64,000 bases of DNA. Source: Octopus sinensis (taxonomy: Eukaryota). Within the stretch, counting starts at the first letter, position 1, and each line of letters opens with the position of its first letter. The DNA lies in contig NC_043011.1 in NCBI RefSeq assembly GCF_006345805.1, forward strand, positions 64,182,464 through 64,246,463, in the 5' to 3' direction. A program made the position numbers and the translations under genes. The notes below the pieces were generated by a model. The model ran no database searches. It was not told the DNA's origin and saw only the letters and a program-made list of their open reading frames with translations. Of this stretch, positions 1-64,000 are shown one piece after another.

Positions 1-1842
1 TTGGCATTTTTCAGGTGACTCACTATCACAACACCTTTTTGTTTAGCCTTAATACTTCTTTCAAAATTGCTCATTGACTCACAGTACGGATATAAAATGT
101 TGGATGAAAATGAATATCATCTCATCTACATGGATGATTTGAAGCTCTTTGCAAAAAATGACCAACATCTCAAGGGCTTACTAATGTTTGTTAAACAATT
201 CAGCGATGACATCAGAATAAAATTTCGCCTCGAAAAATGTGCAAAAGCTACATTTATCAAAGGGAAAATGACAGAATCATCTAGCGTTAACCTTGACCAG
301 CAGAATATCATAAGAGAATTAGACCCAGCGGAGAGCTACAAGTACCTTGGGGTAATTGAAGGGGATGGAATAAGGCATTCAATGGTGAAGGAAAGGATCA
401 GGAGAGAATGTTATCGCAGAGTAAGACAAATACTCAAGACAGAGCTGAATGCGAGAAACAGGATCGAAGCGATCAATGCATTAGCCATACCAGTCGTGAC
501 TTACAGTTTCAATATCGTTAACTGGGCAATTACTGACTTATGTAATCTTGACAGAAAGTTACGAAAACCGTTGACAATGCATAGAATGAATCACCCTAAG
601 GCAGATACAGGACGAGAAAAAAGGGAGGCCGTGGACTTTTACAAATGGCAATAACAATGAAGATTGCTACAATTGGCTTAGACACCTACCGGAAAAACTC
701 TGAGGACTGGATGTTAAAACTTGTCTCAAAACATGAAAACAAGGAAGCATCGTACTTAGTAACAATACAGCAAAGGAATATGTAACTGAAATCCGAATAC
801 AACAAATTTCGGAATTAGACATACAAGAAACAAGCACAGAAAAAACTAAGTTCAATAAAACCGGTGCTACAACTGCTGCCTTAGATATTCTGAATGACAA
901 ATGGCAAGAAAAACCTCTCAATGGCAAATGCCCAAAGAGAGCGAATAATGCCGATGTTGACAAAGACCCGACCCAACATTGGCTAATGGCCTCTGGCTTA
1001 AAATCTGAAAAAGAAGGGTTTATCATAGCAGCACAACATCAATGCCTACCTACAAGAAACTACCAGGCCAACATATTAAAGAACTGGAGTAGACCAACAT
1101 GTTCTGTACGTCAACATCAAAATGAAACCATTGATCATGTTGTCTCCATGAGCAGTCTTCTTTTGCCTACAGAGTATCTCAACAGGCATGATAGAGCTGC
1201 ACAATATATTCACTGGATAATTTGCAAAATCCTGGACTTGCCCCATGATAAAAACTGGTGGGAACACAAACCACCTCCAGTGATTGAAAATGTCCACATC
1301 TCAATCCTCTGAAACTTCACCATTAAAACTGATAGAAAGATCTACGCGAATGGGTCAGACAACATAGTAAAAGACTTTAGATATAAAACATTTCTCCTCA
1401 TTGATATGACTGTCCGAATCGATATAAACGTATCTGTCAAGACCTACCAGAAACTGAGCAAATATAAAGATCTGGAAATAGAAATCATCAAAATGTGGAA
1501 CCTGAAGCCTTAAACAATACCTGTGGCATAGCTACCCTGGGAATGACAGCAAAAGAGGCTGATTGCCACCTAACTCATATACCAGGAATCCCCAAAATGG
1601 CAGAAATTCAAAAGATAGTGCGCATGGGAACTGCTCATAAACTACGCAAAATACTTTCTATGAAATCTCAAGTTTTAAAACAAACATACTTTTCGTATGG
1701 ATTTTTAGGCATTCACTAGAACTACACTAAGTACAAAACCAAATATATGGCACCAACAAGAACTTCCAAATTGTTGTCTCTTGAAGTCACTGGATGAGAC
1801 TTGGAGCCAGCTTGTGCAAGTGTAAAGCAAAAGTCAAACATA
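1..1842 (+). mobile_element. Decayed R4/Dong-type non-LTR retrotransposon (RT C-terminus, CCHC-like finger, restriction-like endonuclease), family B, copy 1
   Basis: HLIYMDDLKLFAK, YKYLGVIEGD, ETIDHVVS..EYLNRHD..AQYIHW and relics of the RPDI/LID/KY endonuclease motifs. Many stops and frameshifts. Followed by (AAT)n then (GAA)n. Confidence 0.88.
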
Positions 1843-1882
1843 GAATAATAATATTAATGATAATAATTTTAATAATGATAAT

Positions 1883-1957
<75 letters not shown>

Positions 1958-2067
1958 AAGTAGAAGAAGGGGAAGAAGAAGAAGAAAAATAAGAAGAAGA
2001 AGAAGGAGAAGGAGAAGAAGAAGGAGAGTAAAAGAAGAAAAAGAAGAAGAAGAAGAAGAAGAAGAAG

Positions 2068-2097
<30 letters not shown>
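1843..2097. repeat. (AAT)n followed by (GAA)n microsatellites; paralogs ~25900-26215 and ~40615-41075
   Basis: Direct inspection. These are the source of the poly-I/poly-E/poly-R pseudo-ORFs. Confidence 0.97.
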
Positions 2098-2098
<1 letters not shown>

Positions 2099-2479
2099 GG
2101 CAATAGTCTTTCTGAAATAATAAGGAATGTACAGAACTAGTGTGTCATCAGAAATATTCGTAAATTTTGGTTTAGTATGAAATGAAAAAAAAACAAAATA
2201 AGACCTAAATGCAGGTTCGTTGATGTAATCTTTATTTATATATATCTCATTAAGTATCTTGTAACTGCAATAGAGAAGAGAAGCTCCATCATATCCTGTA
2301 ACGAAAAAATAATTACAGACGTTAATGAAACAAATTCTTCGGTGAAAGTTTTGCTGAAATTACATTAGATAATTTGAAGAGTATGTGTCAAGATTTACCA
2401 TTCTTGTTACAGTTATAATTGATTGTGCATTACACTAATCTCGTTATTTATTTTATAAAGATATTATTGTCGGACTCAT

Positions 2480-2665
2480 ATCCTCACTCGGTAAAGCCGG
2501 ACATATTGCTTTCGGCATTTTGACTGCAATTACCATTTGAATTCTTATTCCACAGTGGTCGACTTTGTATTCCATCCCACTGGTGTTGATGAAATAAATT
2601 CCAACTGAACACTGGGGGTCGAGGTAATTCATAAACTTCTCTTGCGAATTTGCCTACGTGTATCA
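2480..2665 (+). mobile_element. Degenerate SINE relic; paralogs ~26570-26760 and ~41445-41640
   Basis: ggtcgactttg...cactgggggtcga aligns to the body of the 7092-7320 SINE. Confidence 0.6.
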
Positions 2666-2749
2666 AAATTTGAACTCAAGATATTTAATGAACTTCTGTA
2701 TTTAAATTCTGTTCCAATTATATAATGATATTTTACTATTACAAAAATA

Positions 2750-3000
2750 ACTGTACATTATTTACGTTATTTACAATTGACGGATATTTGTCCTCATCTT
2801 CTCTGTTGTTAACACAACGTTTCGGTGATGTACCCTCCAGCCTTCTTCATGTGTCTTGGGTACATTTTAACACCGGGTTCTCATTCCTAAGGTATTTTTC
2901 GATGTTATTATTAACATCTTGTTTCTTAACAACAAACAAGATTACGACGAATATCCGTCGAATCGTAAATAATGTATATACTGTACATAATTCCTCATCT
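2750..3000. mobile_element. Short Penelope-terminus-like element with ~45 bp inverted ends and a degenerate hammerhead-like core; paralogs ~26855-27090 and ~41730-41985
   Basis: actgtacattatttac..gacggatatttgtc and gacgaatatccgtc..gtaaataatgta..tgtaca are inverted. The minus strand carries acac-atgaaga-aggctg..cacc-gaaac-gtt-gtgt. Confidence 0.45.
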
Positions 3001-3389
3001 CATTAATATAGAACTGAATTATAACTGTGTTGTGTATTACTATATTATAACGTAATTCCTGCACTTGTGCGAAATTGAAAATAATCAGTTGGTAAATAAC
3101 ATTTAGAAAGTGCTTCATTGTGAATATACAAATAATATTCCTTCATTCATATTTATTTGTCCCTGAAGATAGCAGCAGCATTCGTGAAGTGGAAATATTG
3201 TAAAAGGTAATTCATGGTATTACAAACGTGTATAATCTCTCGAATTCTACTTAAATATATTTTTCTCGAATTCTACATAAATATCGCAAAACTTGTTAAT
3301 GTAGTATTTCGTTATTCGTAGTGACGATGATTTCCGGTGTTATTGGGTCTTTAATTATTTATAATACAATGTTATTAGGAAGATATTAT

Positions 3390-3465
3390 TCAATGTCGGC
3401 GATGTAAGATGACATAATGTACAGATTTTACGCACCTTTTTCTGGACAGTTCCAACACCACTATG
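3390..3465 (-). CDS. Candidate terminal exon 3C, copy 1: (R)[24 protein letters not shown]
   Basis: Strong acceptor cacttttaacatttgctttcag|C, phase-2 compatible, adds a fourth Cys. Present and open in all three copies (27241-27325, 42370-42445), with ATTAAA ~35 nt after the stop. Short enough to be chance. Confidence 0.3.
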
Positions 3466-3501
3466 CTGAAAGCAAATGTTAAAAGTGTAAATTTATACAT
3501 A

Positions 3502-3600
<99 letters not shown>

Positions 3601-4264
3601 GTGCACATTAGACATAAAAGCATAGCAATCTTTTCTATATGTCTGTAAAAAACTTAAAATATATACTTATTAGGAATGTATACATCACTTGACCAATTCT
3701 GGAAGAAATGGAAACGTGTTTCAAATAACAACTATTTCCAAAATCGATTTGACGAGATACGAACTTAAATTAGGAAATCTCAGACGTTCCATAAACTTTG
3801 TTCCTTCTATTCCTCCCAATGATTACCATAGAAAGAGTTGGGTTTTTTCACAAAAGTTTTACATTACCGTATCAGATAGAAATAAAAGTCTACAGTAGTA
3901 GCTAATGATAATATAAGTCATCAAAATGAAATGCGGCAAAATACTGAATTACAGCTTATTACTTTAGACAACAAAATATAAATAATGAATATATCTTACA
4001 CGACACGCCTTGTGAATGTATTGATCATAAAATTTGGCACATTCCCGACTTGTTTTATAAAAACACTTAGAATCTTTCCTAAGTATGCTGCAAAATAATC
4101 ATAAATCCGGAATTATATACAAAATTGATCACGTATTGGGTGCATCATAGATATTTCGAAATATCTTTAGAAAAGGCAGTCACAACAAACTTAGAATATT
4201 TTAATGTTTGTATATAATCTGTTACAATACGATAGGCATATCTCATAAAATATGTTATTCCGTA

Positions 4265-5060
4265 TTGAAGACGACGGCTGTAATAAGATTTTGAACACAT
4301 TACATGAGTGAACACTGCGTGTCACAGCTGGCAAGTTCACAGAATGCAGTCGGGATCTGGACACAATTTGGAGTGTCACTATAGAAAAGTGATGGATTAC
4401 ACTGGGCGAACACGATGTGGAAACATGTTAAAAGTTTCTGTCTTAACGATTATCTGTTTCATTCCTCCACACGATTCGATCAAAAACATGTTCACCGAGA
4501 ACCGCTTGATGAGATATGTTAATCATACCAACGGCATCATCTACAACCACTGGGTTTCATTTGGGGCTGTTGTTCACGAAAGAGTAATCTGCACAGGTTT
4601 TATGTGTGTTCAGTGTGAGTCTTCTATGTTAAAGGCCAAAATATTTTCATCAGATTAATCCACCAATCCAGATATTTGAAGTCGTAACAAACTTCGTATC
4701 AGACGTGGGCATGAAAACTGTACGTCGCCCTATTTGCAAATTAGATCCTGCACCCTATGACATTCAGTTTTTCCCAACATTGTGAATGAACAAGAGAAGT
4801 CGTTTGATGTATTTTAAATTATAAAGGACACATAAAAAGGATCGTGATCACAGTCAATTTCGAGGGCACCCGTGGATCATTCACGCAGAGGCTGGAACGC
4901 AGAGGTTGGAACGATGCAATTGGTGCAATGATGACTGACGAACCCAATTTGGACGTTATTAAGAAACTTTAGAACTTCATTGAAATGAATGCATGTTTTT
5001 TCTGCAATAAACCTTGTAAATGATATCTGTGTTTCAATACATTTCAAAGATCTTGGATTA
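4265..5060 (-). mobile_element. Heavily decayed RTE-like RT relic; paralogs ~43757-44560 and partial ~28735-28880
   Basis: Minus-strand EVCYDFKYLDWWI (cf. EVVDDFKYLGSWI), LMKIFW..CRLLFR and RSSLCVND..LTVIT. Motifs are degenerate. Confidence 0.4.
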
Positions 5061-5344
5061 AATATACTTTATTTCAAAATTGCAATTCAAAATTTTCTCT
5101 ATGAAGAGCAAATAAAATGTTTGCTACTATGTCTGTGCAATAAATATCTTTCTTTGGCGAAATTGGAATTAGTTTGGTCGTTTTAGCATACACACTACAC
5201 ATCGGGATATATATATATATAGGGAGAGTTTACGGAAGAAGATGAAAAGAGAGTAGGGGTGAAGAGAAATAGGAGTGCAGAGAAGTAGGTGTAGGGGCAA
5301 GAGAGGAGAGTTGGGTGGGAGGAAGTAGAAGTGAGAGGGAGGGG

Positions 5345-5376
<32 letters not shown>

Positions 5377-5633
5377 CAAACACATACGCACACACGCATA
5401 TATATATATATATAATGAGAGAGAGATAGGGTTATGAGAGGTAATGGTATCAATTATAATGGAAGGTGTCAGGTAATGCTGAGTAAGTGCTATGGATAGA
5501 CAACAGTTAAGCTCCAGATTCGGTGATTATGGGAAGAAAGAGTACAACGTAGGTCATATATCAGCATGTGTATATTTTAATTGTTTTTTCAAAATGAGAT
5601 AAAAACCAATGCTGTGAAGATTTTAGAACATTA

Positions 5634-5903
5634 TATTTATTATATCCGTTCATCGGAGACGGTGGTTTAACAATAGTTAATTTAGATAAGATACGAAATA
5701 GCGAGTGAATTAGTGGAATGAAGTAGATGTGAGATATGCAGGGATATTGCAATTATAGATCCATTATCTAGGTATGCAATATCCTTACATATCTCACATT
5801 TATTTTCATTCTTCTATTTCACTCTCTGTTTCCGGTCTTATCTAAAGTAACTAATGCTTCACCATTTTCTGACACCGTCACCTATGAAGGGATATAATAA
5901 ATA
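5634..5903. repeat. ~270 bp imperfect foldback (MITE-like) palindrome; paralogs ~29295-29505 and ~53109-53378
   Basis: Arms tatttattatatccgttcatcggagacgg...gagatatgcagggatattgc and gcaatatccttacatatctc...ccgtcacctatgaagggatataataaata are reverse complementary. Confidence 0.8.
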
Positions 5904-6159
5904 TCCTGGAAACACATAAGTAAGATATATATATATATATCTGTGTGTGTGTGCATTCTTGTGTGCGTGTGTGTGTTTCTTTATATTTCATAACAGTTTG
6001 CTTAAAATCTTATGTGATGTACGTATTTATTCTAGTTATTATATAATTTATACTAAGTTTATTATCATTATTCCGTACATCATAAACGAAACATGATCTT
6101 AATATTATTAAATTTCAATGTATTTATAAAAATTGCAATGCTATATATTTACAAAGACA

Positions 6160-6165
6160 TTTATT
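6160..6165 (-). terminator. Candidate polyadenylation signal of the peptide gene
   Basis: AATAAA ~320 nt past the exon-2 TAG. AATAAA at the homologous site in copy 2 (29821-29826) and the variant ATTAAA in copy 3 (53641-53646). Confidence 0.4.
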
Positions 6166-6249
6166 GTAAAAGATGTTTGGCGAAAATGCTATGGGTTTGT
6201 AAAAATTGAAATGCAAATTTATTAAAAAGTAACTTAATGTAATCGGACT

Positions 6250-6280
6250 TTAGGTCGCAGAACACTCACTAAAGTAGCAC
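6250..6280 (-). CDS. Candidate terminal exon 3B of the peptide gene, copy 1: (R)CYFSECSAT*
   Basis: tatatacatatttag|G TGC TAC TTT AGT GAG TGT TCT GCG ACC TAA is phase-2 compatible with CG|GTAGAT, and AATAAA follows at 6218-6223. The donor is weak and the segment is missing in copy 2. Confidence 0.4.
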
Positions 6281-6485
6281 CTAAATATGTATATATAAAC
6301 ATACATGTGCACGAAGATATATATATGTGTGTGTGTCTGTGTATTTGCTTGAGAGACAGTGACAGAGAGATTCGAGCAGATTCGACAGATATATAATGAC
6401 GGGAGAAAGAGATAGACTTAATTAGCATTAATATTTAGTATTATAAATACATAGCATAATATTAAATGTAGTCGTGCGAATATAT

Positions 6486-6589
6486 CTACCGGCAAAGATA
6501 ACTTTTTTGAGGATACGCTTTGAATGTCCAGTGGGGGTAATTGCATATTTTTTCAAACTGATGAGTGCATGACTCTTTCATCTCCACAC
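6486..6589 (-). CDS. Secreted Cys-rich peptide gene, copy 1, coding exon 2: (G)VEMKESCTHQFEKICNYPHWTFKAYPQKSYLCR*
   Basis: Long polypyrimidine acceptor (ttttttcttttgtttttttataatag|GT GTG GAG), phase 1 matching exon 1. Frame is open in all three copies, with invariant Cys, NYP, W, F and AYPQ despite up to 25% nucleotide divergence. Ends TGC CGG TAG (possible weak donor CG|GTAGAT after 6490). Confidence 0.82.
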
Positions 6590-7029
6590 CTATTATAAAA
6601 AAACAAAAGAAAAAATATATAATTGAAGCTATATTTAAAACCTATGCCAGTAAATATTAGAATACATTCTTAAGTAGAATATTCATCTCATGCTCAATTA
6701 AAATAATTGAGATATCTTTGAACTTTGCCTATAAATGTCAACTTTAAATGTGTTTTACTACGACATCTGCAAATGAAGAAACAGTCACTCCCACATTTTC
6801 AAAAATAGATTTGCCTACGCCTGTATATTCTAAATAATTTTGCATGAATATTTTGATACCAAATTTTATGTTGCAAATACTTCACGGACTAAAATGGAAA
6901 TTAATTTATTATCAAACATTGTTGCACCTCAGTAATTAAAATATATTTTATCATAACTTAGAAATTAAAGAGACGTAAAAAAAAGTTTATGATATTGGAT
7001 CAAAGTTGATGAATTTATATATAATCATT

Positions 7030-7450
7030 TCTACTACGGGCACAAGGCCTGAAATTTGCCGGGATGGAAATAGTCGATTATACCGACCCCAGCGGCAGAA
7101 TCGTTAGCGCGCCGGGCGAGATGCTTAGCAATATTTCGTCTGCCGTTATGTTCTGAGTTCAAATTCCGCCGAGGTCGACTTTGTCTTTCATCCTTTCGGG
7201 GTCGATTAAATAAGTACTTGTTACGCACTCGGGTCGATATAATCGAATTAATCCGTTTGTTTGTCATTGTTTGTCCTCTCTGTATTTAGCCCCATGTGGG
7301 TAGTAAATAAATAGGTATTTGATCTATCACGCCAAAATAATGTAAAGAAATTTCGACCACGGCAGAATTGAACTCAGAAAAAGACCCGGGCTAAAAGCTG
7401 CTACACATGTTGCCCGGCGTGCCTAAGAATCTGTGAGACCGCCGCTTTCA
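7030..7450. mobile_element. tRNA-derived SINE (+, 7092-7320) nested in an older antisense SINE of the same family; paralogs 30660-31085 and 54512-54925
   Basis: A-box-like GGCAGAATCGTTAGC and B-box GAGTTCAAATTCC. The flanks 7322-7450 and 7030-7091 are the head and tail of a minus-strand copy. Confidence 0.82.
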
Positions 7451-7609
7451 TGAAGTTTTAATAATGGTAAATGAATAGTTTGGTGGAACTTTCCCATTCG
7501 ATAGGCAAGTTTGAAAAATTCCCGAGCAGTTTCCTTCTTTTCTTTCTTTCTTTTTCTTTAATGAAAACAAATTTCTTTCTCTTTCATCCAATGTTCACAT
7601 ACTTCTATT

Positions 7610-8620
7610 TCCAGGTCCATTACTTCGAATCCCACTGCTTGAAACATTATTTCTCGTTGTAAAATATCGAGAGGCATGCCCCTAAATCTCAACTATTTAT
7701 TTCTAAATCATGAGGGAAATTGTGTTTTATTTTGTAAGAATATATTTTTTAAAAATCAAAAATGAAAACACAGAATTGACGGATACTTATTGTTATTGCT
7801 AAGCAGAGTGATTAATTTTCTAGTTATTAAATCTTTCCCTTCTTTTTCGTAATATTTGTGTCGTATTATAAAGTATATCTATAGCATATAACCACTGATA
7901 TGAACAGCAAATGTTAAATTATGCGTTAAATGTGAGAGGTTTTGTACAGAGAACTTAAACATGGTTTGATAAGCGTGTGGAGACGAGGCAATGGGTCGTA
8001 TGCAATGTTTCGTGTGGCGGGGACGTTCGAAAATGCACAGCAACGCCACAGTGCAATCAAGAGCACGTTCGTCACTTTCTTCCTTTATCTGCTCTATTGT
8101 GCACCGGGAATACGTCCACCAGAACCGAACCATCGATCGAGAGTTCTGCAGCGATATTTTCGAGTGTTTGATGTAGAACATTCGGTGAAAAAGACAGGAT
8201 CTGTTGTGTCCCAATAATTGGAATCCTCACTTTGACAATGCACCCTATAACCGAGCATTCCTTACTAATGCGTTGCCCGCCTAAAACAACATGGCATCGC
8301 TTCCACTCTCCAATTCTTATCAGATTTAACATCTGCGATTTCCATCGCTTCTCAAAGATAACAAAATGTAGTTCAATAGATGCCATATTCAGGCCGTTGT
8401 CCAGGACGAATCGCATAAGACCGTCGACTAGTTTCCGGATAACGACTTCCAGACCGGATCCCAAATGTAGAAGAAACGCTTGGATCGATGTATGATCAAA
8501 AGTATTAACTTCTATTAAAGATATCTTGTTCAGAAACATGTTTGTTGATTCAGGGAATTGAATCTCTTTAATTTTATTAAAAATCAAGCAGCAGCAGGGA
8601 AGAACGTAACACTGATAAAT
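7610..8620 (+). mobile_element. Decayed mariner (DD34D-type) transposase relic; paralogs ~31225-31945 (internal deletion) and ~55085-56090
   Basis: Plus-strand frames give TWFDKRVETRQ (cf. TWVYxYDPETK), IVHREYVHQNRTIDREF, KRQDLLCPNNWNPHFDNAPYN (cf. KRPxLWxxxxWxLHHDNAPAH), NNMASLP and FQTGSQM*KKRLDRC, with many stops. Confidence 0.8.
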
Positions 8621-10873
8621 AAAGAAATTTAATTATATCAAAGTACACAAAATACACACTCTAAAGGGTGTCAATAGGAAACACACAGGTAGAGATACGA
8701 AAAAACAGAAGTTATAATTTTAAACATCTATTCTTTCCAAACAGTATTATAAGTGTGAAAACATCTCAAAATACTAGTGAATGTCAGTCGTCAAAAATGT
8801 CTACACAGGACACTGTCATATTTCTCCTGCATTAGAGTCATAATCAAAGGAGATTGTGCAACCTGATGACGTATCCCTTTGGAGGTTTTCTTCACCATTT
8901 TGAAATGTATACTTGAACTGTACACATACACACATATATAATATATATATACAGGTTAGCATACACATACGCTTCATCAAACTAAAAAATACACAGGTGC
9001 ATACACACAGGGATCTTCAGTTATGTCTTCTAATACTCAAACAGATCAAACGGAAACGAAATAGGGAGAATTAAATGAAATATATGGATAACGTACGCAC
9101 TCACAGTGATACACATACATTCTAATGTATTCATACATACATACGTATATACACCCCTACACACACACAAATTTGGTTGAAAGATATAGAAACACAGAAG
9201 AAGAAGACAGGTGTGTGAACAGCAGGTATTAGCTTGACTCTCGAAAACAAAGTCAGAAAGTCTTTTACATTTCGACCCTACGCTCTTCAACAGAGTAAGG
9301 GGAAAAACGAAAAAAACGAAAAAAAACAAATCATATAGATTCATCAGTCCAACTTGGCGAATCATTCGCCATGCCGGACTAAGGAACACTACACGTTTTG
9401 TTTCACTTTCTCTCTGATTATTTTCTCATATGGATTCGTGTTGAAAAGATTAATCTCGAAACGTACAATATTTTTGATTTCTTTCCTCGAACTAATACAC
9501 TTGCTTGTTGTTCGTACATCTGTCTCTGTATTTCGTCTTTCTATAAATTTCAACTATATAACATACGCTCACTTAGTTACGCCAGTTTGATCCTGACTGA
9601 ATAAACTACGTATTGGAAGGGCTTATGTTAAACCCTTCCCGAACCTTCAGCCCCTGTCCCCATCCTCATACCAGCACTCCGCCTCGATTACCATTGTATC
9701 TACTGCATCTACCTTCAAGGATTTTACTGGAGGTTTCAATGATCTTAAATGGCATCTTTATTAATAGAAGAATGTTTGAATGTCGTACGATGCATTATCT
9801 ATGAATAAGATGAAACAAAATATGATTAAAGGTTTAGGGAATTATTAAAAAATACGTATTTGGTAATAGAATGACTTGATATAGTCTGATACATTATCTG
9901 TTACCGATGTAAATCTTTTTTAATGTTACCCAGATTAGGGAATAGGCTAAATACACGAGCGAATGGTATTAAGACACTGACATAAATGGTATAAATTTAT
10001 AAATAGAAAAATCACTGAATATTGTCTAATATGCTATCTGTTACGGAATTGGACGAAAATGTGCCAAACCCAGTTAGTTCATTATTCAGTTGCTTTGAGC
10101 TACTTAATAAAGTGTCTTATTGTAAATATAATGATCAAGTATATTTTCAATTCGAATAAACATAGAGTAACATTAGAATATAGGAATGCATCCTGTTTAA
10201 GACGTTGGCAGCATGCAAGCGATTCATGAGACTGATTAATAATATTCGAATTCCCATTATTAATATGGAACACCATACAAATAGGGAACCAAAGGCAACT
10301 CCCGCATCTCCCATCATATAGCAGCACATAACTTATAATAAACAACACAATTTTAAATTCAATACAATTTTTCGGTGAGTGAAAATAAAAGTTTAGCGAG
10401 AACGCTATAATTATTGGAATGAGGTGCGTTGATAGGTCGATGGTTTGTAGTATAGATAGCGCAATGCGTTTACTTAGAACTTAGAAAACTAAATGAACCA
10501 GTATTAGATGCATCATACGTTGCTGGAGTATACTAATGTGTATGTCCGTGCGTGTTTATATAGGCAGACTTGTTCAGACTACCTCGTGATGTTTAGAGTC
10601 GTTAAAATGTTGCAAGTACTTAATTCTTTTTCACAACGTGGCACTCATTTAATGGATTTACTGGGCCACGTTTCGCCGGAACGCTAATTTATGCGGACAT
10701 AAAACAAGCTAAGCTCTTGAAGCGGCTGCGGATGATAACGTAGGAACAGATTCTTCCATACTATCGTGCGCACACACGCATTCACACACATATCCATACA
10801 TAATTACACATATATATATAAATATATATATATATATACTTATAAAAAAATATATATATCCATATATGATACG

Positions 10874-10920
<47 letters not shown>

Positions 10921-10949
10921 TTATAAAAGAATATATATATCCATATACA

Positions 10950-13900
10950 CACACAAAAGAATATATATATCCACTAACACACACAAAAAATCCAAGCCCC
11001 CTGCAACAGTCAAAACCAGCCACTACACTAACCTCCACATTCCTACTCAATGCACAAGGTGTCAGCCCTTCCATCAATGCACAAAAATGGAAGGTCCAAT
11101 TCATTGAAGACTGGGTTGGTAACCATTCACACCACATCCCTTTCTTCATTCTCACTGAGACCCACCTTGACAACTCCCACTTGGAAGCCGAAGTGAGAGT
11201 GAAGAATTTCACAACCATCCGCGCGGATCGTATCGGCAGGAGGAAGGGTGGAACTGCCATTTTCCTGCATGATTCATTTACGGCAGATGGAAATAGTATA
11301 TTCTCCAACGGCTACTGTGAATCAGTCACCGTGCACAACAAAGCCAATGACCTGACAGTAATTGGGCTCTATAGGCCGCCCCAAACACCCATACTGTGCT
11401 TTAAAGAATGCCTCAACAGCATTAAGTGCTTTATTCAACAGTGCCATTCTAGCAACATACTCATGATGGGAGACTTCAATCTACCCTGTGTTGACTGGAC
11501 TACAAACTGTTTGAAACCAAGCACTCCCGCCTCAACCGCTGACAAAGAAGCAGCAGAGTCACTTTTCGACTTTACGAATGAGTTTTTCTTGTCCCAACTT
11601 GTCCTTGCACCAACAAGACATCAGAACATTTTGGACCTAGTGTTTAGTAACCACACTAACACTATACATAACGTTACAGTGGAAAAAACCCTTCTTTCAG
11701 ACCATGACATGGTTCTCTGTAACATGAAATTCCACCAGCCGAAAGCTAATCCTAGTGACCTTCCTCCAGCCCACCCATTTGACAACATGGATCTCCATAA
11801 AGCCAACTGGGATGCAATCAGGAACGAGCTATCAAATGTTGACTGGTCCTTTACACATACACACATCTCCACCAACCATAAAACATCTTGGCAGATCTTT
11901 GTAGACACCGTCACAGACATATGTGCAAAACACTCCCCACCAAGACCTGTGAACAAAAAGTGCAGAATCCCCCAAAACAGAAAAACCATTATCAGAAAAA
12001 TAAAAAGAACAAACAAAAAAATTAACAAACTAAAGTACTGCCAACAGCAACACACACATTCGACGGCTATCGCACTGCTTGAATCCAAAAAATATAACCT
12101 CCAACAATGCATGAAGACCCTCATCAATAACCAAAGATCAGCTGAGGAGAAGTGGGCCATTGAAAAAATCAAACTCAACCCCAAAGTGTTCTTTTCATTT
12201 GCGAGGAAACGCAGGGTCACTGTCTCCACTGTAGGCCCTCTAATTGACGAAACTGGCACTCTCCAAGATAATGCCAAATCCATGGCCGAGATACTGCAGA
12301 AACAATACTGCTCTGTTTTCAGCAATCCTGATATGGCCGATCTGGGCTGTATCAGTGATGTCAACCCCCAACACACTATATCGGACATAACGTTTAGTGC
12401 CCCTGATGTCTTAGCGGCGATAAACGAAATAAAACACAATTCAGCAGTAGGCCCCGATAGGTTCCCTGCTTGTGTCCTGAAGGTGTGTCGACACCAACTT
12501 GCATCTCCCCTTGCTAATCTGTGGAGAAACTCACTGGATGCTGGCTATATTCCAAAAAACCTTCTGTCCCAGTCTGTTGTCCCAGTTTTCAAAAAGGGAA
12601 ACAAGTCCCTTGCAGTGAATTACCGTCCGATCTCACTCACCTCTCATATCATCAAGGTATTTGAGAGGGTGGTGAGATCTCGAATAACCCAATTTCTGGA
12701 AAGCAACAGACGGCTGATCTCCAACCAACATGGGTTCCGTAATGGAAGGGACTGCCTAACGCAGCTCCTGCATCACTTTGAGGACATTTTGAGAGCTTTG
12801 GGAGAGGGCTCCAACACCGATGTCATCTACCTTGATTTCAGTAAGGCCTTCGACAGGGTCGATCACAAGATCCTATTGAAAAAACTATCCAACATTGGTG
12901 TCTCTGGAAAGTTACTGAAATGGATTAAGTGTTTCCTGACAGACAGATCTCAACATGTTGTAGTTGAAGGGGTAAAATCAAGCCCAGCCAAAGTCAGTAG
13001 TGGCGTTCCGCAAGGCACTGTGCTGGGCCCACTTCTTTTCATCATTTACATTAATGACATTAATGACATCATCAAGCACAGCAACATAAAAATCTTTGCA
13101 GATGACTCCAAGCTACAGAAGGTCATAAATGAGGCGAGTGACCGGACATGCCTTCAGTCAGATCTACTGGCTGTTATCCAATGGGCAGAAAAAACAATAT
13201 GCTGCTGAACGAGGATAAATTTGAGCTAATCCACTTTGGAAAAGAGGATGCCCTGAAACTCCCATACTCCCTTCCTTCAGGTGAAACTCTCGCGGCGTCC
13301 AACAACATCAGAGACTTGGGAGTAATTGTGGACAACAACGTAAGCTGGGCCACTCATATAAACACCAAAGTTGACATGGCCCGCAGAATGTGTTCCTGGA
13401 TTCTCAGAACTTTCCAGTCGAGAGATATCCACACCATTATCCTTCTCTTCTCCACTTTTGCCCGACCCCACCTTGAATACTGTTGTCCACTGTGGTCTCC
13501 CCACACAATACAAGGTATCATAAAAGTTGAAGCACCTCAAAGGGCAATCACAAAAAAGATAGATGGCATGACAGGCCTCGACTATTGGGGTCGACTAGAA
13601 AAGCTAAAACTCTATTCTCTCCAACGTCGTCGTGAGCGCTACATCATCTGCATGATGTGGAAAATATTCCATCAGCATTGCCCAAATGATGTTGGCATCA
13701 CCTTTAAGGTACATCCAAGGCTTGGGCCCCGTGCCATCCGCCCAAAACAAAAATCGCACTCTCATCTCATAACAACAATACGGCACAATTATTTCACCTC
13801 AATTGGCCCCGCTCTCTTTAACATTACACCAAAACGCATTAAAACAGAAACTGATCCTATAGGGTTCAAGAAGTCTTTGGACAGATTCCTTCAAGAAATC

Positions 13901-14071
13901 CCGGATAAACCCCCTACACCCGGATATGTCTCTGTAAACAATAACTCTCTACTTGAGTGGGCCATAGTGCCCAAATTCTGACTTGAAAGACTTCACCAGG
14001 TGGTGCTATTAAGTTAGACATGGCCTGGGCCAATAATGGCCGAAACCTATCAAAGTATCAAAGTATCAAAG

Positions 14072-14075
<4 letters not shown>
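10950..14075 (+). mobile_element. Nearly intact CR1-group LINE ORF2 (APE endonuclease + RT), inserted antisense in intron 1 of peptide gene copy 1
   Basis: APE motifs LTETHL, RADR..RKGG, GDFNLP, PTR..NILDLV and SDH. RT motifs NYRPISLTS, QHGFR, YLDFSKAFD, SGVPQGTVLGPLLF and IFADDSK. One frameshift in an A-run near 13190, and an (ATCAAAGT)x3 tail. Confidence 0.95.
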
Positions 14076-14124
<49 letters not shown>

Positions 14125-14146
14125 TTATAAAAAAATATATATATCC

Positions 14147-14200
<54 letters not shown>

Positions 14201-14522
14201 GTAAGTATATATATATATGCATATACATATGTATATATATATATACCTAAAAATATGTATATATATATATATAAATATATATATATATATTTACATATAT
14301 ATATATGATACGTATATATAAATATATATATATATACATACATATACATAATTGATGTATTAATACACACTTACATGTACATATGTAAATATATTTCAAT
14401 AAATGTTTGTGTGAGTTGTTTGTATGAGGACAATGTTGGAAAGGATACAGAGAAGAGGAAAAAAGTGAAACGTTGTTAGATGTTTGATTTCTTGTGAAAG
14501 ACATTGTAATTCCTATTCTTAC

Positions 14523-14559
14523 CACAAATGAGAAACGCCAGGAAGATGTAGATTTTCAT
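14523..14559 (-). CDS. Secreted Cys-rich peptide gene, copy 1, coding exon 1 (signal peptide MKIYIFLAFLIC+G)
   Basis: Minus strand reads ATG AAA ATC TAC ATC TTC CTG GCG TTT CTC ATT TGT G|GTAAGA: Met-Lys, a hydrophobic run and a strong phase-1 donor. ATG, frame and donor are conserved in all three unit copies. Confidence 0.82.
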
Positions 14560-14584
14560 CGTCGTTATTCTAGTAGTCTTAGGC

Positions 14585-14622
14585 TTTTGAACGCACTTGG
14601 ACACGTAAACTCCTATATAAAT
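14585..14622 (-). promoter_or_regulatory. Candidate TATA/initiator core promoter (or 3' splice site of a 5'-UTR intron) of the peptide gene; paralogs ~34055-34092 and ~58890-58926
   Basis: Minus strand TTTATATAG with a TCA 31 nt downstream of the first TATA base and the ATG ~30 nt further on. The same bases also read as an acceptor (tttttcatttatatag), so the two readings cannot be separated from sequence. Confidence 0.4.
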
Positions 14623-15106
14623 GAAAAACGAAGGTAACACATGTTTTGTTCATAACTGGAATAATTCATATTTGATATGTCACTTGATTTAGTTGCCCAT
14701 GACGTTGAAGGTTAATGATTTACATTCCCTATTAATATGTCAATTTCTTTGAACTTCTTAGTGGGGAGATATATTTCAATTGTAAGTTATATACGGTTAA
14801 AGATAATATATGTGGGTTTCCTGATGTTTTCCGTTGTTCCATGTTGAATCACAAAATTGACCTTATAAACATTACTACTAAACCTGGGTTCATCAAAATT
14901 TAGGAAGAAAACGCATAAACGCCGATTCCCCAAAGAATCGCATGAAATTAACTTGTTGACATTTACTTTGAGGAAATGTATCATAGAATTACTTCGAAAT
15001 TATTTCTATTAGATTATGACGGCAAATTTACTTCGGAATATCAGAAATTTAGAAATATTTTCAAAGAATATAACAGTCAATCTATTTAGGATATTTGATA
15101 GATATA

Positions 15107-15545
15107 CAGGGTGCGAGGGGTAATTTAAAGAGGGTTATTTCGTTTTTAGTCAATTACACCTCTGAATTATATGATGTATCAATTTTTTCATGTAACCATT
15201 TCAAGATATCATACTAACCCAAGAAATGAAAATACATGCAGTCATTGTAGGTATAGATGCAAACCACAGTGATTTAGATATTAGGAACTGTCTAAAGGTT
15301 GCAAAATCACTAGAAATTAAGTTCGATTGGAATTGGAGATATTTAATATTATTGTTTTACCTGTCTGAAAGTGCAAATAATATTCACAACGCTCAGACAT
15401 TAAAAGGAATTTATAAATCGTTTTGAAAACATTATCAATGAAAACACCTGAAGAACAATGAGGTCAATTGGTAAAGAACTTCAGATGTCAGAATGGACTA
15501 TCAGAAATGTGGTACATCGTGAGTAATGAGGAAAAGCTAATTCTT
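15107..15545 (+). mobile_element. 5' half of the maT-type transposon, copy 1 (truncated at a rearrangement junction)
   Basis: Matches 34610-35045, then switches abruptly to the inverted mariner fragment. Confidence 0.82.
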
Positions 15546-15546
15546 T

Positions 15547-15767
15547 GCGTCCTTTCAAATACAAAAATCGGATCACTGCTCGACACTCAACAGGCTCCAT
15601 TTCATACTTGACTCAGTTCAAACACATGTAAATCAGGAACCGCAGTTAGTCCAGAGCTGTAATTTGCCACGTAATCGATAGAGGTATGCATAATTGCACA
15701 TCCAAAATTTCAGCTAGATCAAATAAATGCAAGTGGGTCAGAAGCATTATTTATTGAACGTCCCTCG
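15547..15767 (-). mobile_element. 5' fragment of a second mariner element
   Basis: TA|CGAGGGACGTTCAATAAAATAATG terminal repeat, followed by MEPVECRAVIRFLYLKGRK (mariner N-terminus). Inserted at a TA of the inverted R4 fragment. Confidence 0.78.
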
Positions 15768-15769
15768 TA

Positions 15770-15912
15770 TCAAAATCCTCTTTATAGTCTATCCAGGCTA
15801 TTGATAAGTTTTTTTCTCGTTTGTGACAATCTTCTAATATCATCTTATTGATGAGTAGCTGATCTTTACAACCATAGGATCCACGTTTACATACTTTCTG
15901 TTCACTATTCTA
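15770..15912 (-). mobile_element. Inverted 5' fragment of the family B R4/Dong LINE
   Basis: Reverse complement matches 24070-24215 and 38507-38625, including the same 5' truncation point next to (TAA)n. Confidence 0.8.
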
Positions 15913-16003
15913 TTATTATTGTTATTATTATTATTATAAATATGATTTTTATTATTATTATTATTATTATTAATAATATTATTATTATTATTATGATTAT
16001 TAA

Positions 16004-16081
<78 letters not shown>
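15913..16081. repeat. (ATT)n/(TAA)n microsatellite between two R4/Dong fragments
   Basis: Direct inspection. Similar tracts at 23968-24069, 38060-38133 and 38400-38507. Confidence 0.97.
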
Positions 16082-16084
<3 letters not shown>

Positions 16085-16085
<1 letters not shown>

Positions 16086-18595
16086 TAGTTTTATTTTATG
16101 GCGTGCTTTCACTTCACTACCGAGCGCAGCTCTTTGTGACTTGGGTATGTGCTGTCATTTGTTGTGATCCTCAGATGGTTATTGTATGGAAAGTGTTCTG
16201 CGTAAGATGTGTGCAGTGCCTAGTAGTGCAATCTTCTGTATGGTATATGTGTTTGTAAGTCCTGGTGTTTTTGTTATGTATTTGTCTGAAAATAATGCAC
16301 CTACTATGATAGGGAATGTTTTTTTTTTGTTAGATTCCACATTCTGGTTATCACTATTTCCAGGTCTTTGTATTTTGAAGGTTTCCCCATTTATTTTAGA
16401 GACACGTTGTCATCTGCCGGTATTGGTACATCGATTAAAAATCATTTTTTTCTTCATGATCTCTGACAACTATATCTGGTATGTTGGCATTAATTTCTCT
16501 ATGTGTGTATCGACATATCCCAAAGTATGGTTGCTTTCTCGTTTTCTGTGCCCTTTTCTGGTCTGTGACTATACCATCCATTTTCTGTTATTATTCCATA
16601 ATGGTGGCATAACTTTCAGTGTATGCAGGTTCCAACTCTGTCATGTCTGTGAATATATTCCTTCTTAGCCAGGGCTGGTCAGCCAGAGATAACATGATTT
16701 ATTCTTTCAAGTCCATCTCCACATATTCTGCAGTTACTTGTTATATTTCTTTTCATTACATGTCTTTGGTAATTTCTGGTGGGGAGGCTTTGGTCTTGTG
16801 CTGCAATTAAAAATTCCTCTGTCTCTGCTTTGAGTCCTGAGCCTCTCTACAATTCCTGGGATTCTTCTTTGTCTTTTTATTTTGCATTTAGTTTAGTCCA
16901 GTATTTACCACGAAGGGGCTTTTCTTGCCATCGTTTTATCATGGTTCTTTGCTGTTCTATTTTTTAGTTTGGATTTCATTTGTTTTATAGCTTTTGTTGT
17001 TTCTTCATCTTCTTCTTCTTCATTTTAATTTTTATTAGGTGGTATGATTTCTCGATTGTGTTTGTCAGCTTCCTTAAATACAGAGAACAGTTTTTTGTTT
17101 TGCTCGTGTTTTGACGCTATTTGTATCAGTTTTCCCTCCTTCTGAAGTAGTTATATTTGCAGTCCTATGTTGATTATTTTATAGTAGTTTTCCAGTTGTA
17201 TAAGGCCTCTACCCCCAACTATATGTTGTATATATAGTCTTTCTATGTCAGATTTTGGGTGATGCATCCTAGATCCTGTCATTATTTTTCTTGTTTTCCT
17301 ATCTATTTGGGTCAGTTCATTCAGTTTCCAGTTAAGGATATTGTATCTGTAACTTATAACTGTGACAGAGAAAGTGTTAATACCTATTATGTTGTTTTTA
17401 GCATTGAGCGATGTTTTTAGTATTGATCTAACTCGTCTATAATATTCTTTTTTTTATTTTATCTTTCATTTGTGTGTATTGTGTCTTGTCTAGTTCATGG
17501 ATTTCTAAGTATTTGTAAGTTTGGCTGTGGTCTGATTCTTTTATTTCATTGGTTTTATCTAGTATGATGTTGCTACACTTAACTAGTTTTCCTCTTTTCA
17601 GAGTTACTTTGGCTAATTTTTCTAATCCAAATTTCATTCTTTGGTAAATCCATGAACTGCATTTAATAGCGTTTCCAGCTGTTTGTCATTTGCACCGTAC
17701 AGTTTTAGGTGGCTGATCGTTTTGCTATAACATTTATATTCGCATCCAGTACTATTTAGCATATCAGATAGAGGTGACAGTGCCACGCAGAAAAGGTGTG
17801 GAGAGAGTGCGTCTCCCTGGAATATTTCACTTCTAAAGGGGATGTCTTTGGTTTTCATGAGTCCCCCTTTTTTTTCTTTGGAGCTGTAGCACTGTTTGCA
17901 ATTTATTCATAGTGCCCTATGAATTTTGTAATTGTTGGTGCTACTTTGTTAATGGTTAGTGTTTCGAGGATCCATGTGTGGGGGATGCTATCAAACGCCT
18001 TTTTATAGTCGATCCAGGCCATACTGAGGCGGTTCTTCTTTCTGTGACTGTATTCAGTTATGGCTTTATTAATCATTAGTTGATCTTTACAGCCATATGA
18101 GCCTTTGCGGCATCATTTCTGCTTTTCTGGAAACAGGTTGTTTTCGTCCACGTGCTTGTTCAACCTTTCCGATATCCCTGCAGTAATAAATGCCATGTAC
18201 ATTGTAGGGAGACAGCTTATTGGTCTGTAGTTTTCTGGTTTTGCTGTCTCATTTAATTTGGGAATTAAGATGGTTTTCGCCTTCGTGAGCCATTCAGGCC
18301 TTCTCTCTGGCTCTGCTAGCGTGTTGTTAAAGTTTTCAGCCAGCTTTTTGTGCATTCCTGTTAGATATTTCAACCAGAAGTTGGGGTTCTTGTCATGCCC
18401 AGGTGCCTTCCAGTTGTTTAGTCTTTGCAGTGCCTGGGGAACCTCTTCAGTTGTTATGGGGGTCTAAAGTTGCTCAGATGCTGAGATTGTTGCTTTAATA
18501 CTCCTTTTTTTTTGGTTGTTCGTTCGCCGACCATATTTCTCTCCAGAATTCTTCAGCTTTTTCTGCCGTTGGTGCTGCAGAGATTTCTATTAAAA
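16085..18595 (-). mobile_element. Decayed R4/Dong-type LINE, family C
   Basis: [43 protein letters not shown] and YKYL in ORFs 18113-18373, 17634-17858 and 17437-17637. The 3' end abuts (TAA)n at 15913-16081. Confidence 0.87.
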
Positions 18596-18764
18596 AATTA
18601 TAGTAACCCCTCGAGATACCATAAAATACTTTCCCAAATTACTCGTTTACTTATAAGCTAAAACTAGTGATCAAAACCAATGTCTCGTAAAATACTTATC
18701 ATAATTTGGGCTATAACTGTACATGCGTATGCATATTTATTTTTTAAATATTTTTTTATGTAGT

Positions 18765-19918
18765 TTCAGCTCACTAGCTGTGGCCATGCAGGGACACCGC
18801 CATTTGGTGTTGCTACCTCATTTTACTTCACGAATGATTTTTAGCAATTGCCATTTGGTGCATGAATAAGTTCGATGCAGCTGCCCTCATCTGCAACTCC
18901 TGCCGTAAAGTTGGTTCATCTGGTACACCTGACAAGAAGAGATCCAGCTTTATTTTAAAGACATCTGCATCCACCTCATGCAGGTCTCTTAAGTTATTCG
19001 GGAGGATATTGAAGAGCCGTGGGCCTCGGAGGCCCAGGCTATCATAGTATCATGTCCTACATCTTGATGGAAAATTTGGAGTCCTTGGCACTATGCAGTG
19101 TCGCCCAGTTCTAGCATTTGTGTAACTCTCGATGCCAAAGTTTGGGACAAGTCCTTCTATGATCTTCCAGATGTATATTATGGCATATCTTTCACGCCGA
19201 AACTCTATGGAATAGAGTCTCAATCTCTTGAGTCTTTCCCAATAGCTTATATGCTGCACAGAGGATATCTTCTTCGTGTAGCTTCGTTGGATCGCCTCAA
19301 GTTCTGTGATTAACTTGACACTGGATGGTGACCATTGCTGAGAGCAATGGTCAAAATGTCTTGGGACAAGTGCCCTCCAGAGGACCATCATGGTTTCCTG
19401 GTCTCTTGTTCTAAAGGATCTAAGAATCCATCCCGTCAGCCGCCTACATTTCATTGCCAATTTAGCAACATGCTCATGAAAGGTTGCACCATCTCTCATG
19501 TAAATACCCAGTTCTCGCACTGACTGTGCCTCTGGGATTGCAATCCCTCCAGGTCCAGTGTATTTATTGGGTATTGCATTTAATTTTGCATGCTGTTAGC
19601 ATCAAGCTTGAATCTTTTCAGCATTGAACTGCATCCTATTCTTTTCAGGTCACTTGTATATTTTGTCCAGCTCAAATTGCAGGTGCATAGTGTCTTCAGG
19701 GTTCTGTATTGCCTGTGAAACTTTTGTATCATCTGCATAACTTTTGATCATTGCTCTCTGCGTGGCTGAGGGCATGTCTGAGAGGGCCATTATAAACAGT
19801 AGGGTCCCAAAACAGTGCCTTGCGGAACACCGCACACTATTTGCATGTTAATGGAAGAGGACCCATTGGCTACTACCACCTGACTTCTATCCTTCAAAAA
19901 GTCGTGAAGCCATTCTCC
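18765..19918 (-). mobile_element. 5'-truncated, frameshifted CR1-group LINE fragment
   Basis: GVPQGTVLGP, YADDTKV, RDLG-like MRELGIYM and LKRLRLYSIEFRRERY in ORFs 19790-20065, 19650-19835 and 19050-19520. Confidence 0.88.
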
Positions 19919-20699
19919 CAATATATATACATACAATACACAATACATACACATATATACACACCCACACACACACATATAAATTAATATATATACATTT
20001 ACATTTATATACACGTACATAAACATATACACATACATACATACACACACAAACACATATATCATATGAATAAATACGTATATAACTGTCTATATTCAAA
20101 CTTCGATACAAACATAGAGGTAAACATTTAGTTAAATCCATTTATTCTAACTTACTAATATATACTTCTATATCAAATAAAATTGATTAAATAAACATCC
20201 AAATAAACCTACTTCAAATATAAAGAGATTACATACATCTAGATTAATTTTTAAAAATTATAACAGAAATATAACAAAATATAAACTTAACTTTATTATA
20301 ATATAAATATATATATATTATATATCATATTATCAATACACAAAATAGACACTATTCAATAATAAATTAATCTAATTAAATAGCTAACTAAATTAATATA
20401 TCGATAGTTCAAATGCATTGTTCTATAATAGAATAAGTTATCATTATTAAAAATGTTTCCTATACTTACAATATTATAACCTTTCAAACTCTATATTCAA
20501 AAACCATTAAATATTTAGTAATACAATAAACGACTAAATATAATCTACCTATAAGTAAATAAAGAACCTAAATAACAATAATAAACTAAGACAAAACCTC
20601 ATAAAAAATTAGAAACACAACACTATTATGAAGTATTATATTTATAAAATTAATAACATATAACATTATTTATTTAATATAATATATAACAAACAAATT

Positions 20700-22300
20700 T
20701 TTATCATGTAATAAGTATTATAAAATCACCTACTAAATATTATAAATCACCTTCCAAAGTATTCACTAAATTATCATGGTTATAAAATAAAATTTCCTTA
20801 AACTCAGTTGAACATAAATAACAATAATTTCATCCTATTCTATATCATTTAGCCTTACTTATTATTTCCTACGTTAAATCATAATTAATATTTTGGGATT
20901 TAAGTCCCCATATGTACTTGCTAAGTCCAGTTGAGTTAAGTACGATTTTATTTTTAAATGAATGCATATGCGGTGTGATTCTTAATTTTATTTTAGAGGA
21001 AGTGGACCCTATATATATCGTGTTTAAGTTATTATTATTCCTATTATTCTGATTAAGTAATGTAACTATACATTTATACACTACATCGTTGATATCACAT
21101 TTATTTATTTAATTTGCATTTAGTTTTAACTCTACATGTACAGTTAATAAGTGTCTTATCTTTATTATTATTGGTATTATTATAAAATTTATTTTAAAAA
21201 ATAATTCAGTTTAAATTTGTTAAAAGAGAAAATGATGTTACCTACACTATTAGTGGTAGAATAACCTACTCCAAAGTTATTACGAGAGAAAATGTTTTTA
21301 TATTTAGGATTATCATGAATAAATTGTTCAATAATATCTAAAATCACTTTAATAATGTTCATTTTAATGTAAGCACCATAAGGAACAATTAACCAAATTT
21401 TATGCTTATTTTTCTTCTTCTTATTATTATTATCACTATCATACTTAATCATGTTATTATAACCATTATTATTACCATTACTATTATTATATTTCTTTAT
21501 AATATTATTAGATATAAAATTATAATTATAATTAACATTTAATGAATTATTAAAGTTATTATATTTTTTTAATTATATTATGTTTATTTTTATAATTACT
21601 AAAATTACTACTAATATTACTAACAAAATTATCATATTATTATTAATATTTTTATCTTTATTATTAATAGTTTTATCTTTATTTTTGATAAAAAATGTAA
21701 TATTACTATTATAACCTGCCTCTCTAAGGGCATCCTTGTAATAAGGTGCATGTTTATTAAAACTCTCTAGATCATAAGAAAAATGATGATCTACGTTACT
21801 TATATTATTAATCAACGATTTTTTAATTGATGGTGGGTGATTACTATTAACATTTATATATCTAAGGTTTTCATTGAGTTTATGATATGGTTGTGTTTTA
21901 CCCGTAATTAGATTAAAATTAACATCTAAATAATTAACAATAAAATTCTCATTATATATAGAAATACATAAACCATATCTTTTAAAGAAACTATAAAGTT
22001 TTTTCTTATGTAATTCTAGGTTCTTATTATTGCAATTTTTAATAATTAATAGAAGTTCAGTATATATAAGCTAAGTATATATTTATATTTAAGATTTCTA
22101 ATTTTTAAAGTTTAAATATTTTATAAGTCTTATGGTATAATATTATTGTTTTTCTATGTAAATATTGATGTTTATGTAATGATCTAATTATCGTATTTTT
22201 TCTATATAATTATTAAATATTAACTTTACGTTTATTCGTAAGACTTTACTTAGCCATAGAAATACATTATTCGTTAACAATTATACGAGTTGCTTAAAGT
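20700..22300 (-). mobile_element. Extremely AT-rich Penelope-like element relic (RT thumb + GIY-YIG)
   Basis: VNYLDVNFNL..PYHKLN..YINVNSNHPPSI, YKDALREAGY, KIWLIVPY..IFSRNNFGVGYS, YKCIV..IYIGST..R...H, CYLC. The YRDD region is unrecognisable. Confidence 0.8.
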
Positions 22301-22984
22301 TAGGTTTTATGTATATACATGTATTGATAGCATTAAATTTAGTCTTAAATAACTATATTTGCTGATAGTTATTTTATATTTATTATGATTATTATTATAA
22401 CTTTTATATTGTCCTTTTAAATCGATAACTGCTAGTAATATTCTTCCTATTGAGAAATGTTTTTGTAGTATGTATTTGATACTATATAACTAGGAATTGA
22501 TTTTTTTAATATTTTATTTTAACTATACTATTTTGAAAGTTATTAGTTAGCCAACGAGATATATAGATAGTTAATTTGCTATAGCGTTCGTTTAAGATTG
22601 TTGGTTTGTATTTTTTTGCAATTAGTTATTTCATCTGTAATATTTTAATATTTCTATTAGTAATGATGAATAATTAATTTATTAGGTATTTATTATACGT
22701 GCATATATATTTATTTATAGAAATAATTTTAGATCTTAATACTAATATTTATATATATTTATATATTTTCATTGATAATTTATATATTATTCAAATATTA
22801 TATATTTAATAATATGAATAGTCATATTTTAGTAAAATATTTATGTAATTAGATATTGACTATAACTGATATTAGATTATTTTATATATTTTTTAATAAT
22901 TAATCTTATTTCTATGTATTGGTCTATGATTTTCCCTGTTTGATTTGCTTAATAGGTGTTTTGTCTCTAATTTAATATAATTTT

Positions 22985-23265
<281 letters not shown>

Positions 23266-23469
23266 GCACATTTTGTTGTCCAGGCAGAAGAGGTGTATAC
23301 CGAATCGGTGTGTGTTTGGCTTGTCATTAAGGCATTGAAAGTGAACGTAGGAGATGTGTTTGTTTGCTCAGAATCAACATTCTGACCTGACTTTGTTTCT
23401 TTGTTCTTCGAATGAACATATTTATCATATCGTAGGCTGATAGATCTAACATCGCCTTTATCTCTACTC

Positions 23470-23870
23470 AGGTGACATACTGTTCAGGAAAGTTAATAAG
23501 AAAATATTGTTTCCGGGGCCTCTTTGCCCCTTTAATACTTCTATTATGCTTGATCCCCTCAATTTAGTATTATGGCAGGGTATCATTTGAGGTATATTAA
23601 TGTACAATTCTACGATTTGGTTTTCATGGATGATAAGAACCATTTTAGAATCAATGGAAAGCAGATCAAAAACTTAATGCAGACTGAAATATGCTGCACC
23701 AAAATTGTAGGTATCGAAATTGGCATAGAGATTTGGGCAATATTAGTCCTGAAAAGGGGAAGGTATTAATAGCGAAGTCATCCAATTACCAGATTATCAG
23801 AGATTACAATAATGGAAGGAAGTAAAGAGTTGTAAGCATCGAGGAGTATTGGTATCTGACTGATATTTAG
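23470..23870 (+). mobile_element. Old R4/Dong-like RT relic (family A); paralog 37600-38005
   Basis: LVFMDD, GIEIG..KRG and YKH.GVL relics of RT motifs (ORFs 23572-23769 and 37716-37913). Confidence 0.6.
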
Positions 23871-23972
23871 GAGGGTTTTTCCTGTCTATGTTTACTTGTT
23901 GTATTCCGATGTTATGACGTTTTCTGTTCTAACAGTCTAATCTGTCTAATGTATATGAAAAAAAAGATAATA

Positions 23973-24037
<65 letters not shown>

Positions 24038-24069
24038 CATAATAATAATAATTATAATATTAATAATAA

Positions 24070-25900
24070 CAGAATACTGAACAGAAAGGATGTAAACGTG
24101 GATCCTATTGTTGTAAAGATCAACTACTCATCAATAAGATGATCTTAGAAGATTGTCACAAACGACACAAAATCTTATCAATAGCCTGGATAGACTATAA
24201 AAAGGCTTTTGATAGCTTACCACATAGCTGGATAAAGAAATGCCTGGAAACGTATAAAATATCACCTACTCTGCGAAAAATTTTGTTTGTAAGGTGTGAG
24301 ATCTTGGAGAACCACACTATGTTTGAACAGTGACGATGAATCTCTAAATAATGGTGAAGTAAAGATTTCATGTGGCATTTTTAAAGGCGACTCAATATCA
24401 CCTCTCCTTTTTGTTTAGCCTTAATACCTCTCTCAAAATGTTAAATGACGCACAGTACGGATATAAAATGTTGGATAAAAATAAATATCATCTTATTTAC
24501 ATGGATGATTTAAAGCTCTTTGCAAAAAATGTCCAAGAACTCAATGGCTTACTAACGATTGTTAAACAAATCAGCGATGACATCAGAATAAAATTTGGCC
24601 GCGAAAAATGTGCAAAAGCTAATTTTATCAAAGGAAAAATGACAGAATCATCTAACGTTGACCATGACAAGCAGAATGTCACAAAATAATTAGACCCAGC
24701 GGAGAGCTACATGTATCTAGGGGTAATTGAAGGGGACGGAATAAGGCATTCAATGATGAAGGAAAGGACCAGGACATAATGTTATCGCAGAGTAATGGGA
24801 GTAAAGGCATTCAATGATGAAGGAAAGGATCAGGAGATAATGTTATCGCAGAGAATGGGAGAAATAGGATGGAAGCGATCAATGCTTTGGCCATACCAGT
24901 CGGGAGTGACAGTTTCAATACCGTTAACTGGTCAATTACTAAAATGTGTAATCTCGACAGAAAAAATGTCCAAAGAGAGTAAATAATGCCGATTTTAAGA
25001 AAGCACTGACCCACCAATGGCTAATGGCCTCTGGCTTAAAATCTGAAACAGAAGGGTTTATCATAGCAGCTCAAGATCAATGCCTACCGGCAAGGAACTA
25101 CCAGGCCAACATTTTAAGGAACGGCTGTAGCCCAACATATTGTGTACGTCAACATCAAAATGAAACCATTGATCATGTTGTCTCAAAGTGCCGTCTTCTT
25201 GCGCCTACAGAGTATCTCAACATGCATAATAGAGCTGCACAATATATTCACTGGATAATTTGAAAACATCCTGGACTTGCCCCATGATAAAAACTGGTTG
25301 GAACACAAACCACCTCCAGTGATTGAAAATGTCCACATCTCAATCCTCTGAAACTTCACCATTCAAACTGACAGAAAGATCTACGCGAATAGGTCAGACA
25401 TCCTAGTAAAAGACTTCAGACAAAAAACATGCCTCCTCATTGATACGACTGTCCGAATCGATATAAACGTATCTGTCAAGACCTACCAGATAATGAGCAA
25501 ATATAAAGATCTTGAAATAGAAATCAGCAAAATGTGGTACCTGAAGTCTTAAACAATACCTGTTGTCATAGGTACCCTGGGAATGACAGCAAAAGGGGCT
25601 GATTGCCACCTAACTCATATACCAGGAAACGCCAAAATTGGCACAAATTCAACAGATAGTGCTCATGGAAACTGCTCATATCCTACGCAAAAAATTTCTA
25701 TGTAATCTCAAGTTTTAAAACAAACAATTTTCGTATGGTTTCTTAGTCATTCACTAGTTCAACACTACGTACAAAACCAAATATATGGCACCCTCGGCAT
25801 AACACCAACATGAACTTCCATCTTTTTGTCACTTGGGGTCGCTGGGTGAGATTTGGAGCTAACTTGTGCAAATGTAAGTCAAAAGTTAAACATAGAAAAA
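24070..25900 (+). mobile_element. Decayed R4/Dong-type LINE, family B, copy 2 (5'-truncated)
   Basis: [17 protein letters not shown] and YMDDLKLFAK motifs, (TAA)n on the 5' side, short AAT then GAA tract on the 3' side. Internal ~60 bp duplication near 24740-24860. Confidence 0.88.
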
Positions 25901-27240
25901 TAATAATAATGAGTAGAAGGAGAAGAAGAAGTAGAAGAGGAAAAAGAAGGAGAAGAAGATGAAGAAGAAGAAAAGGAAGAAGAAGAAAAAATGAAGAAGA
26001 AAGGAAGAAGAAGAAAAAGAAGAAGAAGAAGAAGAAGAAGGAGAAAAAGAAGAAGAAGAAGAAGAAGAGAGGAAGAAGAAGAAGAAGAAGAAGAAGAAGA
26101 AGAAGAGAAGAAGAAAAAAAGAAGAAGAAGAAGAAGAAGAAGAAGAAGAAGAAGAAGAAGAAGAAGAAGAAGAAGAAGAAGAAGAAGAAGAAGAAGAAGA
26201 TGAAAAAGAAGAGGCAATAGTCTTTCTGAAATAATAAGGAATGTACAGAACTAGTGTGTCATCAGAAATATTCGTAAATTTTGGTTTAGTATGAAATGAA
26301 AAAAAAACAAATAAGACCTAAATGCAGGTTCGTTGATTATCTTATTTATATATATCTCATTAAGTAACTTGTAACTGCAAAGAAGAGAAGCTCCATCATA
26401 TCCTGTAAAGAAAAATAATTACAAACGTTAATGAAACAAATGTTTTGGTGAAAGTTTTGCTGAAAGTACATTAGATAATTTGAAGAGTATGTGTCAAGAT
26501 TTACCATTTTGTTACAGTTATAATTGATTGTGCATTGCACTAATTTCGTTAGTTATTTTATAAAGATATTATTGTCGGACTAACATCCTCACTCGGTAAA
26601 GACGGACATATTGGTTTCGGCATTTTGTCTGCAATTACCATTTGAATTCTAATTCCACAGTGGTCGACTTTGTATTCCATCCCACTGGTGTCGATGAAAT
26701 AAATTCCAATTGAACACTGGGGGTCGAGGTAATCCATATACTTCTCTAGCAAAATTGCCTACGTGTATCAAAATTTGAACTCAAGTAATTTAATGAACTT
26801 CTGTATTTAAATTCTGTTACAATTATATAATGATATTTTACTATTACAATAATAACTGTACATTAGTTACATTATTTATAATTGACGGATATTTGTCTTC
26901 ATCTTCTCTGTTGTTAACACAACATTTCGGGTGATGTACCTTCAGGTCTTCTTCAGGTGTCTTGGGTAAATTTTAAACCCGGGTTCTCATTCCTAAGGAA
27001 TTGTTCGATGTTATTATTAACATCTTGTTTGTTAACAACATACAAGATGACGACGAATGTCCATCGAATTGTGAATAATGTATATACTTTTCATAATCTC
27101 TTAAAAATAGATCTGAATTATAACTGCGTTGTGTATTACTATATTATAACGTAATTCCTGCACTTTTGTGAAGTTAAAAATAACCAGTTGGTAAATAACA
27201 TTTAGAGAGGGGTTTACTGTGAATATACCAATAATATTCC

Positions 27241-27325
27241 TTAATTCATATTTATTTGTCGATGTAAGATGACATAATGTAGAGATTTTACGCACCTTTC
27301 TCTGGACAGTTCCAACTCCACTATG
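27241..27325 (-). CDS. Candidate terminal exon 3C, copy 2: (R)IVELELSRERCVKSLHYVILHRQINMN*
   Basis: Acceptor cacttttatcacttgctttcag|C. The end is altered by a copy-2 deletion at ~27260. Confidence 0.28.
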
Positions 27326-27361
27326 CTGAAAGCAAGTGATAAAAGTGTAAATATATACATA

Positions 27362-27398
<37 letters not shown>

Positions 27399-27417
27399 AT
27401 ATATATATATATATATA

Positions 27418-27486
<69 letters not shown>

Positions 27487-30117
27487 CGTGCATATTAGAC
27501 ATAAAAGCATGACAATATTTTCTATATCTCTGTAAAAAGCTTAAAATATATTTATATTATGAATGTATGCAACACTTGGCCAATTCTGGAAGAAAAAGCG
27601 ATGCTTTTCATATATAAGACAAACGCAATAATTTAAGAGAAGTGGAACTCCTTCTTCACATTTTATGTGTATTTTACTAGTTTTTTAATATTGTTGATTT
27701 TGCTAAGTCTTCAAATAAAATAACTATTTTCATCAAATGATATTAAATATCCGCACATATATTTCTACATAGGATCATCAGTATTAAAATCATCATGTAA
27801 CATTATAAAAAAACGTCTACGGTCTTCTGTCCATGAGTTAGACTCAAATCGACCGAAGGCAAGTATTCGAAGAACAGTGAAAAATGCAGCTACATTAAAG
27901 GCCGTAGTACATATACCTTTCATTTATTAAAAGTTTATTTCCTTAAGGGGGATGCTTTAGAACCAAAAATAGTATTTATTAATAATTTCTATGTGTAAAT
28001 GTAAAATATTTATTAAAAATAATACTCGAATTAGGACGCCCTTAAAAAAAAGTGCCCGCGTAGGATCAAGAAATATATCGACAGATTGTGTACGTATGTC
28101 GACAGATTGTGTACGTATGTCGACAGATCGTGTACGTATTCGCTGGATTGCATCATGTAATAAGAATCGTACGTGAAGTGACAAGCATTATAAACACATT
28201 CCAAATTCGACTTGACGATATACGAAATCAAATCAGGAAATCTCAGATGTTCCATAAGTTTCGTTCCTTTAATTCCTCCCTAGGTTTTCCATAAAAAGAG
28301 TTGGCTTTTACACAATAATTAAGGCATAAGTTTTCAATTACAGTATCAGGTACACACAAAATTGTACACGAGTAGCTAACGTTAAAATAAGTCATCAAAA
28401 TGAAATACGGCAAAATACTGACTTACAACTTATTACTTTAGACAACAAAATATAAATAATGAATGTATCTTACATGACACGCCTTGTGAATGTATTTATC
28501 ATAAAATTTGGCACATTCGTGACTTGTTTGATAAAAACACTTAGAATCACGCTTAAGTATACTGTAAAATAATAATAAATCAAGAATTATATAAAAATTG
28601 AACACGTATTGAGTGCACCATAGACATTTCCATAAATTTTTAGAAAAGACAGTCGCAACAAACTTAGAATAATTTAATGTTTTTATATAATCTGTTTCAA
28701 TATGATAAGCATATGTGAGAAAATTTGATATTCCGTATTGAAGCTGACAGATGTAATAAGATTTTGAACCCATCAGATGAGTGAACAGTGCTTACAGAAT
28801 GCAGTCGGGATCTGGACACACTTTGGTGGGTCGCTAAAGAAAAGTGGTAGGTTACACTAAGCGAACACGAGGCAGACACATGTGAAAAGGAACGCACACG
28901 CAAACACACGTACATAAAACAAGCAGCATTCAGTTTCCCTCAACCAAATCTCACAAATCGTCTATCTGTCCGGAAGTTTTTATTTGTCCTCTATTGCGTT
29001 TTTGTTCCATGATATATATATAGAGAGAGAGAAAGAGAGAGAGAGGGAGAGAGAGAGGTGATGAGAGGTAATTATGTCAATGAGACACAAATATGTTAGG
29101 TAATTGTGAGTAAGTGCAATGGATAGTCAACTGTTAAGCTCCAGATTCGGTGATTATGGGAATAAGGAGTGCAACGTAGGTCATATATCAGCATGTGTAT
29201 ATAGAATATGTTTTTTCAGAATTAAATGAAAAAACCTAGGCTGTGAATATTTTAGAACCTTTATATATAGAAGGTCTTACAGCAGTTTCTCGGTTATTTA
29301 TTATATCACTTCATTTATTATAGCCCTTCATAGGGTGTGAGAAAATGTTTAAGCAATAGATAATTTTTATAAGATATAAAATAGAGAGTGAAGTGTAACA
29401 TTGAAAATAGATGTGAGATATGTAGGGATAATGCTTGCCTAAAGAATGTATCTCCAAATACAATATCCTTGCATATCTCACATCTACTTTTATTCCACTA
29501 TTTCATTGGAAAGAGATCTGTAAGATATATATATATCTGTGTGTGTGCATTCTTGGTTGTGTGTGTTTATGTGTGTGCGTGTGTGTGTGTGTGTTTCTTT
29601 ACACACACACACGCACACGTTGCTACGTTGGCGTGTTTCTTTACATTTCATAACACTTTGCTGAAAAACTTATGTGATGTACGTACTTATTCTAGTTATT
29701 ATATAATATATACTTAGTTTATTATCATTATTCCGTATGTCATAAATGAAACACGCTCTTATTATTATTGAATTTCAATGTATTTTTAAAAGTTGCAATG
29801 CTATATATGTAAAAAAGACATTTATTGTAAAAGATGTTTGGCGAAAATGCTATGGGTTTGTAAAAGTTGAAAGGCAAAATTTGTTAAATATTAACGTAAT
29901 ATAATGTGTGTGTGTGTGTGTTTGTGTGCTTGCATGTGTGTCTATGTGTGTGTTTGTGTGTCTGTGTGTGTGTGTAGTTAGTGAGGGACAGAGACAGAGA
30001 GAGTCGGGCAGATTCGAGAGATTTATAATGACTGGAGAAAGAGATGGAATTACGTAGCATTAATATATAGTATTATAAATACTTGGCATATTATTAAATG
30101 TAGTCGTGCGAATATAT

Positions 30118-30221
30118 CTACCGGCAAACAAAACCTTCTTGGGGATACGCTTGGAACATCCATTTGGGATAATTACATGCTTCTTTATACTCATCAAAAC
30201 AAGAATGTTTCATCTCCACAC
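30118..30221 (-). CDS. Secreted Cys-rich peptide gene, copy 2, coding exon 2: (G)VEMKHSCFDEYKEACNYPKWMFQAYPQEGFVCR*
   Basis: Acceptor tttttcttttgtatttcaaattag|GT GTG GAG. Same 100-nt exon length, no indels or stops, Cys spacing C-x7-C-x16-C preserved. Confidence 0.82.
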
Positions 30222-32200
30222 CTAATTTGAAATACAAAAGAAAAATATATAAATGAAGCTTTATTTAAAAGTTATGCCAGTAAATATTAGAATACATTCT
30301 TAAGTAGAATACTCACCTCATACTCAATTAAAATAATTGAAATATCTTTGAACTTTGCCTATAAATGTCAATTTTAAATGTGTTTTACTACGACATCTAC
30401 AAATGAAGAAACAGTCACTCCCACATTTTCAAAAATAGATTTGCCTACGCCTTTATATTCTAAATAATTTTGCATGAATATTATGATACCAAATTTTATG
30501 TTGCAAATACTTCACGGACTAAAATGGAAATTAATTTATTATCAAACATTGTTGCACCTCAGTAATTAAAATATATTTTATCATAACTTAGAAATTAAAG
30601 AGACGTAAAAAAAAGTTTATGATATTGGATCAAAGTTGATGAATTTATATATAATCATTTCTACTACAGGCAAAACGCCTGAAATTTGCAGGGATGGAAG
30701 TAGTCGATTATACCGACCCCAGCGGCAGAATCGTTAGCACGACGGACGAAATGCTTAGCAGTATTTCGTCTGTCGCTATGTTCTGAGTTCAAATTCCGCC
30801 GAGGTCGACTTTGTCTTTCATCATTTCGGAGTCGATTAAATAAGTACTTGTTACGCACTCGGGGCGATATGTTCGACTTAATCCGTTTGTTTGTCATTGT
30901 TTGTCCTCTCTGTATTCAGCACCATGTGGGTAGTAAATAAATAGGTATTTAATCTATCATGCCAAAAGAATGTAAAGAAAATTCGACCGCGGCAGAATTT
31001 GAACTCAGAAAAATCGACGGGTGAAAAGCTGCTACACATTTGCCCGGCGTGCTTACGATACTGTGAGCACGCCGCCTTCATGAAGCTTTAAATAATGGCA
31101 AAGGAATTGTTTGGTGGAACTTTCCCATTCGAAAGACAAGTTTGAAAGATTCCCGAGTAGCTTCTTCTTTTCCTTCTTTCTTTATCTTTAATGAAAACAA
31201 ATTTCTTTTTCTTTCATCCATTACTTACAGGTCCATTACTTCGAGTTCCACTGCTTGGAAAATTTTTTCTCGTAGTAAAATATCGTGAGGCATGCCCCTA
31301 ATTCTCAACTATTTCTTGCTAAATCATGAGGGAAATTGTGTTTTATTTTGTAAGATTATATCTTTTAGAAATCAGAATATATAACTCGGAGTTGTCGGAT
31401 AGTTATTGTTATTGCTAAGCAGAGTAAATAATTTCTTTTTATTAAAGCTTTCCCTTCTTTTTCATAATATTTGGGTTGTTTCATACAGTATATCTATAGC
31501 ATATAACCACTGATATAAACAGCAAACGTTAAATTCAGCGTTAAATCTGAGAGGTTTTGTACAGAGAACTTAAACATGGTTTGATAAGCGTGTGGAGACG
31601 AGGCAATGGGGGGTATGCAATGTTTCGTATGGCTGGGACGTTCGAAAATGTATAGCAACGCCACAGTCCAATCAAGAGCATGTCCGTCACATTTTTCCTT
31701 TATCTGCTCAATTTTGCACCGGGAATACGTCAACCATGTTCGAACCATCGATCGAGAGTTCTGCAGCGATGTTTTCGAGTGTTTGATGTAGAACATTCGG
31801 TGAAAGAGACCGGAATTTCATGCGGTTGTCAAGGACGAATCGCATAAAGCCATCGTATAGTTTTGGGATAAGGACTTCCATACCGGATTCGAAATGTAGA
31901 AGAAACGCTTGGATCGATGTAGGTGCAAATATATTAACTTCAGCTAGAGATACAAACAACACAAGTTACAGTTTTAAACATCTGTCCTTTCCAAACAGCA
32001 TTACAAGAGCGAAAACATCTCAAAATACTAGTGAATGTCAGTCGTCAAAAATGTCTACTCAGGACACTGTCATATCCGTCCTCCATTAGAGTCATTATCA
32101 AAGCAGATTGTGCAACCTGATGACGTATCCCTTTGAAGGTTTTCAGGAACAATTTGAAATATCTACTTGAACTGTACACACACACACACACATATAATAT

Positions 32201-32274
<74 letters not shown>

Positions 32275-32354
32275 ACATATATAATATATATAATATATAT
32301 ATATATATAAATATATTTATATATATACATATATATTCACACACACACCACACA

Positions 32355-32412
<58 letters not shown>

Positions 32413-33720
32413 ACGTATATATACAGGATGGCATACTCATACATTTAATCATACTAAAGAATTTACAGGTGAATACAGACAGGTATATTCCGTTATGACT
32501 TCTAATACTTATACAGATCAAACGGAAAAGAAATATGGAGTATTAAAAGAAATATATGGATAAAGTACGCCCACACAGTGATACACATACATTCTCATCT
32601 ATTCATACATACGTATATACAACCCTACACTCACACACATTTGGTTAAAATATATAGAAAACAGAAGAAGAAGACAGGTGTGTGAACAGCAAGTATTAGC
32701 TGGACTCTTGAAATAAAAATCAGAAAGTCTTTTACATTTCGACCCTACGCTTTTCAACAGAAAGGAATAAAAGGCAATAAACAGAGTAAGGGGAAAATGG
32801 GAAAAAAACAAATCCTATAGATTTCATCGGTCCAACTTGGCGAATCATTCGCCATGCCGGACTGGTGAACACTACAAGTTTTGTTTCACTTTTTCTCTGA
32901 TTATTTTCTCATATTCCTTCGTATTGATTTGATTAATCTCGAAATTAATATTTTTGATTTCTTTCCTCAAACTAATACACTTGCTTGTTGTTCGTACATC
33001 TGTCTCTGTAATTTGTCTCTCTATAAATTCCAACTGTATAACATACGCTCACTTGGTTACGCCAGTTTGATCCTGACTGAATAAACTACTTATTGGATGG
33101 GCTTATGTTAAACCCTTCCCGAACCTTCAGCACCTGTTCTCATCTTCATACCAGCACTCCGCCTCGATTACCATTGTATCTACTGCATCGACCTTTAAGG
33201 ATAATACTGGAGGTTTCAATGATCTTAAATAGCATTTTTATAAATAGAAGAAAGTTTGAATGTCGTACAATGCATTATCTATGAATAAGATGAAACAAAA
33301 TATGATTAAAGGTGTAGGGAATTATTAAATAATACGAATATGGTAATAGAATGTCTTGATATAGTTTGATACATTATCTGTAACAGAGGCAACTCATTTT
33401 TAATGTTACCCAGATTAGGGAATTAGCTAAAATACACGAGCGAATGGTATTAAGACACTGACATAAATGGTATAACTTTATAAATAGAAAAATCACTGAA
33501 TATTGTCTAATATGCTATCTGTTACGGAATTGGGCAAAAATATTTCAAACCCAGTTAGTTCATTATTCAGTTGCTTTGAGCTACTTAATAAAGTGTCTTA
33601 TTGTAAATATAATGATTAAGTATATTTTCAATACGAATATACATAGGGTAATATTAGAATATAGGAATGCATGATATATATATAATATATTAAATATGAA
33701 TAACTATCTCTATATATTAC

Positions 33721-33819
<99 letters not shown>

Positions 33820-33992
33820 CACATATATATAATTCATATATGATTACGCACTTCCTTATACATATTATATAAATTTGAATACATATTTGTGTGAGCGTGG
33901 ACAATGTTGGGAAGGATAGTGAGAAGGGGAAAAAGTGAAACGATGTTAGATGTTTGATTTCTTGTGAAAGACAATGTAATTCATATTCTTAC

Positions 33993-34029
33993 CACAAATG
34001 AGATACGCCAGGAAGATGTAGATTTTCAT
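33993..34029 (-). CDS. Secreted Cys-rich peptide gene, copy 2, coding exon 1 (MKIYIFLAYLIC+G)
   Basis: Same ATG...TGT G|GTAAGA exon as copy 1, with one substitution (TTT>TAT, F>Y). Confidence 0.8.
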
Positions 34030-34609
34030 CGTCGTTATTCTAGTAGTCTTAGGCTTTTGAACGCACTTGGACACGTAAACTCCTATATAAATGAAAAACG
34101 AAGGTAACACATGTTTTGTTCATAACTGGTAAATGCATATTTGATATTTTACTTGATTTAGTTTCCCATGATGTTGAAGGTTAATGATTTACATTCCCTA
34201 TTAATATGTCAATTTCTTTGAACTTCTTAGTGGGGAGATATATTTCAAATGTAAGTTATATGCGGTTAAAGATAATGTACTTGGGTTTCCTGATGTTTTC
34301 TGTTATTCCAAGTTGAATCACAGAATTGTTCTTATAACCGTTACTGTCGAAGCTGGGTTCATTAAAATTTAGGTAGAAAACGCATAAACATCGATTCACA
34401 AAAATAATAGCATGCTATTACATTGTTGAGCATTACTTTGATGAAATGTATCATAGAATTACTTTGAAATTAATTCGAATTAGATTATGACGGCAAATTT
34501 ACTTCGGAATATCAGAAATTTAAAAATCATTTCAATAATGGACTTATTAATTATAATTGCTTTTCAAAGAATATAACAGTCATTCTGTTTAGGATATTTG
34601 ATAAATATA

Positions 34610-35795
34610 CAGTGTCCGAGGTGTAATTTAAAGAGGGGTATTTCGTGTTTAGTCAATTACACCTTTAAATTATATGATGTATTAATTTTTCAGGTAACCA
34701 ATTCAAGATATCATACTAACCCAAGAAATGAAAAGACATGCAGTCATTGTAGGTATAGATGCAAACCACAGTGATTTAGATATTAGGAACTGTCTAAATG
34801 TTGCAAAATCACTAGAAATTAAGTTCGATTGTAATTGGAGATATTTAATATTATTGTTTTACCTGTCTGAAAGTGCAAATACTATTCACAATCCTCAGAC
34901 ATTAAAAGGAATGTATAAATCGTTTTGAAAACATTATCAATGAAAACACCAGAAGAACAATGAGGTCAATTGGTAAAGAACTTCAGATGTCAGAATGGAC
35001 TATCAGAAATGTGGTACATCGTGAGTAATGAGGAAGAGCTAATTCGTGTCTGCAAAAACAAAGAAAACCGTCTCATCCGTTACTTAGCCAAGTGAAAAGT
35101 CACGATGTACAAAGCATGCTTTTGTTTGCTCTCACGAAAAACTCTTTGAGCAGGATCGAAATTCTAGCAGGAGAAATGACAGATTGTTATGAGCAGATCC
35201 TTCTGAAATACCCAGAGAATGGTTGTAAGACAATCTTTAAGATTACGTAACAACCAATAAGAGCAGTTATGAGCAGATCCTTCTGAAGTGCCCAGAGTGA
35301 TTTACATGAAATCATCAGCAACTGTGACGGTTTTAGGAGTGGTGAGTAACGAAGGTCATGTGATGCCTCTCCACTATTTTCCACAGAACCTTAGAATTAC
35401 CGCTACTGGCTACATTAATGTACTAGAAACTGGTATCAAGACCTGGATTAATGAAGTCTGGAATGCAAGGCAATGCGTGATTCAGGAAGACTCAGCACCT
35501 CCTCATAAAGCCCTAGTCACCCAACAATGGTTTTCAGCCAATCTTTAAGATTATGTAACACACAATATGTTGTATGCAGTGCTCAGCCGATTTAAATCCA
35601 TGGACTACTACATGTGGAGCGCCTTTGAAAAGGGAGACAAATCACCATCCTCATAAAACTATAGCTTTGCTGATTGCTGGCTTTGTCCATTTGATGTCCG
35701 AAATGAATAAAGATCATATAGTGTCAGCATGACAATGGTTTCGGTCCGGCATTTGATCACTCATCAAAACCGAAAAGGATTTCGTAGAATAATTT
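34610..35795 (+). mobile_element. Decayed maT/DD37D-type Tc1-mariner transposon; paralogs 59426-60610 and truncated 15107-15545
   Basis: TA|CAG(G/T)GT end, MKRHAVIVGI, SHEKLFEQD, TVTVLGVVSNEGHVMP, QEDSAPPHKA, DLNP/DYY and EN DFIE*. The second-to-third Asp spacing counts as 37. Confidence 0.85.
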
Positions 35796-37065
35796 GGTTT
35801 TAAAAAATCATTACGTAGAGTTTTTGCAGGAATAAACGTTTTACACTTTCAGAAATATATGGAGGTCAGTAGATTTGGAGCCTCAGCCACCCGACGAAAC
35901 ATGGTCCGCAATGCCGTTATGTCTAATTATTTGCTATAACAATACTCGCTTATCTACAAAATAGTTAAATTGTTACAGCTGCAATAGAAATAGCGTCGCA
36001 GTAGAGTACCACTCCTCACTTTCACTTGCAGTAATTATTATATTACATAACAATCATTCTCATAAAAGTATAACCGTTATTTTCTTCAAAAGTAATAGTA
36101 TATAATACAATACATGTGATACTTCCATGATATTTGCCCAGTATTTTATGTAAAGCAATTTTCATTGCAATACCATATTTGCATTTATTTTATATACTAT
36201 GAATAATATATCACTTGCACAATAGTAGTACAGTTCTATTATTATAATAGTAAATAAGAAGGCGAGCTGGCAGAATTGTTACTCGTTATTACGATGATCC
36301 GATAGTGTTGTAGTTCTCTAATGTGCTGAATTTTCACTCTAAGCGTGGATTATTATGTGTATAAATATACACTATCGTATAATTAATATATAGTCTTCTT
36401 GACTAATTTGTTTCACGTTAGATCACAGGAAATGTAAACGTTGATTGAATGTTTTAAATTTAATTAAATTCCATTACTCTTTTGATATGATTAAATATTA
36501 TAATTTTTTGTATAATTTTCGGTTAAATTTGGCGGTTTATTGTAACAAACAATATCACTGCGATTGCGCAGAAAAAATTGAAATGTTACTTCGTATAAAC
36601 AGTGGACAGGCAGCAGTTCTTGTCTTCTGTCTTATAGGTTTTAACCCCAGGTTGGCCCTAACCGAAAAAGATCAGACCTTGTGAGTTCCCCTGACTTGCT
36701 AAAAGAAGATCAGGAACCAATTTTTGTCCCCCTCACTTTCTAAAAGAAGATCAGAAACCAATTTTGGTCCGGGGTATTAAATGGTTAATGTTTTTCATTT
36801 CAAAATTTTGTTCCTGTCGAATCTTATCCGTTATTGTTATGGTTCTCTGATGTGCTGAATTTTAACTCCAAGTGTGGAGTCCTTATGTGTATAAATATAC
36901 ACTATCGTATACTTAATATAGAGTATTCTTGACTAATTTTTTGCACGTTAGACCACTGGAACTGTAAATTTTGATTGAAATTTTTAAATTTAATTTAATT
37001 CAATTTCCCTTTTGATATGATTAAACGATATATATATATATATATATGTGTATATATACATACAT

Positions 37066-37166
<101 letters not shown>

Positions 37167-38009
37167 GTATGTATATCTATCTATCTGAGTAACGCACATT
37201 TTGTTGTCCCGACTGAAGAGGTGAATACCGAATCGGCGTGTTTTGGACTGTCATTAAGGCTTAGAGAGTGAACATAGTAGATGGGTCTGTTTGCTCAGAG
37301 TTAACATTCTGATCTGACTTTGTTGCTTTTTTCTTCGAATGAACATATTCATCATATCGTAGGCTGAGAGATCTAACATCGCCTTTATGTGTTAGCTAGA
37401 TACGTCTCCCGGCATAACTGTTTCGTTATGTTTTAATCTGAGTAACTAATTTACTCTTTTGTTTACTTATATATTTATCTGTGTAATAGGATAACTTATG
37501 ACATGATCCCACACTCATGGATAATGGAATGCTTGAGTCTACTCAGTATAATAGACGACATAAGAAAATAAATTAGCTGCACGATGAAAGAAATGAAAGC
37601 AGATCTTTACTCAGGTGACATACTGTTCAGGAAAGTTAATAGGAAAATACTGTTTTCCAGGGCCTCTTTGCTGCTTTAATATTTCTCTGATGCGTGATCC
37701 CCTCAAGTTAGTATTATGGCAGGGTATTATTTGATGAACAGTAATGTAAACTTCAACGATTTGGTCTCCATTGATGATATGAACCATTTAAGAATCAATG
37801 GAAAAAACATCGATTCCTTAATGCATACTGAAATATGCTGCAGTAAAAAAATGTGTATCGAATTTGGCATAGAGAATTGGGCAATATTAGTCATGAAAAG
37901 GGGCAGGTATTAATAGGGAAGGCATCCAATTACCAGATTATAAGAGATTACAATAATAGAAAGAATTAAAGAGCTGTAAGCATCGAGAAGTATTAGTATC
38001 TGACTCATT

Positions 38010-38058
38010 ACTGCGCTCGGTAGTGAAGTGAAAGCACGCTATAAAAATAAAACTACTG
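38010..38058 (+). mobile_element. 3' tip (~45 bp) of the family C R4/Dong LINE
   Basis: ctgcgctcggtagtgaagtgaaagcacg..ataaaaataaaactactga is the reverse complement of 16082-16130 and is followed by (TAA)n. Confidence 0.7.
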
Positions 38059-38134
<76 letters not shown>

Positions 38135-38136
<2 letters not shown>

Positions 38137-38400
38137 CCTATTTGAAAATGATTCCAGGCTTACCATCCCTACAGGAAGTGCAAAACATCGTATTAACTGG
38201 AACGGATCATGTACTGAGAAGAGCACTATCGCTGTGAAAACAACATTCATCCATGAATTTATTTCTTTATTAATTTTTAAAATACATATTTTATCTGTGA
38301 ATTTGCGCGTGTAATCTGGGAATGCATACAATGAGCTTCTCTGCCCTAGGTGTATGGAAAACACTCGGCGAGAAACGGAAGAAAATTTGAAGAAAGAAGG
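38135..38400 (+). mobile_element. 3'-end fragment of another R4/Dong-type LINE (family D)
   Basis: KMIPGLPSLQEVQNIVLTGTDHVLRRALSL* matches the C-terminal motif of family B (IPGIPKMAEIQKIVRMGTAHKLRKILS). Flanked by (TAA)n on both sides. Confidence 0.7.
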
Positions 38401-38401
38401 A

Positions 38402-38467
<66 letters not shown>

Positions 38468-38506
38468 TATAATAATAATAATAATAATAATTATAATATT
38501 AATAAT

Positions 38507-40612
38507 AACAGAATAGTGAACAGAAAGGATGTAAACGTGGATCCTATTGTTGTAAAGATCAACTACTCATCAACAACACAAAATCTTATCAATAGCCTGG
38601 ATAGACTATAAAGAGGCTTTTGATAGCCTACCACATAGCTGGATTAAGAAATGTCTAGCAATGTATAAGATAGCACCTATTCTGCGAAACTTTTTGACTG
38701 TAAGTATGAGATCATGGAGAACCACACTAACTTTGAACAGTGACGATGAATCTCTAAATGCTGGTGAGGAAAAACTTCATATCGCATTTTTCATGGCGAC
38801 ACACTATCACAACACCTTTTTGTTTAGCCTTAATACATCTTTCAAAATTGCTAGATGACGCACAATACGGATATAAAATGTTGGATAAAAATAAATATCC
38901 CCTTATTTACATGGATGATATGAAGCTCTTTGCAAAAAATGTCCAACAACTCAATGGCTTACTAACGATTGTTAAACAATTCAGCGATGACTTCAGAATA
39001 AAATTGGGCCACGAAAAATGTGCAAAAACTACATTTATCAAAGGGAAAATGACTGAAACATCTAACGTTAAACTTGACCAGTAGAATGCCATAAAAGAAT
39101 TAGACCCAGCGGAGAGCTACAAGTACCTGGGGGTATTTGAAGGGGACGGAATAAGGCATTCAATGATGAAGGAAGGATCAGGAGAGTATGTTATCGCAGA
39201 GTAAGAGCAATTCTCAAGACAGAGCTGAATGCGAGAAACAGGATCGAAGCGATCAATGCTTTAGCCATACCAGTCGTGACTTACAGTTTCAACATCGTTA
39301 ACTGGTCAATTACTGTAATATGTAATCTTGACAGAAAGATACGAAAACTGTTGACAATGCATAGAATGCACCACCGTGAGGCAGATATAGAACGACTTTA
39401 CCTGTCAAGAAAAGAGGGAGGCCGTGGACTTTTACAAATGGCAATAACAATGAAAAACTCTGAGATCTGGATGTTAAAAGAAGTCTCAAAACATGAAAAC
39501 AAGAAATCATCATACTTAGTAACAAAACATGTAAAGAGATATCTAAGCGTATTCTGAATACAACAAATATCGGAATTAGACACACAGGAAACAAGCAAAA
39601 AAAAACTAAGTCCATGATAAACCGTGCTAAAACTGCTGCCTCAGATATTGTGAATGATAAATTGCAAGAAAACCCTCTCAATGGCAAATGCCCAAAGAGA
39701 GTGAATAATGCCGATGTTGACAAAGCCCTGACCCATCAATGGTAATGGCCTCTGGTTTAAAACATGAAACAGAAACGTTTAACATAGCAGCTCAACATCA
39801 ATGCCTACCTACAAGGAACTACCAGGCCAACATATTAAAGAACGGCAGTAGACCAACATGTTGTGTACGTCAACAACAAAATGAAACCATTGATCATGTT
39901 GTCTCAAAGTGTAGTCTTCTAGTGCCTACAGAGTATCTCAACATGCATGATAGAGCTGCACAATATATTCACTGGATAATTTCAAAAATCCTGGACTTGT
40001 CCCATGATAAAATCTAGTGGGAACACAAAGCACACCCACTGATTGCAAATGTCCACATCTCAATTCTCTGGAACTTCACCATTCAAACTGACAGAAATAT
40101 CTACGCGAATAGGCCAGACATCATAGTAAAAGACTTCAGACAAAAACCTGCCTCCTCATTTATATGACTGTCCCAGTCGATATAAATGTATCTGTCAAGA
40201 CCTAAAAGAAACTGAGCAAATATGATGATCTGGAAATAGAAATCATCAAAATGTGGAACCTGAAGACTTAAACAATACCTTTTGTTATAGCTACCCTGGG
40301 AATGACAGCAAAAGAGGCTGATTGCCACCTAACTCATATACCAGGATTCCCCAAAATGGCAGAAATTCAAAAGATAGTGTTCATGGGAACAGCTCATACC
40401 CTACGCAAAATACTTTCTATGAAATCTCAAGTTTTAAAACAAACATAAATTTCGTATTAATTTTTAGGCATTCACTAGTACAACACTACGTACAAAACCA
40501 AATATATGGCACCCTAGTCATAACAGCAACATTAACTTCCAACTTGTTGCCTCTTGAAGTATCTGGGTGAGACTTGTAGCCAGCTTGTGCTAATGTAAAT
40601 CAAAAGTCAAAC
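38507..40612 (+). mobile_element. Decayed R4/Dong-type LINE, family B, copy 3
   Basis: Homologous to 1-1842 and 24070-25900, with (TAA)n on both sides. Confidence 0.88.
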
Positions 40613-40635
40613 ATAGAATAATAATAATAATGATA

Positions 40636-40679
<44 letters not shown>

Positions 40680-40683
40680 CAAC

Positions 40684-40724
<41 letters not shown>

Positions 40725-40726
40725 CA

Positions 40727-40763
<37 letters not shown>

Positions 40764-40943
40764 TAAGAAGAAGGAGAGGTAGTAGAATAAGAAGAAAAAG
40801 AAGAAGAAGAAGTAGAAGAAAAGATAAAGAAGAAGAAGAAGTTAAAAAAAGAAGAAAAAGAAGAAAATGAAGAAAAAGAATAAGAAGAAAAAGAAGAATA
40901 AGAATAATAATAATAATAATAATAAGAAGAAGAAGAAGAAGGA

Positions 40944-41011
<68 letters not shown>

Positions 41012-42369
41012 GAAGAAGAAGAAGAAGAAGAAGGAGAAGAAGAAGAAGAAGAAGAAGAAGAAGATGAAAAAGAAGAGGCAATAGTCTTTCTGAAATAATT
41101 AGGAATGTACAGAACTAGTGTGTCTTCAGTAATATTCGTAAATTTTGGTTTAGTATGAAATGAAAAAAAACAAAATAAGACCTAAATGCAGGTTCGTTGA
41201 TGTAATCTTTATTTATATATATCTCATTAAGTAACTTGTAACTGCAATAGAGAAGAGAAGCTCCATCATATCCTGTAAAGAAAAAATAATTACAGACGTT
41301 AATGAAACACATTTTTCGGTGAAAGTTTTGCTGAAAGTACATTAGATAAGTTGAAGAGTATGTGTCAAGATTTACCATTCTTGTTACACTTATAATTGAT
41401 TGTGCATTGCACTAATCTCGTTAGTTATTTTATAAAGATATTATTGTCGGACTAACATCCTCACTCGGTAAAGCCGGACATATTGCTTTCGGCATTTTGT
41501 CTGCAATTACCATTTGAATTCTAATTCCACAGTGGTCGTCATTGTGTTCCATCCCACTGGTGTCGATGAAATTAATTCCAATTGATCACTGGGGGTCGAG
41601 GTAATCCATATACTTCTCTTGCGAATTTGCCGTCCGAGTATCAAAATTTGAACTCAAGTAATTTAATGAACTTCTGTATTTAAATGCTGTTACAATTATA
41701 TAATGATATTTTACTATTACAAAAATAACTGTACATTATTTACGTTATTTATAATTGACGGATATTTGTCTTCATCTTCTCTGTTGTTAACACAACGTTT
41801 CGGGTGATGTACCCTCCAGCCTTCTTCATGTGTCTTGGGTACATTTTAAACACCGGGTTCTCATTCCTAAGGTATTTTTCGATGTTATTATTAACATCTT
41901 TTTTGTGAACAAAAAACAAGATGACGACGAATATCCGTCGAATTGTAAATAATGTATATACTGTACATAATTCCTTATCTCATTAATATAGAACTGAATT
42001 ATGACTGTGTTGTGTATTACTATATTATAACGTAATTCCTGCACTTGTGCGAAATTGAAAATAATCAGTTGGTAAATAACATTTTGAAAGTGCTTTACTG
42101 TGAATATTCCAATAATATTTCTTCATTCATATTTATTTGTCCCTGAAGATAGCTGTAGTATTCGTTAAGTGGATATATTGTAAAAGGTACTTCATGGTAT
42201 TACAAACGTCTATAGTTACTCGAATTCTACTTAAATATATTTTTCTGGAATTGTACATAAATATCGCAAAACTTGTTAATGTAGTATTTCGTTATTCGTA
42301 GTGACGATGATTTCCGGTGTTTTTGGGTCTTTAATTATTTATAATACAATGTTATTAGGTAGATATTAT

Positions 42370-42445
42370 TCAATCTCGGCGATGTAAGATGATATAATGT
42401 ACAGATTCTACGCACCTTTTTCTGGACAGTTCCAACACCACCATG
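42370..42445 (-). CDS. Candidate terminal exon 3C, copy 3: (R)[24 protein letters not shown]
   Basis: Acceptor cacttatatcacttgctttcag|C. Open frame with the Cys conserved. Confidence 0.28.
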
Positions 42446-42524
42446 CTGAAAGCAAGTGATATAAGTGTAAATATATACATATGAATATATATATATATAT
42501 ATATATGTGTATGTATAGATATAA

Positions 42525-42644
<120 letters not shown>

Positions 42645-44695
42645 GTGCACATTAGACATAAAAGCATGACAATCTTTTCTATATCTCTGTAAAAGTCTTA
42701 AATATATTCTTATTATGGCCAATTCTGGAAGAAAAAGTGACCATGCTTTTCATACATTAGACAAACCCGGTAATTTAAGAAAAGAGGAACTCCTTCTTCA
42801 TATGTTATGTGTGTTTTACTCTTTGTTTATTATTGTTGATTTTGCTAAGTCTTCAGATAAAATAACTATTTTCATCAAATGTTATTATATATCCGCACAT
42901 ATATTTCTACATAGAATTATCTGTATAAAAAACGTCTACTGGTCCTCTGTCCATTAATTAGACTCAAAGTGACCGAATGCAAGTATTCGAAGAACAGTGA
43001 AAAATGCAGCTACATTAAAGGCCGTAGTACATAAAACTTTTATTTATTATAAGTTTCTTTCCCAACGGAGGATGCTTTAGAACCAAAAATAGTATTTATT
43101 ATTAATTGTTATGTGCGAATTACTTAAAATTATATCAAACATAATACTCGAATTTGGACATGCCCTTAAAAAAATGGGCCCGCTTAGGATCCTGAATTAC
43201 GTCGACAGACTTGTGTACGTATTTCTGTTTCAACAGCCATCGCAAAAATCAAGTAATACGCTGCCGGTGCATAGATATCTCTTAAGTCGCATCATTCACT
43301 GGATTGCATCAGGTAATAAGAATCGTATTTCAAGTGACAAGAATTATAAACCAATTCCAACGTCGATTTGACGAGATACGAATTAAATTAGGAAATCTCA
43401 GACGTTCCATAAATATCGTTCCTTCTGTTCCTCCCTATGTTTACCATAGAAAGAGTTGGGTTTTATACAATAATTTAGGCATAAGTCTTCTATTACAGCA
43501 TCAGATACAAATAAAAGTCTACACGAGTAGCAAACGATAAAATAAGTCATCAAATTGAAATAGGTCAATATACTGAATTACAACATATTACTTTAGACAT
43601 CAAATTATAATTAATGTATGTAGCTTACATGACACGCTTTTCGAATGTATTCATCATAAAATTTGGCACAATCGTGACTTGTGTTATAAAAACACTTTGA
43701 ATCATTCTTAAGTATACTGCAAAATAATCAGAAATCAGGAATTATATCAGGAATTGAAGATGACGGCTGTAATAAGATTTTGAACACATTACATGAGTGA
43801 ACACTGCGTGTCACAGCTGGCAAGTTCACAGAATGCATTCGGGATCTGAACACAATTTGGAGGGTCACTAAAGAAAAGGGCTGGATTATACTGGGCGAAA
43901 ACGATGCAGAAACAAGTTAAAAGCTTCTGTCTTAACGATTATCTGTTTCATTCCTCCACACGATTCGATATAAAACAATTTCACCGAGAACCGCTTGATG
44001 AGATATGTTAATCATACCAACGGCATCATCTACAACCACTGGGTTTCATTTGGGGCTGATGTTCACGAAAGAGTAATCTGCACAGGTTTTATGTGTGTTC
44101 AGTGTGAGTCTTCTATGTTAGAGGCCAAAATATTTTCATCAGATTAATCCACCAATCCAGATATTTGAAGTCGTAACAAACTTCGTATCAGACGTGGGCA
44201 TGAAAACTGTACGTCGCCCTATTTGCAAATTAGATCCTGCACCCTATGACATTCAGTTTTTCCCAACATTGTGAATGAACAAGAGAAGTCGTTTGATGTA
44301 TTTTAAATTATAAAGGACACATAAAAAGGATCGTGATCACAGTCAATTTCGAGGGCACCCGTGGATCATTCACGCAGAGGCTGGAACGCAGAGGTTGGAA
44401 CGATGCAATTGGTGCAATGATGACTGACGAACATAATTTGGACGTTATTAAGAAACTTTAGAACTTCATTGAAATGAATGCATGTTTTTTTCTGCAATAA
44501 ACCTTGTAAATGATATCTGTGTTTCAATACATTTCAAAGATCTTGGATAAATATACTTTATTTCAAAATCGCAATTGAAAATTTTCTCTATGAAGAGCAA
44601 ATAAAATGTTTGCTACTATGCCTGTGTAATAAATATCTTTCTTTGGCGAAATTGGAATTAGTTTGGTCGTTTTAGCATAGACACTACACATCGGG

Positions 44696-44839
<144 letters not shown>

Positions 44840-44857
44840 AATATATATAATAGAAGG

Positions 44858-44908
44858 AGCTTCTACAGGACTAGAACTGTTTCATTCAAAAGAAATCATC
44901 AGGAAGCT
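44858..44908 (-). ncRNA. Type I hammerhead ribozyme fold at the left terminus of the Penelope palindrome
   Basis: AGCUUC-CUGAUGA-UUUC(UUUU)GAAU-GAAA-CAG(UUCUAGUC)CUG-UA^-GAAGCU. Perfect 6-bp stem I, intact core, 4-bp stem III, GUA cleavage triplet. Stem II closes with a U.U pair. Confidence 0.72.
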
Positions 44909-46285
44909 AGTAGACAAGAGTTGTTTTGGCATCTATACATTTAGGCAGGATTAAATGGGTGGTGATGGGGGACTTTTTTTGGGGTAGGCATGGCGCAAAA
45001 CTGTCATTATTAGGGGAGTGGTCAAAGGAATCGGTGGTAAAGTAGATAAAAGAATAAATAAAATAATAAAAAGAAAAATAGAGTTTTAGCTAAGAAATGA
45101 GACTCTCACTTGTACATCTACATATATATATATACATATATATACACCCACATATTCACATATATCTATACATATACATACATACCCACAGATACATACA
45201 TATATATATATATATACATACATACACATACATATACATATATATATATAGATATATATACATATATATACACAAACCCATGTACGTACACACAAATACA
45301 CATATACATACATATATATACATATATGTATACACACTCGCACATATATATACATACACACATATATACACATGCATATACATGCACACACATACACACG
45401 CATTTTTATTCTCTTATTTTAATTTTATTATAACTACTTTTGTTTATATCTTTATTTTTATCTTGACCTCGGTCAGCCGGTCTCAAGGAATGATCTAGAG
45501 ATTCCGTTTATCTATCTACTCACTGATACGAACGCAAGCACTCACTCACGCCCACACACTCACACGTACACACATACTCATACGCACACGCACGTGTTAT
45601 ATTCATACACGTATACATCTACATACATTCACGTACATTCACATACGTACACGTACCTACTGATTCATACCTACACGCATACACATACATACCTCAATAC
45701 ACCCACAGAAGACTAGTCCATACATATACACTAATTAATATATATACACATATACATATACACATACATACACATACATACATATATATACACATATACA
45801 TATATATATATACATATATATACATATACATATACATACACATATACATTCATACATATATACACATACACACATATATATATATATATATGCGTACACA
45901 TACACACACACACGCGCATCTATATATACACATAAGTACATACATGCATAAATGTATACATATGTCTATAGATATGCATACGTATCCATACACACACGCG
46001 CCTCCTTATGTTCATAAATACATACATGCATACAGGCATATACATATATACATACATGCATATTCAAATAATACTAATAATAATAATAATAATAATAATA
46101 ATAGTAATAATAATAAATATATTTACGTGCAGTTACCCATTATACAGAGGGATACATACATATAAACATACACATATATACCTATTTACACATATGTATA
46201 TATACATACATACATACACACATAACACTACATAACAACATATACATAAACACAGAAGCGTACACACACATATATATATATATAT

Positions 46286-46342
<57 letters not shown>

Positions 46343-46438
46343 CATATATACACACACATATACACACAAATATGCATATACATTTACACATACATATATA
46401 CACATACACATACACATACATATATATATATATATATG

Positions 46439-46472
<34 letters not shown>

Positions 46473-46849
46473 CACACAAGCACATACATGCATAAATGTA
46501 TACATATGTTTATACAAATGCATACACATACACACACTCACGCGCCTCCTTATATACATAAATACATACATGCATAGAAACGCATACTCATGTAATAAAT
46601 AATGAATAATAAATAATAATATATATACACATGCAGTTACCCTTTATACAGACGGAAACATACATATAAGCATACACGTATATACCTATCTACACATATG
46701 TATATATACATACATACACATACACATGTATATACACATACACATACATATACACGCACTCACATACATGCGTATATTCCTACTAACACCCATTCATTTC
46801 TATACATATATACAATACATATATATACAAGTGTACATATACAATCTGT

Positions 46850-47890
46850 GAATAGTCTTAGGAGGAAAGTTAATCGGGGGTGCTGGGGGAACGGTGGGAT
46901 TGGGGGGTTTTGTGGGTGGGGGGTCGTCAATCGGGTTGCCGGGTGGGTCTATAGTTCTTGTAGTTTGCATAAATTTTATGCATGCAATTTGGGGAGTGTT
47001 CTGAGATCTTGCTGAGGAGATGGCCTTTGGCGAACAAGATCTCTAGGCTCTCGGAAATGCAAAGGTGACAGCAGGTATGGCCTCCTGTGTACGAACGCGC
47101 CTTCTGTAGTAGTCTCCACTTGATCTTGAAGGGGATGGAGTTCCTTTTAAGGTACCAGATGTGGGCGGCGAGGGTAGTTTGGTTGGATTTATCAGGTCGC
47201 CGGAACGAGTGTGTGTGGGCGTACCAGCGTGTCTTAAAGCTGTTTGACGTCATTCCGATGTAAGATTTTCTTTTATCATCGGGGCCTGATCATACCTCGC
47301 ATGTATAGACGAGGTCCCTCTGTAGGCAGTTGTTGTTGAGGGGGAAGGTGGTTTTATCAGGGCAGTTGCAATTGCTATCGGATGTTGGATGGGCCTCGGA
47401 AAGAGTAGATATATTAAGTTTTTTCACTTTGTTGTTGGCTAGGTTCCTGGCTAGATTGGGCGTGGTAGAGTAGGAGAGTCTAATGGTGTTCTTATTTAGG
47501 ATAGTATAGTACTTATGTTGGGTGGGGAAGTGTTTCTGTAGGAGTGTGAAGAAGATTTTAGCTACAGGTGTAGCGACCTCACGGTTGAAGGTGGGGTTGT
47601 ACCAGCTAATGTGTCTTCGCCTATTTTTCCTGGGTTGGCGTGGGGCTATACTAGTATAGGTGATCTTATCTTTAAAGCCACTGCAGGCCAGGGCCTCGTT
47701 GTAATAGGGGGCTGCGGCATTAAAGATATGTTCAGTAGAGGACAGGCTAGATATTCTAATTGAGACACTTTTTACTAGGTTGTCTAATATATTTTTGGGG
47801 TGGTTGGAATTAATGTCTAAATATCTAAGGGATTCATTTGGTTTGTGGTACGGGTAATAAAGTGAGGTTATTAAGTCGAGGGTAACATGC
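46850..47890 (-). mobile_element. Penelope-like element, 3' part (left arm of palindrome)
   Basis: YLDINSNHPKNI, RRHISWYNPTF and the GIY-YIG motif VYTCEV..SYIGMT..FKTRWYAH, CHLCISE. Reverse complement of ~48640-49680. Confidence 0.9.
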
Positions 47891-49680
47891 TAGCGACTCG
47901 GCTGAAATAAGTGACCTTGTGGGCCTATTCATCCTCCATAGGCTGAAGACCCCATTCAGAGGCCTCTCCGGTGGTCTTTACCGCGATGATGGCCTTTTTG
48001 CCCTCCGCAAAATAAACCCCAGGACCACGGATGGGTTCCGGAAAAATCTTTACAGTTTTTTTAAAAACTTAGGCCTTAGGATTACCTTAGAATCCAACTT
48101 AACAAAGCTAACTTCCTAGACGTTACCCTCGACTTAAAAACTCACTTTATTACCCGTACCACAACCAATGAATCCCTTAGATATATAGACATTATTCCAA
48201 CCACCCCAAAAATATATTAGACAACCTAGTAAAAGTGTCTCAATTAGAATATCTAGCCTGTCCGCTACGAAGATATCTTCAATGCCGCAGCCCCCTATTA
48301 CAACGAGGCCCTGGCCCGCAGTGGCTTTAAAGNNNNNNNNNNNNNNNNNNNNNNNNNNNNNNNNNNNNNNNNNNNNNNNNNNNNNNNNNNNNNNNNNNNN
48401 NNNNNNNNNNNNNNNNNNNNNNNNNNNNNNNNAAGTGACCTTGTGGGCCTATTCATCCTCCATAGGCTGAAGACCCCATTCAGAGGCCTCTCCGGTGGCT
48501 TTACCGCGATGATGGCCTTTTGCCCTCCGCAAAATAAACCCCAGGACCACGGATGGGTCCGGAAAAAATCTTTACAGTTTTTTAAAAACTTAGGCCTTAG
48601 GATTACCTTAGAATCCAACTTAACCAAAGCTAATTCCTAGACGTTACCCTCGATTTAAAAACCTCACTTTATTACCGTACCACAAACCAAATGAATCCCT
48701 TAGATATAGACATTAATTCCAACCACCAAAAAAATAATTAAAACTAGTAAAAAGTGTCTCAATTAGAATATCTAGCCTGTCCGCTAATGAAGATATCTTC
48801 AATGCCGCAGCCCCCTATTACAACGAGGCCCTGGCCCGCAGTGGCTTTAAGATCAGATCACCTATACTAGTATAGCCCCACGCCAACCAGGAAAAATAGG
48901 CGAAGACACATTAGCTGGACAACCCCCCTTCAAACCGTGAGGTCGCTACACCTGTAGCTAAAATCTTCTTCACTCTCCTACAGAAACATTTCTCCACCCA
49001 ACATAGTACTATACTATCCTAAATAAGAACACCATTAGACTCTCCTACTCTACCCGCCCAATCTAGCCAGGAACCTAGCCAACAACAACGTGAAAAAACT
49101 TAATATATCTACTCTTTCCGAGGCCCATCCAACATCCGATAGCAATTGCAACTGCCCTGATAAAACCACCTTCCCCCTCAACAACAACTGCCTACAGAGG
49201 GACATCGTCTATACATGCGAGGTACGATCAGGCCCCGATGATAAAAGAAAATCGTACATCGGTATGACGTCAAACAGCTTTAAGACCCGCTGGTACGCCC
49301 ACACACACTCGTTCCGGCGACGTGATAAATCCAACTAAACTACCCTTACCGCCCACATCTGGTACCTTAAAAGGAACTCCATCCCCTTCAAGACCAAGTG
49401 GAGACTACTACAGAAGGCGCGTTCGTACACAGGAGGCCATACCTGCTGTCACCTTTGCATTTCCGAGAGCCTAGAGATCTTGTTCGCCAAAGGCCATCTC
49501 CTCAACAAGATCTCAGAACACTCCCCAAATTGCATGCATAAAATTTATGCAAATTACAAGAACTATAGACCCACCCGGCAACCCGATTGACGACACCCCA
49601 CCCACAAAACCCCCCAGCCCCACTGTTCCCCCAGCACCCCCGATTAACTTTCCTCCTAAGACTATTCACAGATTGTATAT
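47891..49680 (+). mobile_element. Penelope-like element, RT-to-GIY-YIG part (spacer and right arm), interrupted by an assembly gap
   Basis: AEISDLVGLFILH..GLYRDDGL, FLDVTLDL and YIGMTSNSFKTRWY. 47907-48332 is repeated after the 100-N gap. Confidence 0.9.
48333..48432. other. Assembly gap (100 N)
   Basis: Run of N, flanked by two versions of the same ~420 bp that differ by small indels. Confidence 0.99.
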
Positions 49681-49834
49681 GTACACTTGTATATATGTAT
49701 TGTATAATATGTACAGAAATGAAGGGTGTTAGTAGGAATATACGCATGTATGTGAGGGCGTGTTATATGTATGTGTATGTGTATGTACATGTGTATGTGT
49801 ATGTGTGTGGTTTTTTTTATATATATTTATATAT

Positions 49835-49881
<47 letters not shown>

Positions 49882-50252
49882 GTGTATGTATGTGTATGTG
49901 TATGTATGTGTATGTATATATATGTGTACGCTCGTGTGTTTATGTATATGTAAGTATGTAGAGTTATGTGTATGTGTATGTATGTATGTATATATACATA
50001 TGTGTAAGTAGGTATATACGTGTATGTTCATATGTATGTTTCCGTCTGTATAAAGGGTAACTGCATGTGTATATATATGAATAATATTATTATTCATTAT
50101 TTATTACATGAGTATGCGTTTCTATGCATGTATGTATTTATGTATATAAGGAGGCGCGTGAGTGTGTGTATGTGTATGCATTTGTATAAACATATGTATA
50201 CATTCATGCATGTATGTGCTTGTGTATATATATATATATATATAATATATAA

Positions 50253-51145
50253 TAAAAACTTAGATAAAACTTAGATATGTTTCGGCCAGAGATTGGTCCA
50301 GGCCATGTCCAACTTAATAGCACCACCTGATAGGATTATTCGAATCCTGTTTAAGTCAAGTTTTGTTCAAGTAGTGAGTTCTTGTGGGTGAGTTGTATCC
50401 TGTTTGTTCAAGTAGTGAGTTTTTGTGGGTGAGTTGTATCCATTATGGGTGGCTGTCTGGTATTCTTTGAAGGAACCTATCCAGACTCTGTTTGAAGTTG
50501 AGGGATCCTTTTCCTCTTTGATCTCGCTCGGGACAATGTTAAATAGGGCAGGGCCTGTTGAGGAAAAGAAAATTATGTTGCAGTGTACATGTATGTTGTG
50601 ATCTTGAATTGGGGGGGGACGTATGGCCCGTGGTCCAAGTCTCGGATGGAACATTGAAGCTAATGTTTAGGTCGTTTGGGCAAAGTTGGCGGTATATTTT
50701 CCACATCGTACAAATGATGTACCGCTCACGGCGACGCTGGAGGGAGTAAAGTTTCAAGGCTTTAAGGCGATCCCAATAGTCGAGAGCAGCCATGCCTTTA
50801 ATTTGTTTAGTGAGAGCCCTCTGGGGTGACTCAATTCTGGAGATGTTTTGTCTTGTGTGAGGAGACCACAGTGGGCAGCAGTATTCAAGGTATGGCCGTA
50901 CAAAGTATGAAAAAAGTGGTATGATGACACCTTGTTCTCTGGACCGGAAAGTTCTTAAGATCCAGGAACTCATCCTACGAGCTGTATCGACCTTCTTGTT
51001 GATGTGTGCACTCCAACTGAGATCGTCATCAACAATTACACCCAGGTCTCTGATATTGTTAGAGGCTGTGAGCGGTTCCCTGAAGGAAGAGAGTATGGTT
51101 GTTTAGTGAGGAATTTCTCCAAAATGCATCAGCTCAAATTTTCCC
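50253..51145 (-). mobile_element. 5'-truncated CR1-group LINE nested in the right arm of the palindrome
   Basis: RPYLEYCCPLWSPH and LKLYSLQRRRERY. The 3' UTR (ggtggtgctattaagtt..catggcctgg..ggccgaaac) resembles that of the 10950-14075 element, with a tail of ATCTAAGTTTT repeats. Absent from the left arm. Confidence 0.9.
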
Positions 51146-51303
51146 TCATTCAGTTGCATTTGTATATATACACATATATATATATGTATATATATATGTA
51201 TGTGTATGTGTATGTGTATATATGTATGGTAAATGTGTGTGTAAATGTATATGTATATATGTGTGTATATGTGTGTGTATATATGTATATATGTATATGT
51301 ATA

Positions 51304-51349
<46 letters not shown>

Positions 51350-51720
51350 ATATATATATATATGTGTGTACGCTTGTGTGTTATGTATATGTAGGTATGT
51401 AGAGTTATGTGTGTATGTATGTATGTATATATACATATGTGTAAATAGGTATATATGGGTATGTTATAGTGTGTATCCGCCGTCTGTATAATGGGTAATT
51501 GCACGTATATATATTTAATATATATTATTATTATTATTATTTGAGTATGCATGTATGTATATATGTATATGCTGTATGCATGTATGTATTTATGAACATA
51601 AGGAGGCGGTGTGTGTGGATGTGTAGGCATATGTATAGACATATGTATACATTCATGCATTATTGTACTTATGTGTATATATAGATGCGTGTGTCTGTGT
51701 GTATGTGTACGCATATATAT

Positions 51721-51756
<36 letters not shown>

Positions 51757-52626
51757 GATGTGTGATGTGTATATATGTATGAATGTATATGTGTATGTAT
51801 ATGTATATGTATATATATGTATATATATATGTATATGTGTATGTATATGTATGTATGTGTATGTATGTGTATATGTATATGTGTATATATATTAATTAGT
51901 GAATATATATGGACTAGTCTTCTGTGGATGTATTGAGGTATGTATGTGTATGCGTGTAGATATGAATCAGTAGGTACGTGTACGTATGTGAATATACGTG
52001 AATGTATGTAGATGTATGCGTGTATGAATATAACACGTGCGTCTGCGTATGAGTATGTGTGTACGTGTGAGTGTGTGGGCGTGAGTGAGTGCTTGCGTTC
52101 GTATCAGTGAGTAGATAGATAAACGGAATCTTTAGATCATTCCTTGAGACCGGCTGACCGTGATCAAGATAAAAATAAAGATATAAACAAAAGTAGTTAT
52201 AATAAAATTAAAATAAGAGAATAAAAATGCGTGTGTATGTGTGTGCATGTATATGAATGTGTATATATGTGTGTATATATGTATACATATGTATATATAT
52301 ATTATATATATGTATATGTATGTGTATGTATGTATATATATGTATGTATATGTGGGTATGTATGTATAGATATATGTGAATATGTGGGTGTATATATATG
52401 TTATATATATATATGTAGATGTTCAAGTGAGAGTCTCCTTACTTACCTAAAACTCTATTTTTCTTTTTATTTTTTATTTATTCTTTTATCTACTTTACCA
52501 CCGATTCCTTTGACCACTCCCCTAATAATGACAGTTTTGCGCCATGCCTACCCCCAAAAATGTCCCCCATTACCACCCATTTAAACCTGCCTAAATGTAT
52601 AAATGCCAAAACAACTCTTGTCTACT

Positions 52627-52677
52627 AGCCTCCTGATGATTTCTTTTGAATGAAACAGTTCTAGTCCTGTAGAAGCT
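52627..52677 (+). ncRNA. Type I hammerhead ribozyme fold at the right terminus of the palindrome
   Basis: Same fold with one stem I mismatch (AGCCUC/GAAGCU). Predicted cleavage after 52671. Confidence 0.65.
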
Positions 52678-53397
52678 CCTTCTATATAATAAATTAATTT
52701 ACTCTGCTATGTATTGAGTACCTTATTTACTGTGGTTAACCCCGAGAGGAGAGTTGGGGAGAGGAGCAAGAGAGGAGAGTTGGGTGGGAGGAAGTAGAAG
52801 GGAGGGGGAGGGGTATATATATATATATATATAAATATATACATACAGACACACACACTCACACACACACATATATATATATATATAATGAGAGAGAGAG
52901 AGATAGGGTTATGAGAGGTAATGGTATCATTTATACTGGAAGGTGTCAGGTAATGCTGAGTAAGTGCTATGGATAGACAACAGTTAAGCTCCAGATTCGG
53001 TGATTATGGGAAGAAAGAGTACAACGTAGGTCATATATCAGCATGTGTATATTTTAATTTTTTTTCAAAATGAGATAAAACCAATGCTGTGAAGATTTTA
53101 GAACATTATATTTATTACATCCGTTCATCGGAGACGGTGGTTAAGCAATAGTTAATTTAGATAAGATACGAAATAGAGAGTGAAATAGTGGAATGAAGTA
53201 GGTGCGAGATATGCAGGGATATTGAAATTATAGATCCATTATCTAGGTATGCAATATCCTTACATATCTCACATCTATTTTCATTCCTCTATTTCACTCT
53301 CTGTTTCGTGTCTTATCTAAAGTAACTAATGCTTAACCATTTTCTGACACCGTCTCCTATGAAGGGATATAATAAATATCCTGAAAACAGATATGTA

Positions 53398-53448
<51 letters not shown>

Positions 53449-53730
53449 AATTTTTGTATGTGTGTGTGTGTTTCTTTACGAACACACACGCACACGTTGC
53501 TACGTACTTATTCTCGTTATTATATAACTTATACTCAGATTATTATCATTATTCCATACGTCAGAAATGAAACATGATCTTATTATTGTTAAAATTCAAT
53601 GTATTTTAAAAAATTGCAATGCTATATATGTACAAAGACATTTAATGTAAAGATGTTTGGCGAAAATGCTATGGGTTTGTAAAATTTGAAATGCAAACTT
53701 TATTAAAAATCAACTTAATGTAATCGGACT

Positions 53731-53761
53731 TTAGGTCGCAGAACACTCACTAAAGTAGCAC
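53731..53761 (-). CDS. Candidate terminal exon 3B of the peptide gene, copy 3: (R)CYFSECSAT*
   Basis: Identical 31 nt to copy 1, with tatatttag acceptor. Confidence 0.4.
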
Positions 53762-53966
53762 CTAAATATATATATATAAGCATACATGTGCACGAAGATA
53801 TATATATGTGTGTGTGTCTGTGTATTTGTTTGAGAGACAGTGACACAGAGATTCGAGCAGATTCGACAGATACATAATGACAGGAGAAAGAGATAGTCTT
53901 AAGTAGCATTACTATTTAGTATTATAAATACTTAGCATATTATTAAATGTAGTCGTGCGAATATAT

Positions 53967-54070
53967 CTACCGGCAAAGAAAATTTTTTTGAGGATACGCA
54001 TTGAATGTCCAGTGGGGGTAATTGCATGCTTTTTCAAACTGTTGAGGGCATGACTCTTTCATCTCCACAC
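53967..54070 (-). CDS. Secreted Cys-rich peptide gene, copy 3, coding exon 2: (G)VEMKESCPQQFEKACNYPHWTFNAYPQKNFLCR*
   Basis: Acceptor ttttttcttttgtctttttaaattag|GT GTG GAG. Open frame with the same Cys frame. Confidence 0.82.
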
Positions 54071-57000
54071 CTAATTTAAAAAGACAAAAGAAAAAAATAT
54101 AATTAAAGCAGTATTTAAAAATTATGCCAGTAAATATTATAATACATTCTTAAGTAGAATATTCACCTCATGCTCAATTAAAATAATTGAGATATCTTTG
54201 ACCTTTGCCTATAAATGTCAATTTTAAATGTGTTTTACTACGACATCTGCAAATGAAGAAACAGTCACTCCCACATTTTCAAAAATAGATTTGCCTACGC
54301 CTGTATATTCTAAATAATTTTGCATGAATATTTTGATACCAAATTTTATGTTGCAAGAATTCATGGAATAAAATGGAAATTATATTATTATCAAACATTG
54401 TTGGGTCTCTGTAAGTAAAATATATTTTATCATAACTTAGAAATTAAAGAGACGTGAAACAAAAAGGTTTTGACGTTGGATCACAGTTGATGAACTTATA
54501 AATAATCTTTTCTACCACAGGCAAAACGCCTGAAATTTGCCATGATGGAAATAGTCGATTATACCGACCCCAGTGGCAGAATCGTTAGCACGACGGGCGA
54601 AATGCTTAGCAGTATTTCGTCTGTCGCTATGTTCTGAGTTCAAATTCCGCCGAGGTCGACTTTGTCTTTCATCCTTTCGGGGTCGATTAAATAAGTACTT
54701 GTTACGCACTCGGGTCGATATAATCGAATTAATCCGTTTACTTGTCATTGTTTGTCCTCTCTGTATTTAGCCCCATCTGGGTAGAAAAGAAATAGGTATT
54801 TAATCTATCATGCCAAACGAATGAAAAGAAATTTCGACCGCGGCAGAATTTGAACTCAGAAAAAGACCTGGGCTAAATGTTGCTGCACATTTTGCCCGGC
54901 GTGCTGTGAGCACGCCGCCTTCATGCAGCTTTAAATAATGGCAAAGGAATTGTTTGGTGGAACTTTCCCATTCGATAGACAAGTTGAAAGATTCCCGAGC
55001 AGCTTCCTTGTTTTCCTTCTTTCTTTTTATTGAATGCAAACAAATTTCTTTTTCTTTCATCCAATGTTCACATCCCTCTATTTACAGGTCCATTACATTA
55101 AGTCCCGCTGCGTGAAACATTTTTTCTCAAAGAAAAATATCGTGATGCATGCCCCTAAATCTCAATTATTTCTTTGTAACTCATGAGGGAAATTGTGTTT
55201 TATTTTGTAAGACTATATATTTTAGAAATCAGAAATGAAAACACAGAATTGACGGATAGTTATTGTTATTGCTAAGCAGAGTGAATAATTTTCTATTTAT
55301 TAAATCTTTCCTTTCTTTTTCGTAATATTTGTGTCGTATTATACAGTATAACTATAGCATATAACCATTGATATAAACAGCAAACGTTAAATTCTGCGTT
55401 AAATGTGAGAGGTTTTGTACAGAGAACTTAAACATGGTCTGATAAGCGTGTGGAGACGAGGCAATGGGTCGTATGCAATGTTTCGTGTGGCGGGGACGTT
55501 CGAAAATGCATAGCAACGCCACAGTGAAATCAAGAGCATGTCCATCACTTTTTCCCTTTAACTGCTCTATTGTGCACCGGGAATACGTCCACCAGAACCG
55601 AACCATCGATCGAGAGTTCTGCAGCGATGTTTTCGAGTGTTTGATGTAGAACATTCGGTGAAAAAGATCGGATCTGTTGTTTCCCAATAATTGGAATCCT
55701 CACTTTGACAATGCACCCTATAACCGAGCATTCCTTACAAATGCGTTGCCCGCCTATAACAACATGGCATCATTTCCACACTCCAATTCTTATCAGATTT
55801 AACATCTGCGATTTCCATCGCATCTCAAAGATAAAAAAATGTAGTTCAATAGATGCCATATTCAGGCCGTTGTCCAGGACGAATCGCATAAGACCGTCGA
55901 CTAGTTTCCGGATAACGACTTCCAGACCGGATCCCAAATGTAGAAGAAACGCTTGGATCGATGTATGGTCAAAAGTATTAACTTCTATTAAAGATATCTT
56001 GTTCAGGAACTGTTTGTGGTTTCAAGGTATTGAATCTCTTTAATTTTATTAAAAATCAAGCAGCACCAGGGAAGTTCGTAACACTGATAAATAAATAAAT
56101 TTAATTATATAAAAGTACACAAAATACACACTCTAAAGGGTGTCAATAGGAAAAAAACAGGTAGAGATACGAAAAAACAGAAGTTATAATTTTAAACATC
56201 TGTCCTTTCCAAACAGCATTATAAGTGCGAAAACATCTCAAAATACTAGTGAATGTCAGTCGTCAAAAATGTCTACTCAGGACACTGTCATATCCGTCCT
56301 CCATTAGAGTCATAATCAAAGCAGATTGTGCAACCTGATGACGTATCCATTTGGAGGTTTTCTTCACCATTTTGAAATATCTACTTGAAATGTACACACA
56401 CATATATAATATATATATATATATGTGTGTGTGTCTCTGTGTGTGTGTGTATATACAGGATGGCATACACATACGCTTCATCATACTAAAATATTCACAG
56501 GTGCATACACACAAGGATCTTCGGTTATGTCTTCTAATACTCAGAAGGATCAAACGGAAACGAAATATGGAGAATTAAATGAAATATATGGATAACGTAC
56601 GCACTCACAGTGATACACATACATTCTAATCTATTCATACATACATACGTATATACACCCCCTACACACACACACACACAAATTTGGTTGAAATACATAG
56701 AAACACAGAAGAAGAAGACAGGTGTGTGAACAGCAAGTATTAGCTGGACTCTCGAAAACAAAGTCAGAAATTCTTTTACATTTCGACCCTACGCTCTTCA
56801 ACAGAAAGGAATAAAAGGCAATAAACAGAGTAAGGGGAAAAACGAAAAAAAAAAAATCATATAGATTCATCAGTCCAACTTGGCGAATCATTCGCCATGC
56901 CGGACTAAGGAACACTACAAGTTTTGTTTCACTTTCTCTCTGATTATTTTCTCATATTTCTTCGTGTTGAAAAGATTTATCTCGAAAGGTACAATATTTT

Positions 57001-58403
57001 GATTTCTTTCCTCAAACTAATACACTTGCTTGTTGTTCGTACATCTGTCTCTGTATTTTGTCTCTCTATAAATTCCAACTATATAACATACGCTCACTTG
57101 GTTACGCCAGTTTGATCCTGACTGAATAAACTACGTATTGGATGGGCTTATGTTAAACCCTTCCCGAACCTTCAGCACCTGTCCCCATCCTCATACCAGC
57201 ACTCCGCCTCGATTACCATTGTATCTACTGCATCGACCTTTAAGGATATTACTGGAGGTTTCAATGATCTTAAATAGCATTTTTATAAATAGAAGAAAGT
57301 TTGAATGTCGTACAATGCATTATCTATGAATAAGATGAAACAAAATATGATTAAAGGTTTAGGCAATTATTAAAAGATACGAATATGGTAATAGAATGAC
57401 TTGATATAGTCTAAAACATTATCTGTTACTGATGTAAATATTTTTTAATGTTACCCAGATTAGGGAATTATCTAAAATGCACGAGCGAATGGTATTAAGA
57501 CACTGACATATATGGTATACTAATAAATTTAGAAATAGAAAAATCACTGAATATTGTCTAATATGCTATCTGTTACGGAAATGGACGAAAATATGCCAAA
57601 CCCAGTTAGTTCATTATTCAGTTGCTTTGAGCTACTTAATAAAGTGTCTTATTGTAAATATAATGATCAAGTATATTTTCAATACGAATATACATAGAGT
57701 AATATTAGAATATAGGAATGCATCCTGTTTAAGAAGTTGGCAGCATGCAAGCGATTCATGAGACTGATTAATAATATTCGAATTCCCATTATTAATATGG
57801 AACACCATACAAATAGGGAACCAAAGCCAACTCTCGCATCACCCATCATATAGCAACGCATAACTTATAATAAACAACACAATTTTAAATTCAATACAAT
57901 TTTTCGGTGAGTGAAAATAAAAGTTTAGCGAGAACGCTATAATTATTGGAATGAGGTGCGTTGATAGGTCGATGGTTTGTAGTATAGATAGCGCAATGCG
58001 TTTACTTAGAACTTAGAAAACTAAATGAACCAGTATTAGATGCATCATACGTTGCTGGAGTATACTAATGTGTATGTCCGTGCGTGTTTATATAGGCAGA
58101 CTTGTTCAGACTACCTCGTGATGTTTAGAGTCGTTAAAATGTTGCAAGTACTTAATTCTTTTTCACAACGTGGCACTCATTTAATGGATTTACTGGGCCA
58201 CGTTTCGCCGGAACGCTAATTTATGCGGACATAAAACAAGCTAAGCTCTTGAAGCGGCTGCGGATGATAACGTGGGAACAGATTCTTCCATACTATCGTG
58301 CGCACACACGCATTCACACACATATCCATACATAATTACACATATATATATAAACATATATATATATACTTATAAAAAAAAATATATATCCATATATGAT
58401 ACG

Positions 58404-58454
<51 letters not shown>

Positions 58455-58475
58455 TTATAAAAAATATATATATCC

Positions 58476-58523
<48 letters not shown>

Positions 58524-58587
58524 GTAAGTATATATATATATGCATATACATATGTATATATATATATACCTAAAAATATGTATATAT

Positions 58588-58649
<62 letters not shown>

Positions 58650-58825
58650 CATAATTGATGTATGATTACACTCTTTCAAATACATACGTATATATATTTC
58701 AATAAATGTTTGTTTGAGTTGTTTATATGAGGACAATGTTGGGAAGGATACAGAGAAGAGGAAAAAAGTGAAACGTTGTTAGATGTTTGATTTCTTGTGA
58801 AAGACATTGTAATTCATATTCTTAC

Positions 58826-58862
58826 CACAAATGAGAAACGCCAGGAAGATGTAGATTTTCAT
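58826..58862 (-). CDS. Secreted Cys-rich peptide gene, copy 3, coding exon 1 (MKIYIFLAFLIC+G)
   Basis: Coding part identical to copy 1 with GTAAGA donor, although the adjacent 5' UTR is diverged. Confidence 0.82.
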
Positions 58863-59425
58863 TTTCGGTATTCTATTAGTCTTTCGGTGTTTAACGCTCT
58901 TGGACACGTCAAAATACTATATAAATGAAAACGAAGGTAACACATGTTTTGTTCATAACTGGTAAATGCATATTTGATATGTCACTTGATTTAGTTGCCC
59001 ATGACTTTGAAGGTTAATGATTTACATTCCCTATTAATATGTCAATTTCTTTGAACTTCTTAGTGGGGAGATCCATTTCAATTGTAAGTTATATACGGTT
59101 AAAGATAATGTATGTGGGTTTCCTGATGTTTTCCGTTGTTCCATGTTGAATCACAAAATTGATCTTATAAACATTACTACTAAACCTGGGTTCATCAAAA
59201 TGTAGGTAGAAAACGCATAAACGTCGATTCCCCAAAATAATCGCAACTTGTTGACCTTTACTTTGAGGAAACGTATCATTGTATTATTTCGAAATTAATT
59301 CTATGACGACAAATTTACATTGAAATGTCAGAAACTTAAAAATCAATTTAATAATGGACTTATTAATTATAATTGCTTTTCAAAGATTATAACAGTCATT
59401 CTGTAAATGATATTTGATAAATATA

Positions 59426-60610
59426 CAGTGTGCGAGGGGTAATTTAAAGAGGGATATTTCGTTTTTAGTCAATTAAACCTTTAAATTATATGATGTATTA
59501 ATTTTTTCAGGTCACAATTTCAAGATATCATACTAACCCAAGAAATGAAAAGACATGCAGTCATTGTTGGTATAGATGCCAACCACAGTGATTTAGATAT
59601 TAGGAACTGTCTAAATGTTGCAAAATCACTAGAAATTAAGTTCGATTGTAATTGGAGATATTTAATATTATTGTTTTACCTGTCTGAAAGTGCAAATAAT
59701 ATTCACAATCCTCAGACATTAAAAGGAATGTATACATCGTTTTGAAAACATTATCAATGAAAACACCAGAAGAACAATGAGGTCAATTGGTAAAGGACTT
59801 CAGATGTCAGAATGGACTATCAGAAATGTGGTACATCGTGAGTAATGAGGAAGAGCTAATTCGTGTCTGCAAAAACAAAGAAAACCGTCTCATCCGTTAC
59901 TTAGCCAAGTGAAAAGTCACGATGTACAAAGCATGCTTTTGTTTGCTCTCACGAAAAACTCTTTGAGCAGGATCGAAATTCTAGCAGGAGAAATGACAGA
60001 TTGTTATGAGCAGATCCTTCTGAAATACCCAGAGAATGGTTGTAAGACAATCTTTAAGATTACGTAACAACCAATAAGAGCAGTTATGAGCAGATCCTTC
60101 TGAAGTGCCCAGAGTGATTTACATGAAATCATCAGCAACTGTGACGGTTTTAGGAGTGGTGAGTAACGAAGGTCATGTGATGCCTCTCCACTATTTTCCA
60201 CAGAACCTTAGAATTACCGCTACTGGCTACATTAAGCTACTAGAAACTGGTATCAAGACCTGGATTGATGAAGTAGGGAATGCAAGCAATGCGTTATTCA
60301 GGAAGACTCAGCACCTCCTCATAAAACCCTAATTACCCAAGAATTGTTGTCAGACAATCTTTAAGATTATGTAACACACAATATGTTGTATGCAGTGCTC
60401 GGCAGATTTGAATCAATGGACTACTACATGTGGAGCGCATTTGAAAAGGGAGACAAATCATCATCCTCATAAACTTATAGCTTTGCTGATTGCTGGCTTT
60501 GTCCAGGTGATGTCCGAAATGAATAAAGATCATATAGTGTCAGCATACCAGCGGTTTCGGTCCCGCATTGAAGCACTCATCAAAGCCGAAAACGACTTCA
60601 TAGAATAATT
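59426..60610 (+). mobile_element. Decayed maT/DD37D-type transposon, copy 3
   Basis: Nearly identical to 34610-35795, including the same internal duplication. Confidence 0.85.
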
Positions 60611-61321
60611 TGGTTAAAAAACAAACATCATTAGCAAGGCTAATTACATGAATGTTTATTCAAATACATATTTACACTGCTGAAATATAGATATGATTTT
60701 CTGCATTCATACATTTGTTATTTTATACGACGAATTTCTTGAAATTCTGCGAGTTATTTACTTGTCGTACATGAAGATATACATTGGAGACTTTATCTCA
60801 GCCTTCGATTAAACGGGATTATTGTTTTCAGTCGTGTGTGTGTATTTGTTTGTCCGCTGAATGGATTCGGATGAAAGATTTTAGGATTCAAGGTTACTCT
60901 TTTGGTTTCGTTACGTAATTCTTGAGAGCGATCGGGTTCATTTTTAGTATTCTCGTATTTGAGAGCAGTTGAGTTTATTTCAGATATTCTCATTTTAAAA
61001 ATTATCTTCGATAATTGATGACAGGATATTGATGATGCCTTGGCGGAAGTTTGAGCTCTCTGAGTGTTCTTGTATAGATTTCTTTTTCTTTTATTTGTGT
61101 TTCATTGTACGATATCCTTAACCAAATCCATTTAACACGGAGTACTTTATTGTTATCTACCAAGATTTGTTTCCTATCTATATTCCTATGAAAAAAGATT
61201 GATAATATAATACACGCGAGTGAAACACTTCTTTGGCGTACAAAATGAGTAAATTTAGCCACGTGTAGAGATGGGAAGAAAAAGACAGTTGTTAAACACT
61301 GTGAAGTTTTCCTCTTAAGTC

Positions 61322-61430
61322 TTTTTCTTCTTCTTCTTCTTCTTCTTCTTCTTCTTCTTCTTCTTCTTCTTCTTCTTCTTCTTCTTCTTCTTCTTCTTCT
61401 TCTTCTTCTTCTTTTTTCTTCTTCTTTTTC
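61322..61430. repeat. (TTC)n microsatellite; (CA)n(TA)n follows at ~61650-61772
   Basis: Direct inspection. Confidence 0.97.
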
Positions 61431-61670
61431 TTATTCTCATTCTTCTTGTCCTTACTCTTTTTCTCCTCATCCCCCTTTCTTCTACTTGGCAAAATCGTTC
61501 ATTACATATAAAAAGCACGCGATACATTCACAAAAATCGGAAGAGGGATTTTATTACGTTCAATATATTGTGGGCCCATCTCATATCGATACTATCTATT
61601 CTATGATGCACCAAACACTATAACTGGAAAAAATTAGGTAAATACATACATACACACACACACACTCACA

Positions 61671-62291
<621 letters not shown>

Positions 62292-62534
62292 AGAAAATAG
62301 AAATAAACAGTCTTGACTGCTATTTCTAATTTTTCGGTATGCGGCTAAGCAACCTGTTGCCTGCCCCATTTATTTATATACGATATATATACTGAACTCT
62401 ACAGAAATTCCTATCGTTAATCGGTTATATTTACATACCGAATTCTACGAATAAATAATTGTTGTTTTATTTAAAAACTATTATAGAAATTATTTACTCT
62501 CATTATTATATTATATTATATATATATATATATA

Positions 62535-63230
62535 TACTAGCAGTATAACCCGGCCTTGACCGGGATTAAGTTACAATTATTAAGCTAATCAGGTTCGTTA
62601 ATTCAAACCTAAGTAATATTGACTCTCAAAAAAACACATTTTTATTCGGCGTAAAATAAAAACAAAACACGTTCGCACCCAAAGTAATATGTGAGGGAGA
62701 GAGAGTTAGAGAGGGGGAAAAAGATGAACGATTTAAAATAAATAAATGATTTAAAATATATATATTGTAATTGTTGTGTGAAAAAGTATATATACTATGA
62801 TTATAAATATAGTGTTTTTCAAAAACATCCTGAATTCGAACACTATATCCCGTGTTTAAGAAAAAACAAAGCATTTTACATTTTATTTCTTATGAACGTC
62901 GTCACTTACTCTCTCTCTTTCTTTCTCCCACCTTGTTTTTCCCGTGAAACTCCCTGCCCCTCTTCCACTTTTTTTTATCTTGTTCGTTTTTGTTAGACGC
63001 CGTCAGAAACCTATTGCTGATATTTTTCATGGCTAAAAACTATGGCTGAAAATAGGATTTTACCGCTATCCGCGGGTGCCTCGGGGAAAAATAACTTGAC
63101 AAAAACCCAGATAGGGATGTTGACAAATGTCCTCCGAAAATTTGAGCGACATGCGTGCTAATTTGTGGATGTGCATAAATTACAATCACGTACAAACGCA
63201 TACACACACACACGCTCGTGCCTTATAAAC
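62535..63230 (+). mobile_element. Possible non-autonomous Helentron/DINE-1-like element
   Basis: Starts in (TA)n with ACTAG and a small hairpin (cccggccttgaccggg), and ends with a CA microsatellite-containing segment. No coding support. Confidence 0.3.
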
Positions 63231-63487
63231 ATGTCTCCGTTAGCACTTACAAGAAAGATTATCATGAGATTCAAATGGTTCTGGTGTCCAAAAGCAAAGA
63301 AACACCTGTCTCCCTAGTACACGAGATTGAGAACGTATACAACATATGTACTCAGTAGGGATGACAGAGAAATAACGTTTCATTATTTATTAACCAGGGA
63401 GTAGTAATGTCATGCAGAAGCAGAGGATGATCTGTCAGTTATATATACATATATAAACATACATACATACATATATATATATATATA

Positions 63488-63531
<44 letters not shown>

Positions 63532-63566
63532 ACATGAATATATATATATATATATATATGTATATA

Positions 63567-63656
<90 letters not shown>

Positions 63657-64000
63657 TATATATATTTAGTAATTATATTTCATGCAAAACGTCAATTTCT
63701 TGTGAACATCTGTCGTCACAAATTCAACTGAAATGTCATATTTTAATGAGAGCCATTATCAAGGAAGATAGTATAATCTGATGACGTGTCCACTTGCAGG
63801 TTTTCAACATTTATATAATAATATCCTTTACAAACACACACACACACACAAGACATATATATATGATGGACTCTCAATTTGAAAATGGCGTATGGATATT
63901 TAGCAATGGCCGCATGACCTGCATATATGATTCGTTTTTAGAGGTCAAATGATCGAGCCACGAATTAGAGTTCACTCTCTCTATGTGATCGACGCTATCT

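What the first reader, a model, noticed from the sequence alone, without database searches (positions are those of the whole stretch)
30118..30221. Mature-peptide exon is hypervariable while the signal exon and flanking intron are conserved
Hand counts. Exon 2 differs at 25/100 nt between copies 1 and 2 (5 synonymous, 20 in amino-acid-changing codons) and at 7/100 nt between copies 1 and 3, all non-synonymous (T/P, H/Q, I/A, K/N, S/N, Y/F). The signal exon differs at only 0-1 of 37 nt. Intron 6721-7030 vs 30351-30660 differs at 4/310 nt, and the mariner relic at ~24/310 nt (~8%) between copies 1 and 2. Changes include charge swaps (E/K, K/E, H/K, K/E) between fixed Cys/Pro/Trp/Tyr scaffold residues. 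Established: a conserved signal with an accelerated mature region is the signature of conotoxins and of immune and gamete-recognition peptides. Inference: diversifying selection on target specificity, or introns homogenised by conversion around exons that resist it.
Basis: partly seen in the sequence, partly recalled or inferred. Interest (0 to 1): 0.8.

Follow-up and report, generated by a model that had tools for sequence, protein, structure and literature searches.

The report
Divergent exon in octopus tandem genes
One internal exon of a small, octopus-only cysteine-rich protein gene, present in three tandem copies, is about three times more diverged in copy 2 than the DNA around it, but silent and amino-acid-changing differences are raised alike, so this looks like an old sequence patch that escaped copy-to-copy homogenisation, not proven conotoxin-style positive selection.

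Summary
Exon 2 differs at 25/100 nt between copy 2 and copies 1 or 3, and at 7/100 between copies 1 and 3. The signal exon differs at 0-1/37 and the intron piece at 4/310.

The 79-nt core (codons 18-44) is the top-scoring divergent segment in 2.1 kb, here and in the O. vulgaris orthologues (permutation p<0.0005). The copy 1 vs 3 value is ordinary.

The gene model is wrong. The 'TAG stop' is a splice donor (CG|GTAGAT). Exon 2 is the second of five exons of a roughly 104-aa, octopus-restricted protein: a signal peptide, a 6-Cys domain and a hydrophobic C-tail. An O. bimaculoides protein is colinear with exons 2-5.

Positive selection is not shown. Omega is about 0.7 and not different from 1. Silent divergence in exon 2 (0.36-0.43) is raised as much as replacement divergence. 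Orthologues differ at only 1/100 nt.

Gene conversion is active. The 'conserved intron' includes a tract of at least 173 bp where copy 2 matches copy 1 and its O. vulgaris orthologue does not.

Best reading: the core has a deeper genealogy than its flanks, a 'peak of divergence' in tandem paralogues undergoing conversion. Whether selection maintains it is untested.

The parts
30122..30221 (-). Copy 2, exon 2 (100 nt, phase 1 in and phase 2 out). This is the finding. It encodes G13-R46 (GVEMKHSCFDEYKEACNYPKWMFQAYPQEGFVCR). Bases 30118-30121 (CTAC on +, GTAG on -) are the start of intron 2, not a stop codon.
30129..30207 (-). Hyper-divergent core of copy 2 exon 2 (codons 18-44). It differs at 25/79 nt from copy 1 and from copy 3.
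   Evidence: Maximal-segment scan; codon table
6490..6589 (-). Copy 1, exon 2
53971..54070 (-). Copy 3, exon 2
33993..34029 (-). Copy 2, exon 1 (37 nt, MKIYIFLAYLIC+G, donor GTAAGA). A TATA-like TATATAG lies about 55 nt upstream of the ATG.
14523..14559 (-). Copy 1, exon 1 (signal)
58826..58862 (-). Copy 3, exon 1 (signal)
28474..28561 (-). Copy 2, exon 3 (88 nt; ILKRDSKCFYQTSHECAKFYDKYIHKACH; acceptor ttttacag, donor GTAAGA). It carries the second set of three Cys.
4000..4087 (-). Copy 1, exon 3
43629..43716 (-). Copy 3, exon 3
27296..27325 (-). Copy 2, exon 4 (30-nt micro-exon, HSGVGTVQRK; acceptor gctttcag, donor GTGCGT)
3436..3465 (-). Copy 1, exon 4 ([10 protein letters not shown])
42416..42445 (-). 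Copy 3, exon 4 ([10 protein letters not shown])
26346..26402 (-). Copy 2, exon 5 coding part (DMMELLFFAVTSYLMRYI*, with an in-frame 3-nt deletion). AATAAA overlaps the stop codon.
2236..2295 (-). Copy 1, exon 5 coding part (hydrophobic C-terminal tail, stop codon, AATAAA)
41213..41272 (-). Copy 3, exon 5 coding part
30491..30663 (.). Minimal recent interlocus conversion tract in intron 1 of copy 2. Copy 2 is identical to copy 1 (c1 6861-7033) and to O. vulgaris copy 1, but differs at 8-9% from its own O. vulgaris orthologue.

Best explanation
The interval is exon 2 of a five-exon gene on the minus strand. The gene sits in segmental-duplication units of about 24 kb, with three copies in the window and at least a fourth beyond its start.

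The window comes from an Octopus vulgaris-group genome. The gene family was found only in Octopus.

The predicted product is about 104 aa. It has a signal peptide (exon 1 plus the first five codons of exon 2) and a domain of about 60 aa with six Cys (C-x7-C-x16-C from exon 2; C-x7-C-x11-C from exon 3). These are followed by a short small-residue linker (exon 4) and a hydrophobic C-terminal tail (exon 5). The overall layout is that of a GPI-anchored or C-terminally processed surface or secreted protein.

The 79-nt core of exon 2 in copy 2 has a deeper genealogy than the DNA around it. It is either an old paralogue lineage retained there, or a patch imported from a more distant array member. Meanwhile interlocus gene conversion and unequal exchange have mosaically homogenised the rest of the units to about 1-19% divergence.

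This is the 'peak of divergence' pattern described for tandem duplicates under gene conversion.

Shown: the gene structure by comparative evidence, the peak, the equal elevation of silent and replacement differences, active conversion next to the exon, and slow change between orthologues.

Inferred: that the peak persists because conversion of the core is selected against (functional divergence of copy 2, whose core has net charge about 0 against about +3 in copy 1). Also inferred: the cell-surface or secreted function.
For: Gene model.
- The phases match across introns (1, 2, 0, 0). All splice sites are GT/AG, although the exon 2 donor (GTAGAT) is weak.
- The ORF is intact in all three window copies and in two O. 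vulgaris orthologues. The only exonic indel is in-frame.
- The product aligns without gaps to O. bimaculoides A0A0L8HFY8 across exons 2-5.
- AATAAA follows the exon-5 stop. No AATAAA or ATTAAA was seen, by eye, in the roughly 200 nt after the 'TAG' of exon 2.

Peak.
- The maximal-scoring segment is codons 18-44 in both genomes, p<0.0005.

Deeper genealogy rather than replacement-specific acceleration.
- Exon 2 pS is 0.36-0.43 against 0.06-0.12 in exons 3-5 (Fisher p 0.009-0.06).
- Exon 2 pN is 0.26 against 0.075 (p<=4e-4). Omega is similar in both parts.
- Silent differences exceed the local flank rate: 5-6 of 18 sites against 9-10%, p 0.003-0.03.
- ML omega is 0.64-0.74, not different from 1.

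No current hypermutation or acceleration.
- Orthologues differ at 1/100 nt in exon 2, against 1.1-2.8% in the flanks.

Conversion is active.
- There are runs of 21 and 29 like-patterned informative sites, p<2e-4.
- A run of 19-20 consecutive sites has c1 = v1 = c2 but not v2, 270 nt from the exon.

Outgroup.
- The O. bimaculoides protein agrees with copies 1/3 at 9 of the 13 copy-2-specific exon-2 residues and with copy 2 at none (alignment; counted by eye).

Concept.
- Teshima & Innan 2008, as summarised in PMC3924837, describe the red/green opsin exon 5 peak in duplicates about 24 kb apart.
Against: - The peak edges are abrupt. Divergence drops to the 10% background within about 15 nt on both sides. 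Selection against conversion predicts a gradual decline over a tract length. Abrupt edges fit a patch import or coding-restricted substitution better.
- Nearly all of a 24-kb unit would have to be homogenised except 79 nt.
- The silent-site evidence rests on 5-6 differences. It is not significant against the deepest non-coding divergence of 17% (p 0.07-0.18).
- Recent changes in exon 2 are all replacements: 7 between copies 1 and 3, plus K26Q and D22N between orthologues, giving 9 replacement : 0 silent. That hints at positive selection.
- No RNA evidence for the five-exon model or for expression was available.
- The exon 2 donor GTAGAT is weak.
- The structure model was unusable (pLDDT 43).
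Confidence: 0.55

Rival explanations
1. There was a burst of positive (diversifying or neofunctionalising) selection on the exon-2 core of copy 2 after duplication. On this view exon and flanks share one genealogy of about 10%, and replacements were driven in at about three times the neutral rate.
For: - dN of 0.28-0.32 against flank divergence of about 0.10: 19 of 84 replacement sites against 8.6-10%, p 7e-5 to 5e-4.
- Copy 2 has 13 private residue changes in exon 2 and 3 in exon 3 (alignment; counted by eye).
- The changes reshape charge (E25K, K26E, H32K, K41E).
- Recent changes are 9 replacement: 0 silent.
- The peak edges are abrupt and coincide with the coding core.
Against: - Silent divergence in the same core is equally raised: pS 0.36-0.43, p 0.003-0.03 against the flanks.
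- Omega is 0.64-0.74, with LRT against 1 of 0.5 or less.
- Orthologues show no acceleration.
- With only three to five sequences, site models have no power.
Confidence: 0.22
2. Relaxed constraint or incipient pseudogenisation of copy 2. On this view the exon-2 core simply drifts.
For: - Omega is not different from 1.
- The number of unchanged codons (15 of 30) is about what uniform neutral change predicts (my estimate from pN).
- Copy 2 has a 3-nt deletion in exon 5 and a Y9 change in the signal peptide.
Against: - Drift cannot exceed the neutral flank divergence by about three-fold.
- The ORF, all splice sites, all six Cys and the aromatic residues are intact in copy 2 and in its O. vulgaris orthologue.
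- The deletion is in-frame and is absent from the orthologue.
- Exons 1, 4 and 5 are more conserved than their flanks.
Confidence: 0.08
3. Locally targeted hypermutation of the exon, as has been proposed for conopeptide genes, raising both silent and replacement changes.
For: Both classes of change are raised in a sharply bounded tract.
Against: - Orthologues differ at 1/100 nt in exon 2, which is no more than the flanks.
- Copies 1 and 3 differ at 7/100, which equals the background.
- No repeat or hairpin feature marking the tract was seen on reading the sequence.
Confidence: 0.05
4. This is not a real gene: the ORFs are chance ORFs in duplicated AT-rich DNA.
For: - No transcript evidence was obtainable.
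- The family has no Pfam or PDB relatives.
- The only annotated proteins are an N-terminally truncated model and a chimeric model.
Against: - Five exons with compatible phases and GT/AG sites are conserved in five copies.
- The ORF is colinear with an O. bimaculoides protein.
- A signal-like N-terminus, a TATA-like element and AATAAA are all present.
- There are no frame-shifting indels in the exons, although indels are common in the flanks.
Confidence: 0.1

Closest known systems
'Peak of divergence' in tandem duplicates undergoing interlocus gene conversion (Teshima & Innan 2008; human red/green opsin exon 5, reviewed in PMC3924837). Related cases: Tigriopus GOT1 'islands of divergence' (PMC3728101) and ruminant CEACAM1 paralogue escape from concerted evolution (PMC7042247).
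   Same: - Tandem copies lie about 24 kb apart.
- Flanking introns are kept similar by conversion, with a recent tract demonstrated here.
- A short exon-centred block of high divergence is present.
   Different: - Here the plateau is high (about 10%) and the peak edges are abrupt rather than sloping.
- No functional difference between the copies is known.
- Selection on the peak is untested.
Conserved-signal, hypervariable-mature peptide families of molluscs: conopeptide superfamilies (own knowledge) and Mytilus MgCRP-I (PMC4558851).
   Same: - Mollusc, small Cys-rich secreted product, multi-copy family.
- Nearly invariant signal exon with a phase-1 intron after it.
- A second coding exon of about 100 nt followed by a phase-2 intron, as in MgCRP-I.
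- A variable region between fixed Cys residues.
   Different: - The variable part is an internal exon, not the last one.
- A second Cys-bearing exon, a micro-exon and a hydrophobic tail follow it.
- There is no dibasic propeptide cleavage site.
- Omega is not above 1.
- Cys codons are not position-specifically conserved: 2 of the 3 Cys in exon 2 switch between TGC and TGT.
- No sequence similarity to either family was found.
MHC class II DRB1-type pattern: old exon-2 lineages embedded in young, homogenised introns (own knowledge; see also PMC12674619).
   Same: The exon core has a much deeper genealogy than the adjacent introns, and recombination or conversion reshuffles the flanks.
   Different: - These are paralogues in an array, not alleles.
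- There is no evidence of balancing selection and no population data.
Small GPI-anchored Cys-rich surface proteins (Ly6/uPAR family; RGM N-terminal domain).
   Same: - N-terminal signal, short disulfide-rich domain and hydrophobic C-terminal tail preceded by small residues.
- A weak sub-threshold Pfam RGM_N match in three divergent members.
   Different: - Six Cys, not 8-10, and no CCxxxxCN motif.
- Predicted helical, not three-finger.
- The RGM_N score of 13-17 bits is below the 24.2-bit cut-off, and a PDB profile search found no RGM.

Membership tests
Conotoxin-like gene superfamily (conserved signal, hypervariable mature toxin) | Signal-peptide exon nearly invariant among paralogues | tested here: met
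   The signal exon differs at 0-1/37 nt. However, it lies within a conserved block of about 350 bp that includes the promoter and the start of the intron.
Conotoxin-like gene superfamily (conserved signal, hypervariable mature toxin) | The variable region is the mature peptide, encoded by the terminal coding exon and ending at a stop codon | tested here: not met
   The 'TAG' is part of the donor CG|GTAGAT. The ORF continues through exons 3-5 in five copies and is colinear with A0A0L8HFY8.
Conotoxin-like gene superfamily (conserved signal, hypervariable mature toxin) | dN/dS above 1 in the variable region | tested here: not met
   Omega is 0.64-0.74 for copy 2 vs 1/3 and 1.85 for copy 1 vs 3. 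All LRTs against omega=1 are 0.5 or less. Only pairwise tests were possible with three to five sequences.
Conotoxin-like gene superfamily (conserved signal, hypervariable mature toxin) | Position-specific conservation of Cys codons | tested here: not met
   C20 and C28 are TGC in copies 1 and 3 but TGT in copy 2.
Conotoxin-like gene superfamily (conserved signal, hypervariable mature toxin) | Expression in a venom or salivary gland | not testable with these tools
   No transcript data were available.
Peak of divergence under interlocus gene conversion (Teshima-Innan) | Tandem paralogues with demonstrable conversion in the flanks | tested here: met
   Informative sites are mosaic, p<2e-4. A lineage-specific tract of at least 173 bp is present.
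Peak of divergence under interlocus gene conversion (Teshima-Innan) | A local block whose divergence, silent sites included, exceeds that of the flanks | tested here: met
   25/79 nt against about 10%, p<0.0005. pS is 0.36-0.43 against 0.06-0.12 in exons 3-5.
Peak of divergence under interlocus gene conversion (Teshima-Innan) | Divergence declining gradually away from the selected target | tested here: not met
   Divergence drops to about 10% within about 15 nt on both sides.
Peak of divergence under interlocus gene conversion (Teshima-Innan) | Selection maintaining a functional difference at the peak | not testable with these tools
   This needs population data, more paralogues and a functional assay.
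Pfam RGM_N (PF06535) | Score at or above the Pfam gathering threshold (24.2 bits) | tested here: not met
   Scores are 13.4-16.7 bits, E 0.009-0.1, in three members. A PDB profile search returned no RGM hit.
Ly6/uPAR (three-finger) domain | 8-10 Cys with a C-terminal CCxxxxCN motif and a beta-rich fold | tested here: not met
   There are six Cys, no CC pair and no Pfam UPAR_LY6 hit. The low-confidence model is all-helical.
GPI-anchored protein | N-terminal signal peptide, plus a C-terminal hydrophobic tail preceded by a small-residue omega site and a spacer | tested here: inconclusive
   By inspection only: MKIYIFLAFLICG at the N-terminus, then [11 protein letters not shown] and MMELLFSIAVTSYLMRYI. 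The tail is only moderately hydrophobic. No GPI predictor was available.

The most novel reading that the evidence does not exclude
An octopus-restricted family of small six-Cys, possibly GPI-anchored surface proteins carries a cassette-like hypervariable module, the exon-2 core. Distinct ancient types of this module would be kept apart by selection against gene conversion within a tandem array. That would make it a lineage-specific recognition system, for example gamete, self/non-self or chemotactile recognition, with trans-specific exon lineages.
Probability: 0.2. Interest if true: 0.6.

Novelty: new member of a known kind. Interest (0 to 1): 0.35.

Why it matters
This is a clean invertebrate example of exon-limited divergence inside an actively converting tandem array. 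It lies in a gene family with no known relatives outside Octopus.

It also shows how two things can mimic a 'conotoxin-like accelerated mature peptide':
- choosing a recently converted intron as the neutral yardstick;
- reading a GTAG splice donor as a stop codon.

If selection does maintain the two exon-2 types, the family would be a candidate cephalopod-specific recognition or surface protein worth expression and population study.

The work also flags mis-annotation of the locus in public gene sets: a chimeric O. vulgaris model and an N-terminally truncated O. bimaculoides model.

Tried and rejected
- Two-exon, 46-aa peptide model. The word-index search found nothing and the exact look-up found nothing. 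I rejected the model after the HMM search of 1.8 billion representatives returned an O. bimaculoides protein that continues past the 'stop'.
- P0003 and P0004 from that search are low-complexity and bacterial repeat proteins, so they are spurious.
- The exact look-up of P0001 DNA failed, so no O. bimaculoides nucleotide sequence was available for dS.
- Pfam gave only sub-threshold hits (RGM_N and others).
- The PDB profile search gave nothing meaningful.
- AlphaFold2 with a four-sequence alignment gave pLDDT 43, so I ran no fold search.
- A literature search for peptide motifs and the UniProt accession gave 0 papers.
By eye, a degenerate HFDNAP...SY..-like motif is present on the + strand.
- Rfam found no tRNA or SINE family in 6900-7600.
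- The overlap of variable positions between independent comparisons was not significant (hypergeometric p of about 0.2, my calculation).

Full report
**What is in the window**

The window is AT-rich eukaryotic DNA (GC about 33%) full of microsatellites. Self-comparison shows three segmental-duplication units of about 24 kb. The repeated gene lies on the minus strand.

A protein-profile search of 1.8 billion representative proteins found only two real relatives:
- an uncharacterised Octopus bimaculoides protein, A0A0L8HFY8 (P0001);
- an Octopus vulgaris 'hypothetical predicted protein' (P0002).

The O. vulgaris locus that encodes P0002 is L001 (GCA_951406725.2, OX597831.1:16484376-16529906). 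It is colinear with window positions 41076 down to 1 at 95-98% identity. The window is therefore from the O. vulgaris species group, either a sister species or another haplotype. L001 supplies orthologues of copies 1 and 2, here called v1 and v2.

**Checking the observation**

- Exon 2 differs at 25/100 nt between copies 1 and 2. Five differences are in purely synonymous codons and 20 in replacement codons.
- Exon 2 differs at 25/100 between copies 2 and 3.
- Exon 2 differs at 7/100 between copies 1 and 3, and all seven are replacements.
- Exon 1 differs at 1, 0 and 1 of 37 nt.
- Intron 6721-7030 vs 30351-30660 differs at 4/310.
- The putative mariner block differs at 27/301.

Against the local non-coding rate (9.4-9.7%), 25/100 gives p of about 5e-6 to 8e-6. 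Exon 2 is the top window of 242 (c1-c2) and of 192 (c2-c3) across the entire units.

A maximal-segment scan over 2.1 kb selects exactly codons 18-44: 79 nt with 25 mismatches, permutation p<0.0005. This holds for c3-c2 and independently for the O. vulgaris pair v1-v2. For c1-c2 the segment runs a little further, into the polypyrimidine tract.

The copy 1 vs copy 3 value, by contrast, is ordinary.
- The background is 6.9%, giving p=0.54.
- The best segment in that comparison lies elsewhere, in the intron.
- The 7 replacement: 0 silent split has p=0.24.

The O. bimaculoides protein instead reads straight on from '...YLCR' into 'ILKNDSKCFYDTTHDCAKFYDNYLLKAC...'.

The window contains the matching exons in every unit.

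| Exon | Length | Product | Splice sites | Copy 1 | Copy 2 | Copy 3 |
|---|---|---|---|---|---|---|
| 3 | 88 nt | ILKxDSKCFYxTSxxCAKFYDxYIxKAC(H/R) | ...ttt(g/a)cag acceptor, GTAAG(A/C) donor | 4000-4087 | 28474-28561 | 43629-43716 |
| 4 | 30 nt | H(S/G)GVGTVQ(K/R)K | gctttcag acceptor, GTGCGT donor | 3436-3465 | 27296-27325 | 42416-42445 |
| 5 | 57-60 nt | DMMELLFSIAVT(S/R)YLMRYI* | AATAAA overlaps the stop | 2236-2295 | 26346-26402 | 41213-41272 |

Exon 2 therefore ends at ...TGC CG, followed by the donor GTAGAT. The 'stop' is the start of intron 2.

The intron phases (1, 2, 0, 0) all match. The ORF of 103-104 codons is intact in three window copies and two O. vulgaris copies. The only exonic indel is an in-frame 3-nt deletion. 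The product aligns without gaps to the O. bimaculoides protein.

Exon 1 (MKIYIFLAFLIC + G, donor GTAAGA) was found 3.8-8 kb upstream in each unit, with a TATA-like TATATAG about 55 nt before the ATG.

Exons 1, 4 and 5 are more conserved than their flanks.

There is no RNA evidence, and the exon 2 donor is weak. The model is therefore well supported comparatively but not proven.

**What the protein looks like**

The product has these parts:
- a signal peptide, with probable cleavage around ICG|VEM (by inspection);
- a domain of about 60 aa with six Cys, three from exon 2 and three from exon 3;
- a small-residue stretch (HSGVG) and a short polar spacer;
- a moderately hydrophobic C-terminal tail.

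This layout is compatible with a GPI-anchor signal or a C-terminal propeptide. I could not test that here.

Pfam gives only a sub-threshold RGM_N match: 13-17 bits against a 24.2-bit cut-off, though it is seen in three divergent members. A PDB profile search gives nothing. AlphaFold2 gave an all-helical but unusable model with pLDDT 43. The family is, as far as these databases show, restricted to Octopus.

**Is the divergence driven by selection on amino acids?**

- Nei-Gojobori gives dN 0.28-0.32 and dS 0.40-0.49 for copy 2 vs copies 1/3.
- Pairwise ML gives omega of 0.64-0.74, with LRT against omega=1 of 0.2-0.5. For copy 1 vs 3, omega is 1.85 with LRT 0.33.

The key point is that silent sites are raised too.
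- In the exon-2 mature part, pS is 0.36-0.43, against 0.06-0.12 in exons 3-5 of the same gene pairs (Fisher p 0.009-0.06).
- pN is 0.26 against 0.075 (p<=4e-4).
- Omega is therefore about the same inside and outside the peak.

The five silent changes sit in the conserved scaffold codons (S19, C20, C28, Y30, P39). They exceed the flank rate, with p 0.003-0.03. Replacement-specific acceleration does not predict this.

**Orthologues show no ongoing acceleration**

Between the window and O. vulgaris, exon 2 differs at 1/100 nt in each copy (K26Q in copy 1; D22N in copy 2). The surrounding 2.1 kb differs at 1.1% for copy 1 and 2.8% for copy 2. The copy-1-type vs copy-2-type difference (23-25/100) is the same in both genomes.

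The two exon-2 types therefore predate the split of these genomes and have barely changed since. This argues against a currently active exon-targeted mutator.

The O. bimaculoides protein shares the copy-1/3 state at 9 of the 13 residues private to copy 2, and shares the copy-2 state at none (alignment; counted by eye). That fits either an older origin of the copy-2 type or a long copy-2 branch.

**Gene conversion is active right next to the exon**

Three-way informative sites are strongly mosaic:
- a run of 21 consecutive sites with c1=c2 but not c3, at about 6870-7040;
- a run of 29 sites with c1=c3 but not c2;
- both with p<2e-4.

With the orthologues added, a run of 19-20 consecutive sites (c1 6861-7033 = c2 30491-30663) has c1 = v1 = c2 but not v2.
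- In the 200 alignment columns that span the tract, c1-c2 differ at 0-4%.
- Over the same columns v1-v2 differ at 8-14% and c2-v2 at 8-9%.

So copy 2 was overwritten by copy 1 in the window's lineage, 270 nt from exon 2, without entering it. Another 150 bp (c1 6721-6871) is about 2% diverged in both genomes.

Elsewhere the units range from about 1% to 13-24% divergence, the highest values being in non-coding DNA around exon 3. Coalescence depth therefore varies widely along the unit. Against that deepest non-coding divergence, exon 2's 25% is only marginally high (p 0.03-0.08).

**Best explanation**

The exon-2 core of copy 2 has a deeper genealogy than its surroundings. This is a 'peak of divergence' in tandem duplicates that exchange sequence by conversion, as described by Teshima & Innan 2008 and illustrated by the red/green opsin genes (PMC3924837). 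Related cases are GOT1 in Tigriopus (PMC3728101) and CEACAM1 in ruminants (PMC7042247).

The core may have been retained from an old duplication, or imported as a short patch from a more distant array member. At least a fourth copy exists beyond the window start, because its exon 1 is at L001 44313-44349.

The abrupt edges of the peak fit a patch, or coding-restricted change, better than the gradual decline expected from selection against conversion. The edges lie in the invariant GVEMK codons on one side. On the other side they lie in the invariant CR codons plus 30 invariant intron bases.

Whether selection maintains the difference is untested. Copy 2's core has net charge about 0, against about +3 in copy 1. 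The recent 9 replacement : 0 silent changes in exon 2 are suggestive but not significant.

**Comparison with known systems**

The conotoxin and MgCRP-I picture is a conserved signal with a hypervariable mature peptide (PMC4558851). It matches only superficially.
- Matches: the signal exon is conserved, and the exon sizes and phases even resemble MgCRP-I.
- Mismatches: the variable exon is internal, omega is not above 1, the Cys codons are not conserved, and no sequence similarity exists.

Membership in RGM_N or Ly6/uPAR was tested and not met. I file this as a new member of a known kind of phenomenon, in an uncharacterised, lineage-restricted gene family.

**Caveats**

- Only three to five sequences were available, so site-model tests have no power.
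- No O. bimaculoides DNA and no transcripts could be obtained.
- Copy 3's gene model spans a 100-N assembly gap (48333-48432). The gap lies inside an 8-kb duplicated block within its intron 2. Its exons 1-2 and exons 3-5 may therefore not belong to one physical copy. This does not affect the exon-2 comparisons.

Noticed in passing
window 10866-13981 (+), inside intron 1 of copy 1: A nearly intact non-LTR retrotransposon with endonuclease and reverse-transcriptase ORFs of 780 aa and 277 aa. It is present in copy 1 only, and explains why that intron is 8 kb rather than 3.8 or 4.75 kb. A diverged relative lies at about 50539-51163 (-).
   Followed up: partly
window 44839-52696, gap at 48333-48432: A 100-N assembly gap lies at the centre of an 8-kb block of inverted and direct duplicates rich in microsatellites, inside intron 2 of copy 3. 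It is absent from copies 1 and 2. It is probably a scaffolding artefact or a foldback insertion, and copy 3's gene model crosses it.
   Followed up: partly
L001 10001-35531 (O. vulgaris gene model P0002); window 31228-31293, 28474-28560, 21240-21494, 6516-6593: The annotated O. vulgaris 161-aa 'hypothetical predicted protein' is a chimera. It joins an intronic ORF of copy 2, exon 3 of copy 2, an AT-rich intergenic ORF and exon 2 of copy 1. It skips copy 2's own exon 2. The O. bimaculoides model A0A0L8HFY8 lacks exon 1.
   Followed up: yes
L001 44313-44349 (beyond window position 1): Exon 1 of a fourth tandem copy, identical to the signal exon of copies 1 and 3, lies downstream of copy 1 in O. 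vulgaris. The array is therefore larger than the window shows.
   Followed up: partly
window 6460-6489, 30092-30121, 53941-53970 (-): The first 30 nt of intron 2 (GTAGATATATTCGCACGACTACATTTAATA) are invariant in all three window copies. The first 10 nt (GTAGATATAT) are also identical in both O. vulgaris copies, which is all that was read there. This comes right after a weak donor, so the stretch may be a splicing element.
   Followed up: no
window 26346-26402 (-): Copy 2's exon 5 has an in-frame 3-nt deletion (…LLFSIAV… becomes …LLFFAV…) that its O. vulgaris orthologue lacks. Copy 1 has R88 in the tail where all the others have S.
   Followed up: partly
window about 7040-7460, 30670-31090, 54520-54930: Two SINE-like elements lie in opposite orientation in intron 1 of every copy (…GTTCTGAGTTCAAATTCCGCCGAGGTCGAC… and its near reverse complement). 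They resemble the abundant octopus tRNA-derived SINE as I recall it. Rfam gave no hit.
   Followed up: partly
window 20001-24000: An extremely AT-rich stretch (GC 0.20-0.22) lies between units 1 and 2. It contains poly-Asn-like ORFs that ab initio annotation turned into an exon.
   Followed up: no
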